This document shows, piece by piece, positions 1 through 64,000 of a stretch of 64,000 bases of DNA. The position numbers and the translations under genes were made by a program. The stretch spans positions 2,760,434 to 2,824,433 of the forward strand of contig OZ245840.1 in NCBI GenBank assembly GCA_965228775.1. The letters are read 5' to 3'. The notes beneath the pieces were generated by a model, which was not told the origin of the DNA, did no database searches, and saw only the letters and a program-made list of their open reading frames with translations. Within the stretch, counting starts at the first letter, position 1; every line of letters starts with the position of its first letter. This DNA is from Alphaproteobacteria bacterium (GTDB lineage: Bacteria > Pseudomonadota > Alphaproteobacteria > JANQMY01).

Positions 1-5
1 ATTGC

Positions 6-83
6 CTACATTATGGTCGCGACGGTCACTCCGATTGTGGCCATCGAGATGCCGAAAATGGCAGTGTTGAAAATGTTGATCAT
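6..83 (-). CDS. Possible 25-aa hydrophobic peptide (MINIFNTAIFGISMATIGVTVATIM) with a strong AAAGGAG ribosome-binding site
   Basis: Translated by hand from the minus strand. ATG at 81-83 lies 7 nt after AAAGGAG, with a stop at 6-8. Too short for the ORF track; may be a leader or small membrane peptide. Confidence 0.2.
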   Translation of the reverse strand: MINIFNTAIFGISMATIGVTVATIM

Positions 84-210
84 TTCAATGTCTCCTTTCA
101 CTTCTGGTGTTCACCGTTGACACTATTGATATAGGAAGCCGGCGGTATAGTTAAAGCTATTGTATTTCATTATTTTAATAGCTTAGAGCTATTGATACCC
201 CTTCTCCAAA

Positions 211-504
211 TCAGTCAAAGTCAAAGATTTCGCTTAAGAACTCGGCGGCACTGCTCTTCTTCCGGCGTCCTCGCCGATGATCGTGGTCATCGTCATAACG
301 GTCGCGGGAGCGCCGTTCCGGCGCACTGTAGCGCGGCATATCCCGGCCACCGCCACGGCCCGGACCCTCCATGGACCGCTCGATGATTTTGTCCAGCTCG
401 CCACGATCCAGCCAGACACCGCGGCATTCCGGGCAATAGTCTATTTCAACACCTTGCCGGTCGGTAATGACCAATTGAGCGTCAGGGCAAGTCGGGCATC
501 TCAT
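211..504 (-). CDS. Zinc-ribbon (zf-TFIIB-like) domain protein with an Arg/Asp-rich disordered tail
   Basis: 97-aa ORF with the CPxC...CPxC pattern (MRCPTCPD...YCPECRGVWLDRGELD) typical of TFIIB-type zinc-ribbon bacterial proteins. Confidence 0.6.
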   Translation of the reverse strand: MRCPTCPDAQLVITDRQGVEIDYCPECRGVWLDRGELDKIIERSMEGPGRGGGRDMPRYSAPERRSRDRYDDDHDHRRGRRKKSSAAEFLSEIFDFD

Positions 505-593
505 AAAACGGTTCTCCTAAGGGACTGGCTGGCAGGCATGGAAAGTGACACAGAGAATATTCACCCTCTGTGTGCTGAATTTAGACAAGCGTA

Positions 594-776
594 TTAGACG
601 GTGATATCGATAAAACGGCCGAGATCGCGATCATTCGGTTTTTGGGCCGTCTCTGTTTTTTCGACCTTTTCAACCGCTGGCACGGGCGTGGACAGATCCA
701 AGTCCTGGCGCGTTACCACGGGGGCCGCACGCGCGATTGGCTGACCAACCTGAGTTCCCACTGTGGTAATTCTCAT
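594..776 (-). CDS. Small hypothetical protein (about 60 aa), probably co-transcribed with the zinc-ribbon gene
   Basis: The internal ATG (M12 of the 71-aa track ORF) is preceded by AGGAG at 8 nt spacing. Same strand, immediately upstream of 211-504. Confidence 0.3.
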   Translation of the reverse strand: MRITTVGTQVGQPIARAAPVVTRQDLDLSTPVPAVEKVEKTETAQKPNDRDLGRFIDITV

Positions 777-952
777 CACATAGCTCCTAAAGGCATGATC
801 AATTTTCATGGCTTTACGTGTCTGCTATGGAGATGGGGAGCAGAAATCGCAAAGAAAGGGGTGCGTTGGCCCCGTTTCAATCGGTGTTTCCTATTAAAGG
901 TTTATTGAGTAAGAGCGGCGGCCAATCCCCGCCGCTCCTCAGCTGCTTGGGT

Positions 953-2458
953 CTATTGACCTTGGCCCAGGGAATATCCCGGCTCATCGTCGAAGTTGAA
1001 CAGATGCTCCGTCTTGATGAAATCGATACCCGCTTCTGACAGGCGGCTCAACAAATCAAGGATCGCCTCATTGCCGATTTCCGGTGACGAGCGTGTCAGA
1101 AACCGGCAGCGCCAATGATCCGTACAGAATGTTTCCGGCAGACCGTTTGGCCAGACCTTCACACCGCGATTGGTGATCATGGACAAGAAGAAAGGCTCGC
1201 TTGCCGCTTCGCGAAGATCATCTGCGAGCGCACCGGGGGACTGGGTTGAATGGACGAATATGTCGATGCCCACCAAGTCCTTCTTGGCCGCCGGGCGCCG
1301 GACGGGCGCCGTAACCGGGATAGACGTCACAGTTGACGCCGTGGCGGCGGGGACCAGGCGTGTGGGTTCATCCCCCAAACGGTCGATCACGGCGGCTGCA
1401 AAGTCCTGCGTGCCGACCCGGAGCCGCGACACCGCCTCATCGTAAATGTCAAATGTGTGGATGCCGTCTTCGATGGTTTTCAGCCACGCGTTTTTCACCT
1501 TAGCGGCCGCCGGCCCTTGTCCCATGTGCTGCAACATCATGACACCGGCAAGCAGCAAGCCCGACGGGTTCGCAAGGTCCGCACCGGCAATGTCCGGCGC
1601 GGATCCGTGGATGGCCTCGAACATGGCGCCGTGCTCGCCGATATTCGCCGACGGCGCCAGCCCCACCGATCCGGAGATTTGCGCCGCGATATCGCTGACC
1701 ACATCTCCATAAAGGTTCGGCAGCACCACCACGTCGAACTGTTCCGGCGTATCCGCCAAGCGGGCCGCACCAATATCGATAATTTGGTGATCGTTCGCGA
1801 TTTCCGGATAGTCGGCTGCTACTTCGTCAAAGACCCGGTGGAACAAGCCATCGGTCATTTTCATGATATTGTCCTTGGTGAAGCAAGTGACCTTGCTGCG
1901 GCCATGCGCCCTGGCATAGTCGAACGCATAGCGCACGATCCGCTCGCAGCCAGGCCGGGTAATCAGTTTGAGGCACTGGAACACTTCATCCGTCTGCCGA
2001 TGTTCAATACCGGCATAAAGGTCTTCCTCGTTTTCCCGGACGATGACCATATCCATGAACGGATGCTTCGTACTGACGAACGGCGCGTAAGAAACGCAAG
2101 GGCGGATATTCGCGAAAAGACCCAGGGATTTTCGGATGGTCACGTTCAAGCTTTTGAACCCACCGCCTTGGGGCGTGCTAATGGGCGCTTTGTAAAAGAC
2201 CTTACAGTTACGCAAAGCCTCCCAGGCCGATTCCGTGATACCGGACGTGACGCCGGAACGGTAAATGCGCTCCCCCACCTCGATCGGGACAATATCCAGC
2301 TTCGCCCCCGCCGCCTCAAGAACCTTCAAGCTGGCCGTCATTATTTCAGGGCCAATGCCATTGCCATGGGCGACGGCGATTGACGTGGGTGCTTGAACCC
2401 CCGCTTGTTCCGCCAGGCTGGTCACGTCTTCCGATCTTAGCTGCACATTCATGATCAA
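953..2458 (-). CDS. icd: Isocitrate dehydrogenase, about 500-aa dimeric type with a C-terminal extension (isocitrate/isopropylmalate dehydrogenase family)
   Basis: NLYGDVVSDIAAQISGSVGLAPSANIG and GSAPDIAG motifs of the beta-decarboxylating dehydrogenase family; length and layout fit the bacterial IDH clade. Confidence 0.75.
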   Translation of the reverse strand: MIMNVQLRSEDVTSLAEQAGVQAPTSIAVAHGNGIGPEIMTASLKVLEAAGAKLDIVPIEVGERIYRSGVTSGITESAWEALRNCKVFYKAPISTPQGGGFKSLNVTIRKSLGLFANIRPCVSYAPFVSTKHPFMDMVIVRENEEDLYAGIEHRQTDEVFQCLKLITRPGCERIVRYAFDYARAHGRSKVTCFTKDNIMKMTDGLFHRVFDEVAADYPEIANDHQIIDIGAARLADTPEQFDVVVLPNLYGDVVSDIAAQISGSVGLAPSANIGEHGAMFEAIHGSAPDIAGADLANPSGLLLAGVMMLQHMGQGPAAAKVKNAWLKTIEDGIHTFDIYDEAVSRLRVGTQDFAAAVIDRLGDEPTRLVPAATASTVTSIPVTAPVRRPAAKKDLVGIDIFVHSTQSPGALADDLREAASEPFFLSMITNRGVKVWPNGLPETFCTDHWRCRFLTRSSPEIGNEAILDLLSRLSEAGIDFIKTEHLFNFDDEPGYSLGQGQ

Positions 2459-2565
2459 TCCTCCTGATAGGGTACGTCGATCATATGGATCATTTTGATC
2501 GGGAAGATAAATCGGATCTGGCAGCGCTTTTCATCGCTTTAGCCAACATTGACGGGCAGGCCCGG

Positions 2566-2871
2566 TCAGACAGTGATGCAGTCCCCAGCGGATATCGGAC
2601 CTTCAATAGGCCGTGAGCGTTGCAGATCCCGCCGTTTACCATCCATGTCAAGCGCGGCCGGCACCCAATCTTCACAGACAACATTAGGCCGGTCTTCATC
2701 CGTCCTCTGATCTTGCGGTTTCTTCCGGTCATCCGCTGCCGCAAAGGCTTGTCCGATCCAAAGCGCCGATATGAGAAGCGTCAGAACACCAATCGTTATG
2801 GGCCCCCGGCGGTCCGGTTTTGGCTTTGCGACGGCAATTGCACGCTGTGTTTTCGTGGATTTCATGGTCAC
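2566..2871 (-). CDS. Hypothetical membrane-anchored protein (N-terminal TM helix, charged C-terminus)
   Basis: GGAGGAGG lies 7 nt upstream of the ATG at 2871. Hydrophobic segment ITIGVLTLLISALWIGQAFAAA. Confidence 0.45.
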   Translation of the reverse strand: MTMKSTKTQRAIAVAKPKPDRRGPITIGVLTLLISALWIGQAFAAADDRKKPQDQRTDEDRPNVVCEDWVPAALDMDGKRRDLQRSRPIEGPISAGDCITV

Positions 2872-3031
2872 CTCCTCCTTGAGCCTGCCCCGTAAATTGG
2901 CAAGGAATTCGAAATCTCAACACGCATCGCGGTTTCCTATTGAAATGTGTGACCTATCCGATTGGCGGGGCGCCCCTATCGACCCCAATTCCCTCACAGT
3001 TAAGCACACGCCCCTCGGGAGGAATGACAAG

Positions 3032-3829
3032 ATGGTCTGGCGATTTCTGAAACATTTTGGCGCCAATAAAGCGGCCAACATATTGGATGATTTCGCAGGT
3101 GCCGTGGTGGCCTTCGACCCTGAAACCGCGAGCCAGACGCAAATCGCCATGATGGAAGAAGAATTGGACCGGCTCGGGCTCCGGCTGTCCGAGGCGGAGG
3201 CGGAGGTGCGCCGCGAACGCGAAGAAACCATTGAGATCGAACACAAATATAACAAGTATCTGGACGCAGCCGGCGTCCTGGAATCGCAGCTGACCGCGGC
3301 GCCAGGTCAAGAAGAGGCCGCGCGGATTGAAACCAGCCTTGGCCGCATCGTCACCCGGCTGGAAGAATTGAAGCCAGAGATCGAGCGCGAGAAACGAGAA
3401 GACCAGGAAGTGGAAGCCTGGAGCCGCGAGCTGCGCTCCGCTTTTGAAGAACTGGCCGCGAAACTGCGTACGGCCCATAAGGACCTTACATCCGCACGCA
3501 GACAAATGGAGATGGCGCAGCTTCAGCGCGACCGCGCACGGGAAGCCAATCGCCGTGCCAAGGAAGCGGCGGGCATGGTCAATTCGATGAATGCCATGAG
3601 CGTGGCCCTTGATAAGATGAACCAGGAAACCAACCGCGCCCGCGCGGAAGCCGAAACCCTAAAGCTTAAGGCGGACTTGTTCCGGACCGATCAGCTGGAT
3701 GACGACCCGCATATCGCCATGGCGTTGTCGAAAGCCAATGCGAACCAGCCATCCGGTGGCGGCTCTCTTTCGGACCGGTTGGCTGCGTTGAAACAGAAGC
3801 CGCCGGCCAAACGGCTGACGGCCGCATAA
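3032..3829 (+). CDS. PspA/IM30-family (phage-shock protein A-like) coiled-coil protein
   Basis: The track ORF 2771-3829 overlaps the upstream gene. The internal ATG at 3032 has GGGAGG 10 nt upstream. The sequence is long heptad-rich coiled coil (EEELDRLGLRLSEAEAEVRREREE...) with a PspA-like N-terminus. Confidence 0.55.
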   Translation: MVWRFLKHFGANKAANILDDFAGAVVAFDPETASQTQIAMMEEELDRLGLRLSEAEAEVRREREETIEIEHKYNKYLDAAGVLESQLTAAPGQEEAARIETSLGRIVTRLEELKPEIEREKREDQEVEAWSRELRSAFEELAAKLRTAHKDLTSARRQMEMAQLQRDRAREANRRAKEAAGMVNSMNAMSVALDKMNQETNRARAEAETLKLKADLFRTDQLDDDPHIAMALSKANANQPSGGGSLSDRLAALKQKPPAKRLTAA

Positions 3830-3977
3830 GGAATTTCACGAGGTCCCCGACACGAGGTTCAAAGTCTCCCCACTTTCCCTCGTGCCCCCGGCGGCACTGG
3901 CCCCTCCCCCCGAGCCTGGCCAGGCCGCCGGACTCTTTTCCGGCTTCGGCCAAACTCGGCTCGTTCATAAGAGCGGG

Positions 3978-4337
3978 CTAGGACGTCTCCTGCGGGATCG
4001 CGTGATAGTCGCGGTAATAGGCGATCTTCCCGCCCCGCACTTTATAGACGCCCACACCTTCGAACCGCCGTCCGTCCGCATAGACCGCCACCCATTTCGC
4101 CCAGGCCGTTTCGTCGTCGCCTTCAATTTGCTGCACGTCGAAATGAATCCCACGTTTGGGCAGCTCTTCCGCCATTTGCGTCATAAAAGCGGTGATGGCT
4201 TCTTTGCCGTGGAATGACCCCACCGCTTCGTCTTCCGCCACGGCATCATCCGTGAACAGATCAACAAGGCTCACATAGTCTCTGGAATCTTGCTTGTCCC
4301 AAAAAGCTTTGACCGCGTCATAGGCTGCACCTGGCAT
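3978..4337 (-). CDS. SnoaL-like / NTF2-fold (ketosteroid isomerase-like) protein
   Basis: 119 aa, alpha+beta cone signature (FTDDAV...GKEAITAFM...). The size and pattern are typical of SnoaL_2 family proteins. Confidence 0.55.
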   Translation of the reverse strand: MPGAAYDAVKAFWDKQDSRDYVSLVDLFTDDAVAEDEAVGSFHGKEAITAFMTQMAEELPKRGIHFDVQQIEGDDETAWAKWVAVYADGRRFEGVGVYKVRGGKIAYYRDYHAIPQETS

Positions 4338-4380
4338 GGTTTCCTCACATGTTCCATTTAAGAGTAAGTATGGGCTGCTG

Positions 4381-5292
4381 TTAGAGCAACGACCCTAGCA
4401 GATCTCTGGTCCGCGCACGCTCTTCTTTACTGGGTGCGAATTCCGACGCGGCAAAATCTGTCACACCCACATCAGCCAATTCCGCAAGACCGTCCCGCAC
4501 CTGCGCCTCGTCTCCGGCAATCACCAGATCGCCCGGACCGGAAACACCTTCGCGCTCGAACATGGCCTGATAGGACGGCAAAGACACATAGTTCGACAAT
4601 TCTTTCGAGGCCAGCGCGCGCACGTCATCCGGTTTGTCCGTCACGCAGATCGGCAGCGTCGCGATGATGCGGGGCAGGGGGCGCCCGGCCGCACTGGCGG
4701 CATCGCGGATCGTGGGCACGATATGATCGCGGATGGTGCGCGGGCCCACCCAGGCAAGAGTGGTCCCATCCGCCAGCCGGCCCGCAACGCGCAGCGCTTG
4801 TGGACCAAGGGCCGCCACCACCACCGAACATCTCGCGTCCGGCTTTTTGAACAGCGTGGCCGTGCAGGAGATTTCCTCGCCCTGGAAGTCCACAGTGCCG
4901 TCTTCCAACAGCGGCACAAGCACCGACAAATATTCCTTCAGATGACGGATGGGTTTGCCGTATTCGAGGCCAAGCGGCGCCAGCATGGATTGGTGGGAAA
5001 GGCCAATGCCGAGGGTCAGGCGCCCGCCGATCGTATCATTTGTGGTCAGCGCTTGACCCGCCAGCACCATGGGGTGCCGGGGGTAGGTGGGGATCACCGC
5101 CGTGCCAAGCTCTATGCCGGGCGTGGTTTGCCCCGCCAAGGCCAGCACGGTGAGGGCATCAAACCCGCCGGTAATGTGTTCCGCCAGCCAGTAGCTGGCA
5201 AACCCGTCCGCCGCCGCCCTGGCCACATCGTCCGCCACCCGGTCGGGCGATGCAAACCGGACCAATCCGGTACCGTTGATACCTATTTTCAT
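4381..5292 (-). CDS. LLM-class (luciferase-like) flavin/F420-dependent oxidoreductase
   Basis: 303-aa TIM-barrel luciferase-like pattern (MKIGINGTG..., ...GVTDFAASEF...). Confidence 0.7.
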   Translation of the reverse strand: MKIGINGTGLVRFASPDRVADDVARAAADGFASYWLAEHITGGFDALTVLALAGQTTPGIELGTAVIPTYPRHPMVLAGQALTTNDTIGGRLTLGIGLSHQSMLAPLGLEYGKPIRHLKEYLSVLVPLLEDGTVDFQGEEISCTATLFKKPDARCSVVVAALGPQALRVAGRLADGTTLAWVGPRTIRDHIVPTIRDAASAAGRPLPRIIATLPICVTDKPDDVRALASKELSNYVSLPSYQAMFEREGVSGPGDLVIAGDEAQVRDGLAELADVGVTDFAASEFAPSKEERARTRDLLGSLL

Positions 5293-5385
5293 GGGACCTC
5301 TGAGGTGCTGAGATTTTTAGGGAGCTTACCCTATTCGGCCGCACGAGGGATCGCCGAATTCTGAGACCAACCCAAGGGCGAAACT

Positions 5386-5455
5386 TTACGTAAAACGTAA
5401 CTTTTTAGGCGATTTTTATTCATTCGTTGTTCGTATGTAACGCCTATGCTACACT
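5386..5455 (+). promoter_or_regulatory. Palindromic operator (TTACGTAA at 5386-5393, repeated ACGTAA at 5395-5400) plus a sigma70-like promoter (-35 TTGTTC 5427-5432, 17-nt spacer, -10 TACACT 5450-5455)
   Basis: Seen directly: perfect palindrome TTACGTAA followed by an ACGTAA half-site, then a well-spaced -35/-10 pair immediately upstream of the HTH gene. Confidence 0.35.
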
Positions 5456-5491
5456 TTAGGTTTGAGGTGGACAAACACTCGGAGTCGCGAA

Positions 5492-6781
5492 ATGGACTCA
5501 TCATCAGAGCAGAATATGGAGCAGCCTGTTCATGATGCCTCACTCGCTGAGATTCAGGAAGAGACCATTCCTGTCAAAGAATACTTGGCCCGCGAGATGC
5601 TCCGGAAGGGTTTGAAGAAAAGGGAATTGGCCGACGAACTGGGGATCCACCGCCAGACACTCTACAACATCTTATCCGGCAACCGGCGCATCAGTTACAA
5701 GGTGGCGCTCAAGCTTTCTAAGCGCTTCGAGGAACCCGCCGACTTCTGGATGAAGGAAAATGTACGGGTCGCCAGTGGCCCATTAGAGCCAACAAGTGAG
5801 CCGAGAAAAGATAATGCCGCGCAGACGCTCGAGCTTGCCTCGTCGAAACCCATATCAACGTCTCCCCAGATCTTGGTGGATTTTGAGATCGAGGAGGTAA
5901 TAGAAAAAGGCCTTATTCATATCGACCCTTTTGATCCCTCGAACGTCAAGTCAGCCTCTATGGATCTGACGGTTGGGCTTCTGACCCAAAAGCCATTCGA
6001 TGGTGACGATGACCATAAACAAAGTACGGGAAACACCGTCTCACTTAAATCCCAAGAGTCGATCAATATCGTCGTGAAAGAACGCGTGCGGTTTGGAAAG
6101 GACTATTTGGCCCGTGTCGGCCAAATCACTCACAATGCGGCCCGTGGATTGCTCGTGATGCACGGCATCCAAATTGATCCAGGCTATGCGGGCTCATTAC
6201 ACATTCGGGCGGTCAATTTGACCCCGGAAAAGATCTCGATTTCGGTTGGGGACCCCATTCTAAGCCTTGAGATTGTTCGTCTCAGCAAGACCCCTCGAGA
6301 AGCATTTCAGAACCATGAACTGGACAGTATTGAAGGACTTGCCCACAGGATCGAAGAAGCACTGCGTGGTCTTTTTGATGTGACCAAGGGCCCGGACAAT
6401 ACCCTCGCCGCGAGTTGGCCCGAAGCAGAAATCTATACCGATGGCGGAACCAAGATCCAGGCTTTGGATAAGGCGATAAAGACCGTGTGCCGTGAACTTG
6501 AAGGCCTCAAAAAGGATTCGCCGTACATTACAGACGTTATCCGCGCGGAGGTCGCCAAGCGGGCTGGCGAGCTGGTAATAACTGAAGACGATGTTTACAC
6601 GCTGGCTCGCAAAGCTGGCGTACATATTGGACCGAAACTCGACATCGCGATTGCACCTTATACGCAGAACGAAGCCGAATGGCAGCCGCTTGGGCCTACC
6701 TGCCGGCGGCTTGGCCTCAATCTCAACCGAGTGATCCTCGCTTATCTTGGCCGGGAGTCTTGGGCGAATGTCCGAACGTAG
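5492..6781 (+). CDS. Fusion protein: HigA-type XRE helix-turn-helix (HTH) N-terminus, dCTP-deaminase/dUTPase-fold central domain, and an unknown C-terminal domain of about 130 aa
   Basis: HTH: EYLAREMLRKGLKKRELADELGIHRQTLYNILSGNRRISYKVALKLSKRFEEPADFWMK (HigA/VapI antidote pattern). Central region aligns by eye to Dcd motifs (HIDPFDPSNVKSASMDLTVG versus the Dcd N-terminal motif; LVMHGIQIDPGYAGSLHIRAVNL versus Dcd [21 protein letters not shown]). Start ATG at 5492 has GGAG 7 nt upstream; the track start at 5462 would sit inside the -10 box. Coding GC is lower than in neighbouring genes. Confidence 0.75.
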   Translation: MDSSSEQNMEQPVHDASLAEIQEETIPVKEYLAREMLRKGLKKRELADELGIHRQTLYNILSGNRRISYKVALKLSKRFEEPADFWMKENVRVASGPLEPTSEPRKDNAAQTLELASSKPISTSPQILVDFEIEEVIEKGLIHIDPFDPSNVKSASMDLTVGLLTQKPFDGDDDHKQSTGNTVSLKSQESINIVVKERVRFGKDYLARVGQITHNAARGLLVMHGIQIDPGYAGSLHIRAVNLTPEKISISVGDPILSLEIVRLSKTPREAFQNHELDSIEGLAHRIEEALRGLFDVTKGPDNTLAASWPEAEIYTDGGTKIQALDKAIKTVCRELEGLKKDSPYITDVIRAEVAKRAGELVITEDDVYTLARKAGVHIGPKLDIAIAPYTQNEAEWQPLGPTCRRLGLNLNRVILAYLGRESWANVRT

Positions 6782-6828
6782 TCCCAGGCCACCCATAGCC
6801 GGGATATTTCTACATTTTTAAAAGTTAC

Positions 6829-6856
6829 GTCACATGTTGACAATGTGACTTTTTTT
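6829..6856 (+). terminator. Rho-independent terminator (GTCACAT-loop-ATGTGAC followed by TTTTTTT)
   Basis: Seen in sequence 48 nt after the stop of the 5492-6781 gene. Confidence 0.55.
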
Positions 6857-7024
6857 GTTGCACCCAGTTCCTGAGTCGGCTACCCTATAAGTAAGGAGGC
6901 TTGACGGCGTACGCGGCCATGCCGGGGCGCCAATCGGGGACCACCAACAAAACCAAAAATAGCGGATCATCGAAAAGATAGCCTCTCCAGATTCTGAAGT
7001 GCGTGTCACAACTGGAGGCTCGTC

Positions 7025-7267
7025 ATGGTCACACTTCTGATGGCTTTACTTCTTGCACTGGTCGCGGCGCTGGTTTTTGCCGTCGCCCCACAACAAGCAT
7101 TGGATGCCGCGTATGCGGTCGGCGCTTTCTTTGAACCAATCGCATTCGAAACAATGTCCTTTCTCACATCAATGCCAGATTGGCCGTGGCCAATAATCCT
7201 TACAGCCACGTCGACAATCGCAGCGGTCCTTACGCTTCTGCTGGAACTCGTCCGCTTCATGCGGTAG
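7025..7267 (+). CDS. Small two-TM membrane protein, hypothetical
   Basis: GGAGG 8 nt upstream of the ATG. 80 aa with two hydrophobic helices. Confidence 0.45.
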   Translation: MVTLLMALLLALVAALVFAVAPQQALDAAYAVGAFFEPIAFETMSFLTSMPDWPWPIILTATSTIAAVLTLLLELVRFMR

Positions 7268-7456
7268 CAGAGCTGACCTCAAGCATGTCGCCACCGCCAA
7301 CACGCCAGCCGCAAATTGCAAAATTGCATCGCCATGGCAGAGATGTTGAAGCGGTCACAGCCGAATAACAGCGCGCTGCGCGTTTAGGCTTTGGTGTCCA
7401 ACACGGATCACCCCTACCATGCGGGCCAAAACACAATCAAAAAAGGAAGCTGCCCT

Positions 7457-8311
7457 ATGAGTTACGGCCTGATGATCCCCGCCGATTTTTTCACCACCCC
7501 GCAATTGATCGAAATTGCTCAGCAGGCAGAAAAATGTGGCTTTGACAATCTTTGGACATCGGAAATGTTCGGGCGCGATCCCTTCATCACCTGCGCCACG
7601 CTTATCCAGGCCACCAGCACCATTCATGTGGGCACCGCAATCACCAATGTTTATGCGCGCGACGAACGCGCCATCAAGGCCGCCGCCTATTCCTTGTCGG
7701 ACGTGTCCGGCAACCGCTTTGAGCTGGGCTTGGGCGTGTCCAACAAGATGGGCAATGACCAGCGCGGCTTGCCTTGGCTGCCGCCGGTCAAGAAAATGAA
7801 TGCTTTCCTAGACCGTTATGAAAGCACCGACATCATGTTCGAGAACAATGCCGTCGTGCCCAAATATCTCGCCGCCCATGGCCCCAAACTGATGGAGCTT
7901 GCAGGCAAACGCCTTGACGGCGCCTATATTTACATGATGCCGGTGGCCTATTCACGCCAATCCAAGGACCGCATCGGCACGAAGAAACTGCATTTGATGC
8001 AGCCGACGGTTTTCGAAACCGACCCGGCCCTGGCCCGCGAACATGCGCGCCGCGCCGTGTCCATCTATATGCCGCTGGAAAATTATCACCGGGCCTGGCG
8101 CGAAGGCGGCTTTGCCGATGAGGATTTCGCCGATGGCGGCAGCGACAGTTTTATTGACGATCTGATTGCCTGGGGCGATCAAGACAAGATCCTGGAACGC
8201 TACGCCCTGCAGCGGAAAAACGGCGTGGACCAGATCATCATCGGCACGGCCAATTTGAACCTGGCCGATCCGGATACGTGGCAGAAGCTTGGGTCATTAA
8301 TTAAGGGCTGA
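7457..8311 (+). CDS. LLM-class flavin-dependent oxidoreductase (luciferase-like monooxygenase family)
   Basis: AAGGAAG lies upstream of the ATG at 7457 (MSYGLMIPADFF...). Luciferase-like TIM-barrel pattern. Confidence 0.7.
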   Translation: MSYGLMIPADFFTTPQLIEIAQQAEKCGFDNLWTSEMFGRDPFITCATLIQATSTIHVGTAITNVYARDERAIKAAAYSLSDVSGNRFELGLGVSNKMGNDQRGLPWLPPVKKMNAFLDRYESTDIMFENNAVVPKYLAAHGPKLMELAGKRLDGAYIYMMPVAYSRQSKDRIGTKKLHLMQPTVFETDPALAREHARRAVSIYMPLENYHRAWREGGFADEDFADGGSDSFIDDLIAWGDQDKILERYALQRKNGVDQIIIGTANLNLADPDTWQKLGSLIKG

Positions 8312-8379
8312 ATGTCGCCCGCCATCAAGAGTAATTTCAAAAAGGTCTGACCCTTTTGAAATTAGGTGGGTGTCATGAC

Positions 8380-8799
8380 CTATATTTTTTCGATCGTAAA
8401 CGTCGGAATTTGGCGCGGCGCGGCGGTTTTGACGTAACCCGCGAACTGTTCATTTTGTTCGGCCATCTGTGCAACGCGTTTGGCCGCATCCGCCTCCAGC
8501 GCTTCAACGATCCGGCCACGGAAGGTTTCTTCCGCAAGCTCAACCGTAATCTCCGGATTGGCGCGCACATTGTGGACCCATGTGGGATGCTTCTGCGCAC
8601 CCGCATTGGATCCGAACACGCGGCGCGTACCGTCGTCTTCGACGATCAGAACCAGCGGCACTTCCAGCAGGCGCCCGGTCTTCGCGCCGATTGTGTGCAG
8701 AATGACCACGGGCAGGCCGCCAAATTGAGCCACTTTGCCATTATTGGCGCGGAATTCAGCGATGACTTGAGCGTTGAGCGTTTTCCAATCCATGGGCAT
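8380..8799 (-). CDS. Nitroreductase-family deazaflavin-dependent oxidoreductase (DUF385 / PNPOx-like split barrel)
   Basis: Pattern FGGLPVVILHTIGAKTGR...VEDDGTRRVFGSNAGAQKHPTWVHNVRANP is typical of DUF385. AAAGGA lies upstream of the internal ATG. Confidence 0.65.
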   Translation of the reverse strand: MPMDWKTLNAQVIAEFRANNGKVAQFGGLPVVILHTIGAKTGRLLEVPLVLIVEDDGTRRVFGSNAGAQKHPTWVHNVRANPEITVELAEETFRGRIVEALEADAAKRVAQMAEQNEQFAGYVKTAAPRQIPTFTIEKI

Positions 8800-8882
8800 G
8801 TCCTTTAAATCTTTTTGAAAATGCATAGCGCGGATCGCATGGCCATGCCAATTCCAAACTGAACGCCCGCTAGATTTCGTGC

Positions 8883-10511
8883 TTAAGCGAGGTCGACGCC
8901 GCGATAATGATCCTCTGCGGCTTTTCTCAAATACGATGTGTATTTCGGCCCGGTCCCAAAATAGGCTTGATAGCGCACTTTGCCCACTTCGCGTCCGGCC
9001 ACGTTTGAATTGTAACCGGTGAACCAGCCCTGGCTTCGGCGCAGCAACAGCCCGTCATAGGTCTTCTTGACCACATCCTGCCATTCCTGCTCCGCATCTG
9101 CGTCCGCTTCAATCCGCGTCACGCCGTTTTCGATGGCGTGGCTCACAAGGCCGGTAACCCAATTGACGCCGTTTTCAATGGCGCGGGGATAGTTGGTGGA
9201 ACCGGAAGCGCTTTGCGGGCCGGCCACCATCAACATGTTCGGGAAGCCACGGGTGAGGATACCCAAATAGGTGCTGGGCCCATCGCGCCATTTGTCCGCC
9301 AGCAGATCGCCATTGGTGCCGCGAATGGTCAACCGGTCGAAGGCGCCGGTCACCGCATCGAACCCCGTGGCATAGACGATCACGTCTAGATCGAAATGGC
9401 CTTCGGACGTTTGAATGCCGGTGGGCGTGATGCGCTCGATCGGCGTTTCCGTTATGTCGACGAGCGTTACATTATCTCTGTTGTACACTTCGAAGTAACG
9501 CGTTTCGAGCGGCAAGCGCTGCGTGCCGAAGCCATGGTCTTTCGGGATAAGTTTTTCCGCCACCTCGGGGTCGTGAACGCGCTGGCGAATGCGGTTTGCA
9601 ACATAGTCGGAGATTTCCCGGTTGGCTTCTTCATCGATGAAGATTTCGCGGAAATTCCCTGCAAGCAGCGCGAACCCCGGCGTGTCGTAAAGCTTGTCCC
9701 ACAAAGCGATCCGTTCTTCCTTCGTCACATTCCAGAAGCCCCGCCGGTCAGGCACATGCTCGAAGCCGCCCGGCGATTTCGCGCAATTGGCAAAAATCTC
9801 GTCGTACCGGCTGCGTATATCCGCCATTTCCTCTTTTGAGATTGGCGCATTATTGAGCGGCGTGCTCCAATTCGGACGGCGCTGGAAAACCGTCAGCTCA
9901 CTGACTTTATCCGCAATCTCGGCAATGACTTGAATGCCCGTGGCGCCGGTGCCGACCACACCCACGCGCTTGCCCTCCAGAGAAACCGGTTCCTTCGGCC
10001 ACCAATACGTATGAAACGCCTCACCTTCGAAATCATCCATGCCCTTCAAACGTGGCGGCGTCGGCACGGACAGAACACCGATGCCAGTGATCACGAAACG
10101 GGATCTATACGTCTCACCATTTTCAAGATCGATCTGCCACTGGCGCGCATCTTCATCCCAGGTCATGGCCTGGACGCGTGCGTTAAACCGCATATGGCGC
10201 CGAAGGCTGAACTTGTCAGCCACATAGTTCAGATATCGGAGGTTTTCCGGCTGGGGCGAAAAACGTTCCGTCCAATGCCATTCGTCCAGCACTTCTTGCG
10301 AGAAGGAATAGCCATAGGTGTAGCTTTCGGAATCGAAGCGTGCCCCGGGGTAGCGGTTGCGATACCACGTGCCGCCCAGATCTTCGTCGCCTTCCAGCAC
10401 AATGGCATTCACGCCCAGATCGGTCAGCCGCTTGATTTGATAAATGCCGGCGACGCCCGCCCCGACGACAATGACCTCAAATTCCTGCGTGTCCGCCATA
10501 ATGATACTCAT
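8883..10511 (-). CDS. Baeyer-Villiger (type I flavin-containing) monooxygenase
   Basis: Rossmann motif VVGAGVAGI and the BVMO fingerprint FEGEAFHTYWWP, plus a second GxGxxG (VVGTGATGIQ). The start may be the M5 codon at 10499. Confidence 0.8.
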   Translation of the reverse strand: MSIIMADTQEFEVIVVGAGVAGIYQIKRLTDLGVNAIVLEGDEDLGGTWYRNRYPGARFDSESYTYGYSFSQEVLDEWHWTERFSPQPENLRYLNYVADKFSLRRHMRFNARVQAMTWDEDARQWQIDLENGETYRSRFVITGIGVLSVPTPPRLKGMDDFEGEAFHTYWWPKEPVSLEGKRVGVVGTGATGIQVIAEIADKVSELTVFQRRPNWSTPLNNAPISKEEMADIRSRYDEIFANCAKSPGGFEHVPDRRGFWNVTKEERIALWDKLYDTPGFALLAGNFREIFIDEEANREISDYVANRIRQRVHDPEVAEKLIPKDHGFGTQRLPLETRYFEVYNRDNVTLVDITETPIERITPTGIQTSEGHFDLDVIVYATGFDAVTGAFDRLTIRGTNGDLLADKWRDGPSTYLGILTRGFPNMLMVAGPQSASGSTNYPRAIENGVNWVTGLVSHAIENGVTRIEADADAEQEWQDVVKKTYDGLLLRRSQGWFTGYNSNVAGREVGKVRYQAYFGTGPKYTSYLRKAAEDHYRGVDLA

Positions 10512-10553
10512 TCCTTAGACCAATTGGCCTTAGACCAATCGGTGTTTCCGCCG

Positions 10554-11162
10554 TTACCCCAGCTCTAGAACACCCTCAATGGCTTCATCAAGGGTCGCGT
10601 CGGGATTGGCCTGCTGATAGGCACCATGCATCCACAGATTGGCAAGCCCGTAGACAGCCGCCCACAAAGACGCCGCCAGGAGTTTTGCTTCCATGTGAGG
10701 CTTCCATCCTTTGGCCTGCGCGTGCTTTACGAAGCGGTTAAAGCCTTCGGTCGCGGCGCGGGATTCGCGCCGCAGCGCCTCGTTATTGTGGCGCAATGTG
10801 CTGGTGCGGATGATCAGGGAAAACAGGCCCGGATGTTCAAGCGCGCAATGGACATACGCCCGGGCCGTGGCAATCAGAGGCGCCTTCGGATCGTCTGTGT
10901 CGCGCACCTGCGCCATGGCGCCGGACACCGCCTCGGACACGATTCTGTATCCCACCGCCGCCACTTCCGCCTTGAGGTCATCCAGATTGTCGAAATGCCG
11001 GGCGGGCGCCCCGTGGGAAACCCCAGCGCCGCGCGCCACGGCCCGCAATGTGAGTGCCTCGATGCCTTCTCGCTCCAGAATCTCTAAGGCCACCGACACA
11101 AGCCGGGCGCGCAGGCCATCTCCCCCCATCGAAGAAGGTTTTGTAACAAGGATTGCTTCCAT
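10554..11162 (-). CDS. TetR/AcrR-family transcriptional regulator
   Basis: N-terminal HTH LRARLVSVALEILEREGIEALTLRAVARGAGVSHGAPARHF is classic TetR_N. Confidence 0.8.
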   Translation of the reverse strand: MEAILVTKPSSMGGDGLRARLVSVALEILEREGIEALTLRAVARGAGVSHGAPARHFDNLDDLKAEVAAVGYRIVSEAVSGAMAQVRDTDDPKAPLIATARAYVHCALEHPGLFSLIIRTSTLRHNNEALRRESRAATEGFNRFVKHAQAKGWKPHMEAKLLAASLWAAVYGLANLWMHGAYQQANPDATLDEAIEGVLELG

Positions 11163-11200
11163 GTTGACACTGTCTACAGAGTTGAGTAGACAGTGTCAAC
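11163..11200. promoter_or_regulatory. Perfect 15-bp inverted repeat GTTGACACTGTCTAC-N8-GTAGACAGTGTCAAC in the divergent tetR/P450 intergenic region; probable TetR operator
   Basis: Seen directly. It abuts the tetR start codon and lies 36 nt upstream of the P450 start. Confidence 0.55.
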
Positions 11201-11235
11201 AACGTTGGAACCCAAGGCAAAAGGAAAGTTCGTCC

Positions 11236-12561
11236 ATGGGAGAACATGTTCGCGAGATTGTGCTGGAACGGCCAATCCCCAGCTACCGCAAACCTGCGCG
11301 GCCCTATTACCTGGAGCAGAACGCAACCGTCCCGCCCGCCGAAGATTTGGACCTGGAGACACTGGATCTGGTGGATGTGGAAGTCTGGCGGCAGGACAAA
11401 ATGTGGGACCGTTTCGCCCGCCTGCGCCGGGAAGACCCGCTGCATTGGACGCCCGAAAGCGTGACGGGCCCCTATTGGTCCGTGACACGCTACCAAGATG
11501 TGATGGCGATCGATACGGATCACACCCGTTTTTCGTCGGATGGCAAATATGGCGGCATCGTCCTGGGTCCGCCGGCGGATGGGTTTGATGCCACCAGCTT
11601 CATCACCTCCGACGAGCCGGTGCATTCCGAGCAGCGCAAGACGGTGCAACCCGGCGTCGCGCCAAACATGTTGCAAGCCTATGAGCCATTGATCCGTGAA
11701 CGGACGCAACGCGTGCTCGACAATCTGCCGGTGGGCGTGCCGTTTGACTGGGTAGACGCGGTTTCGATCGAACTTACCGCCATGATGCTGGCTACATTGC
11801 TGCACTACCCGCAGGAAAACCGCCGCCAGCTGACCCGCTGGTCCGACGTGACCACCAACCCCTTCGACAAAGATATCTGCCCCGGTGGGCGCGAGCAGTG
11901 GCTTCAGGAAATGGGTAATTGCCTCAAAACCTTCTCTGCCATTTTCGAAGAACGCAAAACGGCCGAGCCCGGCAATGATCTGCTGAGCCTGCTGGCCCAT
12001 GGCCCCGCCACGCGCAACCTCGACACCCAAGGCCTGCTGGGCAACACGCTGCTGCTGATCGTGGGCGGCAACGACACCACGCGCAACACCATGTCGGGCG
12101 GCCTTTATGCATTGAACAAATATCCCGGCGAATACGCCAAGCTGAAGGCAAACCCGGATCTCATTCCCAACATGGTATCGGAAATGATCCGCTGGCAGAC
12201 GCCGCTGGCCTATATGCGCCGCACCGCCCTGGAAGATGTGCCCTTGCATGGCAAGACCATCAAGAAGGGCGACCAGATCGCCATGTGGTACATTTCCGCC
12301 AACCGCGACGAAACCTTCTGGGAAGAAGACCCCAACCGGCTCATCATCGACCGCAAACAAGCCCGCAATCACATGTCGTTCGGCTTCGGTATTCACCGTT
12401 GCGTGGGCAACCGTATTGCCGAATTGCAATTGCGGATTTTGTGGGAAGAGCTGTTGCAGCGCTTCGACCATGTGGAAGTGGTGGACCAGCCGAACTTCGT
12501 CGCTAGTTCCTTCGTGCACGGATATACGTGGCTGCCGGTCATCTGCCATCCGAAGGGATGA
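11236..12561 (+). CDS. Cytochrome P450 monooxygenase (possibly CYP153-like)
   Basis: Heme-binding loop FGFGIHRCVGNRIAE and the EXXR region. The 616-aa track ORF (10711-12561) is truncated to the ATG at 11236, which has AAGGAAAG upstream; the longer frame overlaps tetR. Confidence 0.85.
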   Translation: MGEHVREIVLERPIPSYRKPARPYYLEQNATVPPAEDLDLETLDLVDVEVWRQDKMWDRFARLRREDPLHWTPESVTGPYWSVTRYQDVMAIDTDHTRFSSDGKYGGIVLGPPADGFDATSFITSDEPVHSEQRKTVQPGVAPNMLQAYEPLIRERTQRVLDNLPVGVPFDWVDAVSIELTAMMLATLLHYPQENRRQLTRWSDVTTNPFDKDICPGGREQWLQEMGNCLKTFSAIFEERKTAEPGNDLLSLLAHGPATRNLDTQGLLGNTLLLIVGGNDTTRNTMSGGLYALNKYPGEYAKLKANPDLIPNMVSEMIRWQTPLAYMRRTALEDVPLHGKTIKKGDQIAMWYISANRDETFWEEDPNRLIIDRKQARNHMSFGFGIHRCVGNRIAELQLRILWEELLQRFDHVEVVDQPNFVASSFVHGYTWLPVICHPKG

Positions 12562-12845
12562 CGGTTAAGTCGGAAGAGAATCTATCAGCCGTCATCACGA
12601 GGAGCGCTTGCGCGACGACGTGATCCAGAGCAGCTTGCTCAGCGTGAGTGGCCCTGGATCGCCGCGCTGGCTAGGCACCAATCAAGAAACTTTTGCACAA
12701 CCTGGCCGATACGTAGCAGATCTGCATGACGCTACGTAATTTGCAACGCTGAAGGGGTTGGCGGGGCCGCTTCGGAATGAGAAAATACGCCCAACCAGAC
12801 ACCACTTTGGCGCGGCGACACACGTCGCAGGAAAGGCACAGTCTC

Positions 12846-14207
12846 ATGTCCACACAGCTGAAAAATTGGCCCGAACAGGAAACCCGCGGCACCCGCATTC
12901 CCGGATACCGCTATACGTCGCGGGAGTTTTTCGAGAAAGAATGGGAAGGCATGTGGACGAAGGTCTGGCTGTTGCTGGGCCGGGAATCCGAACTGCCTAA
13001 TCCCGGCGATTGGCAGATGGAAGAGGTGGGCCCGGAAGAAATTCTGATGGTGCGCCAGACCGACGGCAGCGTGAAGGCGTTCTACAATGTATGCCAGCAC
13101 CGCGGAAACCCGCTGGTGGACGAGAAGAAAGGCCATGTGCTTCGGAACTTTGTCTGCAAGTATCATTCCTGGTCCTTCATGCTGGACGGGGCGCTGAAAT
13201 TTGCTCCGGACAAGGAAGATTTTCCGGAAGGCAATCCGTGCGGCAAAGTGCGCTTGGAAGAATTGCGCTGTGAAACCTTCGCCGGCTTTATCTGGGTCAA
13301 TATGGACCCCCATTGCGGCAGCCTGAGACAATTCCTCGGCCCCATCTGGGACGAATGGGAAGCCCGCGAAGTGCACACTTGGACACGCACCATGGCCAAC
13401 ACCATGTGGCTGCCTTGCAATTGGAAAGTGGTGCTGGACAATTTCAATGAAAGCTATCACGTGCCCACGGTGCACATGCAGGCAACGCCCGAAACCGACC
13501 GCACCAAAGTAAGCGCGAACATCAACACCTATTACAAGGAAACGCGCTTCGACCTGTCCGACGAAGGCCATAACCGCATGGTGATGAAGGGCGGCTATGG
13601 CAATGGCCAAACCGACCGGGACGGCAACATCACGGAACCCCATGCAAGCCTATTGCGCTATTGGGACATTGACCCGGCCGACTTCAAGGGCCGCCCGGAA
13701 GCCACCCGCCAGGCGCTGCAAGAAGCGAAACGCAGGCTAGGCCCCGGCCGAGGATACACCCATTATGCCAATGTACCGGACGACCAGCTGACGGATGCGT
13801 TCCACTACACCCTGTTTCCGAACTTTGCGGTTTCTCTGTGGTCGGACGGTTTTCATTTCTTACGCGCCCGGCCCCATTACAATGACCCGGAACAATGCCT
13901 GTTCGACAATTGGTGGTATGCAAGCCCGGCATCTTTGAACGAAACCTTTGTTCAGCCTTCCGCCAATATGGGCGAGACGACGCCCGGCATGGACGATGTG
14001 GACGTCAACCTGATGACCTATCCCGAAGGGTTTATCGGCCCGGCCATTGACGAAGACGTGGATGTGTTCGTCACCCAGCAACGGGGCTTCCGCTCGCGCG
14101 GCTTTAAGGGCGTCTATCTTTCCGGCCAGGAAAAACGCATCCGCCGCTATCACGAGCTGATCGACGATCACATCGAAGCCAATACCGGCGCCATCTTCGA
14201 GGATTGA
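12846..14207 (+). CDS. Rieske [2Fe-2S] non-heme iron oxygenase, alpha (catalytic) subunit
   Basis: Rieske motif CQHRG...CKYHSW and the mononuclear iron region. Start ATG at 12846 (MSTQLKNWPE) has AGGAAAGG upstream. Confidence 0.8.
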   Translation: MSTQLKNWPEQETRGTRIPGYRYTSREFFEKEWEGMWTKVWLLLGRESELPNPGDWQMEEVGPEEILMVRQTDGSVKAFYNVCQHRGNPLVDEKKGHVLRNFVCKYHSWSFMLDGALKFAPDKEDFPEGNPCGKVRLEELRCETFAGFIWVNMDPHCGSLRQFLGPIWDEWEAREVHTWTRTMANTMWLPCNWKVVLDNFNESYHVPTVHMQATPETDRTKVSANINTYYKETRFDLSDEGHNRMVMKGGYGNGQTDRDGNITEPHASLLRYWDIDPADFKGRPEATRQALQEAKRRLGPGRGYTHYANVPDDQLTDAFHYTLFPNFAVSLWSDGFHFLRARPHYNDPEQCLFDNWWYASPASLNETFVQPSANMGETTPGMDDVDVNLMTYPEGFIGPAIDEDVDVFVTQQRGFRSRGFKGVYLSGQEKRIRRYHELIDDHIEANTGAIFED

Positions 14208-14243
14208 GGCAAGAGCGCAGCAGGTGGGGGTACCGATAAATGA

Positions 14244-15140
14244 GTGCCCTGTCATTGGAAGCCGAATGTGGTATGCCGTCGGCTGACAAAAGGAACCGAT
14301 GTGACCGACCACACCCTTTTCCACACGCTCAGCAAACTCACCGCCAAGCCCGCCCTGTTCGACGCTTTCGATACGGGCGCGCTGTGGACCGACCCCCATG
14401 TGGCAGAAGAGATGCTGAAGTGCCATTTGGACGACACCAACGCGCTCGCCTCCCGCCCGGCCGGGGAGATTGACGCCATGGTACAATGGCTTGACCGGCA
14501 CCTGGGCCTTAAGGGCAAATCGCTGACGGACCTTGGCTGCGGCCCGGGCCTTTACGCAGCCCGGTTCCAGAAGGCGGGGGCGCGGGTCATCGGGATCGAC
14601 CAGTCCGAACGGTCCGTCACCTATGCCAAGGCACAGAATATTCCCGATACGGAATTTCGCGTGGGCAACTACAACGCAGGCGCCGTGCCGCCCTCAGACA
14701 TTGTGACCCTGATCTATGGCGATGTGTGTGCCATGCCCCCCGGGCACCGGGCATCGCTGTTCAAGCGCGTGCACGCCGCGCTGCCGGCCGGCGGCGTATT
14801 CGTGCTGGATGCCTCCGCGGCGTCCTGCTTCGACGGGTTCTCGGAAACGGTGGTCGTCGAGCCGGACATGGATGGCGGCTTTTGGGCGCCAGCACCTTAC
14901 GTGGGCTTGAAAGCCACATTCCTCTATCCCGGCGCCAAGGCGGTTCTGGACCGCTATTTGATTGTCGAGCGGGAACGCCACCGCTGGGTTCATAATTGGC
15001 TTCAATACATGACGCCCGAACAGCTCTCCCAAGAGCTTGCGGAGGCGGGGTTTAACGCGGGCGATGCGTTCGACGTGCTCACCGGCGCGCCGTGGCGCGA
15101 CGACCAGGAGATGTTCTGCCTGCTGGCGGCGAAGGCCTAA
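14244..15140 (+). CDS. Class I SAM-dependent methyltransferase
   Basis: Motif I LTDLGCGPGLYAARF and the following acidic-loop pattern. The start codon is uncertain. Confidence 0.6.
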   Translation: MPCHWKPNVVCRRLTKGTDVTDHTLFHTLSKLTAKPALFDAFDTGALWTDPHVAEEMLKCHLDDTNALASRPAGEIDAMVQWLDRHLGLKGKSLTDLGCGPGLYAARFQKAGARVIGIDQSERSVTYAKAQNIPDTEFRVGNYNAGAVPPSDIVTLIYGDVCAMPPGHRASLFKRVHAALPAGGVFVLDASAASCFDGFSETVVVEPDMDGGFWAPAPYVGLKATFLYPGAKAVLDRYLIVERERHRWVHNWLQYMTPEQLSQELAEAGFNAGDAFDVLTGAPWRDDQEMFCLLAAKA

Positions 15141-15144
15141 CCCG

Positions 15145-15504
15145 CTATCTCACATAAGACTTGATGATCATGAGGACGCCGAGGGCACCCAGCAAAATGA
15201 TGAAGCCATAGGCAAACACACCGGGTTCCGCTTGCGGTGCCGCGGGCATGAACAACCGGAAAAGCCCGCCCGCCACCAAGAGCCAACCGACCACGGTGAT
15301 ACTGAGCGTCCAGAGAGGACGCCACCGGCTGTGAAAGCGGATGATCGCCATGCCGGCCACGAACAGGATCATGCCATTCAGATAGGTGAGCGCCGGCAGG
15401 TTCTCTGACCAGATCCCGAAATTGATCCATTCAGAAAGGGTGACCACGATCAATGTGGGCCCCAGCACGGCACCGATATTTCGCGACAGGTGATCGTCGG
15501 TCAT
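15145..15504 (-). CDS. Hypothetical integral membrane protein (4 TM)
   Basis: 119 aa, strongly hydrophobic helices. Confidence 0.45.
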   Translation of the reverse strand: MTDDHLSRNIGAVLGPTLIVVTLSEWINFGIWSENLPALTYLNGMILFVAGMAIIRFHSRWRPLWTLSITVVGWLLVAGGLFRLFMPAAPQAEPGVFAYGFIILLGALGVLMIIKSYVR

Positions 15505-15515
15505 GGCGCCAATGA

Positions 15516-16001
15516 TCAGTCCCGAAAATTCACATATTGCAGCGGCTGGCCGAGGCCCATGTCCTTCACATGCTGGATGACCGCTTGCAGATCATCGCGC
15601 TTCTTGCCCGTGACGCGCAGCTCGTCACCCTGGATCGCCACCTGCACCTTCATCTTTGAGCCTTTGATGTCCTTGACGATCTTCTTGCCCAATTCCTTAT
15701 CGATGCCCTGACGGATGTTGACGGTCTGACGCACGGCCTGGCCGGCGGCCGGTTCCGGCGTTTGATAATCCAGCACGCCATGGTCGATGTTGCGCTTCGC
15801 CAAATGGCCCTGCAGCACCTCGTGCATCTGTTTCAATTTCAGATCGTCATCCGCATCGATGGTGAGCACACCTTCCTTATGTTCGATCTTGGAATTGGAG
15901 CCTTTGAAGTCATAACGCTGGCCGATTTCGCGCATCACATTGTTGATGGCGTTATCCACTTCGGCGAGGTCGGTTTTGGAGACGATATCGAATGAAGGCA
16001 T
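15516..16001 (-). CDS. yajQ: YajQ-family (UPF0234) nucleotide / cyclic-di-GMP-binding protein
   Basis: Near-colinear by-eye match to E. coli YajQ (MPSFDIVS...VAIQGDELRVTGKKRDDLQAV...GQPLQYVNFRD). Confidence 0.85.
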   Translation of the reverse strand: MPSFDIVSKTDLAEVDNAINNVMREIGQRYDFKGSNSKIEHKEGVLTIDADDDLKLKQMHEVLQGHLAKRNIDHGVLDYQTPEPAAGQAVRQTVNIRQGIDKELGKKIVKDIKGSKMKVQVAIQGDELRVTGKKRDDLQAVIQHVKDMGLGQPLQYVNFRD

Positions 16002-16246
16002 GGGGTGTTCCTTTTTTCTCTACCTAATAGGGCGCCACGCTTTAGGCAAGCCCCTGCCCACCTTCATGGCGAACGTGCCAGCACGCGAGGTGAACGCCAT
16101 GGCGTCCTAAGCCTCTGATTAAGCTCCTTTGTTTAGACTTATTTACAGAGTCTTAGGGAGAGATGTGGTCGCATATAAGGTGGCGGCGTTTACGATACGC
16201 CGCGGCCAGACCGGCGACAGAGACCGAGCTTGAGAAGTAGAAATCC

Positions 16247-16723
16247 ATGGCGTTAGCGGAAACACTCACGAACTGGGTTGAGACCCAGGCCCAAGGGGGC
16301 GTTGAGCTTGACCCCGATGGGGGCATCCAGTTGTTCGTGGCGGACGAGATGGCCGTTGATATCGGCCCGGCGGATAAGCCGGGGACCTTCGCCATGAGCG
16401 CTGCCGTGGGGGTGCTTCCCGAAAAGGATCGCGTTGCCGTCATGCAGGAACTTCTCATCGCGAATCTTGAGGGGATGGGCACAGGCGGTGCCAGCCTCTC
16501 GATTGATCGTTCGCGCGATGAAATTGTGCTCTGCCGCGTTTATCACACCGATGATCTGACCCCTGACGTTTTTGACGAAGAGTTTAGTGCCTTCGTCAAT
16601 GCGCTGCGGTTTTGGCGCGATCGCCACAAGGCGGGCAAACTTGGCACAGCGCCGACGGACGCGGACATGGAAGATCTTGAATCATTATCGCCGCTGAATG
16701 CGAAAGGCCTGGTTCGCGTTTAA
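16247..16723 (+). CDS. Type III secretion chaperone-like protein (CesT / YbjN superfamily)
   Basis: 158 aa, acidic, with the pattern LFVADEMAVDIGP...FAMSAAVGVLPEKDRVAVMQELLIANL...GASLSIDRSRDEIVLCRVYHTDDL characteristic of the class I chaperone / YbjN fold. No T3SS genes are in the window. Confidence 0.5.
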   Translation: MALAETLTNWVETQAQGGVELDPDGGIQLFVADEMAVDIGPADKPGTFAMSAAVGVLPEKDRVAVMQELLIANLEGMGTGGASLSIDRSRDEIVLCRVYHTDDLTPDVFDEEFSAFVNALRFWRDRHKAGKLGTAPTDADMEDLESLSPLNAKGLVRV

Positions 16724-16765
16724 CGAGGCCAGCGCGTTTAAGAGAATGGAAAGCAGAGGAAACTA

Positions 16766-17563
16766 ATGCCTGAGTGGGTTCAGCTTAACCGAAGTCAATT
16801 GATGCCGGCGGGCGCCGACCAGTCCTCCACCACCAAGGTGGAAGACGAAAAGCCTCTCGTCGAATTCAGGCAATCCAAAACCGGCGACAGGATCGAGTTG
16901 CGGACGCAGGCCCGTATCGACCGCAAACGCGGCGGTTTATTGGGGATTGGCCATGCGCTTTGGCGCAATTTGAAATTAGGCCTGGGAATAGACAGCAAAA
17001 ACACTCAGCGTGAGCAGGCGGAACATCGTTTTGATAAAAGCGTGAATACGCTTGTAGAGGACCTTGCTCAAGGTATCGTCACAAAACGCGACTTCATTGA
17101 TAAGCTCGATGAAATCCGCTCAGCTGCCGCAACGCTTACAGAAACAAGTCCTGACTCTTCCGGGCAAGACGCCAGTCAAAAATATTTTGCTGACAGGTTT
17201 GGTAAAAATCTCTCCCTATGTTTGCTCGCGATCGGAAATCAAAACCCCCTTATGTGCCTGCGGGTCATTGATACTTTAAAGCTGCGCTCTGACGACATGA
17301 AAATGGAAGATTATACTTCAAAGTTCATTCAGAATGCCGCCTTCGAGACGACAATTGACACCAAAGAAATGCGTGCGGATCGTAATACCGCATTCAAAAC
17401 CTATACGGACACAATCGACTCGGTTTTGGCTGAAACAACAAGCATCATGGTACAAGCGTTGGGTCCGCGGCCAGCCGCACAGCCCGCAAACCCGTCCGCA
17501 CAAGGACTTCCTCAAGACGCGCAGGACCCAGGGTTACCCAAGGCGGCCGACCGATCGCGGTGA
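16766..17563 (+). CDS. Hypothetical protein, low GC, effector-like (disordered N- and C-termini, helical core)
   Basis: GAGGA 6 nt upstream of the ATG. Lies 42 bp after the chaperone-like gene. About 50% GC versus 62% for the neighbour. No recognisable domain. Confidence 0.5.
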   Translation: MPEWVQLNRSQLMPAGADQSSTTKVEDEKPLVEFRQSKTGDRIELRTQARIDRKRGGLLGIGHALWRNLKLGLGIDSKNTQREQAEHRFDKSVNTLVEDLAQGIVTKRDFIDKLDEIRSAAATLTETSPDSSGQDASQKYFADRFGKNLSLCLLAIGNQNPLMCLRVIDTLKLRSDDMKMEDYTSKFIQNAAFETTIDTKEMRADRNTAFKTYTDTIDSVLAETTSIMVQALGPRPAAQPANPSAQGLPQDAQDPGLPKAADRSR

Positions 17564-17764
17564 CATACCCGTTCATCAACAGTTGATTTGAAGCTAGGTT
17601 GCGGCCACCGCGCATCAACGCTTCCCCACTCGGCCTTTAGAGCCCGGAGGGACGCGGCGCCCCTCTCTTCAAAACGCCTGTATCGACTTGATCTCACCAC
17701 TTCGGCATGAGACGCTTATAGGTTGAATCCTAGCGATCTACACAAACTTTGATAAACTTAGAGA

Positions 17765-20500
17765 ATGGACCCCGAAGCCCAGGCCAGACTGAAGATAGAC
17801 GAATTGCTCGAAGCGGCTGGTTGGCTCTTGCAGGACCGGCCTGATTTCGATCGTACTGCGGCTTTGGGTGTCGCTGTTCGCGAATTCGCTCTCGGTCAAG
17901 ATCAAGCCGACTATCTGCTTTTCGTAGAGGGCAAAGCCGCTGGCGTTATCGAGGCCAAAAAGGCGGGCATCACCCTCTCAGGTGTCGCCGAGCAATCCGA
18001 TAAATATATGACGCGCCTGCCCGAGCATCTCGCCAAATGGCAGGAATCACTCGTCTTCGATTACGAGAGCACGGGCGAAGAAACCTTGTTCAAGGACATG
18101 CGCGATCCACATCCACGCTCGCGCCGCGTTTTCGCCTTTCATCGCCCGGAAACACTGCTCACATGGCTGAAGGCCGACCAATCTCTACGCACAAAGCTCG
18201 CCCAAATGCCACCGCTTGACCCGACCGGCTTGCGCGATTGCCAAGTCGACGCCATTGAAGGCTTAGAAAAGTCTCTTGCCGAAGCGCGGCCCCGCGCCTT
18301 GATCCAAATGGCAACAGGCGCTGGCAAAACATTTACAGCTTGCTCTTTTTCTTGGCGGCTTCTGAAACATGCTGGCGCAAAACGCATATTGTTTCTGGTC
18401 GACCGCTCTAATCTCGGCCGACAAACCCTCAAAGAATTCCAGGAATTTGAACCAACGGGTGCCGGCCATCTGTTTACAGACATTTACATCACCCAGCTTC
18501 TGCGATCTGCCGGCCTCGATAAAGATGCGAAGGTCGTCATCACCACCATACAGCGCCTCTATTCGATGCTGCGCGGCGAAGAACTAGATGAAACAGTAGA
18601 GGAAAAATCAGGCTTTGAGACATGGGAACAAGAAGACGGCGAAGTCAAACCCGTGCCCTATAACCCAGAAATCCCGATTGAAACTTTTGATGTGATCATC
18701 ACAGATGAATGCCATCGCTCCATCTATGGTCTCTGGCGGCAGGTCCTTGATTATTTTGATGCCTTTATTGTCGGCCTCACCGCGACCCCAACCAAGCACA
18801 CGCTGGGGTTTTTCAACCAAAATCTCGTAGCGGAATATCCTTACGACAGATCGGTGGTCGACAAAGTCAATGTGGGTTTTGAAATTTACCGCATTCGTAC
18901 CCGCGTGGGCGAAAGCGGTGGCGTGATTGATAAGGGCTACCAAGTGCCGGTGCGGGACAAACGCACCCGCACCACCCGCTATCGCGAATTGGACGACGAT
19001 CTTAACTACGCAGCACGGGAACTTGACCGATCCGTCACCGCAAAAAACCAGATCCGCACCGTTCTTGAAGCCTATCGTGCCAGTCTGTTTACAGATCTTT
19101 TTCCGGGCCGCACCGGCGAGTGGGTGCCCAAAACACTGATCTTCGCAAAAGATGATAACCATGCGGAGGAAATTGTCACCTCCGTGCGAGAGGTCTTCGG
19201 CAAAGGAAATGAGTTTGCAAAGAAGATCACCTATAAAACCAGCGAAGATCCTCAAGCGCTGATCAAGGCATTCCGTGTGGATGCCATGCCCCGCATCGCT
19301 GTCACGGTTGATATGATCGCCACAGGCACAGACATTAAGCCCGTCGAAGTTGTTATCTTTATGCGGGATGTGAAATCCGAAGGCTATTTCGAACAAATGA
19401 AAGGGCGGGGTGTGCGCACCATTCGCGATGCGGATTTGGCGCAAGTGACACCCGACGCCAAAACCAAAACCCGTTTCGTGTTGATTGATGCTGTGGGCGT
19501 GACGGAAAGCGCCAAGTCTGCTTCTCAACCCCTAGAGCGCAAACACTACACAGGTTTTGACAAGCTGCTCGAACAAATCGCCCAAGGCAGGCGGGATGAA
19601 GATGCCATATCGTCATTGGCCGGGCGCCTTGCGGCCCTGGATAACAAATTGGACCGCGAAGATCACACCCGCATTACCGAGGCCACAGGCGGCAAAACCT
19701 TGCGTGACCTCGCCAACAGCCTGCTCGATTCCATCGATCCAGACCAAATTGAGGCGAAAGTCGGCCCTGTCGCATCCGAGACTGCACGGAAGGAAGCGGC
19801 AGAACGCCTCCAGGAAGAGGCGTGCAAACCCTTTAACAACCCCGCCACCCGACGCTTGTTGATCGACTTGAAAACCAAAGCCGATATTGTGATTGACGAA
19901 ATCACCACCGATGAAGTTCTCAATGCCAGCTTTGATTTGCGCGAAGCCGAAAAACGCATCACCAGCTTCAAAACCTTCATGGATGAAAATAAGGATGAGC
20001 TGACAGCCCTGCAGATTCTCTACAATCAACCAGTTGGTCGGCAACGATTGACCTACGCCCAATTGAAAGAGCTGGCAGCCCGCTTGTCCGACCCGCCCCA
20101 TTTCTTGACCACAGCAGATGTGTGGCAAGCCTATCGACGGCTGGAAGAAGCCAAAGTGCGCGGGGTGCCCGCCGACAAACTACTGACGGAAATTGTCGCT
20201 TTGGTGCGATTCACCCTGGGGCAAATTGACCTGCTGGAGCCAATTTCCCTTCAAGTGGAACGCCGATTCAATTTATGGATTGGACGACAGAAAAAAGCAG
20301 GTGTGGCCTACACACCGGAACAGATGGAATGGCTCATGCTCATCCGGGATCATATAGCCGCCAATGCGGAAATCGCAGCTGGGGACCTCATGCAAAACCC
20401 CGCCTTTGCGGATCGCGGCGGCGTGGTCAAAGCGCGCGAATTGTTCGGGACGAGCCTAACAAACCTGCTGGATGACCTCACCAAGGCACTGGTCGCGTGA
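17765..20500 (+). CDS. hsdR: Type I restriction enzyme R subunit (HsdR)
   Basis: HsdR-like N-terminus, helicase motif I QMATGAGKT, DEAH box IITDECHRS, and later helicase motifs. The stop overlaps the hsdS start. Confidence 0.85.
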   Translation: MDPEAQARLKIDELLEAAGWLLQDRPDFDRTAALGVAVREFALGQDQADYLLFVEGKAAGVIEAKKAGITLSGVAEQSDKYMTRLPEHLAKWQESLVFDYESTGEETLFKDMRDPHPRSRRVFAFHRPETLLTWLKADQSLRTKLAQMPPLDPTGLRDCQVDAIEGLEKSLAEARPRALIQMATGAGKTFTACSFSWRLLKHAGAKRILFLVDRSNLGRQTLKEFQEFEPTGAGHLFTDIYITQLLRSAGLDKDAKVVITTIQRLYSMLRGEELDETVEEKSGFETWEQEDGEVKPVPYNPEIPIETFDVIITDECHRSIYGLWRQVLDYFDAFIVGLTATPTKHTLGFFNQNLVAEYPYDRSVVDKVNVGFEIYRIRTRVGESGGVIDKGYQVPVRDKRTRTTRYRELDDDLNYAARELDRSVTAKNQIRTVLEAYRASLFTDLFPGRTGEWVPKTLIFAKDDNHAEEIVTSVREVFGKGNEFAKKITYKTSEDPQALIKAFRVDAMPRIAVTVDMIATGTDIKPVEVVIFMRDVKSEGYFEQMKGRGVRTIRDADLAQVTPDAKTKTRFVLIDAVGVTESAKSASQPLERKHYTGFDKLLEQIAQGRRDEDAISSLAGRLAALDNKLDREDHTRITEATGGKTLRDLANSLLDSIDPDQIEAKVGPVASETARKEAAERLQEEACKPFNNPATRRLLIDLKTKADIVIDEITTDEVLNASFDLREAEKRITSFKTFMDENKDELTALQILYNQPVGRQRLTYAQLKELAARLSDPPHFLTTADVWQAYRRLEEAKVRGVPADKLLTEIVALVRFTLGQIDLLEPISLQVERRFNLWIGRQKKAGVAYTPEQMEWLMLIRDHIAANAEIAAGDLMQNPAFADRGGVVKARELFGTSLTNLLDDLTKALVA

Positions 20501-22083
20501 GTGAGGCAAGCACGACACTTCCCATTGAGTTTTCTGAATCAGTAGTTTCACAAGAAACCACACCCGTCGGCTGGACTACAGCCAATTTAGGAGAAGTCGG
20601 CGTTTGGACTGGTGGCGGCACACCGAGCAAACGTAACGACGCCTTCTGGATCAACGGCAAAATCCCATGGATCTCCCCGAAAGACATGAAGTCCTTTGAG
20701 ATCTCACGCAGTCAAGATTTTATAACTGGCGAGGCGATTGAAAAATCATCGGCCAAGCTAATCAAGGCAAGTTCCGTTTTGATGGTAACGAGATCGGGAA
20801 TCTTGCAACACACCTTTCCTGTAGGAGTGAATAGTATCGAGGTCGCGGTCAATCAGGATTTAAAGGCAATCACTCCTCACACCGGCATAAATGAGAAGTA
20901 CGTTGCGTGGTACCTAGTTGCCAACAACAATAAAATACTCGCCAACTGTTCTAAAGACGGCACTACCGTACAGAGCGTCGACACAGATCAGCTTAAGTCT
21001 CTTCAAATACCAATAGCTCCGCATAAAGAACAAAATCGCATCGTTTCGAAGATCGACGAACTCTTCAGCGACATCGAAGCCGGAGAGCGGGCATTGGCGC
21101 GGGCGCGGGTTGCGTTGGAACGCTATCGCAAATCTGTCTTGAAAGCAGCTGTAATCGGCGAACTCACCAAAGACTGGCGTGAGGCAAACAAAAACAAGCT
21201 GGAACCCGCCGACAAATTGCTCGAACGCATTCTTGCTGCCCGCCGCACCGCTTGGGAAGAAGCCGAACTGGCCAAAATGAAAGCCAAAGGCAAAACACCC
21301 AAAGACGATAAATGGAAGAAGAAATACAAGCCACCCGAAGATCCTGTATTTAGCTTTCTCAGGATCGTTCCGAATGAATGGGCAGCCGGACGAATTGACC
21401 TATTCGGAGAGGTCCAACTCGGTCGTCAACGAGCACCAAAACACCACACTGGTGATCACATGCGTCCCTACCTTCGTGTTGCAAATGTCTTTGAAGAGAG
21501 AATTGACACGAGCGATGTGAAAGAAATGAACTTCACTCCTAAAGAGTATGAAAACTATAAACTCCATAGAGGTGACATTTTGTTGAACGAAGGGCAAAGC
21601 GCTGAATTGGTTGGACGCCCAGCGATCTACAATGATGAGGTACCTGGCGCCTGTTTTACCAACACGCTCGTCCGCTACAGAGTATTTGAAAATCTGACCG
21701 TCGACTTCGCAATGCTCCTGTTTCGGCATTTTATGCACTCGGGTCATTTTACAAAAATCGCAAGAATTACCACAAACATCGCACACCTTGGTACAGACAG
21801 ATTCGCCTCCATGAAGATTCCATGTCCATCAGCACCTGAACAGTTAGAAATTGTTTCGCGGGCAACTGAAGCATTTAGCAAAACCAATCACATCGAAGCA
21901 GCACTCGATAAACAAGAACGCAAGTCCAAGGCGCTTCGTCAATCCATTTTGAAATCGGCCTTTGAAGGACGCCTCGTTCCCCAAGACATCAGTGATGAAC
22001 CAGCCAGCGTTCTTCTAGAACGTCTAAAACAGAACGCAAAACCCATTACAAAGAACAAGAAGAAAAGAAAGAACACCAAGTGA
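20497..22083 (+). CDS. hsdS: Type I restriction-modification specificity subunit (HsdS), two target-recognition domains
   Basis: AT-rich gene with two TRD-like halves separated and followed by conserved coiled-coil repeats (LERYRKSVLKAAVIGELT... / LRQSILKSAFEGRLV). Overlaps both neighbours by 4 nt. Confidence 0.8.
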   Translation: MSEASTTLPIEFSESVVSQETTPVGWTTANLGEVGVWTGGGTPSKRNDAFWINGKIPWISPKDMKSFEISRSQDFITGEAIEKSSAKLIKASSVLMVTRSGILQHTFPVGVNSIEVAVNQDLKAITPHTGINEKYVAWYLVANNNKILANCSKDGTTVQSVDTDQLKSLQIPIAPHKEQNRIVSKIDELFSDIEAGERALARARVALERYRKSVLKAAVIGELTKDWREANKNKLEPADKLLERILAARRTAWEEAELAKMKAKGKTPKDDKWKKKYKPPEDPVFSFLRIVPNEWAAGRIDLFGEVQLGRQRAPKHHTGDHMRPYLRVANVFEERIDTSDVKEMNFTPKEYENYKLHRGDILLNEGQSAELVGRPAIYNDEVPGACFTNTLVRYRVFENLTVDFAMLLFRHFMHSGHFTKIARITTNIAHLGTDRFASMKIPCPSAPEQLEIVSRATEAFSKTNHIEAALDKQERKSKALRQSILKSAFEGRLVPQDISDEPASVLLERLKQNAKPITKNKKKRKNTK

Positions 22084-23525
22084 CCCGACACGATGATCTT
22101 GTTGCCAAGGTTTGGAACTATGCCCATGTGCTGCGGGACCAAGGTGTGTCTTATGGGGATTATGTAGAGCAGATCACCTATCTGCTGTTCCTAAAAATGG
22201 ATCAGGAGCGAGATGAATATCTCGGCGAACCTTCCGAAATTCCAGCAAAGTACCGATGGGCCGAATTGGCAGCCCTGGACGGGGAAGAGCTGGAAGCCAC
22301 CTATCGCAAAGCGCTTGAAACACTCGCAAAATCTGGCGGACTAATCGGCACACTGTTTAAGGGCGCGCAGAACAAATTGTCCGACCCGGCAAAACTGAAA
22401 CGCGTTGTCTCTCTCATCGACAAAGAAACATGGATTGGCCTGGATGTGGACACGAAAGGCGAAATCTATGAGGGGCTGTTGGAACGCAATGCGTCGGAGG
22501 TGAAGTCCGGCGCTGGGCAATATTTCACACCACGCCCGATCATCGACGCGGCGGTGCGCTGCATCGACCCGAAAATTAGCGAAACAGTGCATGACCCTGC
22601 CTGCGGTACGGGCGGCTTTTTGTTGGCGGCTTATGAACACATGAAACCGCAGGTGCAGGCCGACCGCAGCTTGGTCAAACAACTGCGCGAGGAAACCTTT
22701 ACCGGCGCCGATATCGTGCCGGAAGTGGTGCGCCTTGCCGCCATGAACCTGTACCTTCACGGCATCGGTAATGGCGCGAGCCCCATTGAGCGGCGGGATG
22801 CGTTGTCCGAAGCCTATGGCCGCTATGACCTGATCCTCACCAATCCGCCGTTCGGCAAGAAGTCGAGCTACAAGGTCATCGGCGAAGGCGGCGAAGTGAC
22901 GACCGAGCAAGAGACCTATGAGCGCGACGATTTCAAATACACAACGTCGAACAAGCAACTTAACTTTTTGCAGCACATCATGACCATTCTAAATGTGAAT
23001 GGCCGGGCAGCCGTGGTGCTGCCCGACAATGTGTTGTTCGAAGCAGGGAACGCGGGCGAGGGCATTCGCAAGCGCTTGCTGCAGCAATTTGACTTTCACA
23101 CCTTGCTGCGGCTGCCCACCGGCATTTTTTACAAACAGGGCGTCAAAGCGAATGTCTTGTTTTTCGACAAACGCCTGGCCAGCGAAACGCCGTGGACAAA
23201 AGCCTTGTGGATTTATGATTTCCGTACGAATAAACGATTCACGCTGAAAAAGAACACTCTGGGCAAAGCGGATATGGAAGATTTCGTGACCTGCTATCAG
23301 CCTGGCAATATCGGGAAGCGCAAAGAGACGGAACGGTTTCGGTGTTTTTCTTACGAAAACCTCGTCGCGCGGGACAAAACCAATCTGGATATTTTCTGGC
23401 TAAAGGATGATGACCTAGAAGATGTGGACAGCCTGCCACCGCCGGAAGACCTGGCTGCCGAAATCGTGGAAAACCTCCAAGAGGCGCTGGCACACTTCCA
23501 AGAGGTGGCGGACGAGCTGGCCTGA
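22080..23525 (+). CDS. hsdM: Type I restriction-modification DNA methyltransferase (HsdM), N6-adenine
   Basis: HsdM N-terminal domain (YAHVLRDQGVSYGDYVEQITYLLFLKM), SAM motif DPACGTGGFL and catalytic NPPFG. Confidence 0.85.
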   Translation: MTRHDDLVAKVWNYAHVLRDQGVSYGDYVEQITYLLFLKMDQERDEYLGEPSEIPAKYRWAELAALDGEELEATYRKALETLAKSGGLIGTLFKGAQNKLSDPAKLKRVVSLIDKETWIGLDVDTKGEIYEGLLERNASEVKSGAGQYFTPRPIIDAAVRCIDPKISETVHDPACGTGGFLLAAYEHMKPQVQADRSLVKQLREETFTGADIVPEVVRLAAMNLYLHGIGNGASPIERRDALSEAYGRYDLILTNPPFGKKSSYKVIGEGGEVTTEQETYERDDFKYTTSNKQLNFLQHIMTILNVNGRAAVVLPDNVLFEAGNAGEGIRKRLLQQFDFHTLLRLPTGIFYKQGVKANVLFFDKRLASETPWTKALWIYDFRTNKRFTLKKNTLGKADMEDFVTCYQPGNIGKRKETERFRCFSYENLVARDKTNLDIFWLKDDDLEDVDSLPPPEDLAAEIVENLQEALAHFQEVADELA

Positions 23526-23870
23526 CCAAACAATGCCGTGGGCCGTTTACACTCAAATGTGATATAAGGTTGGTTTAAGAGGCGAGGCGGCCAGTACCGA
23601 CTTTGGGGGGCCGCTGTTTGAGATGTGAATAGGTTGGTTGAAGCGCTCTTGTCAGGCGAACGCATGCGTTCAGCTTCGCCTTGACAGGGGTAGTTGATCC
23701 CAAAAATTGGATGAACCCCATGCGCCCATGCTCACGCCCATAGATGAGGCGAAGCGGGCACCACCGATTCCCCGGTGACGGGTGCGGATGATTTTTCCAA
23801 AGGCGCCAGATTTCCGCCCGCCGAATCGGCCTAAGCTTCGGCCTTCATCTTAGGAAAAGGGGTCTTTGCC

Positions 23871-24431
23871 ATGCCGATCACGCGCCTGCTTGTGCCCACC
23901 TATGTGCAAATGCTGACGGCCCTGTCGGCCTGGCTTAATAAGGCGGGCGCGACATTTGCCCCGTCGGAGGCCTTCCTGTCGGAACGGCTGGCGGCGGACA
24001 TGTTTCCGCTTTCCACACAGGTGCGTTTCGCGTGCTTTCAAGCGCAAGAGGCCATCTACCGCCTTCGAGGGGAGGCGGTGCCGGAAGCGGTCATGGCCAT
24101 TGCCGTGGAAGGGCAAAATGCGGGCGAGGCGCCGGGCACGCTTGCGGATGCTCAAACGCGGGTGCGGGAAACCTTGGCGTTTCTCGAAACGCTTCCCGGG
24201 AATGCGCTTGACGACGGTGGCGGCCGGGCCATCGCCCTTGATCTGCCCACGGGCATGATCTTCGACATGACGGGCGACCAATATGTGCGGGATTGGGCAC
24301 TGCCGCAGTTTTACTTTCACCTCAATGCGGCCTACGCAATCTTGCGGCAGCAAGGGGTGGCCTTGGGCAAGGCCGATTATGTGCAGCACGCAGTGGCGTA
24401 TCTGCGGCCCAGCACCATGCCCGGCGGATGA
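23871..24431 (+). CDS. DUF1993-family protein
   Basis: 186 aa. Pattern (PTYVQMLTALSAWLNKA...FYFHLNAAYAILRQQGVALGKADY) matches DUF1993 proteins as I recall them. Confidence 0.5.
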   Translation: MPITRLLVPTYVQMLTALSAWLNKAGATFAPSEAFLSERLAADMFPLSTQVRFACFQAQEAIYRLRGEAVPEAVMAIAVEGQNAGEAPGTLADAQTRVRETLAFLETLPGNALDDGGGRAIALDLPTGMIFDMTGDQYVRDWALPQFYFHLNAAYAILRQQGVALGKADYVQHAVAYLRPSTMPGG

Positions 24432-24449
24432 CGGCAGTAGTTAAGCGTT

Positions 24450-24692
24450 CTAGCGACGGATGAGGCCGATCACGAACAGCACGATCACCGCGCCCACTGT
24501 GGCGCCGATGATGGAGCCGATAATGCCAAGGCCCGCGGTGATGCCGATCAGGTCGAACACCCAGCCGCCCACAAACGCGCCGACAATGCCCACAACGACA
24601 TTGCCAACCAGGCCGAAGCCCCCGCCCTTGACGATGTTGCCCGCAAGCCACCCGGCGATGCCGCCAATAAGAAGCCAAACGATCAGACTCAT
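24450..24692 (-). CDS. GlsB/YeaQ/YmgE-family stress-response membrane protein
   Basis: 80 aa with the glycine-zipper-rich TM pattern LLIGGIAGWLAG...GLVGNVVVGIVGAFVGGW typical of this family. Confidence 0.7.
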   Translation of the reverse strand: MSLIVWLLIGGIAGWLAGNIVKGGGFGLVGNVVVGIVGAFVGGWVFDLIGITAGLGIIGSIIGATVGAVIVLFVIGLIRR

Positions 24693-24803
24693 GGCCCTGT
24701 TCCTTCCGGTCGGTTGATCCGATGCGGGCGACTTTAGAAAGGCGGGATTAACACCTCATTAACGATGTGCGGGCGATCGGCGGGGCGCAGATGGCAAAGC
24801 GGC

Positions 24804-24938
24804 TCAGCGCGCGTTCGTTGACAAGAACACCAGCACGCCGATTTCCACCAGGTCCGAAAACCCGGGAACGAAAAGCAACGCCAGCGGCAGAGCAACGGTG
24901 ATGCCGGCACAGAGATAGAGATAGTTCTTAGTGGTCAT
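24804..24938 (-). CDS. Possible 44-aa small membrane peptide (MTTKNYLYLCAGITVALPLALLFVPGFSDLVEIGVLVFLSTNAR)
   Basis: Hand-translated; below the ORF-track length cutoff. Hydrophobic, co-oriented with neighbours. Confidence 0.25.
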   Translation of the reverse strand: MTTKNYLYLCAGITVALPLALLFVPGFSDLVEIGVLVFLSTNAR

Positions 24939-24962
24939 CGGTCTGTTTCCTCGTTATCGCCG

Positions 24963-25496
24963 TTACCGGGGGGCCATTTCGAAAATCCAGGTTTCGCCTT
25001 CGGCCACGGATTTTTCGATTTCCGCGATAGCACCGGGCGTGGCACCGCCTGCATATTTCTGCGCAAGCTTGGCCGCGACACCGGCGATGACCGCCGGGTC
25101 GGTCACGCGGATCAGCCGCCGCTCGTAGCGGATGCCTTCAATGCGCGCGACGGCCAGGCCGTCGCCCGCTTCCGCCTGAAAGGCCCAGTCTTTCCAGAGG
25201 CGGCCGAGGAAGGATTTCATGTAGCCCGACGGCACATAGACCTTGCCGCCGCTTTCCATGATGAAAATCCGGCGCGACGCCAGCGGGTCTTCCAACTGCA
25301 ATTCGATGGTGACGATATCGTCGGTGAAGCGCCAATCGGGCTCCGGGCCTGTGTACAAGTCGCCCGACACCAGCTTGCCGCCGGGAAAGAGAATGGATGG
25401 ACCATCGGCATTGGCATTTTCCAGGCGCAGCGTCGCGAAGGCCACCGCCGGGATCAGTACCAAAAGGCCCAAGATTTGAAGTATGACACGTATCAC
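24963..25496 (-). CDS. Hypothetical membrane-anchored protein (signal-anchor plus periplasmic domain), GTG start
   Basis: GGGGAGGG 6 nt upstream of the GTG at 25494-25496 (VIRVILQILGLLVLIPAVAF...). The longer 231-aa track ORF has no ribosome-binding site. A truncated paralogous 5' end is found at 30229-30306. Confidence 0.5.
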   Translation of the reverse strand: MIRVILQILGLLVLIPAVAFATLRLENANADGPSILFPGGKLVSGDLYTGPEPDWRFTDDIVTIELQLEDPLASRRIFIMESGGKVYVPSGYMKSFLGRLWKDWAFQAEAGDGLAVARIEGIRYERRLIRVTDPAVIAGVAAKLAQKYAGGATPGAIAEIEKSVAEGETWIFEMAPR

Positions 25497-25684
25497 CTGT
25501 TCGCCCTCCCCTGTTTTGCTGAAGCGTAGCGTTAATGGCGGATGTCGTCGATTGAAAGTTGAGGCGGCGCTACGTCGAAGACACGCGCAAATTCGCCGGT
25601 TTCCTGCAAAATCCGAGCGGGCTGGGGCGTAGTGCCGGTGAAGGATTGGGCCGGGCAAGCGCTTTGTGATAATAGGTCAGCGTT

Positions 25685-25957
25685 ATGAGCTATGATGTGG
25701 GTCCGGGCGATTTGGTACTGTGCGTGAATGTGGCGCCGAACCACATGACGGGCGAGCCCGTGCCTTTGGTCGCGGGAGAAACCTACCGGGTCTTGGATGT
25801 CTTCCCCTTCGCGTGCCCATGCGGCCGGTCCGACGCGCTGCTGGATGTGGGCGTCGACTTCGCCTGGTGCCAGACGCGCTTCCGGCTTCTGCCAAAGCCC
25901 CGGGCCGAGTCCAAGCCACGCCGCGTCTCGGCGCCAAAAGAAACCGAAAAAGTGTGA
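25685..25957 (+). CDS. Hypothetical small protein (90 aa)
   Basis: The only support is GC-rich third-position bias; the ribosome-binding site is weak. Confidence 0.3.
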   Translation: MSYDVGPGDLVLCVNVAPNHMTGEPVPLVAGETYRVLDVFPFACPCGRSDALLDVGVDFAWCQTRFRLLPKPRAESKPRRVSAPKETEKV

Positions 25958-25989
25958 CGGCCAGCCGGTAGGGGCTGTGTTCCCAAGCC

Positions 25990-28755
25990 TTACCCGTCGG
26001 CCCTGGCGCTCTCAATTTTGATGATCACTTCGTTTTCATCAAGCTCTTCCGTCCTGACGATGACGTCACCGCTGCTGGACATGTCGCTTGTCGCGCCGTT
26101 CTCGGCACCGTCCGCGTCGTACAGTCCTGTTTGGTCGACAGACTCCTCTGGCGCGTCTCTTAAAGCGGCCTGTAGAGGATTGAACGCCCCATCAGACCCG
26201 CCTGCCGTGACACCACCGGCGGCATGGGGTGGGGCGTATTCATCAAGCTGATCGACCGAGTCCTCTGGCCCGACCGCCAAGTTGCCGCCCGCCACATCGT
26301 CCGGCTTCTCTTCGATTACGTTTGGAACGGAGCTTTTAGACCCCAATTTTAAGACATCGTTACTCTCTTTGTCCGAACGGGCGTTATCCACTTCCTCATG
26401 GATCTTGTCGAAAGCCTCGGCTTCATTGAATTGCTCCATGAACGCGGCCAAGTTAAACGCCCTCGATTCTCGGAAGTCCTTACCGCCAGGCTTGCCTATA
26501 TAGAGGTCCATATCGTCCGCTTCATTTACGTCAATGTTATCGACAAAGTCTGCGAACGGCCCTTCCAAATAGTCGTCTCTGATGGCATCAGCTGGATCGA
26601 ACGTCACCGACGGCCTGAAATCTCTGCCAGAATAATTTGGGCCGAAGTCCGCAAGGCCCCCGCCTATGGCGACATCAGCGCCCTCGCTGCCATCTTCGGA
26701 ACCACCTGCCGTGACGCCGTGCCCGGCTGAGGGCTGAGCATTTACATCCTCTTCATCGACCGGTTCCAAGACATTGCTAACTGAAGGATCAACTAACACT
26801 CCAGTCTCAGAGTACTCTGCCTGCATCGACCCGAAAGATTTTTCCCGCACCAATTGTCCCATTGCAGCCTGTGCATGATGGCGGTTAGGCACGCTCATCA
26901 GCGCCGGGTAGTGAAGAAGCAAGAGCGCGATGCGCTGCTCTCTTAATTCCTCCAGTTGCGTATCAATGTCAGTATTGTGGACTTCGCCGAGTATTTTTTG
27001 GCGGCGCTTTATCGTACGGGCAAGGTAGTCGTTATCTTCGATCGCTTGCTTGACCTGTTTTCGAAACTCAAAAACCTGCCTTCTCTCATGCTTATCTCGT
27101 TCCTTGGGGCCTTTTTTGACCAGCCCCTCATATTTGGCCCAGTCATCTTTAATTTTGAGAGTTCTCTCATTGTGATCGTTTATGACGCTTTCAAAACCGC
27201 TTTGACCGGTTGAATCCGCCTGGAACAATATGTGCGGCGTAGCCATCGTCTGTTGGAGCCCTTTGTTTATGCGGGATCCAAAATTGCTTTCACCCCGCCG
27301 CTTCGGCATCTCAGACAAACTAACCAGGAGAGGGGGTGGCTGTTGTGTTTTGTACTTGGCGGTCTGCACCGGAGAACAAAATGCTTTCGCCAAATCGAGC
27401 GTTTCCAGGCAAAAATCCTCCGCGATTCCATAGGTCTTCCAAACGGCATCGCTGGGCGTGACGCGGCGCTTGCCATCTTCATCTCTGTGCAGATCAAAAA
27501 GCGCCGCCACGGCCTTATCCATGTCCTTGGCATTCTTGACCAGCGCATCGTATATGAACCGCCGTTTATCGATGTGCGTTAAATCATCCGGATAGGACAA
27601 CTTTTCCAACTGACCAAGAAGGCGCTTATTCTCTTGCGCAACATTCTGGATTTGCGCCATCAGGTTCGTGCATTCCTGCTGGAACGTCTGCGCGCCAAAA
27701 GCCCCTAACTGGCTTTGAAGTTTCCTTTCTTCAGCGGTGTCAAACAACTTCCCTTCTTGCTCAAGAAGCTCCGTCCAAACAGTGGAAAGGCGCTCTGCAC
27801 TGGCTCTAATGGTTTCCGGAAGACGCGCGTCGCGTATCACCGCTGCGGTTCTGCTCGGCCAAATTTTCCGGCTTTGTAGTGTTTCGCGGACCTTTTCAGC
27901 GTTCGTCTCAGACATGCCACCGTTAATGTAGGTTTTTTCCTGGCGGCTTTTTACATTGATTGATTGATTGTCTCGGTTTCCGTTGTTTGCCGTTTCTATA
28001 AAGCACGTCCGATGCCCTACATTGCGGAGTACGGTTTGCGCGAGCTGCACAGCGTCTTTCTGAATCCCTTCTTTGTTCAGTACGTAAGCCACTTTTCCAA
28101 GTTCTTTGGAACGCGTACGCAGATAGTCATCGCAAATAGCCTGGCAGAGATTATCGGTCTCTGCGACCATCACCTTCTCGGTTTTTCTGCCATGCATATA
28201 GCGCACGCTCGGTGACCACTGGTGATGCGCGGCTTCAGCCCCCCTGCCCATGTATGTTTCCAGCCGTTCTTGAAGCGTACCAAGATCCTGAATGCGAAGC
28301 TCTAGCTTGGCGGCTCTGGCCTCTACCCTTCGGCGAAGTTCACCCTCTTCTAGATCTGCGCCGCCCGGCTCATTACGAATTTCGTTTCGCGCACGTTCCG
28401 TCAGCACTTCATCGACGACAAACTCCCCGATCGGCTTATTGAGTTTGTTTTCCTCATGGTCAGGGACTTGATAGTCATAGCCAAAGTTGATGCAACGGGC
28501 GATGTCCTCGCGCGCGCCCAAAAACTTCTTACCGCGCAACCAAACGCCGCTGCCGAACATTGTGTTATTGCTCGTGTTCCTGATGCCGTCCTTCGCATAA
28601 AGGCCTTTTTCCGCCGTCCAGCGCAATGCAGAGTTCTTGCTGAGACCGCCCTCCTTCGCCTTGCTTTCCAGTTCCTGTTTAATTTGCGAGAAGGTCTTCC
28701 CAGTTGTTTGGACACCATCTGTCTTTGCCGGACCAATTCTGAAGGAAAGTTTCAT
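25990..28755 (-). CDS. Large hypothetical protein (about 921 aa). N-terminal half is lower-GC and helical; C-terminal roughly 300 aa is highly acidic, GC-rich and low-complexity, with repeated GVTAGGS[E/D]DG motifs
   Basis: AGGAG 9 nt upstream of the ATG at 28755 (MKLSFRIGPAKTDGVQTTGK...). No confident domain match by eye. The N-terminus is faintly reminiscent of relaxase motif I (xRIxPxxGxxTxxQIxxxLE), but the catalytic Tyr and His triad are not evident. Confidence 0.6.
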   Translation of the reverse strand: MKLSFRIGPAKTDGVQTTGKTFSQIKQELESKAKEGGLSKNSALRWTAEKGLYAKDGIRNTSNNTMFGSGVWLRGKKFLGAREDIARCINFGYDYQVPDHEENKLNKPIGEFVVDEVLTERARNEIRNEPGGADLEEGELRRRVEARAAKLELRIQDLGTLQERLETYMGRGAEAAHHQWSPSVRYMHGRKTEKVMVAETDNLCQAICDDYLRTRSKELGKVAYVLNKEGIQKDAVQLAQTVLRNVGHRTCFIETANNGNRDNQSINVKSRQEKTYINGGMSETNAEKVRETLQSRKIWPSRTAAVIRDARLPETIRASAERLSTVWTELLEQEGKLFDTAEERKLQSQLGAFGAQTFQQECTNLMAQIQNVAQENKRLLGQLEKLSYPDDLTHIDKRRFIYDALVKNAKDMDKAVAALFDLHRDEDGKRRVTPSDAVWKTYGIAEDFCLETLDLAKAFCSPVQTAKYKTQQPPPLLVSLSEMPKRRGESNFGSRINKGLQQTMATPHILFQADSTGQSGFESVINDHNERTLKIKDDWAKYEGLVKKGPKERDKHERRQVFEFRKQVKQAIEDNDYLARTIKRRQKILGEVHNTDIDTQLEELREQRIALLLLHYPALMSVPNRHHAQAAMGQLVREKSFGSMQAEYSETGVLVDPSVSNVLEPVDEEDVNAQPSAGHGVTAGGSEDGSEGADVAIGGGLADFGPNYSGRDFRPSVTFDPADAIRDDYLEGPFADFVDNIDVNEADDMDLYIGKPGGKDFRESRAFNLAAFMEQFNEAEAFDKIHEEVDNARSDKESNDVLKLGSKSSVPNVIEEKPDDVAGGNLAVGPEDSVDQLDEYAPPHAAGGVTAGGSDGAFNPLQAALRDAPEESVDQTGLYDADGAENGATSDMSSSGDVIVRTEELDENEVIIKIESARADG

Positions 28756-29221
28756 TACAAGGACTCCTGGATACAATTCTGTTTGCGGCGGACACATCGC
28801 ACGTGGTTAGGAAATCGCTCCCATGATCGGCGAATCCCGTTAGAATTTTCTCTGGATTGATTGCATGACAGTCTCACGCGAACGAATTCGCCGCGATTCG
28901 CGGCGCGACGAACGATGAGGCAAGACGGGCCAGCTATTGGTCCAGTGGACCAATCACGCCTTTAGCCGCCCAGGACCCTAAAGCGTTCCGGGCTGTCTCC
29001 TTCTTTCCATGCTCACGCGTCGCAAGATTGAGAGGGATTGCAGCGTATCTGCGGCATTTCACCAAACACGCCAAAGAGCAGAATTGGTTCGCTGTACACT
29101 GAGTTTTACATTTCCCTTTTGCCAAGCCGAAGGATTGAAAAGGAACTCGGTTCGGCCTAGGGCGAAACTCTCGTCGCAAAATTGATGATTTCCGGCACCC
29201 AGATGATGCGTCTAAAGAGGG

Positions 29222-30001
29222 TCAACCAGCCTCGTCGTAAGCGGGCACATCATCTTTCAATAACCGGTCCACAATTGAAGCCGGAAGAACACGAGCTAAT
29301 TGGGCCAGCTTCGCCATACGCCAAGGGAAGAAGTATTCTGATTTCCCTTTCTTCATGGCCTTAACGATGTGCGCGGCACCTGCTTCTTCCGAGATTTCGT
29401 TGGGGGCGGGCATCCCGTCGTTTGCGGTCGCTTCGGTTGCGACAAAACCCGGGTAAATCGTTATGAATTTGATCCCGAACTCTGCAAACTCTAACCGACA
29501 TGTATCCAGCAACAGTTTGGCCGCCCCTTTGCCTGCGCAATACGGCCCTTGAAGCGGAACGCCGATCAGTCCAGCCAGCGAATTGGTGTGGACAACACAA
29601 CCGCTTTTTCGCCGCTTCATATGTTCGAGCGTGGGAAACAAATAATTGACGACGATATCATAGTTGGATCGCATAAACGCTTTGACGTCACCCGCCGACA
29701 TATGACGCATGTCGAGCGCGGGCGCCCCACCGGCGTTCAAAAGAAGAGTGTCGATTACTCCGAACTTCTCTAGCGTTTTTTCGACCACATCGGCCGCTGC
29801 CTCTTCTTGCATCGCATCAGCCGCAAAGAAGCAGGACTCGCCGCCTGCGGCGTTAATCTCCTGACACAGCTCGGCAAGCTTTTCCGAACGCCGCGCGGTC
29901 AGCGCCAGCTTTGCTCCTTCGGCACCGAGCTGTTTGGCAACCAATCGTCCCATACCTGAAGACGCGCCAACGATCAGAACCGACCTTCCTGCAAAATTCA
30001 T
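29222..30001 (-). CDS. SDR-family oxidoreductase (short-chain dehydrogenase/reductase)
   Basis: GGAGG 11 nt upstream of the ATG at 30001 (MNFAGRSVLIVGASSGMGR). TGxxxGxG cofactor motif, NAG motif (LLLNAGG) and catalytic YxxxK (YCAGKGAAK). Confidence 0.8.
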   Translation of the reverse strand: MNFAGRSVLIVGASSGMGRLVAKQLGAEGAKLALTARRSEKLAELCQEINAAGGESCFFAADAMQEEAAADVVEKTLEKFGVIDTLLLNAGGAPALDMRHMSAGDVKAFMRSNYDIVVNYLFPTLEHMKRRKSGCVVHTNSLAGLIGVPLQGPYCAGKGAAKLLLDTCRLEFAEFGIKFITIYPGFVATEATANDGMPAPNEISEEAGAAHIVKAMKKGKSEYFFPWRMAKLAQLARVLPASIVDRLLKDDVPAYDEAG

Positions 30002-30037
30002 ATCCAGACAGCCTCCATGCACTGCTCGCACACTCTA

Positions 30038-30097
30038 TTACGATAGTATTGGCTATCTTTTTTCAGATTACAATAGTATTCGCTATATTTTTTTATC
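30038..30097. repeat. Two tandem imperfect 30-bp AT-rich direct repeats (TTACGATAGTATTGGCTATCTTTTTTCAGA / TTACAATAGTATTCGCTATATTTTTTTATC)
   Basis: Seen directly, immediately upstream of the SDR start. Confidence 0.5.
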
Positions 30098-30228
30098 AAG
30101 CACCCGACGAATCCATGCGAGCTTTGATGGTCCGCTCGGCGAGTATGACGAAAGTAGCTTCACCTCTTTGATCAACGCTCGGAAGCACTGATTTTATGTG
30201 GGCAGTTACAACACGAAATTTGCGTGCT

Positions 30229-30306
30229 CCAGGCGCAGCGTCGCGTAGGTGACCGCCGGGATCAGCATCAACAGGCCGATGATTTGAAGGATTATTCGGA
30301 TCAATT
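30229..30306 (-). pseudogene. Truncated paralogous copy of the 5' end (about 28 codons plus ribosome-binding site) of gene 24963-25496; reading frame ends after LIRIILQIIGLLMLIPAVTYATLRLEHAN-FVL*
   Basis: About 80% nucleotide identity over roughly 100 bp between 25421-25520 and 30229-30330, including the GGGGAG site. Similarity stops abruptly at 30229. Confidence 0.5.
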
Positions 30307-30413
30307 GTCCGAACTCCCCTTTTTCGCCGGAGAGTAGCCGCGTTCAGCGCCTCTCTCGATCAAGCGTTGATGACATGATGGCCCGGAGGCGGTGCGATTT
30401 CGTTGGTTTTCGG

Positions 30414-30433
30414 TGAAATCTGGAGCGGGCGAT
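30414..30433. repeat. 20-bp direct repeat (GAAATCTGGAGCGGGCGATG) duplicating the 3' end of tRNA-Gly (second copy at 30524-30543); att-site-like scar
   Basis: Exact 20-bp identity seen directly, 110 bp from the tRNA 3' end. Confidence 0.45.
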
Positions 30434-30531
30434 GGGGTGAGGCGGGTGAGCGGTTGGCCCGGGGCACCAATCGACCGCCGAACGAACCCAGGACGCGATC
30501 CTTGGCAACCACCGGAAAGGTTTTAGAAATC

Positions 30532-30606
30532 TGGAGCGGGCGATGAGATTCGAACTCACGACCCCAACCTTGGCAAGGTTGTGCTCTACCCCTGAGCTAC
30601 GCCCGC
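30532..30606 (-). tRNA. tRNA-Gly (anticodon GCC), CCA encoded
   Basis: Hand-folded cloverleaf: acceptor GCGGGCG/CGCCCGC, D-arm GCTC-AGGGGTA-GAGC, anticodon stem CAACC/GGTTG with loop TTGCCAA, T-arm GTGAG-TTCGAAT-CTCAT, discriminator T, CCA. Confidence 0.9.
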
Positions 30607-30715
30607 GCTCCGATGCGGTGGTCCGTTAACCAGAGAAGTGCCGGTTCGGACAGAAGGCCGCCGTTATTGCGCAAAGACATGCTTAATGCAAGAAGTCTTT
30701 GTTGAATTGGCTAAG

Positions 30716-30788
30716 CCATCCCACTCCCCCGGCCCAGCCACCCGTTCCAGGGTACCCTTGGGGTGGTTGGGCCGGGGGAGTGGGATGG
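30716..30788. repeat. REP-like palindromic element, family copy 1 (CCATCCCACTCCCCCGGCCCAGCCACCC...GGGTGGTTGGGCCGGGGGAGTGGGATGG)
   Basis: Long near-perfect inverted repeat; related copies at about 41086-41155 and 42256-42326. Confidence 0.6.
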
Positions 30789-30848
30789 TGAAGGACCCCA
30801 ACAATACCCAACATACCCAAAGATTTCGTTGAGAGTGCCGCTTCCTTT

Positions 30849-31361
30849 ATGCCCGCCACCCCTGAAGATCTGTTGGCCCTGCTGGATGAGCTGGGCATTG
30901 CGCATCACACGCTGCACCATGAACCGGCCCATACGGTGGAAGACGCCAAGCGTTTGCGCGGGCCGCTGGACGGGCAACACACCAAAAACCTGTTCGTGCG
31001 CGACAAAAAACGGAACCTCTTTCTGATTACCCTGCGGGAGGACCGCCAGGTGCATCTGCCGGATTTGTCCAAAGCACTTGGGGCGAAAGGCCGGTTTTCC
31101 TTCGGCAAGGAAGAACTTTTGATGGAGGCGCTGGGTGTACCGCCAGGCTCGGTCACGCCCTTTTCCATCATGAATGATGCGGAACGGCGCGTGACCCTTG
31201 TGCTGGATGCGGGCTTTCGCGGACCGGAAATGCTCTACTTCCACCCGCTCAAAAACGACAGGACAACCGGCATCAGTTTTGACGGATTTGCTAGGTTTCT
31301 GGCGCATTGCGGGGTCACACCGACCTTCGTAGATTTCGGCACCCTTGCCATCGTCGGCTGA
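30849..31361 (+). CDS. YbaK/ProX-family aminoacyl-tRNA deacylase (prolyl-tRNA editing domain protein)
   Basis: 170 aa with a ProX/YbaK-like pattern (HTLHHEPAHTVEDAKRLRGPLDGQHTKNLFVRDKKRNLFLI...GSVTPF). Confidence 0.65.
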   Translation: MPATPEDLLALLDELGIAHHTLHHEPAHTVEDAKRLRGPLDGQHTKNLFVRDKKRNLFLITLREDRQVHLPDLSKALGAKGRFSFGKEELLMEALGVPPGSVTPFSIMNDAERRVTLVLDAGFRGPEMLYFHPLKNDRTTGISFDGFARFLAHCGVTPTFVDFGTLAIVG

Positions 31362-31444
31362 CGTCATTGACTGGAAGCGGCAAATGTCTTCTTTGTCGGG
31401 CAAAACACCCTATGTTCTCCAAAGGGAATGATTAAGGAACGGCC

Positions 31445-32362
31445 ATGGAAACCATCATTGGACAAGCGGGCGGCGCGGATGCCGCAGGCGATCAAGACCT
31501 CATCAAAGACACGTCGGTGGAAACATTCGCCGCGGACGTACTGGAGGCATCCACTCAGACGCCTGTAATCGTAGATTTCTGGGCGCCGTGGTGCGGGCCC
31601 TGCAAGCAACTGACGCCCATTCTGGAAAAAGTGGTGAAGGCCGCCCGCGGCGCGGTGCGCATGGTGAAAATTAACATCGACGAAAACCAGCAGATCGCCG
31701 CTCAGCTGCGCATTCAATCGATCCCCGCGGTCTTCGCCTTCAAAAACGGCCAGCCGGTGGACGGCTTCATGGGGGCGCTGCCGGAATCTCAGGTACGCAC
31801 ATTCGTCGAACGCCTGACGGGAGATTTGGGGCCGTCGCCGATCGACCAGATCTTGGAGCAGGCAACCCAATTATTTGAAGCAGGCGATATGGCGCAAGCG
31901 GCCCAAGCCTATGCCGCCATTTTGCAGGAAGATGCCGGCAACGCGGCCGCCATTGGCGGGCTTGCCAAATGCTATATTGCCACCGGCGATTTGGAGCGGG
32001 CGGAACAGACTTTGGCGCTCGCACCGCCAGAAGCGCAAAACGACCCCGCTATTCAAAGCGCGCAGGCTGCCCTGAAACTTGGCGAACAATCCAGCAATGC
32101 CGGCGAGCTTGCGCCCTTGCGCCAGAAGGTCGAGGCCAACCCGAAAGATCATGAAGCGCGCTACGAACTGGCCATGGCATTGAATGCGGCCGGCGAGCGG
32201 GAAGGGGCCGTGACCGAATTACTGGAAATCGTCCGCATGGATCGTAATTGGAATGACGAAGCGGCGCGCAAACAATTGCTCACTTTGTTCGAGGCGTTCG
32301 GGCCGACCGACGAAGTAACCTTGAGCGGACGCCGCCAGCTTTCTTCAATCTTGTTCTCGTGA
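31445..32362 (+). CDS. ybbN: Thioredoxin-domain plus TPR co-chaperone (YbbN/CnoX family)
   Basis: Thioredoxin active site WAPWCGPCKQL followed by TPR-like C-terminal repeats. Confidence 0.75.
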   Translation: METIIGQAGGADAAGDQDLIKDTSVETFAADVLEASTQTPVIVDFWAPWCGPCKQLTPILEKVVKAARGAVRMVKINIDENQQIAAQLRIQSIPAVFAFKNGQPVDGFMGALPESQVRTFVERLTGDLGPSPIDQILEQATQLFEAGDMAQAAQAYAAILQEDAGNAAAIGGLAKCYIATGDLERAEQTLALAPPEAQNDPAIQSAQAALKLGEQSSNAGELAPLRQKVEANPKDHEARYELAMALNAAGEREGAVTELLEIVRMDRNWNDEAARKQLLTLFEAFGPTDEVTLSGRRQLSSILFS

Positions 32363-32380
32363 ACCACGGAGACCAACCGC

Positions 32381-33067
32381 ATGACCCAACGGGCAAGCGC
32401 CGGGCCGAAGCATTATCATCATCTCCATGAACTACCGGAGATGGTGTCGATCTTTCCGCTAACCGGCGCATTATTGCTGCCCCGCGGCTCGCTGCCGCTG
32501 AACATTTTCGAACCGCGCTATTTGGCGATGATCGACGAAGCCCTGTCATCGCCGCACCGGATGATCGGCATGATTCAGCCGGAAGCAGGTGCCGAGGATG
32601 ATGACATCCCCGAGGTCTACAGCACAGGCTGCGCGGGGCGTATCACCTCGTTTAACGAGACGGAAGACGGGCGCTATTTGATCAGCCTGACAGGTGTGTG
32701 CCGGTTCCACATTGATCAGGAGGTTGTGAATGACCGGCCGTTCCGCCAAGCGGAGATCAATTTCAGCCCCTATGAGGGCGACCTAACGCCGCTGACCGAC
32801 GAAGCGCGGCTCGACCGGGAACATTTGTTGTCAGCCCTGCGGGTTTATTTACAGGCCCAGAGTCTGAAAGCCGATTGGGAATCGATCGAACACGCCCCGG
32901 CGGAGACATTGATCAACTCGCTGTGCATGATCTGCCCGTTCGATCCATCCGAAAAGCAGGCGCTTCTGGAAGCGCGCAGCGTGGAAGAGCGGGCGCAAAC
33001 CCTGATTGCGCTGATTGAAATGGCAAGCGTCGACATGCCGGGTGGCCCCGGCTCGTCACTGCAGTAG
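32381..33067 (+). CDS. LON N-terminal substrate-binding domain protein
   Basis: [28 protein letters not shown] is the canonical Lon N-domain start; no ATPase or protease part follows. Confidence 0.7.
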
Positions 33068-33084
33068 GAAGAATAAGAGGCCTC

Positions 33085-33291
33085 ATGTCCGACACAACGC
33101 TGGAAGTAGATCCGAAGCTTTTGGAAATACTCGTCTGCCCCCTGACGAAATCTCCCCTGCGCTACGAACGTGAACGGCAGGAATTGGTGTGTAAACAGTC
33201 AGGGCTGGCCTATCCCATTCGCGACGGCATTCCCATCATGCTGCCGGAAGAGGCACGGGAACTTTCCGACGAGGAAAAGAAGGCCTCATGA
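33085..33291 (+). CDS. Trm112-family small zinc-ribbon-like protein (UPF0434)
   Basis: 68 aa, [17 protein letters not shown]...[20 protein letters not shown] pattern. Confidence 0.7.
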
Positions 33292-33662
33292 CCACAGGGC
33301 AGGCTGCCGATACACCGGCGCCCACAGAAATCCGCATACAGAAAGACCGCTCTGGCCTGGCCATTTCTTTCGATGATGGACAGTCATATGAATTGAGCGC
33401 GGAATATCTGCGCGTGGAAAGCCCCAGTGCGGAAGTGAAAGGACACAGCCCTTCACAAGCGGTCACCCTGGGCGGCAAGCGCCATGTCAAAATCGCCAAT
33501 GCGGAACCGGTGGGAAACTATGCGGTGCGCCTCATCTTCGATGACGGCCACAACACAGGGCTTTATTCCTGGTCACTGCTCTACCGGCTCGGCCGCGACC
33601 AGGAGTCAATTTGGCAGGACTACCTGGATCGGCTCGCAGCGCAAGGGAAGTCGCGCGAGTAA
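33288..33662 (+). CDS. DUF971-family protein (gamma-butyrobetaine hydroxylase-like N-terminal domain)
   Basis: Pattern [26 protein letters not shown]...[37 protein letters not shown]. Confidence 0.65.
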
Positions 33663-33677
33663 ATCACATCCAATGTT

Positions 33678-33775
33678 GTCATTCTCGCGAAAGCGAGAAT
33701 CCAGTATTCTTTAGGGATAATTGCTAAAACTACTCACGATACGGATTACTGGATCCCCTCTTTCGAGGGGATGAC
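33678..33775. repeat. MITE-like hairpin element with terminal inverted repeats (GTCAT...ATCCAGTA / TACTGGAT...ATGAC), each arm containing its own stem-loop
   Basis: Seen directly in the intergenic region between DUF971 and the UbiH-family gene. Confidence 0.4.
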
Positions 33776-33789
33776 ATATTACGCTGGAT

Positions 33790-35040
33790 TCACAAGGGCT
33801 CGCCTCTCAAGAGTCGCGGCAAATCGCCCACCGCGCCGCCTGCATGGGACATGAAAAACCGCCGCAACGGCCCGATTTGTCCCACAGCGGCAAGGCCGAT
33901 GCCCCGCGCCAAACGCAATGGCGCGAAATCATTCGAGAACAGACGGTTGAGCACATCCGTAACGCCTGCCAGCAACACATTATCGAAGCGGCGCCACGTC
34001 TGATAGCGGGCAAGCACATCGGGTGCACCGATATCAAGGCCAAGACGCGCCGCATCGATCAATACCTCGGACAAGGCCGCCACATCGCGCAGGCCCATAT
34101 TGAAGCCTTGCCCCGCGATCGGATGGATCGCGTGGGCCGCATCGCCCACCAAAGCCAAACGCTGTGCGACATAGTCATGAGAAAGCTGAAGCCCAAGCGG
34201 ATAAGACCACCGGTTTCCCACAATGGACGCGTCACCCAAGAAAGAGCCGAAACGGTCCTTCATGGCGGCATCGAAATCCGCATCGCTCATCTCCATGAAA
34301 GCGGGCGTAAGGTCCGACCGCTCCGTCCAGACAAGCGAGGACCGGTTCTGAGTGAGCGGCAGAATGGCAAACGGGCCGGACGGCAGGAAATATTCGTGCG
34401 CCACACCTTCATGAGGCTGCGCGTGTTGCACAGTGGCGACGATGCCCGACTGATCATATGACCAGCCGATGGTCTTGAGACCTGCGGCCTGCCTTGTCCG
34501 TGAGTTCCGCCCATCGGCCGCGATACAAAGCCTCGCCTCAACCACTCTGCCATCAGCAAGCGATACGCGCACGCCATCGCGCTCATTTTCCACAGAGTCG
34601 ACGAAAACCGGCGCAAGCAAAGTCAGGTCGGCTTCCGCCGCCATTCCCTTTTGAAGGGCTACTCTCAAGTGGCGGTTTTCGATCATATGGCCCAGCGGCT
34701 CATCACCAATCTCTTCGTGATCGAAATGCAGGAACAAAGGCGCCGCGCCATTCCGCACCTGCCCGTCAGACACCACGATGTCGTTGATGGGCTGGGCATC
34801 TGGCGCTAGATCGTTCCAAAGGCCCAATTGCTGCAACATGCGGCAAGAGGCAAAAGCGACCGCCGAGGCGCGGCCATCGAATTCGGGCGCCACATGGGAT
34901 GCAGGCTCACCGGCGTCGATCACGATGGTAGAGAGGCCGCCGCTACTCAAGGCAAGCCCAAGGCTCGCCCCGACAAGGCCACCCCCCACGATCACAATGT
35001 CCGCTTTCAGAGCGTCCGCTTTTTGCCCTTCTGATGCCAT
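33790..35040 (-). CDS. UbiH/UbiF/VisC/COQ6-family FAD-dependent hydroxylase (ubiquinone biosynthesis)
   Basis: FAD GxGxxG DIVIVGGGLVGASLGLAL, DG motif and the C-terminal GDAAH.HP.AGQG.N motif. Start probably at MASEGQK (35040). Confidence 0.75.
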   Translation of the reverse strand: MASEGQKADALKADIVIVGGGLVGASLGLALSSGGLSTIVIDAGEPASHVAPEFDGRASAVAFASCRMLQQLGLWNDLAPDAQPINDIVVSDGQVRNGAAPLFLHFDHEEIGDEPLGHMIENRHLRVALQKGMAAEADLTLLAPVFVDSVENERDGVRVSLADGRVVEARLCIAADGRNSRTRQAAGLKTIGWSYDQSGIVATVQHAQPHEGVAHEYFLPSGPFAILPLTQNRSSLVWTERSDLTPAFMEMSDADFDAAMKDRFGSFLGDASIVGNRWSYPLGLQLSHDYVAQRLALVGDAAHAIHPIAGQGFNMGLRDVAALSEVLIDAARLGLDIGAPDVLARYQTWRRFDNVLLAGVTDVLNRLFSNDFAPLRLARGIGLAAVGQIGPLRRFFMSHAGGAVGDLPRLLRGEPL

Positions 35041-35138
35041 GAGAGGACTGTCTGCTTTGGCCCGAACCAAGTCAAAGGACCAAATGCCACGCGGCCACAC
35101 TCAGTCTGCTCAATTTTTGACCAAAGAAAGTGGTTTGA

Positions 35139-35696
<558 letters not shown>

Positions 35697-35706
35697 GAGA
35701 GGCAAG

Positions 35707-37035
35707 ATGAAATTCAGTAAAAAATTGCTCGGGGCTGTTGGCGCAGCCGGGCTGCTCTCGGTGGGGATGGCAGATACAGCGTTTGCTGCTCCTTCTGACG
35801 AGACAGCTTTTGTTTTCAATACGCTGCTGTTCTTGATCGGCGGCTTTTTGGTCATGTTCATGGCCGCTGGCTTCTGCATGCTGGAAGTCGGTATGGTGCG
35901 GTCGAAAAACGCCGCAACCATCTGCGTAAAGAACATTGGCCTCTATTCCATTGCTGGTCTGATGTATTACGCGATCGGCTATAACCTTATGTACAACGGT
36001 GTCGGCGACATGGGCGGCTATTTCGGCATGCCTGGCCTGTGGGGTCCGGACACATCCTTCCTTACGGACGGTGCTTACACGGATCCTGAAGTGACCTACG
36101 CACCGGCATCCGACTGGTTCTTCCAGATGGTGTTCTGCGCAACCGCTGCTTCGATCGTTTCCGGCACGGTAGCCGAGCGCGTTAAGCTTTGGCCGTTCTT
36201 TATCTTCGTTGCCATCCTGACCGGTATCCTTTACCCGATCACCGGCTCTTGGCAGTGGGGTGGCGGCTGGCTTGCCGAAGCTGGCTTCTCCGACTTCGCT
36301 GGTTCTACGCTGGTACACTCTGTTGGCGGCTGGGCAGCTCTCGTCGGTGCCATCCTGATCGGCGCACGCTCTGGCAAATACGGCCCAGACGGCTCCATCA
36401 ACCCGATCCCGGGCTCTTCATTGCCGCTTGCAACATTGGGCACGTTCGTCCTTTGGCTCGGCTGGTTCGGCTTTAATGGTGGTTCGCAACTTGCTCTTGG
36501 ATCGGCAACAGACGCGAACGACGTGGCCCAAATCTTCGGCAACACCAACATCGCCGCAGCCGCTGGCTGTGTGACCGCAATGCTGTTGAGCCAAGTCTTC
36601 TATGGCAAGGTCGACCTTACCTTCGCATTGAACGGTGCATTGGCCGGCCTCGTTTCGATCACCGCAGAGCCGCTCACGCCGACCTTCGGCTGGGCTGTGA
36701 TCATCGGCGGTATCGGCGGCGTTCTGGTCGTTCTCTCGGTTCCGGTTCTCGACCGTCTCAAGATTGACGACGTGGTTGGCGCCATCCCGGTTCACCTGGT
36801 TGCAGGTATCTGGGGCACAATGGCGGTGCCGCTGACCAATGACGGTGTCACCTTCGGCGCTCAGGCGCTGGGTGTCGGTGCGATCGGCGCCTTTACGGTT
36901 GTTGCAAGCCTTATCTTCTGGCTGGTGCTTCAAGTGACTGTTGGTCTTCGGGCTTCCGAGGAAGACGAAATCGGCGGTCTTGACCAATCTGAACTTGGTC
37001 TGGAGGCCTATCCGGAGTTTGGCCGCGGAGCTTAA
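35707..37035 (+). CDS. amtB: Ammonium transporter AmtB
   Basis: Signal peptide followed by an 11-TM Amt/MEP pattern (DFAGSTLVHSVGGWAALVGAILIGAR...). AGGAGAGG upstream of the ATG at 35707. Confidence 0.85.
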   Translation: MKFSKKLLGAVGAAGLLSVGMADTAFAAPSDETAFVFNTLLFLIGGFLVMFMAAGFCMLEVGMVRSKNAATICVKNIGLYSIAGLMYYAIGYNLMYNGVGDMGGYFGMPGLWGPDTSFLTDGAYTDPEVTYAPASDWFFQMVFCATAASIVSGTVAERVKLWPFFIFVAILTGILYPITGSWQWGGGWLAEAGFSDFAGSTLVHSVGGWAALVGAILIGARSGKYGPDGSINPIPGSSLPLATLGTFVLWLGWFGFNGGSQLALGSATDANDVAQIFGNTNIAAAAGCVTAMLLSQVFYGKVDLTFALNGALAGLVSITAEPLTPTFGWAVIIGGIGGVLVVLSVPVLDRLKIDDVVGAIPVHLVAGIWGTMAVPLTNDGVTFGAQALGVGAIGAFTVVASLIFWLVLQVTVGLRASEEDEIGGLDQSELGLEAYPEFGRGA

Positions 37036-37085
37036 CCTCCCTACCGTCCAGCTGTCGCGTTCCTGACAGCTGGACCACTCCGAAA

Positions 37086-37118
37086 CCTGGGGGTCCCCAA
37101 GAACCCCCAGGTTTTTTT
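37086..37118 (+). terminator. Rho-independent terminator of glnK-amtB (CCTGGGGG-loop-CCCCCAGG followed by TTTTTTT), preceded by a second hairpin at 37049-37074
   Basis: Seen directly. Confidence 0.6.
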
Positions 37119-37401
37119 GTGCCCGCTGCCTTCCCTCCGCATACTGATAAGCCCCCGCCCCGGACGAATTAATCCGGAAACGGACGGCCTGATCCTCTAA
37201 GCACCCTGTCGATTTTGTTAACAGATCGTTAAGAGTTGCCCCATAGATCATTAGGGCGGGTTAAGACGGAAAACCACACACGTTCGGCAAGCCTCACTCC
37301 TGATCCCGCACTGGACGAAAGAGGGGACCGGACTTAGCATTTCGTGGGTAAAGGCTGAGTCGCGCTCTTGCGGGCGCACTGGAAAACAAGATGAGTTTGT
37401 G

Positions 37402-38592
37402 ATGGTTCTTGGGCGATTTGACGAATTGCCGCCTTACGCATTTCCGCGTTTACGTGCGCTGTTGGACGCGACCACGCCCGGCAACGCCCCCATTAACATG
37501 TCAATTGGGGAACCCCAGCATCAGCTCCCGGAATTTGTGACGGATGTGCTCCACAAAGAACGGGCTGGATATGCGAAATATCCCCCAATGGGCGGGACGC
37601 CCGAGCTGCTGTCAGCCATCAAGGACTGGCTCACAACCAGATATAATTTAGCGGCAGATTTCTTGAATCCGGCACAAAACATCATCCCGTTGAACGGCAC
37701 GCGGGAAGGATTGTTCAATGCCTGCCTTACCGTCACACCCGCCACAAAAGACAATCGGCAGCCGGCCGTATTGATCCCTAATCCGTTCTACCAATGCTAT
37801 GCGGGCGCTGCCGTAACGGCCGGTGCGGAACCGGTTTTTCTGCCGGCCCCGCGGGACAACAATTTCCTGCCGGAATTCAGCTCCTTGCCGGAAGACCTGC
37901 TGGCGCGAACGGCTTGTGTTTTCCTGTGTTCCCCGGCCAACCCTCAAGGAACGGTTGCAAGCGTAGAGTATTGGGACAGCCTGTTATCCCTGGCGGACAA
38001 GTATCAATTCACCGTGCTGGCAGATGAGTGCTACGCGGAGATCTACACGGAAACGCCCCCGCCTGGCGCCCTGTCCGCTGCCGGCCCGCGCGGATCGGTC
38101 AAGAACCTGCTGGTATTTCATTCTCTGTCCAAGCGGTCGAACCTGCCGGGTTTAAGGTCCGGCTTCGCGGCAGGAGATGCGGACCGGATTGCCCAGTACA
38201 AGCACTTTCGCAATTACGGTGGTGCGGCAAGCCCACTGCCGGTCCAGGCCGCAGCCGCCGCCGCCTGGCGCGAAGAGAGCCATGTGGAAGAAAATCGCCG
38301 CCTTTACCGGGAAAAGTTTGATCTTGCCCAAAACATTCTCGGCAATCGGTTCGGGTTTTACCGGCCTGCCGGTGGCTTTTATCTCTGGCTTGATGTGGAC
38401 GATGGTGAGAAGGCCGCCGAAAAGCTATGGCGCGAACAAGGGATTCGTGTTCTGCCGGGCCTTTATCTCGGCAGGGACGACCCGGAAACGGGTGCCGCCG
38501 GAAACCCGGGCCGCGCCTTTATCCGCGTGGCCCTGGTGAATGATCTGGATAGTACCGCTGCCGCCATAGAACGGATTAATGCATGCCTGTAG
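37402..38592 (+). CDS. Class I/II pyridoxal-phosphate aminotransferase, likely N-succinyldiaminopimelate aminotransferase (DapC-like)
   Basis: Fold-type I aminotransferase pattern (HSLSKRSNLPGLRSGF with the PLP lysine). N-terminus resembles DapC of proteobacteria. Specific function not certain. Confidence 0.6.
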   Translation: MVLGRFDELPPYAFPRLRALLDATTPGNAPINMSIGEPQHQLPEFVTDVLHKERAGYAKYPPMGGTPELLSAIKDWLTTRYNLAADFLNPAQNIIPLNGTREGLFNACLTVTPATKDNRQPAVLIPNPFYQCYAGAAVTAGAEPVFLPAPRDNNFLPEFSSLPEDLLARTACVFLCSPANPQGTVASVEYWDSLLSLADKYQFTVLADECYAEIYTETPPPGALSAAGPRGSVKNLLVFHSLSKRSNLPGLRSGFAAGDADRIAQYKHFRNYGGAASPLPVQAAAAAAWREESHVEENRRLYREKFDLAQNILGNRFGFYRPAGGFYLWLDVDDGEKAAEKLWREQGIRVLPGLYLGRDDPETGAAGNPGRAFIRVALVNDLDSTAAAIERINACL

Positions 38593-41057
38593 CGTCCAAA
38601 CGGAAACGCCCCGTTGGCGAAAACGCCTATGGCAAATCATCCTGGCGGTGGATTTGGACAAATCTGCTGCCGCCGCCAGTGCGCCAGTTCATGTTCCGGC
38701 GCACGACGGAATTCATCGGCATCGCGCTAATTGCGGGCGCGATCGGGCTGGCCATCTCCTTGGTGAGTTTTTCAAGCACCGATCCCACGTGGAACCGGGC
38801 AACCGGCGAAACACCGATCAATCTTCTGGGCGCACCTGGCGCCGTTGCGGCGGATATGGCCCTGCAAATTTTCGGCATTCTGTCGCTTGCACTCATCGTT
38901 CCGATGGGCGCCTTCGGATTGGCCCTGGTCCGCCATGATGCACTGCTGCCCGACGGGTGGATGCCACGGCTGCGGTTCGCCGCTTGGCCAGTTTCCTTTT
39001 TGAGTCTGTCGGCATTTGGGTCCGCCATTGCCGCCCCGCAAGCCTGGCCTTTCGCCGTCGGCCTTGGTGGCTTGGTGGGCGACCAAATTCTATCCGGCTT
39101 TGCGCAAGCGTTCATGACTCAGCTGGACCGAGGGCCGGCATTCTTTGGTGCCGCGATCTCAACCGGTATGATCGGGCTGGCAGGCTTGGCATTTGCAACT
39201 GGGTTTGGGGCACGTGAAGCGTGGCAATCCGCCGCTTTCTGCGTCCGCAAAGCACGGGAATTCGCCGCCACTTATCGAGAGTTAGATGTCTTTGGCGTCC
39301 CTGAGAAGGCGCCGAAGCAGGAACCGAAACTCGCTCCTTTAGATCAGCTGCGCGCCGTCGCGCATGCGTCGGATATTGTGCCTGAGCGTCTCTCGGACGA
39401 ACCGGACGGAGAGATCTATGATGATGCCGACGACGACATCATCGACGAGCCGATCACCACCAATCGCGTTAAGCGGGGGCCAACCCGCCTCAAGAAAGGC
39501 AAGCGGGAACGGAAAGAAGCACAGCCCTCGTTCAAACTGCGGGAGGTCGATTTCGAACTGCCGCCGCTGAACTTGCTGGCCAAGCCGAAGGGGCGGCCCC
39601 AATCGGAGACGGTCAGCGACGAAAGCCTGGAACAAAACGCGCGGTTGCTCGAAAGCGTGCTGGATGATTTTGGCATTCGCGGCAAAATTCTGCAGGTACG
39701 CCCGGGCCCGGTGGTCACGCTTTATGAGTTGGAACCCGCACCCGGCATCAAATCCTCCAGGATTATTGGCCTGGCGGACGACATTGCCCGGTCCATGAGC
39801 GCCGTCTCGGCGCGCGTCGCGGTCATACCGGGGCGGAACGTCATTGGCATCGAATTGCCCAATGCGCGCCGGGAGATGGTTTTTCTGAGAGAGCTTTTGT
39901 CTTCCGTTGAATACGAAACGTCTAAATCTCCGCTGACTTTGGCGCTGGGCAAGAATATTGGCGGCGAACCGATCACCGCCGACCTGGCGCAAATGCCCCA
40001 CTTGCTGGTGGCGGGCACCACCGGCTCCGGCAAATCTGTGGCGATCAACACGATGATCCTGTCGCTGCTTTACCGCCAATCGCCGGAAGACTGTAAGCTG
40101 ATCCTGATCGATCCGAAGATGCTGGAATTATCCGTATACGATGGGATTCCGCATCTGTTGTCACCTGTGGTGACAGACCCGAAAAAAGCCATCGTCGCGC
40201 TAAAATGGGTCGTGCGGGAAATGGAAGACCGTTACCGCAAAATGTCGAAGCTTGGTGTACGGAACATTACGGGCTTCAACGCACGGCTTGCCGACGCCGA
40301 ACAAAAGGGCGAAGAACTCAAGCGCACCATCCAGACCGGCTTCGACAAGGAGAGCGGCGAGCCCATCTTCGAAGAAGAGTTCATGGAGCTGGAGCCAATG
40401 CCGTTCATCGTGGTCATCGTCGACGAGATGGCGGATCTGATGATGGTGGCCGGCAAGGAAATCGAAGGAGCCGTACAGCGCTTGGCCCAAATGGCACGCG
40501 CGGCCGGCATTCACATGATCACCGCCACCCAACGCCCAAGCGTCGATGTGATTACCGGCACGATTAAAGCCAATTTCCCGACGCGCATTTCGTTCCAGGT
40601 CACCTCGAAAATCGACAGCCGCACGATCTTAGGAGAGCAGGGGGCCGAACAGCTTCTGGGCCAAGGGGACATGTTGTACATGGCAGGCGGCGGGCGCATT
40701 CGCCGTGTCCATTCGCCCTTCGTGTCCGACGACGAGGTGGAACAGGTGGTGTCCTTCCTGAAGAAGCAAGGCATGCCGGACTATGTGGAAGCAGTCACTG
40801 AAGGCGGCGACGAAGAGGGCGATGATCCGTTCGGGCTCGGCATGGGCGGCGGCAACTCGGCCGATGCGCTTTACGATCAAGCCGTGGCGATTGTGGCGCG
40901 GGACCGGAAAGTGTCCACAAGCTACATTCAGCGGCGCTTGCAGATTGGCTACAACCGCGCCGCCCGTATTGTGGAAGAAATGGAAGAACAGGGGGTGATT
41001 TCAGGCCCCAATCACCAGGGCCGCCGCGAGGTCTTGGTGGGCGACCACAGCGCCTAA
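38583..41057 (+). CDS. ftsK: DNA translocase FtsK
   Basis: N-terminal TM domain, long linker, motor domain with Walker A AGTTGSGKS and Walker B VIVDEMADL, and a C-terminal winged-helix gamma domain (YDQAVAIVARDRKVSTSYIQRRLQIGYNRAARIVEEME). Confidence 0.9.
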   Translation: MPVASKRKRPVGENAYGKSSWRWIWTNLLPPPVRQFMFRRTTEFIGIALIAGAIGLAISLVSFSSTDPTWNRATGETPINLLGAPGAVAADMALQIFGILSLALIVPMGAFGLALVRHDALLPDGWMPRLRFAAWPVSFLSLSAFGSAIAAPQAWPFAVGLGGLVGDQILSGFAQAFMTQLDRGPAFFGAAISTGMIGLAGLAFATGFGAREAWQSAAFCVRKAREFAATYRELDVFGVPEKAPKQEPKLAPLDQLRAVAHASDIVPERLSDEPDGEIYDDADDDIIDEPITTNRVKRGPTRLKKGKRERKEAQPSFKLREVDFELPPLNLLAKPKGRPQSETVSDESLEQNARLLESVLDDFGIRGKILQVRPGPVVTLYELEPAPGIKSSRIIGLADDIARSMSAVSARVAVIPGRNVIGIELPNARREMVFLRELLSSVEYETSKSPLTLALGKNIGGEPITADLAQMPHLLVAGTTGSGKSVAINTMILSLLYRQSPEDCKLILIDPKMLELSVYDGIPHLLSPVVTDPKKAIVALKWVVREMEDRYRKMSKLGVRNITGFNARLADAEQKGEELKRTIQTGFDKESGEPIFEEEFMELEPMPFIVVIVDEMADLMMVAGKEIEGAVQRLAQMARAAGIHMITATQRPSVDVITGTIKANFPTRISFQVTSKIDSRTILGEQGAEQLLGQGDMLYMAGGGRIRRVHSPFVSDDEVEQVVSFLKKQGMPDYVEAVTEGGDEEGDDPFGLGMGGGNSADALYDQAVAIVARDRKVSTSYIQRRLQIGYNRAARIVEEMEEQGVISGPNHQGRREVLVGDHSA

Positions 41058-41085
41058 CGGCGCTGCTTTTTGCTACAGTACCTCG

Positions 41086-41155
41086 CCTCCCACTCCCCCT
41101 CCCAACTACCCGCCAGGATACCGTATCCGGGTGGTTGGGATGGGGGCGCGGGACG
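41086..41155. repeat. REP-like palindromic element, family copy 2 (degenerate)
   Basis: CTCCCACTCCCCCTCCCAAC...GGGTGGTTGGGATGGGGG. An internal CCGGATACGGTATCCTGG mini-palindrome is present. Confidence 0.5.
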
Positions 41156-41251
41156 GCTTAGCTTATTAGCATTGCCCATTCATCCTCAATTCAGCCTCAT
41201 TTGTGATGATGCTGACGTTCGATTATTGAAAGAGAAGATGCCCGTCCGCAT

Positions 41252-41887
41252 ATGTCGAAAACCATTATGACGAAACTTTCCCGACGCACATTGATCGCTT
41301 CCGCAGCCGGCCTCTTGGCGGTCTCCGTGATGGCGCTTCCCGTCTCGAACGCCACCGGGTCAACCCAGGATGATGCGGACCTTGATCGTGTGAGCGATTA
41401 CTTGAATGAACTGCGCACACTGAAAGGCAAGTTCTTCCAGCTCGATGATGACGGCACGGAATCTCAGGGCGTTTTCTTTTTGTCGCGGCCCGGCAAGTTG
41501 CGCTTCGAATACATTTCACCGCCGGAATTCCCAACCCTTGTTGCCAGCGGCAAATGGGTGACGCTGGAAAACCATCAACTCAAAACCGTGAACCGGTATC
41601 CGTTGAAAGCGACACCGCTGAAAATTCTTCTGAAGAAAAATGTGAACCTTTCCAAGGACACGGACATAATTGCTATTGACCGGTCGCCGGGCATGTTGAG
41701 CGTGACCGCACGCGAGCGGACAGGCAAAGCCCAAGGCGAATTGACCATGATCTTTGCCGAGCCGGCTTTGGAATTAAGGCACTGGGTCGTGCGCGACTCA
41801 AATGGTTACACAACGCGTGTTTCCCTTACGGATATGCAACGGGATGTAGCCTTAGAACCGGCGCTGTTCATTCCCGCCGATAAGTAA
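41252..41887 (+). CDS. lolA: Outer-membrane lipoprotein carrier protein LolA
   Basis: Signal peptide plus LolA-like beta-barrel pattern. The conserved ftsK-lolA synteny supports the call. Confidence 0.7.
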   Translation: MSKTIMTKLSRRTLIASAAGLLAVSVMALPVSNATGSTQDDADLDRVSDYLNELRTLKGKFFQLDDDGTESQGVFFLSRPGKLRFEYISPPEFPTLVASGKWVTLENHQLKTVNRYPLKATPLKILLKKNVNLSKDTDIIAIDRSPGMLSVTARERTGKAQGELTMIFAEPALELRHWVVRDSNGYTTRVSLTDMQRDVALEPALFIPADK

Positions 41888-42045
41888 CATTTGCACCGCG
41901 CAAGCGGTTGTAAGAATGTAACCAAAGCACACAAACCCCAGTAATACACTCATAGATACGCTGTGTCACAGCGGCAACATCGCAAGCGCAAAAACGCAAC
42001 GGTTAAATTTTTCTTTAAAGTGTTGCAGAAAATCACAGATTTTCA

Positions 42046-42230
42046 TTGAAACCCGCCCACCAAACGAATATCTTGGTTTTGCAGGCGGATGAGACAGCGG
42101 TTGAATTTGCATTGCCCCCCCCGCTAGCAAATTCGATCCTCATTCGCACGCGCCGGCCTATCCCCTCCCGGCGCTAGCGCAACAAAGCGCATGTGAGCGC
42201 CCGGTCACTTGTTGATCGGGCGCTTTTTTT
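42046..42230 (+). ncRNA. Candidate small RNA or terminated leader. Sigma70-like promoter (-35 TTGAAA 42046-42051, 17-nt spacer, -10 TATCTT 42069-42074), about 150-nt body with no credible ORF, and an intrinsic terminator (GCGCCCG-loop-CGGGCGC-T7, 42197-42230)
   Basis: All elements seen directly. The only ORF inside is a 29-codon frame without a ribosome-binding site. Confidence 0.3.
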
Positions 42231-42255
42231 GGCGCTAATTGTTTAGTTGCATTTC

Positions 42256-42326
42256 CACCCACTCCCCCGTCCCAGCCACCCCAAGGGTACCCTCGCACGG
42301 GTGGTTGGGACGGGGGAGTGGGTGGT
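42256..42326. repeat. REP-like palindromic element, family copy 3
   Basis: CCACCCACTCCCCCGTCCCAGCCACCCCAAGGGTACCC...GGGTGGTTGGGACGGGGGAGTGGGTGG. Confidence 0.55.
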
Positions 42327-42339
42327 CAGGAATCGTAAT

Positions 42340-42936
42340 ATGCAAGACGAAGACGATATTTTTGAAGAATGGGACGTGGCCGAAGATTGGCCGACTCTGC
42401 CGCTGGTTAAGCGATTTCTGAAGGCGCTGACCAGAGTGAATTGGTTGGCCAATGTAGGGGCCGGTCTGTCGCCGGACGCGAGCGATGCCGCACGCCATTA
42501 TCTGGACGCTTTGGGTTTCCCCGAAGTTGAGTTGTTTCCCGTGCCCAGCTGGGAGGATGCCGCAGACGCCGCCGCGAACGTAGGTGTGGATTCAGCCGCT
42601 TGGGAAGCCGAAGAGCAGATGCGCATCGCGCTGGCAACCGAGGCCACTGAATTGCTCGGCGAGCCGGTGATCGAGATTTTGCTCACACATGTGTCCGCCC
42701 TCATCGGCAAAACCGTGCGCGCCACCACCGAAGAAACGGCATCCCTGTGGGATGTGACGGACGAAGGCCTCATGACCGCCGTTGCCGGAGATATCATCCG
42801 CAGCGCGCACCAAGTGGTGCTTCTGTTGGCCATCGGTTCCGACGAAGAGGACCATCCCTTTGCTCTTAAGTTCCGGCTTTACGAGTCCGGCCATTGGCCT
42901 ATCGGCGTGTCGGGCAACACCTTCCATATTTTTTAA
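42340..42936 (+). CDS. Hypothetical acidic protein (198 aa)
   Basis: The ATG at 42340 sits just beyond the REP element; the longer track ORF reads through the repeat. No recognised domain. Confidence 0.45.
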   Translation: MQDEDDIFEEWDVAEDWPTLPLVKRFLKALTRVNWLANVGAGLSPDASDAARHYLDALGFPEVELFPVPSWEDAADAAANVGVDSAAWEAEEQMRIALATEATELLGEPVIEILLTHVSALIGKTVRATTEETASLWDVTDEGLMTAVAGDIIRSAHQVVLLLAIGSDEEDHPFALKFRLYESGHWPIGVSGNTFHIF

Positions 42937-43039
42937 TTAAGTGGGTTGGCCAGGCAATCAATCCAAACAACACATTCCAATTGAGATTGAACTGAATTAA
43001 ATTGACGGGCCCACCAAAACGTCCTGCCGAAAGCACTTC

Positions 43040-43840
43040 ATGACGCTCACCATCGCCACCTGGAACATCAATTCCGTTCGCCTTCGCATCGAGATTGTCA
43101 AAAAATTCTTGAAAGAATTCGAGCCCGACATTCTATGCCTGCAGGAAACCAAAGTGGCGAACGACCTATTTCCCCACAAGCCCTTCGAAGAACTGGGGTA
43201 CGTGCATCGGGCGATCAATGGACAGAAGGGCTATCACGGCGTCGCCACTGTTTCGAAAATTCCCTTTGATGCAACTAACGCCCATGAATTCTGTGGCAAA
43301 GGCGATACGCGCCATGTGAGCGTGACCCTCAAAGACGGCATTGAGCTGCACAATTTTTATGTGCCGGCCGGCGGAGACGAACCGGACCCGGAAAAGAACG
43401 AGAAGTTTGCCCACAAGCTCGCCTTTCTGAAGGAAATGAAAGATTTCTTCGGCAAGCGGCGCGGCAAGAAAACGAACAAGCTGATCGCGGTCGGCGACAT
43501 GAACATCGCCCCTCTGGAGTCGGACGTGTGGTCTCACAAACAATTGCTCAAAGTGGTGAGCCATACGCCCATCGAAGTGGAACATCTGGATGAGGTGATG
43601 AAGAGCCATCAATGGATGGATGTGACCCGGCATCTCACGCCGGAGCCGGAGAAGCTTTATTCCTGGTGGAGCTATCGTGCGCGCGACTGGGATACGTCCG
43701 ACCGGGGGCGGCGCCTTGATCACATCTGGGTCACGCCTGCCCTGGCGGATAAACCGGTTTCGTCTGAGATCATTCGCGATGCGCGCGGCTGGGAAAAACC
43801 ATCAGACCATGTGCCGGTGATTACGAAATTCAAGCTGTGA
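43040..43840 (+). CDS. xth: Exodeoxyribonuclease III (AP endonuclease family 1)
   Basis: MTLTIATWNINSVRLRIEIVKKFLKEFEPDILCLQETKV and the C-terminal DHVPV catalytic region. Confidence 0.85.
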   Translation: MTLTIATWNINSVRLRIEIVKKFLKEFEPDILCLQETKVANDLFPHKPFEELGYVHRAINGQKGYHGVATVSKIPFDATNAHEFCGKGDTRHVSVTLKDGIELHNFYVPAGGDEPDPEKNEKFAHKLAFLKEMKDFFGKRRGKKTNKLIAVGDMNIAPLESDVWSHKQLLKVVSHTPIEVEHLDEVMKSHQWMDVTRHLTPEPEKLYSWWSYRARDWDTSDRGRRLDHIWVTPALADKPVSSEIIRDARGWEKPSDHVPVITKFKL

Positions 43841-43864
43841 GTTGCTCGTCAAACGAGGGTTAGC

Positions 43865-44704
43865 ATGGGTTTGGAGACATTAGGGCAGGTTAACGCGTTC
43901 GGCGGAACCCAAGGCATTTACAGGCACCAATCGTCATCCACTGGGACGGAAATGACGTTCTCGGTCTATGTGCCGCCGCATGCGCAGGGCGCCAAGCTGC
44001 CTGTTGTCTGGTACTTGTCCGGCCTTACCTGCACCCATGCCAATGTGACCGAGAAGGGGGAATTCCGCCGGGCCTGCAGTGAGCTTGGACTCATCTTCGT
44101 AGCGCCCGACACGAGCCCGCGCGGCGACAACGTGCCGAATGAAGACACTTTCGATTTCGGGCAAGGCGCGGGCTTCTATGTGGATGCAACGGAAGCTCCG
44201 TGGTCAGAGCACTTTCAAATGCGCACCTATATCGAAGAGGAGCTGCCGGGCCTTATCGCCGAAAGCTTCCCGGCTGACATGGACCGCCAAGGAATTACGG
44301 GCCACTCCATGGGTGGCCACGGCGCCCTAACGATCGCATTGCGGAACCCAGATCGCTTCAAGAGCGTATCCGCTTTCGCCCCTATTGTTTCGCCGCTCAA
44401 TTGCCCCTGGGGCGACAAAGCGCTTTCGGGCTATCTGGGGCCCGACCGCCAAAAGTGGCGTGCGTATGACACTTGCGCCCTCATCGAAGACGGCGCGCGG
44501 CTTCCCCATATGTTGGTGGACCAGGGTATGGCAGATGGTTTTCTCAACGAACAGCTGAAGCCAGAATTGCTGGAGGAGGCCTGCCAAAAAGCGGGACAGC
44601 CCCTAGCCTTGCGGCGTCATGAGGACTACGACCACAGCTACTATTTCATCTCCACCTTCATGGAAGACCATTTGCGCTGGCACGCCGATCGGATAGAACG
44701 GTAA
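43865..44704 (+). CDS. fghA: S-formylglutathione hydrolase (esterase D family)
   Basis: Nucleophile elbow GHSMGGHGA, catalytic His near the C-terminus (HEDYDHSYYF), family-typical length. Confidence 0.85.
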   Translation: MGLETLGQVNAFGGTQGIYRHQSSSTGTEMTFSVYVPPHAQGAKLPVVWYLSGLTCTHANVTEKGEFRRACSELGLIFVAPDTSPRGDNVPNEDTFDFGQGAGFYVDATEAPWSEHFQMRTYIEEELPGLIAESFPADMDRQGITGHSMGGHGALTIALRNPDRFKSVSAFAPIVSPLNCPWGDKALSGYLGPDRQKWRAYDTCALIEDGARLPHMLVDQGMADGFLNEQLKPELLEEACQKAGQPLALRRHEDYDHSYYFISTFMEDHLRWHADRIER

Positions 44705-44734
44705 AGACGCTGGTTTGTCGGGGCCGCCTTACCC

Positions 44735-45370
44735 CTAGAAGTTTGCCCAAATTGGATGGCCGCGAGCGCCCCAAAACACAAACCACTTACCAGCAGAGCG
44801 GAGGATTTCGCGCTGATCCTCAACGGATGCCGCACCTGAGGGCTGGTTACCGAATACGCGCCTGAACCAACTTTTTGGCTCACTTTTTCGCGGCTCGCCT
44901 TCAGCCGCAGCGAGTAGTCTTTCACCATATGCCTTGGCTTCCTCTGGTGTGATAACTAAACGCCAAGCTGCCTCCAATGTCTCATTGTCGATCAAATCAC
45001 TACAGGTCTCCAAAATCTGTCCACGGAATGTGTGCGAATCAACATAACCCAAAGATCCATTGGAGTAGTCCGGCACACCGTCAACTTGAACAAGCTCAAC
45101 AACGTGAAAGCCTAACAGTGACTCCAAATACTCATCGTTCGACCGGGAGTCGTTCGCGGGTTTGTTTTTCAAAACCCATTCATCAGCTCGCTTATCTTTC
45201 CCCACAACCGGCGCACCAAGGGTCTCGTGCGACGGTATAGAAATTTCAATCAGGCGCTCCTGCTCCACATCAGAAAGCTCGTCGTCCGCATAAAGTCTTC
45301 TGAGTAACCGGTCCCATTCATCTTCGAATCCGGGCCGAGATTTTCCAAGTGGTTCGAGATCAAGTCCCAT
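44735..45370 (-). CDS. Hypothetical protein (211 aa), low-GC single gene
   Basis: About 50% GC coding region convergent with fghA. No domain recognised. Confidence 0.45.
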   Translation of the reverse strand: MGLDLEPLGKSRPGFEDEWDRLLRRLYADDELSDVEQERLIEISIPSHETLGAPVVGKDKRADEWVLKNKPANDSRSNDEYLESLLGFHVVELVQVDGVPDYSNGSLGYVDSHTFRGQILETCSDLIDNETLEAAWRLVITPEEAKAYGERLLAAAEGEPRKSEPKSWFRRVFGNQPSGAASVEDQREILRSAGKWFVFWGARGHPIWANF

Positions 45371-45639
45371 ATTCGACTCCTGTTAATAAGAGCATGTTTC
45401 ACCCACTCTGGGTTAAGCGTGTGAGAACATGTACCAAATGAGAGTGGTGATTTTTTAAGGTTTGCTGTGTTCTGGAGATGCAAAGTGCGATCAAGAACAC
45501 GCGAGGAAATCAGCTTTCTCTAGGCCTTCATGAAACCGAAGGCTTGGTTCCACTACAGAAGACGGGTTTCCGCCGGGCGCATTACCTACTTGAACCGAAC
45601 TACAATATGTTTGCTCCAAGTCTAGAGCTTTGTCAGAGC

Positions 45640-46101
45640 TTACCCCGCCGCGTTGAGCTTGGCGCGGGCTTCGGTGAGGTCCCGGGTGGTGTCCGCCAAG
45701 CGCATCGACAGAACCCGCATGATTTCCAGACCCATCTGTGGAAACTCGGAAATCATCCTGTAGAAAAGTTCCTTCGTGATGCGCAAGGCTTCCACACGGG
45801 TCTTCGCGGTCACAGTGGCCGTTCGCGGCACATCGGTGAGTATGGAGATCTCACCCACGAATGCGTTCTTTCCCAGCGTGGCAACAACGGTCGATCCGCT
45901 GTCGTTTTCCACGGAGACATCCGCTTCGCCATCAATAATCACATAGGCAGCATCGCCGATCTCGCCCTGGCGGCACATTTCATTGCCTTGTTCAAAACAG
46001 ATGCGTTCGCTCGCGAACGCCAAGAGCTTGATCTTCGCAAGATCGATGTTCTCGAACAGTGGAATACGACGCAGTAAATCTACTTCTTGCTTGATACTCA
46101 T
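45640..46101 (-). CDS. Cyclic-nucleotide-binding (cNMP/CAP-effector) domain protein, stand-alone
   Basis: RRIPLFENIDLAKIKLLAFASERICFEQGNEMCRQGEIGDAAYVIIDGEADV...GEISIL is the cNMP-binding beta-barrel signature. Confidence 0.7.
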   Translation of the reverse strand: MSIKQEVDLLRRIPLFENIDLAKIKLLAFASERICFEQGNEMCRQGEIGDAAYVIIDGEADVSVENDSGSTVVATLGKNAFVGEISILTDVPRTATVTAKTRVEALRITKELFYRMISEFPQMGLEIMRVLSMRLADTTRDLTEARAKLNAAG

Positions 46102-46147
46102 AGCGACTTCTCCAGCTCCCCAGCCATTTTTGTTCCTTTGCGGATCA

Positions 46148-49033
46148 TCATCCGTAGGCTTTTAGTTTTTCGAATTCACTTTTGCGGCCCGCCAATTCTT
46201 CCGGCATGCCTTGTTCAATCAATTGCCCGCCTTCCATCACCAGCACACGATCGAAACCGATGGACATGGCCGGCCGGGCCACCACCCACAAAACGCCCTT
46301 TCCATCACGGGCCTTCAGCACTTGTTGCAGGATCTTTCCTTGGCTGCCTTGATCCAGCGCAGCCAGGGCCAAATTCACCACCAGATAGTCCGGGTTTTTG
46401 ATAAGCGCGCGCCCTAGACCCAGCTTCTGCCGTTGCGCGCCCGTCAGCCGGCGCCCTGCGCTGCCCACCTGGAATTCGAGGCCAACCCGGAAAATTTCGA
46501 GTTCCAAGCCTAATTCCCGCAGCACATTGCGAGCGAACAGGCGCACTTGTTCCTGAGCACGCGGCTGGCCATAAGCGACCCGGCCCATCAGCACATTGTC
46601 CTGAATTGTGGCCGCGCGGTTGTAGGTCTCCGGGTCGAAGAAGGCCACCGCCTCGCGCAGCTCTTCCGGCAGGTTCTGGCGGAACAGCCCCCGCGCGGAC
46701 AAAAGCTTCTTTTCCATTTCTTCGTCGACCAGATCGAGACGATGACGGGCTTCGATATAGTTGAACGGCAGGGTCAAGAAGCGCTCGTGATCTTCCATGG
46801 TCAGCGCGTTCAAATTCACCTTGCCGCCGTTTTGCACTGTGCGCATCAAGAGTTCTTGGTACAGCGGCAGGTCTTCCGCTGCGATAAAACTGAACTGATC
46901 GAAGAACGGATGATCCGGCGGAATATCCCGGAACAGTTCCACCATGGTTTCCGCAAGCTCGTATCCCATATCGATCAGGGTTTGCTCCAACCCCGCATTG
47001 CGGATGGTGATGAGCATATAGGCGTTTGATGCAAGCGCTCCCGTATCCAAGCGATCATCCAGTGGCGTGCCGAACAGAAGGTTCTGGGCCACGGTCGCAT
47101 TGCGGTTGTAAAGCTGGGGATCGAATGGCTCGATCAGCTGGGCGATCTGCTGGCTTGCCATCTGCGTCCGCAGTTTGCGGCGGGCCTGCAGGATCAGATC
47201 GGCCAGAGGGGCATTCTCTTCCACATTGATGATCCCGCGCAAACCAAAGGCGAAAACATCATCGGCAAGGTCAACGGCTTGGAACGTATCGAGGATTTTT
47301 TGATCCACCTCATCGGCCTGGCTGACGCCGAGGGCTTCGTAATCCACCCATTCCGCATCAAAATCGAAGGGCGCATTGCCGGAACGCTGGATTTCCATCT
47401 CTTCGAACTGGCGCCGGCGGCGGTCACTCTCATCGATTGGCGGTTGCGACACAGGCTGATGCTTGAGTCCATACAGAACATTCTCGCGCAGCGTCCCAGG
47501 GAACACGAAGGAATCCTGATCCGCATAGCCGATGCGCCGCCCGGTCACCGCCTCGGGCAGGCGCGCGAGATCGTCCTCGCCAATGGTGACGCGGCCCGTG
47601 GACGGTTCCAGCAGCCGGGCAAGCGTCATGCCCACAAATTCTTTGCCTGACCCTGAATCGCCAACAACCGCAACGCTTTCGTTCAACGCGGCCGTGAAGG
47701 AAACATGGTCCAGCAGCCGCGCACCTGAATCATCGATGACCGACACATTCGCAAAGACCAAATCGCCCGCGAGAGGTGCCGGTTTTCCGTCAACAGGCGC
47801 CTGCAGATCCGCATCCAAGATGTTGTCCGGGTTAAACTGCTGAATGACTTGTTCGTACTTGATCTGCACATCGAGACGCTGTTGATCCCAATTAATCAGC
47901 TCACGGACAGGTGCGGGCAGCTGATTATAGGCAAGCAACGCGGCCACGACAGAGCCCACATCCATCGACCCCTGGATCGCGAAGTAGCCGCCAATAATGT
48001 AAAACAGGAAGGGCGTGAACTGACCCAGGAAGTTGTTCAGAAACTTCACGAAAAACTTCCGGCGGTAAATTTCGTAGCGGATGCGATAGATGATGCCGAG
48101 CCGATGGGTAATGTCTGACCGCTCGAAATTAGAGGTATCGTGGACGTGAATGGCCGCCGCACCATCGACGATTTCGCCGATCTTGCCTGCCAGATTGCGC
48201 GCCGCCAATTGGCGCTGTTTGCCAAGCTGCAAAATGGGCACCCGCATGCGCGGGATCAAAAACGACTGAATCAGAATGACGGCGATGGCCACCATGCCAA
48301 GCCAGACGCTCTGCACCACGATGAACAAAAGGGCCGTCAGCGCCTGGCCCCCCAGGAAGGCTGGCTGCACATAGGCATCACCGATAAAACCGCCCAAGGG
48401 CTCCACCTCTGACGTAACCATGCTGGCCACTTCGGACTGTTTCACGCGGCGAAATTGGGTGGGGTGAAAACGTAAAACCCGGTCCACCAATTCGTAGCGA
48501 AGGCGTCGCAACAAACGTTCGCCCATGCGCCCCTTCATGGTGTTCACTTGAAATTTGAACAGCCCATTGATGCACACAAGCCCCAGAAAAATGAAGCTCA
48601 TGGCGAACAGGTAATCCACCTGCTGAAGGCTAAAGCCGTCAAACAGGACAAGCGAACCGGCACCGTCCGACCAGGCTTCAGGAAATGGAAGGGAAATCTT
48701 CAGAGCAGGCGCCGTATCTTCGGCATGCTGAAAGCTTTTGCCTTCGATTGCCTCATTCACGATCGTCTTCGGAAGAGACAGCGACATGAAATAAAACGGC
48801 AGCGACATCAAGACGATCATCAAGACCGTCAGCTGCTCGCGCCGGCTATGCCGCCAGATATATGGAAAAATGCTTTGATCCATATGGGATCGAATGTCCT
48901 TCTGTTCCTCTTCCAAGGTAGGCCGCGCTCCGCCGTGCTGCAACGGCAAAGCCCCCATATGTGATCGGCCTTGGATGCGCATTTGCCCGCTTTTTGGTAG
49001 GGGATCACAATTTTGTGGATGAATTGCTGACAT
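46148..49033 (-). CDS. ABC-exporter-like protein (N-terminal six-TM domain plus nucleotide-binding domain) with degenerate Walker A (GDSGSGKE) and Walker B (LVVNLALAALD), and a roughly 300-aa insertion between Walker A and the signature motif
   Basis: TMD pattern at residues about 60-350. Walker A lysine is present but followed by E instead of S/T. Signature-like LTGAQRQKL. Walker B lacks the catalytic Glu. Confidence 0.65.
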   Translation of the reverse strand: MSAIHPQNCDPLPKSGQMRIQGRSHMGALPLQHGGARPTLEEEQKDIRSHMDQSIFPYIWRHSRREQLTVLMIVLMSLPFYFMSLSLPKTIVNEAIEGKSFQHAEDTAPALKISLPFPEAWSDGAGSLVLFDGFSLQQVDYLFAMSFIFLGLVCINGLFKFQVNTMKGRMGERLLRRLRYELVDRVLRFHPTQFRRVKQSEVASMVTSEVEPLGGFIGDAYVQPAFLGGQALTALLFIVVQSVWLGMVAIAVILIQSFLIPRMRVPILQLGKQRQLAARNLAGKIGEIVDGAAAIHVHDTSNFERSDITHRLGIIYRIRYEIYRRKFFVKFLNNFLGQFTPFLFYIIGGYFAIQGSMDVGSVVAALLAYNQLPAPVRELINWDQQRLDVQIKYEQVIQQFNPDNILDADLQAPVDGKPAPLAGDLVFANVSVIDDSGARLLDHVSFTAALNESVAVVGDSGSGKEFVGMTLARLLEPSTGRVTIGEDDLARLPEAVTGRRIGYADQDSFVFPGTLRENVLYGLKHQPVSQPPIDESDRRRRQFEEMEIQRSGNAPFDFDAEWVDYEALGVSQADEVDQKILDTFQAVDLADDVFAFGLRGIINVEENAPLADLILQARRKLRTQMASQQIAQLIEPFDPQLYNRNATVAQNLLFGTPLDDRLDTGALASNAYMLITIRNAGLEQTLIDMGYELAETMVELFRDIPPDHPFFDQFSFIAAEDLPLYQELLMRTVQNGGKVNLNALTMEDHERFLTLPFNYIEARHRLDLVDEEMEKKLLSARGLFRQNLPEELREAVAFFDPETYNRAATIQDNVLMGRVAYGQPRAQEQVRLFARNVLRELGLELEIFRVGLEFQVGSAGRRLTGAQRQKLGLGRALIKNPDYLVVNLALAALDQGSQGKILQQVLKARDGKGVLWVVARPAMSIGFDRVLVMEGGQLIEQGMPEELAGRKSEFEKLKAYG

Positions 49034-49079
49034 GCGCCAAAAAATGGTTATCTGACAGGCATGTGCAGGGGAGTGAGAC

Positions 49080-50300
49080 GTGCCGAAAATGCGGCGATTA
49101 CTGATTTATAGCCACGATTCCTTTGGCCTGGGCCATTTGCGCCGCTGCCGGACCATCGCCCATGACCTGGTGGACCGCTGGGACGATCTATCCGTTCTGA
49201 TCATATCCGGATCACCCGTTGTCGGACGGTTTTCCTTCCGAAAACATGTGGATTTCTTGCGTGTCCCCGGCGTCACCAAAACGCCCGACGGCTCCTACGC
49301 TCCGTTTGACCCCGGCGGCGATATGGACAAGATCATCGGCTTGCGGACAGCCCTGATCCGCCAAGCGGTTCAAGAATTCCGGCCTCATCTTTTCCTGGTG
49401 GACAAGGAGCCCTTGGGCCTGAGGGGCGAAGTGGCACCAGCGCTTGAATGGGCCCGAACGTCCGGCACGCGCCTGGTGCTTGGTCTGCGGGATGTCTTGG
49501 ATGCACCGGACCGGCTGCAACAAGAATGGGCCCGCAAGAACGCGTTCGAGGCGCTGGACACGCTCTATCACGATGTTTGGATCTTCGGCGATCAGAAGTT
49601 CTATGACCCTCTAGAGGGCCTCCTCTTACCCGCCAGTGTTCGCGCCAAAGCCTCGTTTACCGGCTATCTGCGCCGGCCAGCCGGAAACAGACACGTTGCC
49701 ACGCCGGAACGCCCTTTCGATGAACCTTTCTTGTTGGTGATGGCCGGAGGCGGGGGAGACGGCAGCCCGCTGATCGAGTGGGTTCTGGACACATATGAAA
49801 ATCAGCCAACCGGGTTGCCCCCGTCATTGATCGTGACCGGTCCGTTCATGCCCATGGCGGATCAGCGCCGGTCCATCGAGCGTGTGCAAAATGATCCCCG
49901 TCTCAAGATCAAGACTTTCGATGCCCGCATTGAATTCCTGCAAGAAAGTGCCGCAGGCTTCGTCACCATGGGGGGCTACAATACATTCTCCGAAATGCTG
50001 TCGCGCGACAAACCCTGCTTGATGGTTCCTCGGACGGAGCCGCGCCGGGAGCAGCTCATCCGCGCCCAAAGAAGCGAAGAATTAGGGCTCCTTAAGACCC
50101 TCGTTCATTGGCAAGATGACGAGACTGTTCGATCCGATCCGCAAGATTTGGCGCGGGAACTCGCACAGTTGCCACATGCTGACGCGCCATCCACCGCCAT
50201 GTGGCCAGGCATGTTGGAGGGACTTGACGGCATTGCCGATCTGGCCGCTCCTTGGATCGGTCCCGGCAGCCATCGGGCCCAGGCGGTTTCCGTAGGTTAA
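49080..50300 (+). CDS. Glycosyltransferase (GT28/MurG-like, COG4671-type predicted glycosyltransferase)
   Basis: N-terminal LLIYSHDSFGLGHLRRCRTIA motif and a C-terminal GT-B nucleotide-binding region. Paralog of 53335-54486. Confidence 0.65.
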   Translation: MPKMRRLLIYSHDSFGLGHLRRCRTIAHDLVDRWDDLSVLIISGSPVVGRFSFRKHVDFLRVPGVTKTPDGSYAPFDPGGDMDKIIGLRTALIRQAVQEFRPHLFLVDKEPLGLRGEVAPALEWARTSGTRLVLGLRDVLDAPDRLQQEWARKNAFEALDTLYHDVWIFGDQKFYDPLEGLLLPASVRAKASFTGYLRRPAGNRHVATPERPFDEPFLLVMAGGGGDGSPLIEWVLDTYENQPTGLPPSLIVTGPFMPMADQRRSIERVQNDPRLKIKTFDARIEFLQESAAGFVTMGGYNTFSEMLSRDKPCLMVPRTEPRREQLIRAQRSEELGLLKTLVHWQDDETVRSDPQDLARELAQLPHADAPSTAMWPGMLEGLDGIADLAAPWIGPGSHRAQAVSVG

Positions 50301-50357
50301 TCTTGGTGTTTGCGCCATAATCCGGTCGATGGATCGCCAAAAAAATCGGTGTTTCTG

Positions 50358-51623
50358 ATGGGTACGGACAAAAAGCAAATCGCCATGGTCGTGAAAGGCT
50401 GGCCGCGCCTGTCGGAGTCCTTCATTGCCCAAGAAGTGCTTGCCCTGGAACAGCGCGGATTTGAGATTCTGCTCTATTCTCTTCGTCATCCGACAGACAA
50501 AACGGTGAGTGCCTTTCACCAAGACATCAAAGCGGTGCCCACCTATCTGCCCGAATATCTGTACCAAGAACCGGCACGCGTCTGGCAGGCCTGGCTTAAA
50601 GCGCAGCGCCTCCCAGGCTATCGTGAGGCCGCTAGGCAATTCCGGCGTGACCTTGCCCGCGATACCACGCCCAACCGTGTGCGCCGCTTCGGCCAAGCTC
50701 TGGTTTTGGCAAGTTCATTGCCGCCGGAAATTCGTCAGATCCATGCACATTTCCTGCACACCCCGTGCTCCGTTGCGCGCTATGCGGCCATAATGCGCGG
50801 CCTGCCCTACAGTTTTTCCGCCCACGCCAAGGACATTTGGACGACGCCTTCTTGGGAAAAGTCAGAGAAGATTGATGGCGCCGCCTTCGGTGTGACCTGT
50901 ACACGGAAGGGCCTAGAGGATCTTCATGCCCATGCGGCGCCCGGCAAGCCAGACAGTTTGCATTTGATGTATCACGGAATCGACCGCAATAGATTTCCGG
51001 TGTCCGGAGAAACAACCACACGTTCGTCCGGCACAACGAAAATATTGTCCGTAGGCCGATTAGTTCCCAAGAAAGGCTTCGATATTCTCCTGCGAGCCTT
51101 TGCGGATCTGCCGGATGATTTAGATTGGCATTGGACGCACTACGGCGCCGGACCGGAAGCGTCGGCCTTAAAAAGAATGGCGGGCGAATTGGGGGTGGAC
51201 GCCCGGCTGACCTGGCACGGAGCCGTCGCGCAAGAAGAACTGATCACGGCCTACCGCACGCATGATCTGTTCGTCTTGCCCTCTCGGCAAGCGGCCGATC
51301 AAGACCAAGACGGTCTGCCAAACGTGCTGATGGAGGCGCAATCCCAGGGCATGGCCTGCATTGCCTCAGATTTATCGGGCATCCCGGAACTGATCGTGCC
51401 GGGCGAGACGGGCATGCTGGTCCCACCCAATGACGTTTCCGCGCTTAGCCGCGCGATCCAGGAACTAGCGGCGAACGAGATCCTTCGACAAAGGCTGGGG
51501 GAGGCCGCAAGGCAGCGCATTGAGGCAGAGTTTTTGTTGCAGAACCACATTGGCACGCTGGCGCAGCTTTTTGACGACGCGCTGCATCATCGCGTTGACA
51601 TTCAGGACGTCGCTGCGGAATGA
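50358..51623 (+). CDS. Glycosyltransferase family 4 (GT-B, retaining)
   Basis: EX7E-containing C-terminal domain (PSRQAADQDQDGLPNVLMEAQSQGMACIASDLSGIPELIVPGETG). Confidence 0.7.
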   Translation: MGTDKKQIAMVVKGWPRLSESFIAQEVLALEQRGFEILLYSLRHPTDKTVSAFHQDIKAVPTYLPEYLYQEPARVWQAWLKAQRLPGYREAARQFRRDLARDTTPNRVRRFGQALVLASSLPPEIRQIHAHFLHTPCSVARYAAIMRGLPYSFSAHAKDIWTTPSWEKSEKIDGAAFGVTCTRKGLEDLHAHAAPGKPDSLHLMYHGIDRNRFPVSGETTTRSSGTTKILSVGRLVPKKGFDILLRAFADLPDDLDWHWTHYGAGPEASALKRMAGELGVDARLTWHGAVAQEELITAYRTHDLFVLPSRQAADQDQDGLPNVLMEAQSQGMACIASDLSGIPELIVPGETGMLVPPNDVSALSRAIQELAANEILRQRLGEAARQRIEAEFLLQNHIGTLAQLFDDALHHRVDIQDVAAE

Positions 51624-52729
51624 AAACGGTTTTCTATGCCCCCATGAAATCGCTCGCGGATGAAAAGCCGTCCGGCGACCGAACCATGGCAAGCCTTCTG
51701 GTAAACGCTATGGGGCGTAGGAGCACCAATGTCTTTATCTTGGACGGGCTAACGTCCTACACGCCGGAGCCATCCGGCTACCCAGCAGAGAAGAAAAGGC
51801 TCCAAGAACTCTGGGCAAAAATCGCCGATGACACCATCGGCGCGATGGAACCCGATCTCTGGGTGACTTATCATTCCTACTATAAATCGCCCGACCTAAT
51901 CGGCCCAATGGCCGCGGCGCAGTTTAATCTGCCCTATGCGATTTTCGAGCCGTCCTACGCGCCCAACAGATTGGACACGGATTGGGCGGAAGCCTTGGCA
52001 GATGCGAAGCGATCGTTTGACAGCGCCGATCTGCTTTTTGTCATGAAGCAGAAAGACTGGGACCCGTTGAAACAGATGTTGGGATCAGACGAAAAGCTTG
52101 TCCGCTTCCCTCCCTTTATCGACGCAGCGCCTTTTGCCGGTGCTTCTGGGAATAATGTAAGAACGGAAACGGGAATATCGGCGGACACACCCATTATTCT
52201 GTGTACGGCCATGATGCGCGCGGGCGCAAAGCAGGAAAGCTATTCTTTTCTGGCACAGGCGCTTAGCCATATCAGCGATCTAAAGTGGCATCTTCTCATT
52301 GCCGGAAGTGGTCCGGCCCGAACCGAGGTTAAACGGGCATTCGGGGGGAACGAATCTCGGGTGTCATTCTTGGGCCAGGCCGACCAAGCAGATCTGCCGA
52401 CCCTCTATGCGGCAGCAGATCTGTTCGCTTGGCCCGGCATCCGCGAAGCTTACGGCATGGTTTATCTGGAGGCCGCAGCAGCGGGCGTGCCCTCGATTGC
52501 AATGGATGGACCAGGCGTGCGGGAAGTCATCGAGAATGGCAAAACCGGTGTTTTAACGGCACCTAAGTCAGCCGAGGCCTATGGCGACGCGCTGCGCAGG
52601 CTTCTCACATCACCGGATGAACGAAGGCAAATGGGGTTTGCTGCCCAGAGTTGGGCGGCCACGGAAAGGTCGGTCACCGCCAGCTTACCCCGCCTGGACC
52701 CCTTGTTTGATCTTGTGGAGCGACGTTGA
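51620..52729 (+). CDS. Glycosyltransferase family 4 (GT-B)
   Basis: C-terminal GT1/GT4 motif (WPGIREAYGMVYLEAAAAGVPSIAMDGPGVREVIENGKTG). Confidence 0.7.
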   Translation: MKTVFYAPMKSLADEKPSGDRTMASLLVNAMGRRSTNVFILDGLTSYTPEPSGYPAEKKRLQELWAKIADDTIGAMEPDLWVTYHSYYKSPDLIGPMAAAQFNLPYAIFEPSYAPNRLDTDWAEALADAKRSFDSADLLFVMKQKDWDPLKQMLGSDEKLVRFPPFIDAAPFAGASGNNVRTETGISADTPIILCTAMMRAGAKQESYSFLAQALSHISDLKWHLLIAGSGPARTEVKRAFGGNESRVSFLGQADQADLPTLYAAADLFAWPGIREAYGMVYLEAAAAGVPSIAMDGPGVREVIENGKTGVLTAPKSAEAYGDALRRLLTSPDERRQMGFAAQSWAATERSVTASLPRLDPLFDLVERR

Positions 52730-53334
52730 CGATGCCGCTCCTTGGATTGATCAGGCATGGGGAAACCGGCTGGAACCGCCAAGGCAAGATGCAAGGCCAT
52801 GCCGATATACCGTTGACGCCAGAGGCGCGCCAAGCGCTCTCCTCGATGGGCCCGCCGGAAGAATTGTGTGGCGCAGAATGGTATTCTAGTCCGCTCGGCC
52901 GGGCCAAAGAAACGGCCGTTGCCTTCGGCATCGCGGCACCTCAGATCGATGAACGCCTGATCGAAACGGACTGGGGCGATTGGCAAGGCAAGACGATCAA
53001 TGGCTTGCGCGAAGAATACGGCGCATCCTTCCTGGCAAATGAAGCCAAAGGGCGTCATTTCCGCCCGCCAAACGGCGAAAGCCCAGCCGACGTGATCACG
53101 CGAGTAGAGCCGTTTTTGTTGAAGATCGGAAAACAGGAACAGCCTTGCGCGGCAGTCACCCATAAAGGTGTGATCCGCGCGGTCCTAGCACTCGCCTATG
53201 ATTGGGACATGACCACCAAGGCACCGGTAAAGCTTTCTTGGCTAGCAGCGCACTTGTTTCACGTTTCACCATCAGGCGCAGTGTCCCCCTTTCGCATGAA
53301 TGTACCGCTTGTGGCCAAGGCAGGGGCCCAGTGA
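52726..53334 (+). CDS. Histidine phosphatase family protein (phosphoglycerate-mutase-like)
   Basis: LIRHGETGWN catalytic RHG motif. 202 aa. Confidence 0.7.
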   Translation: MTMPLLGLIRHGETGWNRQGKMQGHADIPLTPEARQALSSMGPPEELCGAEWYSSPLGRAKETAVAFGIAAPQIDERLIETDWGDWQGKTINGLREEYGASFLANEAKGRHFRPPNGESPADVITRVEPFLLKIGKQEQPCAAVTHKGVIRAVLALAYDWDMTTKAPVKLSWLAAHLFHVSPSGAVSPFRMNVPLVAKAGAQ

Positions 53335-54486
53335 ATGCGGCCGCGCGTCCTTATTTATGTTCAGCATCTTTTGGGCGTCGGTCATCTAATGCGCACGGCG
53401 GCAATCGCCAAAGCAACCGCTGCGAAGGACATGGATGTCCTGATTGTTTCCGGCGGCATGCCGCATCCGGACATTGATCTCGGGCACGCTCGACTGTTTC
53501 AGCTCCCGCCGTTGCGGACCGAAGGCACGACCTACACCACTCTGGTGGATGAGCAAGACCGCCCCATCGACGATAAGTTCAAATCCAAGCGTACCGAGCA
53601 ACTCCTGGACTGCCTGCGGACTTTTCACCCGCACCTCGTCATCACCGAGCACTTTCCCTTCGGGCGCGGCAAACTTCGGTTTGAGCTGCGTCCGCTCCTC
53701 GATACTGTTCAGACCTTGGACCCAAAACCGCTTCTCTTCGCGTCGGTTCGAGACATCATCGAGCCCCCGGAGAGTGACACCAAGCGCCAGCGGTTTTTGG
53801 AGACCGCGAACGCGTTTTACGACGCGATCCTCGTCCATGGGGATCCGGACTTTGCCTCGTTCGGCCTTTCGTTCCCGGATATGACCCGCCTTCGTCCCAT
53901 TATGCATTACACGGGCTATGTGGGCGCTGGCGCCGACACCCAACACAGGCGCGAAAACAAGATCCTGATCTCCGTCGGTAACGGCCGCACTGGCGGCCCG
54001 CTCATTAGAACGCTGTTCGACGCCCATAAACGTGACGATTTGGGCATGCAGTGGGAGGTACGGATGGGCAGAGGGTTTCCAGCTGATCTTGCCCGTCAAT
54101 TGCGGTCGCAAGCAGCGCCTGGCTTCGCCTTAAAGGCTGCAGCCCCACAATTTGCCGACAGCCTTGCCGCCGCTGCCTTGTCCGTCAGTCAGGCGGGATA
54201 CAACACGGTTGTGGATCTGGCGATCTCCCGCACCCCTGCCGTTCTAGTACCCTATGGCGGCCATGGCGAGCAGGAACAGCCTTTGAGGGCAGCACAATTC
54301 TCGGCCTGCGGGCACGGGATTGTTATGGAAGAAAAAAGCCTTTCGCCCGATACGCTTTTGCCTGCTATGACGGAAGCATTGGAACGCCCCGTCCCCTCAA
54401 AGCCACCTTTCCGGCTGGGGGGCGCCACACAAACGGCAAATCTGATAGAAGAGGCGATCCAGAACACGGGCTCCCTGATCGTATAG
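53335..54486 (+). CDS. Glycosyltransferase (COG4671-type), paralog of 49080-50300
   Basis: VLIYVQHLLGVGHLMRTAAIA N-terminal motif and the same architecture. Confidence 0.65.
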   Translation: MRPRVLIYVQHLLGVGHLMRTAAIAKATAAKDMDVLIVSGGMPHPDIDLGHARLFQLPPLRTEGTTYTTLVDEQDRPIDDKFKSKRTEQLLDCLRTFHPHLVITEHFPFGRGKLRFELRPLLDTVQTLDPKPLLFASVRDIIEPPESDTKRQRFLETANAFYDAILVHGDPDFASFGLSFPDMTRLRPIMHYTGYVGAGADTQHRRENKILISVGNGRTGGPLIRTLFDAHKRDDLGMQWEVRMGRGFPADLARQLRSQAAPGFALKAAAPQFADSLAAAALSVSQAGYNTVVDLAISRTPAVLVPYGGHGEQEQPLRAAQFSACGHGIVMEEKSLSPDTLLPAMTEALERPVPSKPPFRLGGATQTANLIEEAIQNTGSLIV

Positions 54487-54503
54487 GCCGGTACTCAGCA
54501 AGA

Positions 54504-55073
54504 ATGACCACCTCAGACACGGCGAAACTGACCTACCCCAAACGCTTTCATAGCCGTGAATTGGCCTGCGGATTGTTCGTTGTAAGTATCGCCACCGTGC
54601 TCTGCTGGCTGCTGCCCGTGGGCAGCGTCATGTGGATTTGCGCGGCCGCAGTCACTGTGGCCTGTTTGTGTTACGGAGCCGGTATTGCCTTGCGCGCATC
54701 CAGCGCATGGCAACTCACCGATGACGCGCTCATTCAACAAGCCGACAGCACCCCAGCTTCATGGTTTTCTGCCTTCTGGACACGGCGCATTTGCTGGACA
54801 GAGTTGACCGAATTGCGCTTGCGCTATTTTTCGACCCGGCGCGATCACAGCAATGGCTGGTTCGAGCTAAAGCTAAGCGACGGCCAGCGCTCGATCACTG
54901 TTGAAGACAGCTTAGAAGGCTTCGAGACAATCCTGGCCGCCGCCCAGCGCGCAGCGGATCGAAATCAGCTCACACTCAATGACGCCACCAAAGCCAACCT
55001 GTCCCGCATCGGAGAGGTTTACCAGGCGGCGTCGCGTGGCGGGCTGCGGGCGATGAGGCATGTGCCCGAATGA
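54504..55073 (+). CDS. Hypothetical membrane protein (2 TM plus cytoplasmic domain)
   Basis: Hydrophobic helices LFVVSIATVLCWLLPVGSVMWICAAAVTVACLCYGAGIAL. Confidence 0.45.
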   Translation: MTTSDTAKLTYPKRFHSRELACGLFVVSIATVLCWLLPVGSVMWICAAAVTVACLCYGAGIALRASSAWQLTDDALIQQADSTPASWFSAFWTRRICWTELTELRLRYFSTRRDHSNGWFELKLSDGQRSITVEDSLEGFETILAAAQRAADRNQLTLNDATKANLSRIGEVYQAASRGGLRAMRHVPE

Positions 55074-56941
55074 ACGTTTTATCCATCAACGGGTTGAGTA
55101 TTGCGTTTCATTTGCCTACCGGCAGAACCCAGGCCGTGTCGAACGTGTCCTTCGATGTGCCCGCCGGGCAAACAACAGCTCTGGTAGGAGAATCGGGCTC
55201 CGGCAAATCCACCATCGGCAATGCCGTGATGGGATTATTGCCCAACAATGCAGACATTGATCGGGGCGAGATTCTGCTTCGCAAATCCGGTGCCCACGGG
55301 GCGCGGACGGACCTTGCCAAGCTGCCAAGAACCGGCGGTGAATTCAGGTCGCTGCGCGGCCAGCGGATCTCCATGATTTTCCAGGAGCCCATGTCGGCCC
55401 TGTCGCCTGTGCACACGATTGGCGACCAAATCAGTGAAGTAGTCTATCTGCATGAGGATGTGTCACGGGACGGCGCACTGAAAAAAGCGTGCCACATGCT
55501 TGATCGGGTAGGTTTTCCTGACGCTAAATCCGCGTGCCGCTTATACCCGTTTGAGCTTTCCGGCGGTTTGCGCCAGCGGGCGATGATTGCCATGGCCATG
55601 GTCTGCCAGCCGGATCTGTTGATTGCGGATGAGCCCACCACGGCTCTGGACGTGACGGTACAAGCGCAAATCCTGCACACGCTGGCTGAACTGAAATCGG
55701 AACTGGGCATGGGTGTCCTGCTGATCACCCATGATTTGGGCGTCGTCAGTCAGATCGCGGACAGGGTTGTCGTGCTGCATCGGGGCGAAGTGATGGAAGC
55801 CGGAGACTGCGCCGCAATCTTGAAGGCACCAGGCCACCCCTATCTCAAAGGGCTTTTGGAAGCGGTTCCATCAGTGGGCCGAAAACCATCGGAACGCCTT
55901 GAGCCCTTGGCCAAGACATCCAAAACAGTAACAGGACGTTTTTTTGACACCGCGGGCCGGTCGTCCGGCGGACGGGACAAGAAAACACCGCTCATCCACA
56001 TCCGCAATGCCAGCAAAACCTATCACGCCCGCAGCGACGGCATGTTTGAAAGCACGGAAGAAAATCGAACCCTTGCCCTCGACCGTGTTTCTCTCGTCCT
56101 CAATCAGGGCGAATGCCTTGGCTTGGTGGGTGAATCCGGAAGTGGGAAAACCACCTTGTGCCGGGCACTGATGAGGGCCATTGCTTTGGACTCCGGCGAA
56201 ATAGGCTATTACCGGGACGGCACGCCGCAATCCGTATTGGGACTGGAAAGCGCGGATCTGAAGGCCTATCGCCGCCGCGTCCAGTACGTCTTTCAGGATC
56301 CGTTTTCATCCCTCAATCCGCGCATGAATGTGTGCGACATCATCCGCGAGCCCCTCGACATCCACAAGCTCTGCCCCAAGAAGGAGCAGATCGAGCGGGT
56401 GGCCGAATTGCTGAGCCTGGTCGGACTAAATCCGAATTGTATGAACCGCTATCCCCATGCTTTTTCCGGCGGGCAACGCCAGCGCATCGGCATTGCGCGG
56501 GCCTTGGCGCTACAGCCGGAAATCCTGATCTTGGACGAGCCGGTCTCGTCCCTGGACGTGTCAGTGCAAGCCCAAGTACTGAACCTCATGAAAGATCTGA
56601 AAGAACAACTGGGCCTGACCTACTTGTTCATCAGCCACAATTTAGGCGTGGTCCAATACATGGCGGATCGCGTTGCGGTAATGGTGGCGGGGCGCATCGC
56701 CGAAATCGCCACCGTTGAGACACTTTTTGATGATCCGCGGCACCCTTATTCGCGCGCCCTTCTGAACGCCGTGCCCAGCGTGGACCCGGATCAGAAATCA
56801 GATTTTGCGGCCCTTGCGGCGAACCCAAACAATGCGCCCGATTTGTGGCCCGCGCCCTTTACCGGGTTTGGCGGTGATCGCGGAGACCTGATCGAAACCA
56901 CGGCAAACCATTTCGTTGCCATGGCCAAGGGGCACGCATGA
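55070..56941 (+). CDS. yejF: ABC transporter ATP-binding protein with duplicated ATPase domains (YejF-like, peptide/microcin-type importer)
   Basis: Two complete NBDs (GESGSGKST with LSGGLRQR and DEPTTALD; GESGSGKTT with FSGGQRQR and DEPVSSLD). Confidence 0.75.
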   Translation: MNVLSINGLSIAFHLPTGRTQAVSNVSFDVPAGQTTALVGESGSGKSTIGNAVMGLLPNNADIDRGEILLRKSGAHGARTDLAKLPRTGGEFRSLRGQRISMIFQEPMSALSPVHTIGDQISEVVYLHEDVSRDGALKKACHMLDRVGFPDAKSACRLYPFELSGGLRQRAMIAMAMVCQPDLLIADEPTTALDVTVQAQILHTLAELKSELGMGVLLITHDLGVVSQIADRVVVLHRGEVMEAGDCAAILKAPGHPYLKGLLEAVPSVGRKPSERLEPLAKTSKTVTGRFFDTAGRSSGGRDKKTPLIHIRNASKTYHARSDGMFESTEENRTLALDRVSLVLNQGECLGLVGESGSGKTTLCRALMRAIALDSGEIGYYRDGTPQSVLGLESADLKAYRRRVQYVFQDPFSSLNPRMNVCDIIREPLDIHKLCPKKEQIERVAELLSLVGLNPNCMNRYPHAFSGGQRQRIGIARALALQPEILILDEPVSSLDVSVQAQVLNLMKDLKEQLGLTYLFISHNLGVVQYMADRVAVMVAGRIAEIATVETLFDDPRHPYSRALLNAVPSVDPDQKSDFAALAANPNNAPDLWPAPFTGFGGDRGDLIETTANHFVAMAKGHA

Positions 56942-58896
56942 CGGACATCTCTTTCATGCTCCGTATACTGCTTATCGCAGCGTTCTTAGGCGTAAATGGG
57001 CCTTCAGCAGCCTTGGCTTACCTATTATCAGAAACGCCGGGTTTGGAAGATCAAGTGAAAGCGGGCACGCTTCCCCCCGTTGAAGAACGCATCCCCGAAA
57101 CACCGCTTGTGGTGGATCTGGAAGGGCCCGGCAAAAGCTTTGGCCGCCATGGCGGATCGCTGCGAACGATTGTCGCCCGTGCCAAGGATATCCGGTACAT
57201 GGTCGTCTACGGATATGCGCGGCTGGTGGGCTATAACGAAAAATTCGAGTTGGTGCCGGACATTCTGCGGGCTGTTGACGTAGACGAAGACGGCGCGGTC
57301 TATACCTTCCATCTGCGGCCGGGTCATCGCTGGTCCGATGGACACCCGTTCACATCGGAAGACTTCCGTTACTTCTGGGAGGACGTGGCGAACAATCAGG
57401 CCCTAACGCCGGCCGGGCCGCCGGTTGCCTTGCTGGTGGACGGACAAAAGCCCATCGTCGAAATCATCGACACCTACACAGTTCAGTACCGCTGGCACAA
57501 ACCCAATCCACGGTTTTTGGGCCTGCTTGCCCAACCAAGACCGCCCTTCATCTATCGTCCGGCCCATTATCTCAAACAGTTTCATGAGAAGTATGGCGAT
57601 CCGGACAAGATCGCGGCCTGGATGGCGGAAGAAAATGTGCGCGACTGGGCGCCGCTGCATAACCGCAAAGACAATATGTACAACAATGATGTGGTCGATC
57701 TGCCCACCTTGCAGCCCTGGATGAACAAGACCGAACCACCGGCCACCCGCTTCGTGATGCCGCGCAATCCCTATTTTCACCGCATCGACAGTTTGGGACG
57801 GCAGCTGCCTTATCTGGATGAATTGGTGGTGTCCATCGCCGAGAACAGCCTGATACCGGCCAAGTCCATCAGCGGCGAAACGGACCTGCAGGCGCGCGGA
57901 CTTTCCTTTTCCGATATTACCTCTCTCAAAACCGGCGAGGAGCGCAACAACTATAAGACCCGCCTATGGCCCATCGGCACCGGATCCAACTTCGCGCTTT
58001 ATCCAAACCTGAATACGAATGACCCGGTTTGGCGGGCGGTGTTTCGCGACGTGCGTGTACGACGTGCCTTGTCCATGGCCGTGAATCGGGATGACATCAA
58101 CAAAACCTTCTTTTTCGGATTGGCCCGCACCGGCAACAACACCGTGCTGCCGTCCTCTCCTCTGTACAAAGAGGATTTTCAAACGCGCTGGGCGGACTAT
58201 GAACCGGACCAGGCGAACGCCTTGCTTGACGAAGCAGGCCTTGCAGAACGTGACGAGAAAGGCACGCGCTTGCTGCCCGATGGCAGACCCATGGAAATCA
58301 TTTTGGAAACCGCCGGTGAATCCGCTCAAGACACGGACGTGCTGCAATTGGTCGAAGAAGCATGGGGGAAGATTGGTGTGAGGGTCTTCGTCAAACCCTC
58401 AACCCGTCAGATCCTTCGCAATCGCGCGTATAGCGGTGCCGCCCTTATGACTCTGTGGTCCGGGTGGAACAACGCCATCGCAACCCCCGACATGGACCCG
58501 ATTGAGCTGGTGCCCGTTGCCCAGGAAAACCTCGCCTGGCCCAAATGGGGGCAATACCACCAAACCAAAGGCGCCAGTGGCGAAGCGCCCGACACACCCG
58601 AGGCCAAGGAACTTTTGGCGCTCTATAAACAATGGGAAAACGCAACCAGCGAGGCCGAACGCACACGTATCTGGGACCGTCTTTTGGAGATCCATGCGGA
58701 TCAGCAGTTTGTGATTGGCTTAATCTCCGCTGTTGCGCAGCCCGTGGTGGTGTCGGACCGGCTACGAAACGTACCGCCGACGGGTCTTTATAGCTGGAGC
58801 CCTGGTGCTCATTTCGGGCTCTACCGGCCCGACCAGTTCTGGTTCGCACAGGAAGCGCTTGGCGCCACCGCCGAGCCAGCCAAGGGCGGTCAGTAA
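56938..58896 (+). CDS. yejA: ABC transporter substrate-binding protein, family 5 (YejA-like)
   Basis: Signal peptide; 652-aa SBP_bac_5 architecture. Confidence 0.75.
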   Translation: MTDISFMLRILLIAAFLGVNGPSAALAYLLSETPGLEDQVKAGTLPPVEERIPETPLVVDLEGPGKSFGRHGGSLRTIVARAKDIRYMVVYGYARLVGYNEKFELVPDILRAVDVDEDGAVYTFHLRPGHRWSDGHPFTSEDFRYFWEDVANNQALTPAGPPVALLVDGQKPIVEIIDTYTVQYRWHKPNPRFLGLLAQPRPPFIYRPAHYLKQFHEKYGDPDKIAAWMAEENVRDWAPLHNRKDNMYNNDVVDLPTLQPWMNKTEPPATRFVMPRNPYFHRIDSLGRQLPYLDELVVSIAENSLIPAKSISGETDLQARGLSFSDITSLKTGEERNNYKTRLWPIGTGSNFALYPNLNTNDPVWRAVFRDVRVRRALSMAVNRDDINKTFFFGLARTGNNTVLPSSPLYKEDFQTRWADYEPDQANALLDEAGLAERDEKGTRLLPDGRPMEIILETAGESAQDTDVLQLVEEAWGKIGVRVFVKPSTRQILRNRAYSGAALMTLWSGWNNAIATPDMDPIELVPVAQENLAWPKWGQYHQTKGASGEAPDTPEAKELLALYKQWENATSEAERTRIWDRLLEIHADQQFVIGLISAVAQPVVVSDRLRNVPPTGLYSWSPGAHFGLYRPDQFWFAQEALGATAEPAKGGQ

Positions 58897-58902
58897 CACA
58901 CG

Positions 58903-59928
58903 ATGCTTCGCTACCTCATCGAACGGCTGATGATCATGGTCCCAACCTTGTTGGCGATCAGCATGATGATTTTCATTATCATCCAACTGCCGCCGGGCAA
59001 CTACGTCACCAATCAAATCGATGAGCTGCGCGCGCAGGGCGAAGTGGCCAGCGCCGAGAAGATCGAATATCTGGTCACACAGTATGATCTGGATAAGACC
59101 ATTCTAGAACAATATGCCATTTGGATCGGCGCATGGCCGGGACACAATGGATATAGCGGCCTGCTTCAGGGGAATTGGGGATGGTCCTTCGAATTCAACA
59201 GGCCGGTTGCAGAGGTGGTTGGCGAAGGTTTCGTGCTCACCATTCTGCTCAATCTGGCCACCGTCATCTTCATTTATGCCGTGTCATTTCCCATCGGCGT
59301 TTATTCGGCCACACGGCAATATAGCTGGGGCGATTACGGGTTCACTTTTTTGGGCTATCTAGGCCTTGCGACGCCGAACTTTCTGCTGGGGCTCATCCTT
59401 CTCTATTATTTCAATGTCTTTTTCGGGATTTCCATCGGCGGCTTGATGGACCCTCAATATATCGACGCTCCTTGGTCGCTCGCCAAGGTACAGTCGATCC
59501 TGTCCCATTTGATCGTGCCCGTGATCGTCATCGGCACCAGCGGCACAGCCGCCATGATCCGCCGCCTGCGGGCGAACCTGCTGGACGAGTTGCAAAAACA
59601 ATACGTCACCACGGCGCGCGCCAAGGGGCTTAGCGAAACGCGGCTGCTCATCAAATATCCGCTGCGCATGGCGCTCAACCCGTTCATTGCGGATATCGGC
59701 AATCTTCTGCCGTCTCTTGTGTCGGGTTCCGTCATCGTGTCCGTGGTTCTGAACCTGCCGACGATCGGCCCAACCCTGCTCAACGCGCTTCAATCTCAGG
59801 ACCATTTTCTGGCTGGCTTTATTCTTTTGTTCGTGGCGCTGCTTACTGTGATCGGGATGTTGATTTCCGATCTTCTGCTTGCGGTTCTCGACCCCCGCAT
59901 CCGTCTTGGCGAGGAGGGGCGGCCATGA
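58903..59928 (+). CDS. yejB: ABC transporter permease (YejB-like, BPD_transp_1)
   Basis: Six TM segments; EAA-like loop ARAKGLSETRLLIKYPLRMALNP. Confidence 0.75.
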   Translation: MLRYLIERLMIMVPTLLAISMMIFIIIQLPPGNYVTNQIDELRAQGEVASAEKIEYLVTQYDLDKTILEQYAIWIGAWPGHNGYSGLLQGNWGWSFEFNRPVAEVVGEGFVLTILLNLATVIFIYAVSFPIGVYSATRQYSWGDYGFTFLGYLGLATPNFLLGLILLYYFNVFFGISIGGLMDPQYIDAPWSLAKVQSILSHLIVPVIVIGTSGTAAMIRRLRANLLDELQKQYVTTARAKGLSETRLLIKYPLRMALNPFIADIGNLLPSLVSGSVIVSVVLNLPTIGPTLLNALQSQDHFLAGFILLFVALLTVIGMLISDLLLAVLDPRIRLGEEGRP

Positions 59929-61076
59929 CCACGGACCGGCATTACGTCAACCCCAAACCATTTGATCCGCAGGCGGATGAGGTCGGCACGGATGCTAGAG
60001 AGACATTCTATTTTGCTTCTCAATGGCAGCTTATTTGGTGGAAGCTCAAACGGCACCGCCTGGCCATGGTGTCGGGCATTTTTCTGCTGGTTCTCTATGC
60101 CACCATTCCTTTCACCGAAACCATCGCGCCTTACAACCCTGCCTCCCGTGACGCCAATCATCTTTATGCGCCGCCCCAGTCATTACACTTGTTTCACGAA
60201 GGACAATTCGTAGGTCCCTTCGTTTATGGCTATCGGTTCTCGCTTGATCTCAATTCCTTTAAACGCACCTATGAGATTGACACCAGCAAGGTCCATCCGT
60301 TGCGGTTCTTTTGCTTGGGCGATGCTTACGATTTTTGGGGGCTGTGGCCGTCACGGTTCCATTTCGTTTGTCCGGCCAAGGACGGCACGCTCTTCCTGAT
60401 GGGAACGGACAGGCTGGGGCGCGATATGTTTTCGCGCATCATCTACGGGACACGCATCTCGCTGACGGTGGGTCTGATCGGCATCACGATCAGTTTCGTT
60501 TTGGGCATCTTCTTCGGCGCTTTGTCCGGCTATTACGGCGGATGGGTCGACAATGTCATCCAGAGGCTGATCGAACTGCTGCGCTCCCTGCCCGAACTGC
60601 CATTATGGATGGCCCTATCGGCGGCCCTGCCGGTGACATGGTCGCCCATCTACATCTATTTGGGCATCACGGTCATTCTTGGCTTGTTGGATTGGCCGAG
60701 TTTGGCCCGTGCGGTGAGATCAAAATTCTTGAGCGTGCGCGAGGAAGATTTCGCCACCGCCGCCGTCATGATGGGCGCGTCGCCAGGCCGGGTCATGCGG
60801 CGCCATTTGCTGCCCAGTTTTTCAAGCCATTTGATCGCTTCGGCCAGCCTGTCCATTCCCACCATGATCCTGGGGGAGACAGCGCTTTCCTATCTTGGCC
60901 TTGGGCTTCGGCCACCCGTGATCAGCTGGGGCGTCCTGCTGAACGAAGCCCAGAATCTCGCCGCTATCCAGTTCTACCCCTGGACAATGGCCCCGATGGT
61001 GCCGGTTATCTTGGTGATTCTGGCGTTTAATTTCCTTGGGGACGGGCTGAGAGACGCCGCAGATCCCTATACGTAA
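59925..61076 (+). CDS. yejE: ABC transporter permease (YejE-like)
   Basis: TM pattern with EAA loop AAVMMGASPGRVMRRHLLPS. Confidence 0.75.
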   Translation: MTTDRHYVNPKPFDPQADEVGTDARETFYFASQWQLIWWKLKRHRLAMVSGIFLLVLYATIPFTETIAPYNPASRDANHLYAPPQSLHLFHEGQFVGPFVYGYRFSLDLNSFKRTYEIDTSKVHPLRFFCLGDAYDFWGLWPSRFHFVCPAKDGTLFLMGTDRLGRDMFSRIIYGTRISLTVGLIGITISFVLGIFFGALSGYYGGWVDNVIQRLIELLRSLPELPLWMALSAALPVTWSPIYIYLGITVILGLLDWPSLARAVRSKFLSVREEDFATAAVMMGASPGRVMRRHLLPSFSSHLIASASLSIPTMILGETALSYLGLGLRPPVISWGVLLNEAQNLAAIQFYPWTMAPMVPVILVILAFNFLGDGLRDAADPYT

Positions 61077-61193
61077 CCGGGCCGTTACACTCTTTACACA
61101 CTGGTTACAGTCTTTCCCGTGCAAACGCGCCAGTTGAACCCTATATTTTTCAGAGGCTTACTGAAAATATAGAGCGCGCAAGCGAGCAGCCCT

Positions 61194-62414
61194 ATGAACG
61201 ATCCGAAGCACCCGACCCAAGCTGATATCGCAAAAGCCGTGGGGCTGGGCGAGATGGAAGAGAGCAAGGCCGCGCCATCCTACGCCGTGTGGGGCGGTGG
61301 GGCGGTTGTTCTGCTGGTGGCGGTCGTTTGGTTTTTCTTCAGCGGCGGACCGGCCACAGAATATCGGCAAGGGGTCGTCACCCGCGCGGACATGACCATC
61401 ACCGTCACGGCGACAGGAACCCTCAAGCCGGTCAACCAAGTAGATGTGGGTGCTGAAATATCAGGCCTCATATCCGAAGTGCTCGTGACCTTTAACGACC
61501 CGGTGAAAGCAGGCGACCCAATCGCAAGATTGGACACGGACCAATTGGAGGCGAGCGTGGTGCGCGGGGAAGCGTCCCTGGTGAGTGCGCGGGCGGGCCT
61601 TGCCGAGGCGGAAGCCACCGCCAAGGAATCCAAAACCAGGCGCGACCGCGTGGCCAACCTGGCATCGAGACGAACCCTGTCACAGCAAGAGCTGGAAATC
61701 GCGGAAGCCACCTATTCACGTTCGGTTGCTGCGGTTTCAAACGCAGAAGCCCAAGTCACCTTGGCGGAAGCTGCCCTAAAGATCGACCGATCAAATCTGG
61801 AGAAGGCCGCCATCCGTTCGCCTATCGATGGGATCGTCCTTGATCGGAAGATCGAACCGGGCCAGACGGTCGCGGCATCGTTCCAGACACCTGTCTTATT
61901 CACGCTGGCCGAAGATCTGCGCCGCATGCAGTTGCTAGTGGATGTGGACGAGGCCGATGTAGGGCAGGTTCGCGCCGGACAAAGTGCTGAATTTTCAGTG
62001 GACGCGTTTCCCAACCGGACATTCACCGCTGTTCTGAAATCGGTGCGCAACGCGCCAAAGACCGTGGACGGCGTGGTGACCTACGAAGCGGTATTGGACG
62101 TGGACAATGACGATCTGGCGTTACGGCCCGGAATGACCGCCACGTCGGAAATTACCGTAGAACAGATTTCCAATGCCCTCTCCGTGCCGAACGGAGCCCT
62201 TCGTTTTGCCCCGCCCGACCTTGATCTGGAAGAAACGCCGGTTCCGGAAACCTCTGATCAAGAAGGTCTCGTTTGGATCATGGATGGCGGCAAACCAAAA
62301 CCTGTTCTGGTGTCGGCCGGGGCCAGCGATGGACGGCGCACAGCGGTGGAAACCACGTCCTTGAGCGAAGGCGACGAAGTCCTGCTGGACGTGATCACGC
62401 CCACAAGGCGGTAG
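61194..62414 (+). CDS. macA: Efflux periplasmic adaptor subunit (HlyD/MacA-like)
   Basis: N-terminal TM anchor, lipoyl / coiled-coil hairpin / beta-barrel adaptor layout (GTLKPVNQVDVGAEISG...IARLDTDQLEA...). Confidence 0.7.
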   Translation: MNDPKHPTQADIAKAVGLGEMEESKAAPSYAVWGGGAVVLLVAVVWFFFSGGPATEYRQGVVTRADMTITVTATGTLKPVNQVDVGAEISGLISEVLVTFNDPVKAGDPIARLDTDQLEASVVRGEASLVSARAGLAEAEATAKESKTRRDRVANLASRRTLSQQELEIAEATYSRSVAAVSNAEAQVTLAEAALKIDRSNLEKAAIRSPIDGIVLDRKIEPGQTVAASFQTPVLFTLAEDLRRMQLLVDVDEADVGQVRAGQSAEFSVDAFPNRTFTAVLKSVRNAPKTVDGVVTYEAVLDVDNDDLALRPGMTATSEITVEQISNALSVPNGALRFAPPDLDLEETPVPETSDQEGLVWIMDGGKPKPVLVSAGASDGRRTAVETTSLSEGDEVLLDVITPTRR

Positions 62415-62419
62415 ATCCT

Positions 62420-63118
62420 GTGCTCATTTCTCTTCGCGACATTACCAAAACTTACGGACAAGGTGATGCTGCTGTCATTGCACTGAACCGTATTCGAATG
62501 GACATCGCCGAAGGGGAGTTCGTTGCGGTTATGGGCCCGTCGGGTTCCGGCAAATCCACCTGTATGAACATCCTGGGATGCCTCGATACGCCCACCAGCG
62601 GGTCTTATGAGTTCCAAGGCGTTGAGGTAACACAGCTCAATCAAAATCAACGGGCCTTGTTACGGCGGAATTTTCTTGGCTTCGTTTTTCAAGGCTACAA
62701 TCTTCTCAAGCGCACCACCGCGCGGGAGAACCTGGAACTGCCCCTGGTCTATCGTGGGATAGCAGCCAAAGAACGGCACGAACGTGCCGACGAAGCCTTG
62801 GAGCTTGTAGGACTGGAGGATCGCGGCAACCACACATCAGCCGAGCTGTCTGGCGGACAGCAACAAAGGGTCGCGATCGCGCGGGCCATCATCACCAACC
62901 CATTGCTGCTGTTAGCCGACGAGCCGACCGGCAACCTGGATACGCAGCGCAGCATGGAAATTATGGAGCTGTTGGCCGACCTCAACGCCAAGTCCGGCAT
63001 AACCATCGTGATGGTCACCCACGAACCCGACATGGCCACATTTGCCAAGCGCACCGTGACGTTCAGAGATGGCCGTATCGCCCAGGATACAAACGCAACG
63101 GAAACGGTGCTCTCATGA
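62420..63118 (+). CDS. macB: MacB-type ABC ATP-binding protein (separate NBD), GTG start
   Basis: GPSGSGKST, LSGGQQQRVAIARA, LLLADEPTGNLD. The GTG at 62420 lies 6 nt after the macA stop; the longer track frame overlaps macA. Confidence 0.75.
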   Translation: MLISLRDITKTYGQGDAAVIALNRIRMDIAEGEFVAVMGPSGSGKSTCMNILGCLDTPTSGSYEFQGVEVTQLNQNQRALLRRNFLGFVFQGYNLLKRTTARENLELPLVYRGIAAKERHERADEALELVGLEDRGNHTSAELSGGQQQRVAIARAIITNPLLLLADEPTGNLDTQRSMEIMELLADLNAKSGITIVMVTHEPDMATFAKRTVTFRDGRIAQDTNATETVLS

Positions 63119-64000
63119 TTTGGAACACGGTTCTGCTTGCGCTTCGCGAGATCCGTTTCAACCTGATGCGGTCCACCCTAACCGCATTGGGAATCATCAT
63201 CGGGGTTGCGGCCGTGATCATCATTGTCACATTGGGAGACGGCGCGACGACGCGGGTGACGTCCGATATTTCCAGCCTGGGCAGAAATCTGCTGATCGTC
63301 GTGCCCGGCAAGCGCGGCCCCAGCGGGCGCGAACAAGGCCGTCCCTTCGATCTGCCCGATGCTAACGCCATCCTGGAAGAAGTGGATGGGGTCGCCGGCG
63401 TGGCGCCTTCCGCAACCAAAGCCATCACAGCGATCTATGGCAATGAGAGCTGGTCCACCGCCATCCATGGGACGAACAATGGCTATATGGGGGTGCGCGA
63501 ATGGGCACTATCGGACGGGCGGCCCTTTACGCGCGGCGAGGAACGGTCCGGCCGCGCGGTTTGTGTTATCGGTCAAACCATTCGCCGCGAACTGTTCGGT
63601 GCGCAGAACCCCATTGGCGCCTCAATCCGTGTTGCCAACATGCCTTGCGAAGTCATTGGCCTGCTTTCCCCCAAAGGCAGCTCCACCTTCGGCACGGATC
63701 AGGATGATCTTATCGTAACGCCATTACGCACCTTCCAACGGCGGATCTCGGGCAATCGCGATATTGATATGATCTTTGTTTCGGCGGCGGAGGCCGAACA
63801 AACCACGAAGGTCAAAAACGACATTGAAACGCTGTTCCGGCAACGGCGCAATTTGCGCGATGGCGATCAGGACGATTTCGAAGTCAACGATCTTCAGGAG
63901 ATTTCCGCTGTTGTGGAAAGCACCACCGGTGTGCTGACAGCCCTGTTGGGCGCGGTTGCGGCGGTAAGCTTGATCGTCGGAGGCATTGGCATCATGAACA
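63115..64000 (+). CDS. MacB/FtsX-type ABC permease, 5' part (continues beyond the window end)
   Basis: ATGA overlap with the upstream NBD gene. N-terminal TM helix then a large periplasmic domain (MIWNTVLLALREIRFNLMRSTLTALGIIIGVAAVI...). Confidence 0.7.
   Translation, partial: MIWNTVLLALREIRFNLMRSTLTALGIIIGVAAVIIIVTLGDGATTRVTSDISSLGRNLLIVVPGKRGPSGREQGRPFDLPDANAILEEVDGVAGVAPSATKAITAIYGNESWSTAIHGTNNGYMGVREWALSDGRPFTRGEERSGRAVCVIGQTIRRELFGAQNPIGASIRVANMPCEVIGLLSPKGSSTFGTDQDDLIVTPLRTFQRRISGNRDIDMIFVSAAEAEQTTKVKNDIETLFRQRRNLRDGDQDDFEVNDLQEISAVVESTTGVLTALLGAVAAVSLIVGGIGIMN

Follow-up and report, generated by a model that had tools for sequence, protein, structure and literature searches.

The gene under study lies on the forward strand of the window (the whole stretch of 64,000 nt that was analysed) at position 5492–6781, with its stop codon at 6779–6781. 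It encodes a protein of 429 aa when counted from the ATG at 5492; the maximal ORF, starting from the TTG at 5462, corresponds to 439 aa. By direct reading, a Shine–Dalgarno-like GGAG (5480–5483, + strand) was found 7 nt before this ATG. The identical 429-aa protein is present in one database record. The GC content of the gene is 52.5% and its GC3 is 0.588 compared with a window median of 0.666 (sd 0.062), so the lower GC content relative to the flanks reported in the initial annotation was reproduced, but the difference is just about 1.3 sd. The flanking genes are metabolic and encode luciferase-like monooxygenases. The 199-nt gap upstream of the gene contains no ORF, and no gene for a HigB/RelE-type toxin was found beside it.

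The three-part architecture described previously was recovered, with the first two domains matched above the Pfam thresholds. A HigA/XRE-type helix-turn-helix (HTH) occupies residues 23–94 (5558–5773, + strand) and is followed by a low-complexity linker predicted to be disordered (residues 95–124, 5774–5863, + strand), a catalytically degenerate beta-barrel of the dCTP-deaminase/dUTPase (Dcd/dUTPase) fold (residues 125–268, 5864–6295, + strand) and a C-terminal domain (residues 275–429, 6314–6778, + strand). A single-chain AlphaFold 2 model of the whole protein had a pLDDT of 89.5, with values above 94 in the HTH region and below 50 at residues 104–118 of the linker. The length and sequence of the linker vary among family members (alignment A2). 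The C-terminal domain was modelled as an alpha-beta3-alpha subdomain and, after it, a bundle of five helices. Sequence searches against Pfam, PHROG and PDB gave no match for this domain and no convincing relative was found, in line with what had been noted earlier, but its size is about 155 aa instead of the roughly 130 aa proposed. The assumption that its helices duplicate the N-terminal HTH was rejected, as hhalign revealed no similarity.

An operator, a sigma70-like promoter and a strong intrinsic terminator had also been attributed to the gene. The palindrome TTACGTAA (5386–5393) and the ACGTAA half-site do exist, and the former is located inside a 25-nt near-palindrome, AAACTTTACGT-AAA-ACGTAACTTTT (5381–5405), whose arms match at 9 of 11 positions and which is a candidate operator for the gene's own HTH. 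However, a near-palindrome of this quality was equalled in 229 of 2000 shuffles (11%) of the 199-nt intergenic region, and upstream palindromes were not found beyond chance across the family (Fisher p = 0.64). The operator candidate can be regarded as plausible, not significant, and the failure of upstream palindromes to exceed chance, in the window or family-wide, counts against reading the gene as a regulator. In a Pseudolabrys-type clade of the family, a conserved upstream block TGACAAA-N6-TTTAC...CGCAAT(A/G)AAT was found. The promoter was not recovered: a consensus scan of the upstream + strand gave no sigma70-like promoter, and the best candidate found by eye, TTGTTC-N17-TACACT, has 7 of 12 consensus matches.

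Downstream of the gene, the half-site ACGTAACTTTT recurs without a mismatch on the opposite strand at position 6820–6830, inverted relative to 5395–5405, just before the terminator hairpin. Since k-mers of at least 10 nt shared by the upstream and downstream flanks were found in 3 of 24 family loci, compared with a rough estimate of about 1.6 expected, this copy may be due to chance. The two 11-nt copies were also considered as transposon ends, which was rejected because the inverted repeat is short, no longer repeat was found and its frequency is near the rough chance estimate. The hairpin itself, GTCACAT-GTTGACA-ATGTGAC followed by T7 (6829–6856, + strand), has a 7-bp stem with three G-C pairs. 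A terminator candidate is therefore present, but with an energy of −12.6 kcal/mol (z = −1.08 vs shuffles) it is modest and not strong. The search against Rfam revealed no riboswitch or sRNA in the flanks.

The N-terminal domain was confirmed as an XRE HTH, probably of the HigA type. Pfam HTH_3 matched residues 35–85 (E = 2e-10, 41 bits vs a gathering score of 23), and the HigA model TIGR02607 gave 44.6 bits, slightly under its cut-off of 47.7. The family profile matched the HigA- and XRE-type structures 6f8h, 6jpi, 3cec and 2eby with E-values of 1e-14 to 1e-13, and HigA structures overall at 1e-10 to 1e-14. The domain resembles the antitoxin-type HigA/VapI/YbaQ proteins in these model and structure searches; unlike HigA, the protein is not adjoined by a HigB toxin and is four times longer. 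A HigBA-type toxin–antitoxin pair was ruled out, as a toxin ORF was found neither in the window nor in the homologue loci.

The profile check of the central region also gave a clear result, with Pfam, PDB-profile and Foldseek searches all matching the Dcd/dUTPase fold. Pfam DCD (PF22769) matched residues 127–258 with 37.9 bits vs a gathering score of 27, and it was matched in all 54 of the 54 aligned family members. The score against the dCTP deaminase equivalog TIGR02274 was 46.6 bits, which is under the cut-off of 92.8. With the AlphaFold 2 model as query, Foldseek matched experimental structures of Dcd and dUTPase with E-values of about 1e-11 to 1e-10, among them 4a6a, 2qlp and 1xs1 at about 1e-11. 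The best matches in both sequence and fold were the archaeal Dcd-like dUTPases, namely P45 of Pyrococcus (9ln0) and the dUTPase of Thermococcus pacificus (8y1w), with a profile E-value of 2e-25 and a TM-score to the target of 0.78–0.80. Like the domain studied here, these enzymes lack Glu at the deaminase position but retain the xDPG[WFY]xG loop and the Asp of motif I. They differ in motif II, which is R-S-S-L-A-R in the archaeal enzymes and I-T-H-N-A-A here, and they are single-domain proteins of about 155 aa without an HTH or a C-terminal domain. The fold is shared as well with the bacterial Dcd of E. coli (1xs1; family profile E-value 1e-18) and Dcd:Dut of M. tuberculosis (2qlp and 4a6a; 1e-23). 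Homology to Dcd spans from its extreme N-terminus (the ILVD motif) through the end of the barrel.

Both signature motifs of dCTP deaminase that had been aligned by eye were verified by the profile alignment, namely MDLTVG at residues 157–162 and HGIQIDPGYAGSLHIRAVN at residues 224–242. The loss of the catalytic Glu, from which a non-catalytic or re-purposed domain had been proposed, was verified as well: the position of Glu138 (E. coli numbering) is occupied by Arg239 here and by Ser, Thr, Cys or Arg among the 54 aligned full-length members, and it is Glu in none of these 54 members and in none of the 128 fused representatives. The equivalents of R110, S111 and R115 are Ile212, Thr213 and Ala217, so that Ile212 and Ala217 stand in for the two phosphate-binding Arg of bacterial Dcd. 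The Arg110-equivalent in motif II is basic in one of the 54 members and in 6 of the 128 representatives; at the Arg115-equivalent, 30 of the 54 carry a basic residue. The deoxyribose-binding loop Q-x-D-P-G-[FY] is retained across the fused family. In the protein studied here, Asp158 and Asp229-Pro230-Gly231-Tyr232 are retained; in the family, Asp229-Pro230 is invariant, Gln227 is found in 50 of 54 members and all 54 have F or Y as residue 232. At an overall identity of 25%, the pocket-lining residues Ser156, Asp158, Gly225, Gln227, Asp229-Pro-Gly-[FY] and Asn242 vary little or not at all. Relatives without an HTH retain the phosphate-binding R/K-S...R, and the degeneration is therefore confined to the fused clade. 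Because the Glu and the motif II Arg are lost while the Q-x-D-P-G-[FY] loop is kept, the fused barrel most likely is a pseudoenzyme serving as a module for sensing and oligomerisation. Residual nucleotide hydrolysis is conceivable for some members given the basic Arg115-equivalent in 30 of 54, but the residue analysis disfavours an active dCTP deaminase or dUTPase.

To evaluate the distribution of the family, an exhaustive profile search was performed, which revealed 431 cluster representatives at E ≤ 1e-10, of which 79 reached E ≤ 1e-30. Among the 154 proteins retrieved, 64 contained the HTH, DCD and C-terminal domains and 64 contained the HTH and DCD. When 185,579 species genomes were scanned with a pattern-seeded approach, a full-length copy was found in 24 of them, nearly all belonging to Alphaproteobacteria. 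No full-length copy was found in 72,556 plasmids and 50,697 phages; on viral contigs, HTH-less relatives only were present (10 IMG/VR contigs). The sporadic distribution and fast divergence count against a regulator and would also fit a conflict-related gene.

Neighbour clustering of 24 full-length and 37 HTH-less loci revealed no conserved partner gene. The sole recurrent neighbour is hslVU, inside one clade: in the Pseudolabrys-type genomes the gene is syntenic after hslVU, and family identity (45–77%) follows HslU identity (80–96%), so the gene is vertically inherited at this position in this clade. An 80-aa ORF in the window (7025–7267) was considered as a small membrane-protein partner and was ruled out, as it has no counterpart beside the homologues.

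An XRE HTH above the family threshold is thus fused to a barrel whose sugar and base pocket is conserved. The nucleotide-sensing repressor suggested in the initial annotation remains the best reading, considering the loss of the catalytic residues, the retention of the sugar loop and the absence of a partner gene. With moderate confidence, we assume that the gene product is a one-component transcription regulator which stands alone, belongs to a rare uncharacterised family and senses a pyrimidine deoxynucleotide. The N-terminal HTH would bind DNA, and the promoter region of its own gene is probably among the targets; this autoregulation is inferred, like the nature of the ligand and of the regulon. 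The pseudoenzyme barrel most likely assembles into the trimer or hexamer typical of the Dcd/dUTPase fold. The signal that it most likely binds, through the retained loop which would recognise deoxyribose and pyrimidine, is a pyrimidine deoxynucleotide or a ligand related to it. The C-terminal domain, which is specific to the family, begins at the point from which catalytic enzymes extend an arm to close their active site, and it appears to be positioned for coupling ligand occupancy to the output.

A functional precedent for such a switch is found among the Foldseek matches, in the staphylococcal phage dUTPases 3zf3 and 5nyz, where a trimeric dUTPase fold serves in trans as a signalling module for the HTH repressor Stl and the nucleotide state controls this repressor. 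Staphylococcal Dut is an active enzyme and a separate polypeptide that binds the repressor, whereas here a degenerate barrel is joined covalently to the HTH in a single chain; the likeness is an analogy only, as there is no homology to Stl. A more specific and rather speculative version of the regulator reading, which we consider possible but not probable, is dUTPase–repressor signalling fused in cis. The dead trimer would read a normal or phage-specific pyrimidine deoxynucleotide and switch the HTH on or off DNA via the C-terminal domain. The signal candidates in this case are dUTP, dTTP and hydroxymethylated dCTP or dUTP. If so, alphaproteobacteria would have a protein dedicated to sensing deoxynucleotide pools or infection. 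To our knowledge, such a cis-fused sensor has no counterpart among the described regulators such as NrdR.

Alternatively, the protein could sense phage or stress and act as a switch for defence or abortive infection. The pocket of the pseudo-dUTPase would then detect an infection-specific deoxynucleotide or a phage protein targeting Dut/Dcd, with dUTP, hydroxymethyl-dCTP/-dUTP or a pool imbalance as signals, and the HTH and/or the C-terminal domain would respond as in a cis-fused analogue of Dut–Stl. The rare and patchy distribution, the fast sequence divergence, the HTH-less relatives on viral contigs and the GC3 mildly below the surroundings are consistent with this, as are a Type I R-M system located 11 kb away in the window and a few homologue loci beside SspH, TIR or mad genes. 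In addition, the gene adjoins tRNA-Arg(CCT) in L010 and L015, and this tRNA is duplicated in L015, but tRNA-adjacent islands were found in 2 of 23 loci only. We nevertheless consider a defence switch rather unlikely. The PADLOC search (PADLOC-DB v2) gave matches in the HTH region only (RmrA N-terminus and HTH_VI, E ≥ 9e-5), and no effector domain could be recognised. Enrichment in defence islands was not clear, as the 119 neighbour proteins were mostly housekeeping according to the Pfam and PADLOC scans and eight PADLOC models each matched one of them. The absence from plasmids and phages, the stable synteny after hslVU in one clade and the metabolic flanking genes in the window also argue against it.

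The protein could also be an ordinary DNA-binding repressor whose barrel has lost its ligand function altogether and only serves as a scaffold on which the HTH and the C-terminal domain oligomerise. The loss of the phosphate-binding and catalytic residues would agree with this, and solved structures of the Dcd/dUTPase fold, including those matched by Foldseek, are obligate trimers. This explanation is unlikely in our opinion, since the near-invariance of the pocket-lining residues at 25% overall identity is unexpected for a pure scaffold. Finally, an active nucleotide-depleting toxin or defence enzyme (a dCTP deaminase or dUTP/dCTP pyrophosphatase) fused to a HigA-type antitoxin or autorepressor is highly improbable: the HTH scores near the TIGR02607 cut-off, the Asp of motifs I and III are kept and in one locus (L035) a split version has a small HTH gene directly upstream of a DCD-plus-C-terminal-domain gene, but the deaminase Glu is missing from every fused member, the motif II Arg from nearly all, the Arg115-equivalent is Ala here, the TIGR02274 score is under its cut-off (46.6 vs 92.8 bits), and there is neither a PADLOC match beyond the HTH nor a HigB-like neighbour.

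The related proposal of a self-contained nucleotide-depletion defence or addiction module was not supported either, as the catalytic and phosphate-binding residues are lost, PADLOC matches are restricted to the HTH, no conserved toxin or partner was found, defence neighbours are few, plasmids and phages hold no copy and one clade shows hslVU synteny. The likeness to nucleotide-depletion enzymes is conceptual and consists in a dNTP-metabolising fold encoded by a stand-alone gene. AvcD-type dCTP deaminase has the zinc cytidine deaminase fold, as correctly pointed out before, and dGTPase has an HD domain; both are catalytically active, and their folds are unrelated to the barrel studied here, which has a degenerate active site and gave no PADLOC match.

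If the protein is indeed a nucleotide-sensing one-component regulator, the dCTP-deaminase/dUTPase fold would have been recruited as the non-catalytic sensor of a bacterial transcription factor, which would define a new class of one-component regulator and a new 155-aa domain. The idea that dUTPases work as signalling switches, which is debated for staphylococcal phages, would gain a natural counterpart in covalent form, and the family would offer a handle on how some bacteria monitor pyrimidine deoxynucleotide pools or detect aberrant phage nucleotides. Full-text searching of the literature on HTH-DCD fusions turned up nothing relevant. Public databases appear to annotate the family by its HTH only, so that it appears effectively invisible at present; the source annotation name found for it, in a single instance, was 'HigA family antidote'.

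The gene under study (positions 5492–6781, plus strand) is an uninterrupted ORF of 429 codons with a GGAG motif 7 nt 5' of its ATG, and the identical 429-aa protein was represented by a single database record. The initial annotation had attributed the product by eye to an HTH joined to a dCTP-deaminase (Dcd)/dUTPase (Dut) fold, both motifs included; this was correct, because the Pfam, NCBIfam, Foldseek and profile matches agree. Pfam revealed HTH_3 (residues 35–85, E 2e-10) and DCD (PF22769, residues 127–258, 37.9 bits vs. a gathering score of 27). The NCBIfam models HigA (TIGR02607) and dCTP_deam (TIGR02274) scored 44.6 bits vs. a cut-off of 47.7 and 46.6 bits vs. a cut-off of 92.8, respectively. 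An AF2 model based on 54 family members (mean pLDDT 89.5) contained an HTH (residues 23–94), a disordered linker (pLDDT <50 at residues 104–118), a beta-barrel (residues 125–263) and an alpha/beta-plus-helical C-terminal domain (residues 275–429). Its Foldseek matches in the PDB were Dcd, Dcd:Dut and dUTPase structures (E ~1e-11 to 1e-10), among which 8y1w, the dUTPase of Thermococcus pacificus, had a TM-score to target of 0.80. Searching solved structures with the family profile gave E-values of 2e-25 for the archaeal Dcd-like dUTPases (9ln0 and 8y1w), 1e-23 for Dcd:Dut of M. tuberculosis, 1e-18 for Dcd of E. coli and 1e-14 to 1e-13 for HTH structures of the HigA or XRE type.

To assess the active site, the protein was compared in HMMER alignments with Dcd and dUTPase chains of known structure, and residues were counted per alignment column. 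E. coli Dcd has Glu138 and the motif II phosphate-binding residues R-S-S-L-A-R, which the archaeal dUTPases share, whereas the 429-aa protein has Arg239 and I-T-H-N-A-A, lacking both motif II Arg residues. The catalytic Glu, already reported as missing, was indeed absent from all 54 aligned members and all 128 HTH-fused representatives, its position being occupied by S, T, C or R. The first motif II Arg was basic in 1/54 members and the second in 30/54. In an alignment with a mean column identity of only 25%, Asp158 (motif I) and Asp229-Pro230 were invariant, Gly231, Gln227, Ser156, Gly225 and Asn242 were nearly invariant and residue 232 was Phe or Tyr throughout. In the Dut/Dcd superfamily, the xDPG[FYW] loop is known to bind deoxyribose, both by holding its 3'-OH and by stacking on the sugar.

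The same scans yielded Dcd-like relatives without the HTH (220–300 aa) from many phyla (loci L033–L071) and from 10 IMG/VR viral contigs (L072–L081). This widespread clade usually consists of solo genes, also on phage contigs; Q-x-D-P-G is present, R/K-S...R is intact and the deaminase Glu is replaced by G, S, T or A. Since R/K-S...R is kept and the Glu is absent, these relatives look like working enzymes, probably of the dUTPase type with a C-terminal extension. Because they retain R/K-S...R, the phosphate clamp was lost secondarily in the clade with a fused HTH, as would be expected for a pseudoenzyme kept for binding and not for catalysis. A split architecture was found in only 2/45 HTH-less loci: in L035 (901–2109), a DCD-plus-C-terminal-domain gene is immediately preceded by a small gene for a HigA-like HTH, and in L047 (10004–11389), the HTH gene is convergent with the DCD gene and located 430 nt 3' of it.

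The C-terminal domain, for which no match had been recognized initially, remained unmatched in Pfam, PHROGs and the PDB profile search and gave no BFVD matches at E<=0.001. Modeled by itself (pLDDT 92.8, pTM 0.85), it comprised a long helix, three strands, a helix and then five helices. Comparison with the N-terminal HTH revealed no similarity, ruling out a diverged duplicate. The first half of the domain is common to a few HTH-less relatives, and its start may correspond to the C-terminal arm of the enzymes, which closes the active site of the neighboring subunit.

We infer that the family functions as a regulator. In the reading with the most support, which we give an even chance of being right, the protein would be a stand-alone one-component regulator that joins a HigA/XRE HTH to a Dcd/dUTPase-fold barrel devoid of catalytic activity. 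The barrel would oligomerize and sense a pyrimidine deoxynucleotide or related ligand, and the family-specific C-terminal domain would serve as a coupling or output module. In the phage Dut-Stl system, a dUTPase fold can reportedly switch an HTH repressor; Dut-Stl structures were among the Foldseek matches, but the likeness is analogy, not homology. The architecture and the degenerate active site throughout the clade are firmly established, and both are unusual. A pseudo-dUTPase sensor domain would be unprecedented in an XRE one-component regulator, and the C-terminal domain would also be new.

A word-indexed search found one relative only. When 1.84 billion cluster representatives were searched exhaustively with a profile, 431 matched at E<=1e-10, including 79 at E<=1e-30. 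HTH, DCD and the C-terminal domain were present in 64/154 retrieved proteins (340–487 aa); HTH plus DCD was found in 64/154, some being complete short forms (e.g., P0002, 237 aa). Pfam DCD matched 54/54 aligned full-length members (best E 1.5e-20). Among 185,579 species, each represented by a single genome, a pattern-seeded scan revealed 23 full-length copies, almost all of them alphaproteobacterial, with carriers including Sphingomonas, Pontixanthobacter, Hyphomicrobiales and Pseudolabrys, Acetobacteraceae, Paracoccaceae and Caulobacterales. The 429-aa protein showed only 26–35% identity to these copies, and 38% and 35% to the best two metagenomic representatives. The HTH-DCD family is genuine, albeit rare. 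Only one source name was obtained for a relative, 'addiction module HigA family antidote', and a full-text literature search gave no description of the fusion.

Genomic context was compared in 24 loci, namely the 23 scan copies and the window, whose own genome was absent from the scan matches; neighbor clustering revealed no gene traveling with the family. In Pseudolabrys-type Hyphomicrobiales, the family gene lies directly 3' of hslV-hslU, and its pairwise protein identity (45–77%) tracks that of HslU (80–96%), which indicates that the gene has been inherited vertically in one place and has diverged fast. In two Paracoccaceae-type loci, the gene is immediately downstream of tRNA-Arg(CCT) (L010, 9794–9870; L015, 6065–6141 and 9567–9643), and two downstream genes without assigned function (~240 and ~220 aa) are common to both. 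The duplication of this tRNA ~3.4 kb apart in L015 suggests island integration. The rarity of the family, its fast divergence and these few island contexts would suit an infection-sensing or defense switch. However, the 119 neighbor proteins were mostly housekeeping (HslVU, MltA, transaldolase, PLP enzymes), no effector was recognizable, and eight PADLOC models (two SspH, four TIR-type, mad8 and mad2) matched one neighbor each. Within the 429-aa protein, PADLOC models matched the HTH region and nothing beyond, and neither a set of 72,556 plasmids nor one of 50,697 phage genomes contained a full-length copy. The defense module offered initially, the more exciting reading, is therefore not supported, and such a switch seems unlikely. 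A barrel acting purely as an oligomerization scaffold is rather improbable, as its pocket residues are conserved. An active toxin that depletes nucleotides and carries its own antitoxin as a fusion partner is highly improbable, since the catalytic and phosphate-binding residues are missing.

For the regulator, autoregulation, as suggested initially from the operator, is a reasonable expectation by analogy with XRE or HigA-type proteins, but the sequence does not show it. The near-palindrome core TTACGTAA (5386–5393) is present within a 25-nt near-palindrome, AAACTTTACGT-AAA-ACGTAACTTTT (5381–5405), yet 229/2000 shuffles of the 199-nt intergenic region gave one as good, and upstream palindromes were not in excess across the family (Fisher p = 0.64). 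Several homologues have attractive upstream sites, e.g., TCCAACAATTGTTGGA in L003 and TGTCCAAAAAAATTGGACA in L010. The claimed sigma70-like promoter failed a consensus scan of the plus strand. The 'strong' terminator exists but is not strong: a hairpin of 7 bp, three of them G-C, precedes T7 (-12.6 kcal/mol, z = -1.08). The gene is lower in GC than the window, though by only ~1.3 sd of GC3. The gene is flanked at 5395–5405 and at 6820–6830, the latter just 3' of the stop codon, by the arms of a perfect 11-nt inverted repeat, ACGTAACTTTT/AAAAGTTACGT, which could be a second half-operator, an insertion relic or chance; sharing between upstream and downstream flanks occurred in 3/24 loci vs. ~1.6 expected by our rough estimate. 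In L032 and L020, too, an upstream motif is repeated downstream of the gene. In Pseudolabrys-type loci, an upstream block TGACAAA-N6-TTTAC...CGCAAT(A/G)AAT is conserved. Its non-coding consensus (G/C)TGACAAA-N6-(G/A)TTTAC-N14-CGC(A/C)AT(A/G)AA, ~60–110 nt upstream of the family gene and downstream of hslU (L014, L016, L018, L023, L025, L026, L028 and L029), is likely the promoter or operator.

In the window, the neighborhood is metabolic, and the gene is flanked by two luciferase-like monooxygenase genes in divergent arrangement (4381–5292, minus strand; 7391–8311, plus strand). An 80-aa strongly hydrophobic ORF (MVTLLMALLLALVAALVFAV...; 7025–7267, plus strand; GGAGG-N6-ATG at its start), placed in the gap that separates the terminator from the next monooxygenase gene, had no Pfam match and no counterpart adjoining family homologues. 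The surrounding redox cluster (3978–14207) encodes a SnoaL-like protein, the two monooxygenases, an F420H2-dependent quinone reductase, a Baeyer-Villiger-type flavin monooxygenase, TetR and a Rieske oxygenase, which suggests an F420-linked catabolic island. Proteins without a Pfam match are also encoded at 2771–3829 (plus strand; 352 aa, much charged coiled-coil sequence) and 25990–28797 (minus strand; 935 aa). The latter ORF is ~1.7 kb from the sole tRNA gene of the window, tRNA-Gly(GCC) (30532–30606), with a short-chain dehydrogenase gene in between. A complete Type I restriction-modification operon (17765–23525), ~11 kb downstream of the family gene, contains hsdR (ResIII and EcoEI_R_C domains), hsdS (Methylase_S) and hsdM (N6_Mtase), with a GC3 of 0.49–0.65, below the window median of 0.67.

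Follow-up and report, generated by a model that had tools for sequence, protein, structure and literature searches.

The truncated 5' end of a gene that lies beside tRNA-Gly(GCC) is, with a probability that we put at roughly 0.55, the remainder of a second, closely related copy of that gene, which was cut by a non-site-specific insertion or replacement in a hypervariable region linked to the tRNA. The analysis covered a window of 64,000 nucleotides from an Alphaproteobacteria bacterium (GCA_965228775.1, OZ245840.1:2760434-2824433), and the features are summarized in Table 1. We call the intact gene geneA and the stub, which is 4.8 kb upstream of it, fragB. Nothing at the locus shows a self-contained mobile element, and the arrangement is better described as ordinary wear in a gene-exchange hotspot.

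Table 1. Features of the region between the geneA cassette and tRNA-Gly, in coordinates of the window.
Feature	Position	Strand	Description
44-aa membrane-peptide gene	24804..24938	-	downstream partner of geneA
Hypervariable interval	24680..30531		versus nearest relative; cassette, orf90, foreign block, stub, partial tRNA copy
geneA	24963..25496	-	intact gene, 177 aa; N-terminal membrane helix and predicted split beta-barrel domain
Repeat copy A	25410..25530	-	promoter-like motif, ribosome-binding site, codons 1-29 of intact geneA
orf90	25685..25957	+	90-aa gene; within the repeat-bounded interval, outside the low-GC block
Foreign block	25985..30217		compositionally foreign, ~4.2 kb; GC about 0.52, GC3 0.58
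921-aa orphan protein	25990..28755	-	acidic C-terminus
SDR	29222..30001	-	short-chain dehydrogenase/reductase, 259 aa; Pfam adh_short PF00106
AT-rich tandem repeat	30037..30093		30-bp unit, 1.9 copies, 88% matches
fragB	30206..30304	-	stub ORF; TTG start, 32 codons (LIRIILQIIGLLMLIPAVTYATLRLEHANFVL), stop at 30206-30208
Repeat copy B	30218..30338	-	promoter-like motif, ribosome-binding site, 29 homologous codons; homology breaks at ~30218
Partial tRNA-Gly copy	30415..30508	-	decayed; 3' end and 6 nt flank, T-arm/anticodon part
tRNA-Gly(GCC)	30532..30606	-	3' end is right-hand limit of variable region

Results

The initial annotation had reported that the 5' end of geneA recurs, together with its ribosome-binding site and some upstream base pairs, at about 80% identity. 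The same result was obtained with blastn, which aligned 25420-25530 with 30228-30338 at 79.3% identity over 111 nt without gaps, and the similarity is significant within the window (E=9e-23). The full repeat spans 121 nt (25410-25530 versus 30218-30338), is ungapped and 78% identical with a spacing of 4808, and self-comparison confirmed it as the only long repeat in 25380-30400. The exact 18-mer TCCAGGCGCAGCGTCGCG is found solely at 25420-25437 and 30228-30245. Given 79% identity, an identical run of 18 bp has p=0.23, i.e. chance suffices, and the run falls in ATLRLE, the most conserved peptide motif of the family. The upstream half of the repeat consists of the ribosome-binding site and a promoter-like motif, ATCGAC-N18-TACnnT, which is also present in homologues from unrelated genomes (L084, L085, L007, L002 and L006). 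Since the upstream similarity is common to the whole geneA family, it is neither a recombination scar nor a boundary mark.

The stop after 32 codons noted earlier in the frame of the fragment is present. Homology of fragB to the family extends through codon 29 (..ATLRLEHAN), and therefore the break is located at about 30218, roughly 10 nt past the identical run; the junction is as sharp as annotated, but not exactly at 30229. The invariant family motif ADGPSILFPGG, which starts at codon 30, is missing from the stub. Among 111 family members, the N-terminus of fragB is nearest to that of the intact geneA (23/29, next best 20/29), and at the DNA level, over 87 nt, copy B is 78% identical to copy A, while its identity to five other homologues is 62-64%. 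Judged from these alignments, fragB and the 5' end of the intact gene are truly homologous. The differences between them are distributed over codon positions 1, 2 and 3 as 6:1:11 and the replacements are conservative, which suggests that both 5' ends diverged inside functional genes and that the stub was truncated later. The N-terminus of another family member, P0125, matches copy A at 24/29 and copy B at 19/29. A test of geneA for chimerism had no power, as N-terminal versus body identity was inside the family scatter for both copies.

The annotation of 24963-25496 as a full gene was correct. No sequence family in Pfam or NCBIfam matches geneA, and 752 homologues were found at E<=1e-30. Its AF2 model has a pLDDT of 74, and the top Foldseek matches in the PDB are Ddn/FDOR/PNPOx-like proteins (E 2e-4 to 1e-2, TM 0.45-0.65, 9-15% identity); the modelled domain may thus be akin to flavin/deazaflavin-binding split beta-barrel proteins (PNPOx/FDOR, Ddn-like). 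In 44 of the 77 other loci, tblastn places a homologue of the 44-aa gene immediately 3' of the geneA counterpart, and a gene of 43-44 aa is called at this position in L084-L087. Therefore geneA and the 44-aa gene form a conserved two-gene cassette. The neighbourhood of the cassette differs in every relative examined, which assigns it to the flexible gene pool. The family is rare: a set of 185,579 species representatives yielded 77 loci in about 72 genomes, and none of these other loci contains a second copy or a 5' stub within +/-10 kb. Close pairing of two copies is therefore unusual (0/77 loci), a hint that homology played a causal role here. Ancient tandem paralogy, which had been named as the contrary case, is not supported, since no locus has a neighbouring second copy and the relatives carry their one copy at other positions.

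All the contents listed in the initial annotation (a 90-aa ORF, a 921-aa acidic protein, an SDR and 30-bp AT-rich repeats) were found. The composition of the segment is not uniform: it is atypical at 25985-30217 and host-like from repeat A through orf90. GC3 is 0.75 for geneA, 0.73 for the 44-aa gene and 0.77 for orf90, with flanking core genes at 0.65-0.78, while both the SDR and the 921-aa gene have 0.58 and the GC of 30002-30217 is 0.44. From this contrast, the right edge of the foreign block is the breakpoint of the stub (30217/30218). The left edge can be placed only approximately, in the gap from the orf90 stop (25957) to the stop of the 921-aa gene (25990), about 460 bp away from repeat A. 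Neither terminal inverted repeats nor target duplications were found at the low-GC block.

For the 921-aa protein there is no match in Pfam, NCBIfam, PHROG or the PDB. A single distant homologue, P0122, was found in 5.8 billion proteins (45% over residues 1-640); it is encoded on a contig from TARA, where SopD and CesT genes are located 6-9 kb away in the same locus. A CesT chaperone gene is also located in our window at 16247-16723. From this context, the 921-aa protein is possibly a type III secretion effector. The SDR assignment is firm (adh_short, 8.2e-42, 143 bits versus a cutoff of 26.6), and its nearest relatives in metagenomes reach no more than 61% identity and show no linkage to geneA or the 921-aa gene. 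The AT-rich tandem repeat overlaps a sigma-70-like promoter, TTGATA-18-TATTGT, on the minus strand (30099-30070), facing the SDR gene.

The ORF orf90 has 88% amino acid identity to L080:2556-2825, which lies in that relative's own tRNA-Gly variable region, and the substitutions between the two fall at codon positions as 10:7:42, which confirms orf90 as a real gene. Both orf90 and the promoter of copy A are host-like (GC3 0.77 versus 0.58 for the cargo). In the reading that we prefer, orf90 belongs to the host-like DNA, and the intact geneA would retain its own promoter and N-terminus.

An att-like repeat of tRNA-Gly had been reported next to the segment, and it is there as a 20/20 match at 30415-30434, 111 nt from the tRNA. 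It is part of a decayed copy with a T-arm/anticodon part of 81% identity and about 43 extra nt, which neither ARAGORN nor Rfam calls as a tRNA. With up to 3 mismatches allowed per 24 nt, the rest of the window contains no distal tRNA-derived repeat. Homology to the relatives L078 and L080 restarts at 30532 and 30525, respectively, and across all of 24680 to the tRNA 3' end (30531) the relatives carry other genes. For example, in L078 the Transgly_assoc gene and tRNA-Gly flank just 1.36 kb with an APH gene, and in L080 other genes fill about 9 kb. With variable DNA that abuts the tRNA 3' end and differs between relatives, the locus is a tRNA-Gly-linked gene-exchange hotspot. No uninterrupted ancestral arrangement, whether with two complete copies or with an empty site, was found in the relatives compared. 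We account for the missing empty site by the lack of geneA at this locus in the nearest relatives.

No integrase or recombinase domain was detected with Pfam, NCBIfam and PHROG in any ORF of 16-31 kb, in agreement with the initial annotation, nor in the intergenic ORFs of 25.5-30.6 kb and the neighbouring ORFs of 14-24 kb. The segment has no phage match, and the only plasmid match is a generic, partial one to the SDR on one plasmid. When the edges were compared with those of an integrative element, the right edge coincided with foreign DNA and the left edge did not. A separate 4.8-kb element with the repeats as its ends is thereby not supported, as the left edge of the foreign DNA is about 460 bp inside repeat A. 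The repeats are likewise probably not attachment sites of such an element, but conserved 5' regions that belong to two copies of a gene. Of the integration proposed earlier, the homology, the foreign DNA in between and the tRNA-Gly hotspot are retained.

Discussion

In our preferred explanation, a further member of the geneA family, closely related to the intact gene, would once have adjoined tRNA-Gly, and this tRNA-proximal copy would have been cut at codon 29/30, exactly where about 4.2 kb of foreign DNA begins, with the joint formed by non-site-specific (illegitimate) recombination. Two variants can be considered. In variant (a), both copies would have been resident, as an old tandem duplicate or by two arrivals of the mobile two-gene cassette, and low-GC DNA would then have taken the place of the 3' part of the copy nearer the tRNA. 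In variant (b), a closely related bacterium would have donated a single piece of DNA that extends from the low-GC block across orf90 to the intact geneA. It would have entered by homology-anchored illegitimate recombination: the illegitimate joint would have formed at codon 29/30 in the resident copy, and the homologous crossover either inside the gene or past it. The present data do not separate the two variants. Against the explanation stand the failure to find a genome in the ancestral state, the rarity of close pairs of copies, and the direct orientation of the copies around foreign DNA, which is the exact outcome of a single crossover.

The last point leads to a Campbell-type insertion, the model of the initial annotation, which we regard as unlikely but worth serious weight. 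Here a circular 4.8-kb molecule with the promoter and 29 codons of a geneA homologue would have recombined with the resident 5' end, by a site-specific reaction or through a short identical run; the resident promoter and 5' end would have been displaced as the stub with a replacement supplied, and the later loss of the integrase would have left a remnant like a cis-mobilizable element (CIME). Direct repeats do flank the interval, the target geneA is intact, and the interval ends sharply on the right. The longest identical run is near the inner edge of the homology, but its length is not significant and it falls in the ATLRLE motif, and on the upstream side the repeat ends where the promoter does throughout the family. 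The absence of such a close family pair from the 77 other loci suggests that the homology was causal, which the Campbell-type insertion and variant (b) would supply and variant (a) would not. Both target-duplicating elements and att retainers without an integrase are documented (PMC4129442, PMC5704250), but no integrase, excisionase or remnant of one was detected here. The interval is also a compositional mosaic: the promoter, spacer and orf90, which make up 460 bp at its left, are host-like, and a relative has a homologue of orf90 in the equivalent region. The unit is found nowhere else, its 921-aa protein is essentially unique, and no other genome has the same element or an occupied 5' end of the geneA family (77 loci). 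Moreover, copy A, supposedly brought by the element, is if anything nearer than the "native" copy B to the clade of the gene, as judged from P0125. That incoming DNA recombined with geneA and displaced its 5' end, as first annotated, is still a candidate explanation.

A local partial duplication is a good deal less probable. The promoter and first ~29 codons would have been copied alone during a rearrangement and drifted later, so that the stub was never complete. Copies A and B are mutual nearest relatives among the 111 family members, as this would predict, but their 21% divergence at 6:1:11 with conservative changes and an intact start and ribosome-binding site points to selection on a coding sequence rather than to neutral decay of a fragment, and an old useless fragment is unlikely to persist amid such fast regional turnover. 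Finally, chance or pure convergence of a conserved signal anchor and promoter motif, without any history that the two copies share in this genome in particular, could draw on the family-wide conservation of both the N-terminal helix and the motif, but it is effectively refuted by the E value and the identities of copy B given above, and by the rarity of the family.

The locus can also be compared with known systems. As in tRNA-linked genomic islands, the variable DNA begins exactly at the tRNA-Gly(GCC) 3' end, its content differs per relative, part of it has atypical GC with effector-like and accessory genes, and part of the tRNA 3' end is repeated nearby. Unlike such islands, it has no integrase and no distal tRNA-derived repeat as a delimiter, and its repeat comes from a protein-coding gene. 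Target-duplicating integrative elements, such as prophages at 3' ends, duplicate part of a gene and leave the target intact, while the streptococcal SpyCI islands integrate at the 5' end of mutL and silence it without supplying a working 5' end (PMC4129442). Our locus resembles such elements in that inserted DNA lies between direct repeats of a gene end while the gene itself survives in one complete copy. However, they carry an integrase gene and are found at one and the same site in many strains, neither of which holds here, and our repeat is only 79% identical with the left compositional boundary off the repeat. CIMEs are decayed ICEs or IMEs that retain attL/attR without genes for integration and transfer (PMC5704250), and our interval is similar in that it lacks an integrase and has direct repeats at its ends that contain the end of a target gene. 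CIMEs are recognised because related intact ICEs or IMEs use the same att site, whereas here there is no related intact element and no other occupied site for the geneA family.

In homology-facilitated illegitimate recombination, the incoming DNA needs no recombinase gene; one joint is homologous and the other illegitimate, with microhomology expected at the latter, and a truncated resident gene can be left beside foreign DNA. The truncated gene beside foreign DNA and the lack of a recombinase gene at our locus are alike. For this process we refer to de Vries and Wackernagel (2002, PNAS 99:2094) as cited in PMC4613141.

No terminator is predicted between the promoter of fragB and the SDR and 921-aa genes, and a possible consequence of the truncation is that the orphaned stub promoter now points into these two genes.

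The repeat pair and the stub

Self-comparison of 25380-30400 gave one long repeat only, in which 25410-25530 (copy A) and 30218-30338 (copy B) are 78% identical over 121 nt, ungapped and 4808 nt apart. Within the 64-kb window, blastn aligned 111 nt at 79.3% identity (E=9e-23). The initial annotation had reported a repeat of roughly 80% identity, and this holds with small coordinate corrections. Copy A is the 5' end of an intact gene, called geneA here, while copy B opens a 32-codon ORF (the stub). The similarity had been said to end sharply at 30229. The break is indeed sharp, but the homology of the stub to the geneA family continues up to codon 29 (..ATLRLEHAN) and diverges completely beyond it, and the true breakpoint is therefore at about 30218, some 10 nt past the identical run. 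The 32-codon ORF should be annotated as a gene remnant.

The identical run is an exact 18-mer (TCCAGGCGCAGCGTCGCG), found only at 25420-25437 and 30228-30245. It encodes ATLRLE, the most conserved peptide stretch. When the mismatch positions were shuffled, a run of at least 18 bp appeared in 23% of the trials, and as the run is not significant it was rejected as an att core. At the other end of the repeat, a ribosome-binding site and an ATCGAC-N18-TACnnT motif are common to A and B upstream of the start codon, and the alignment shows them in all five homologues from other genomes as well. On its upstream side the repeat therefore ends where a promoter-like region conserved across the family naturally ends, and this rules that end out as a recombination boundary.

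A and B differ at 18 of the 87 nt of codons 1-29: 6 at first, 1 at second and 11 at third codon positions, with conservative replacements. This pattern indicates that A and B diverged while both were parts of functional genes and that the stub was truncated afterwards. Copy B is 78% identical to A compared with 62-64% to five other homologues, and its best match among 111 family N-termini is A (23/29; the next best is 20/29). The stub therefore derives from a copy nearer to geneA than any database sequence. For the N-terminus of A, the best matches are a database homologue, P0125 (24/29), and B. We also examined whether geneA is a chimera of a foreign 5' end and a native body. Neither N-terminal versus body identity nor 87-nt block identity to the homologues in L084, L085 and L007 (loci in other genomes) gave a discriminating signal; the test is without power here because N-termini are more variable than bodies throughout the family and A and B fall within the scatter.

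Features of the tRNA-Gly locus and its surroundings, with base composition where evaluated
Feature	Position	Strand	Composition	Remark
YajQ-like gene (PF04461/DUF520)	15516-16001			common to L078 and L080
CesT-family type III chaperone	16247-16723			in ~7.5-kb insertion
265-aa ORF	16766-17563			no family match; in ~7.5-kb insertion
HsdR	17765-20500			type I restriction-modification
HsdS	20497-22083			type I restriction-modification
HsdM	22080-23525			type I restriction-modification
DUF1993	23871-24431			common to L078 and L080
Two-gene cassette	24804-25496			geneA and 44-aa gene
44-aa membrane-peptide gene			GC3 0.73	downstream of geneA
geneA	24963-25496	minus	GC3 0.75	177 aa; copy A is its 5' end
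Promoter-like motif region of geneA	25497-25560			
90-aa ORF (orf90)	25685-25957	plus	GC3 0.77	
921-aa gene	25990-28755		GC3 0.58	
SDR gene			GC3 0.58	
Low-GC stretch	30002-30217		GC 0.44	
30-bp AT-rich tandem repeat	30037-30093			
Stub (fragB)	30206-30304	minus		stop at 30206-30208
Promoter-like motif region of stub	30305-30368			
Partial tRNA-Gly copy	30415-30508			
tRNA-Gly(GCC)	30532-30606	minus		
REP-like hairpin	30716-30788			28-nt arms, 96% complementary
Flanking core genes			GC3 0.65-0.78	

The locus in related genomes

Among relatives with usable contigs, L078 and L080 are the nearest; their YbaK-like proteins are 84% and 76% identical to that of the window. The gene order common to all three is YajQ-like, DUF1993, Transgly_assoc, variable DNA, tRNA-Gly(GCC), YbaK-like and thioredoxin-TPR. 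Homology to L078 ends at 24679 and restarts exactly at the tRNA 3' end (30532); between those points L078 has just 1.36 kb with an APH gene, and L080 carries about 9 kb of other genes at the same position. Therefore, all of 24680-30531 is lineage-specific, including geneA, the 44-aa gene, orf90, the low-GC DNA, the stub and the partial tRNA copy.

GeneA is absent at this locus in L078 and L080, and the MAG of L078 has a homologue (81%) on another contig, L007. The homologues in L084 and L085 (86% and 82% identical) have yet other neighbours. In L025 a homologue is located beyond the YajQ-DUF1993-Transgly_assoc block in the opposite orientation (L025 2-627 against 24810-25409, with the cassette of geneA and the 44-aa gene inverted relative to that block), which suggests that the cassette was inverted or relocated between close relatives. 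For the wider comparison, 77 loci were available from species-representative genomes, which are for the most part MAGs of Pseudomonadales, with a few Alphaproteobacteria. A tRNA-Gly(GCC) beside geneA was found in none of the 60 loci scanned (56 of the 77 plus L084-L087), and ancient tandem paralogy finds no counterpart, with no second copy or stub within 10 kb on either side of geneA in any of the 77. The locus is a hotspot, and the cassette is part of the flexible gene pool.

An empty site or uninterrupted ancestral arrangement was sought and not found among the relatives recovered, of which L078 and L080 are the closest. A 91% relative consists of a single 976-nt contig ending inside the tRNA. 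Exact-protein look-ups for the YbaK-like protein, geneA and the 921-aa protein returned no record, and a metagenome scan with the YbaK-like protein gave no match.

The DNA between the repeats

The initial annotation was correct on the contents of the interval: the 90-aa ORF, the 921-aa ORF, the SDR gene, the tandem repeat and the adjoining tRNA-Gly repeat are all present. Its limits for the foreign segment were not borne out. Composition splits the interval in two, with foreign GC3 only for the 921-aa and SDR genes, and about 25985-30217 is therefore the proper extent of the foreign block, instead of 25421-30330. On the right the block ends at the stub breakpoint; on the left it starts at a distance of about 460 bp from copy A, between orf90 and the 921-aa gene.

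Orf90 is a real gene, with 88% amino acid identity to L080:2556-2825, in the tRNA-Gly-adjacent variable region of L080 itself, and substitutions of 10:7:42 by codon position. The 921-aa protein has exactly one homologue among 5.8 billion proteins, P0122 (45% over residues 1-640), from a TARA ocean contig with SopD and CesT genes 6-9 kb away; the window also has a CesT chaperone gene. From genomic context alone, it is plausible that the 921-aa protein is a type III effector. P0122 is encoded at L083 10001-13954 and has 1317 aa, of which only the N-terminal 640 aa are in common; the acidic C-terminal part of the 921-aa protein contains short internal repeats (e.g. 26132-26155 and 26249-26272). 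The SDR matches Pfam adh_short (8e-42), and a donor search returned metagenome relatives at most 61% identical with unrelated neighbours. The tandem repeat overlaps a sigma-70-like promoter that faces the SDR gene, and no terminator was predicted between the stub and the SDR gene.

Origin of the stub

The most probable reading (about 0.55) is that the stub is the leftover of a second, closely related cassette copy next to tRNA-Gly. This tRNA-proximal copy would have been cut at codon 29/30 when the low-GC block was brought in by non-site-specific insertion or replacement. Two versions may be envisaged. In the first, two copies were resident and incoming DNA truncated the proximal one. In the second, a close relative would have donated the low-GC DNA, orf90 and geneA in one step through homology-anchored illegitimate recombination, a process reportedly described by de Vries and Wackernagel in 2002 (cited in PMC4613141). 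Under this truncated-copy reading, the locus adds one more case to a familiar kind of genome wear, a routine example of tRNA-linked hotspots accumulating and eroding acquired DNA, and its value lies in annotation, namely the remnant ORF and the limits of the foreign block.

The element integration proposed in the initial annotation corresponds to a Campbell-type insertion, in which a 4.8-kb circle would have brought a replacement promoter and 5' end. Part of this stands, as the homology is genuine and a tRNA-linked hotspot does hold foreign DNA here, but nothing marks the repeats as the ends of a discrete element. Such an insertion accounts for the two repeats pointing the same way and for two copies lying unusually close together; its precedents are elements that copy the end of their target gene and CIMEs that lack an integrase (PMC4129442, PMC5704250). 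On the other hand, the integrase would have to have been lost, the element would have to be a mosaic with a native-looking left part, the att core is without statistical support, and neither the element nor the target site was seen in use elsewhere. The lack of an integrase was already noted in the initial annotation. We found no recombinase domain in any ORF or intergenic ORF and no integrase remnants in the intergenic ORFs of 28756-29221 and 30002-30560. The low-GC block is bordered by neither terminal inverted repeats nor target duplications, and the segment has no phage match; the only plasmid match was a generic SDR fragment. We regard this insertion as rather unlikely. If it were true, this would be a rare case of a target gene having its promoter and 5' end replaced by an element, of moderate interest for studies of integration-site choice.

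Somewhat less probable still is a further reading, in which the interval would be a cis-mobilizable remnant, lacking an integrase, of an integrative element of a kind not seen before. This element would target a membrane-anchored flavoprotein-like gene at its 5' end. Bringing a replacement promoter and N-terminal helix, it would have kept the target expressed and redirected the old promoter into the cargo (the SDR and the secreted-effector-like gene). A local partial duplication is improbable, being at odds with the codon-position pattern of the A/B differences, which speaks against the stub as a decayed local duplicate. Chance similarity is excluded by the blastn E value and by the closer identity of B to A than to other homologues.

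The geneA family and its cassette

The geneA family has 752 homologues at E<=1e-30 and no Pfam, NCBIfam or PDB sequence match. Its members have a membrane helix at the N-terminus, an ADGPSILFPGG motif that starts at codon 30 and is invariant, and a 43-44-aa membrane-peptide gene immediately downstream. The AF2 model of geneA (pLDDT 74) resembles split beta-barrel flavin/deazaflavin proteins (Ddn, FDOR, PNPOx), with moderate matches only (E 2e-4, TM 0.45-0.65), and the fold is predicted to be a split beta-barrel anchored in the membrane, similar to that of the deazaflavin-dependent nitroreductase Ddn.

The cassette represents an uncharacterised, fairly widespread family, mostly from marine or soil Pseudomonadales MAGs. 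In several genomes, distantly related paralogues occupy two separate loci, as in L048 with L060 and L039 with L058. Family genes in otherwise unrelated genomic contexts (L084, L085, L007 and L006 at ~9940-10000; L002 at ~7940-8000) have the conserved ATCGAC-N18-TACnnT motif upstream, with a GGGG(A/G)G ribosome-binding site after it, and the motif appears to travel with the cassette. This two-gene cassette with its conserved promoter motif, widespread in marine and soil Proteobacteria, and the orphan effector-like protein are perhaps more useful products than the repeat itself.

Other features of the locus

The 3' end of the tRNA with its flank is repeated 20/20 at 30415-30434, with no further copies of the 3' end in the window. 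The partial copy also repeats about 13 nt of the tRNA's downstream flank and has about 43 extra nt between its acceptor and T-arm parts. It is not present in L078 or L080. Possibly an earlier integration aimed at the tRNA left it behind as a scar, or it was once a tandem tRNA that has decayed. An Rfam scan of 24-31 kb matched the true tRNA and the REP-like hairpin only; neither the conserved upstream motif nor the partial copy of the tRNA corresponded to a known RNA. The hairpin, which is GC-rich and located between tRNA-Gly and the YbaK-like gene, has a weak sub-threshold match to the Brucella sRNA BSR0441; similar copies occur in L078 (8628-8692, 9872-9940 and 20288-20371), L080 and L025.

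Compared with L078, there is a second insertion of about 7.5 kb (16247-23525) between the YajQ-like gene and DUF1993, where GC falls to 0.45-0.54. Besides a complete type I restriction-modification system, it carries the CesT chaperone gene and the 265-aa ORF, which possibly encodes the effector of this chaperone.

Follow-up and report, generated by a model that had tools for sequence, protein, structure and literature searches.

The only tRNA gene in the 64-kb window (the whole stretch of DNA that was analysed) is an intact tRNA-Gly(GCC) of 75 nt with its CCA encoded, at 30532–30606 on the minus strand (ARAGORN; Rfam tRNA, 68.5 bits). It is followed by a second, partial copy of a tRNA-Gly 3' half, and this copy is probably the fossil att scar of one or more lost tyrosine-recombinase elements. 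Under this explanation an element, or a chain of elements, would once have integrated into tRNA-Gly(GCC), regenerating the gene and leaving a same-orientation partial 3' copy on the element's far side; later deletion of the element body would have left 91 bp between two cores, with short remnants of the arms. We class the feature as the scar of an island-type event and not as an island, and as one of an ordinary, already known kind, with no new element, mechanism or family involved. Displaced tDNA fragments (attR) of tRNA-integrated islands and prophages have been mapped by Islander (PMC4383910), 'partial tRNA genes' have been described (PMC9897764), and partial tRNA copies derived from integrative elements are both pervasive and well documented (PMC4383910, PMC9897764).

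A first-pass annotation of this DNA had reported a 20-mer repeated exactly near tRNA-Gly(GCC), and the repeat is real: GAAATCTGGAGCGGGCGATG occurs exactly twice in the window, at 30415–30434 and 30526–30545, both on the plus strand and 111 nt apart from start to start. The interval between the copies, given as about 90 bp, measures 91 bp, and the coordinates first assigned to them (30414–30433 and 30524–30543) were off by 1 and 2 nt. With an expected count of 0.02, two matches were seen in 0/100 shuffles, and there is no third copy in the 64-kb window even at 3 mismatches. Chance similarity, or an artefact of assembly, is hardly credible as a source of the arrangement: besides the shuffles, a collinear second tRNA fragment in the spacer provides independent support, and the contig from which the encoded proteins are recorded is 5.3 Mb long, as would be expected of a finished assembly.

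In the orientation of the tRNA the repeated sequence reads CATCGCCCGCTCCA, corresponding to tRNA nt 62–75 (the last 3 nt of the T stem, the acceptor 3' strand of 7 nt, the discriminator base and CCA), and then the 6-nt trailer GATTTC. One copy had correctly been placed over the 3' end and CCA of the tRNA on the opposite strand: the proximal copy (30526–30545, minus strand; an attL-like core) comprises nt 62–75 of the minus-strand gene with its GATTTC trailer. Proceeding away from the gene on the same strand, there follow 17 unique nucleotides, TAAAACCTTTCCGGTGG, which match nothing elsewhere (30509–30525, between the trailer and the next feature); a decayed tRNA-Gly fragment of 26 nt, TTGCCAAGGATCGCGTCCTGGGTTCG, representing nt 31–56 (30483–30508); about 46 nt of unique sequence (30437–30482), standing in place of T-loop nt 57–59 of the partial copy, with no homologue, Rfam match or significant fold; and a distal fragment (30415–30436) made up of tRNA nt 60–75 (CC then CATCGCCCGCTCCA) and GATTTC, the 20 nt of which at 30415–30434 are identical to the proximal copy. 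The layout can be summarised as an intact tRNA, 23 nt, one partial 3' half with its T loop split by about 46 nt, and GATTTC. Beyond it a unique 76-bp stretch (30339–30414, minus strand) separates the distal fragment from a truncated copy of a protein gene, here called gene X. This stretch starts ACCGAAAACC, and after GATTTC the proximal trailer starts TAAAACC; the two trailers have GATTTC in common, and then AAAACC after a 1- versus 4-nt difference, the stretch being elsewhere dissimilar to the spacer.

The decayed fragment at 30483–30508 agrees with nt 31–56 of the resident tRNA at 21/26 positions (local alignment score 32), a score reached by 0/2000 dinucleotide shuffles, and a scan of the region from 14 to 31 kb (17 kb, both strands) found only this fragment and the distal 14-mer above background. 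The nt 31–56 fragment and then the nt 62–75 fragment lie on the tRNA's own strand in collinear tRNA order; as the pieces covering nt 31–56 and nt 60–75 share both strand and order, they constitute one partial tRNA 3' half. Across 49 alphaproteobacterial loci, the control orientations and positions contain about 0.023 fragments per kb that score at least 28, so that two such fragments within 111 nt are very unlikely to have arisen by chance. [quoted passage not shown] Here the tRNA homology begins at nt 31, the first anticodon-loop base, and the perfect block at nt 62, 3 nt short of the point where the T stem meets the acceptor stem, so the boundaries of the partial copy correspond to recognised subsites A and J (PMC4383910).

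A partial 3' half could also be what is left of a second, tandem tRNA-Gly(GCC) gene that decayed and lost its 5' half, a history for which Pseudochrobactrum (L075) offers a starting point: at the same locus it has a tandem pair of complete tRNA-Gly(GCC) genes with 296 bp between them. Only 23 nt precede nt 31 in the window, however, and they are dissimilar to tRNA nt 1–30, on which count a tandem tRNA pair with a pseudogene was rejected; the nearest relatives carry a single gene, and the T-stem allele of the partial copy differs from that of the resident gene. We regard this history as improbable. An age gap between the decayed fragment and the perfect 20-mer (5/26 versus 0/20 mismatches) was likewise considered and set aside, the hypergeometric p of about 0.05 being too weak.

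The allele carried by the partial copy bears on where it came from. The distal copy reads CC at nt 60–61, against CT in the resident gene, and nt 51 is G in the decayed fragment but A in the resident gene; G51 pairs with C61 in the T stem of the partial copy, a compensatory change with respect to the resident A51–T61 pair. Among 21 tRNA-Gly(GCC) alleles from related loci, the best fit is GTGGG/CCCAT (L009, a Roseibium, with L031 and L061), with 22/26 matches to the decayed fragment and an unbroken match of 16 nt to the distal one, compared with 21/26 and 14 contiguous nt for the resident allele. The G51–C61 pair is found in alleles of Roseibium, Rhodobium and Cohaesibacter, and A51–T61 is common to this genome and its nearest relatives, with the resident tRNA-Gly(GCC) 100% identical in L081, L083 and L085. 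Because the G51–C61 pair matches non-resident alleles, the sequence is suggestive of a partial copy of foreign origin and not a fresh duplicate of the resident gene, the signal being two paired positions noticed post hoc with a chance p of about 0.05 by rough estimate. A foreign copy might have arrived on the attP arm of an element, or within a composite island as one of its internal att sites. Since the GATTTC trailer also stands 3' of tRNA-Gly in L009 and L023, identity over these six additional bases is no independent sign of a recent repeat.

The main rival requires no recombinase: slippage or unequal crossing-over would have duplicated the DNA from nt 31 to about 23 nt past the gene, and the duplicate would then have decayed and gained some 46 nt of inserted sequence. 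At the corresponding locus of a Hyphomicrobiales MAG (L024), nt 50–75 and the trailer form a true tandem duplication of three units with a 109-nt period, which means that recombinase-independent duplication is possible at this spot, and the two cases are alike in tRNA, locus, orientation and spacing (111 nt here versus 109 nt). The GATTTC and AAAACC that both trailers contain, and the failure to find an integrase, also favour local duplication. In L024, however, the whole unit with its trailer repeats (A-B-A-B, 97% matches), whereas in the window only the tRNA-derived parts recur, in an allele that differs from the resident gene. Furthermore, the sequence past the distal copy is dissimilar to the spacer beyond a few bases and TRF finds no array; the compensatory G51–C61 pair is absent from the resident gene and present in other natural alleles; and a start at the first anticodon-loop base would be a chance coincidence. 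All told, we hold local duplication to be rather unlikely, and the scar of a lost element to be the better account. Rejected candidates at the locus include an A-B-A-B tandem duplication in the window (post-distal sequence against spacer scored 17, and 64/500 shuffles scored as high) and a 111-nt tandem array (none reported by TRF in the window, with L024 scoring 400 as the positive control). The three tRNA-Gly 3' fragments of L024 (nt 50–75) occupy 4860–5140 of that locus with a period of 109–140 nt.

Identity of the 20-mer between its copies, together with the presence of GATTTC 3' of tRNA-Gly in L009 and L023, might also reflect selection on a functional RNA or regulatory element, for example a 3'-processing or termination signal or a tRNA-like small RNA. 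The arrangement is absent from the nearest relatives, however, and searches of the spacer with Rfam, by folding (no better than shuffled sequence, z = 0.30) and for terminator-like or promoter-like sites all came back blank; a structured RNA, terminator or promoter in the spacer was rejected accordingly, and selective maintenance of this kind appears very improbable. Beyond these, the 91 bp hold no ORF, integrase or cargo.

Evidence of an active integration module was equally wanting. Neither an integrase nor a recognisable remnant of one was found: Pfam detected no PF00589 integrase among the long ORFs at 1–49 kb, the range covered, and tblastn of the whole window with the integrase of L023 (one P4-type query) returned nothing below E = 0.4. 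A third att copy at the far end of the variable region was sought in the 14–31 kb range and none was found there. Viral contigs contained 0 matches to the attL-type junction or the 20-mer, and when the region was compared by BLAST with plasmids and phages, the tRNA-Gly and SDR (short-chain dehydrogenase) genes alone gave matches; none of these collections yielded a matching attP.

Set beside the islands mapped by Islander, the locus has an intact tDNA and a cognate fragment in direct orientation on the same replicon, and a fragment boundary at a recognised crossover subsite; the interval of 91 bp contains no tyrosine integrase (PF00589) and is not an island-sized interval with cargo (PMC4383910). 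The likeness to an Islander attR thus lies in an intact tRNA followed downstream by a same-orientation 3' copy with its boundaries at crossover subsites (PMC4383910), and in the islands that occupy this locus in other Alphaproteobacteria (L023, L010 and L009); the differences are that there is neither integrase nor island body, that the interval is 91 bp where islands span kilobases, and that about 46 nt interrupt the fragment, which has also decayed in part. Islander's integrase filter would discard such a scar. A second point of comparison is provided by CIMEs, remnants of integrative elements that are flanked by att sites and lack integration and transfer genes (PMC6323972). Like them, the feature has att-like direct repeats around an interval with no recombinase, and it may have originated through a deletion inside one integrated element or through the accretion of a number of them; unlike CIMEs, it has lost all but 91 bp, whereas CIMEs keep genes and intact, functional attL and attR.

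Comparison with related loci drew on a genome-collection scan with the thioredoxin-TPR neighbour (best identity 61%), the loci from which were used for synteny and tRNA alleles, and on a protein search that retrieved closer relatives (L081–L088; YbaK identity 74–91%), several of whose contigs stop before the tRNA 3' end. On its 5' side the tRNA adjoins conserved core genes, among them those for a YbaK-like tRNA-editing domain protein, a thioredoxin-TPR protein and a protein with a Lon N-terminal domain; most of the alphaproteobacterial loci that were compared keep them in synteny with tRNA-Gly(GCC). Beyond the 3' end the genes differ in each lineage: homology to L081, the nearest retrievable relative (YbaK 84%), ends at the last tRNA base, where L081 continues with an APH-family (phosphotransferase) gene, and homology to L083 (YbaK 76%) ends 7 nt past the tRNA 3' end. 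Synteny breaks are to be expected anyway at 76–84% YbaK identity. The nearest relatives, within that range, have a single tRNA-Gly gene, no distal copy and other downstream genes. For 5.8 kb from the tRNA to an 80-aa ORF that is common to L081, GC is 0.50–0.56, against about 0.58–0.62 in the flanks; that the DNA beyond the tRNA is lower in GC and accessory in content counts in favour of a scar.

More distant relatives demonstrate that islands do use this locus. At the syntenic tRNA-Gly of L023 an 8.1-kb island is bounded by a same-orientation copy of roughly nt 28–75 and encodes an Arm-DNA-bind_3/Phage_integrase protein; L010 has two integrase-less islets bounded by three copies, of which one carries a TIR-domain gene and the other a LysR gene; and in L009 an islet of 3.5 kb terminates in a copy of nt 35–75 and GATTTC. 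Over the 49 loci, fragments scoring at least 40 number 7 downstream in the same orientation, versus 0, 2 and 1 in the control classes, which is the bias expected of att remnants. The first-pass annotation had looked to related strains for an empty site or a larger island with an integrase: distant relatives yielded repeat-bounded islands, one with an integrase (L023), and no retrieved relative (nearest YbaK 76–84%) showed an empty or filled site between the 20-mers. Opposite-orientation 5' fragments (nt 1–27) were also seen in L010, at about 200–2500, several kilobases downstream of tRNA-Gly.

Taken with the collinear fragment, the subsites, the allele, the islands elsewhere and the loss of homology to the nearest relatives at or within 7 nt of the tRNA 3' end, the att-site scar proposed in the first-pass annotation stands as the best explanation, tempered by the missing integrase and by the possibility of a duplication of the L024 type. 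A recombinase origin of the repeat is what we infer from these, and the sequence of events may have taken one of two forms. In the first, the crossover would have occurred near the T/acceptor junction, with the 20-mer as the shared core and the decayed fragment and 46 nt as a degenerate tRNA-like P arm; in the second, a donor-derived internal att site would have come with a composite island. An empty site would read from the tRNA directly into GATTTCACCGAAAACC (also given as GATTTCACCGAAAACCAACG), and the attP of such an element would consist of the 46-nt arm, CCCATCGCCCGCTCCAGATTTC and the 17-nt arm, in that order. The predicted empty-site junction, CGCTCCAGATTTCACCGAAAACC, had 0 matches in metagenome contigs. 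Among the points against a scar are that there is no integrase in the searched range, that only 91 bp lie between the repeats, and that about 46 nt interrupt the T loop.

Such a scar is probably inert today. There is a slim chance that the partial tRNA copy is instead a still-functional secondary att site, a minimal CIME-like landing pad for an integrase acting in trans. Were this so, the integrase would be encoded elsewhere in the 5.3-Mb genome, and integrase-less cargo (a candidate type III effector, the SDR and the gene-X module) would have been accreted, and be mobilisable, through the partial copy.

The adjoining 4.8-kb segment of anomalous sequence had been linked to the tRNA repeat, a link that is unsupported as stated: the segment starts 76 bp past the distal tRNA copy, and its own repeats are 5' ends of a protein gene, not of tRNA origin. 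Away from the tRNA, the order is the scar, a truncated 5' fragment of gene X, the SDR, a 935-aa ORFan, a 90-aa gene, gene X and a 44-aa ORF. The repeats are imperfect direct repeats of 121 nt and 78% identity, both on the minus strand, comprising the region upstream of gene X and its first 31 codons: copy A (25410–25530) is the 5' region of the intact gene X, and copy B (30218–30338) comprises the upstream region and 31 codons of a truncated second gene X, followed by a stop. Between them lies cargo of lower GC (25531–30217, minus strand) with no integrase, including the SDR (29222–30031, minus), the 935-aa ORFan (25990–28797, minus) and the 90-aa gene (25685–25957, plus). Intact gene X (24963–25496, minus) encodes 177 aa with an N-terminal TM helix and no Pfam domain, and its partner is a conserved 44-aa membrane ORF (24804–24938, minus).

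The segment resembles what remains where an island gives its target gene a new 5' end and leaves the old one stranded. Islands specific to dusA act in this way, integrating into a protein gene at its 5' end and bringing a substitute for that end with them (PMC4482086); the segment is similar in that its cargo separates gene X, which is intact, from a truncated copy left stranded, with imperfect direct repeats, and dissimilar in having no integrase and in its 121-nt repeats at 78%, which are not a short semiconserved core. Two xenologous copies of gene X, one of them truncated, explain the pattern equally.

Gene X was considered as a regular neighbour of tRNA-Gly in relatives and rejected as such, since its module with the 44-aa ORF sits elsewhere, in three unrelated neighbourhoods, in L089, L091 and L093, the last of which is from the same assembly as the nearest relative L081. 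Homologues of the module (24804–25496) at 70–86% identity are widespread in marine metagenomes, many with source names in Gammaproteobacteria/Pseudomonadales; the gene-X product has a 99%-identical counterpart (P0121), and a conserved ATCGA...TAC motif lies upstream of the module. The 935-aa ORFan has no Pfam domain, and its sole non-self homologue among 5.8 billion proteins is P0242, from a TARA ocean scaffold (L090 10001–13954), with 45% identity over 68% of the query. The neighbours of P0242 are SopD-family and CesT chaperone genes, and the ORFan may be a type III secretion effector. At the DNA level the 90-aa ORF is 77% identical to L083 2553–2828, where no gene is called, and the changes fall mostly at third positions; the ORF is probably a genuine small gene. 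Directly upstream of the SDR start codon at 30031, an AT-rich tandem repeat of 30 bp at 30037–30093 (1.9 copies, 88% matches) may be regulatory.

For the wider genome, a scar would mean that tRNA-Gly(GCC) has served as an integration site in this uncharacterised marine alphaproteobacterium, and would flag as accessory DNA the roughly 5.8 kb beyond the tRNA and a separate insert of 7.9 kb. Its significance is small beyond annotation, for which it carries a warning: 30415–30508 is a tRNA fragment and not a gene.

The separate insert is a 7.86-kb block at 16004–23865, where L081 has only a 97-bp YajQ–DUF1993 intergenic region. It contains genes for a CesT-family chaperone (16247–16723), a 265-aa ORF with no Pfam domain (16766–17563) and a type I restriction-modification system (hsdR/S/M, 17765–23525), with GC down to 0.45; its flanks have no convincing repeats, the only sequence that they share being the 9-mer ATATAAGGT. 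On the other side of the tRNA, between tRNA-Gly and the ybaK-like gene, a palindrome at 30716–30788 has 28-nt arms that are 96% complementary around a 17-nt loop. It is a member of a dispersed, REP/MITE-like repeat family, other copies of which lie in L081 at 8618–8692, 9872–9940 and 20288–20371, and also in L083 and L085.
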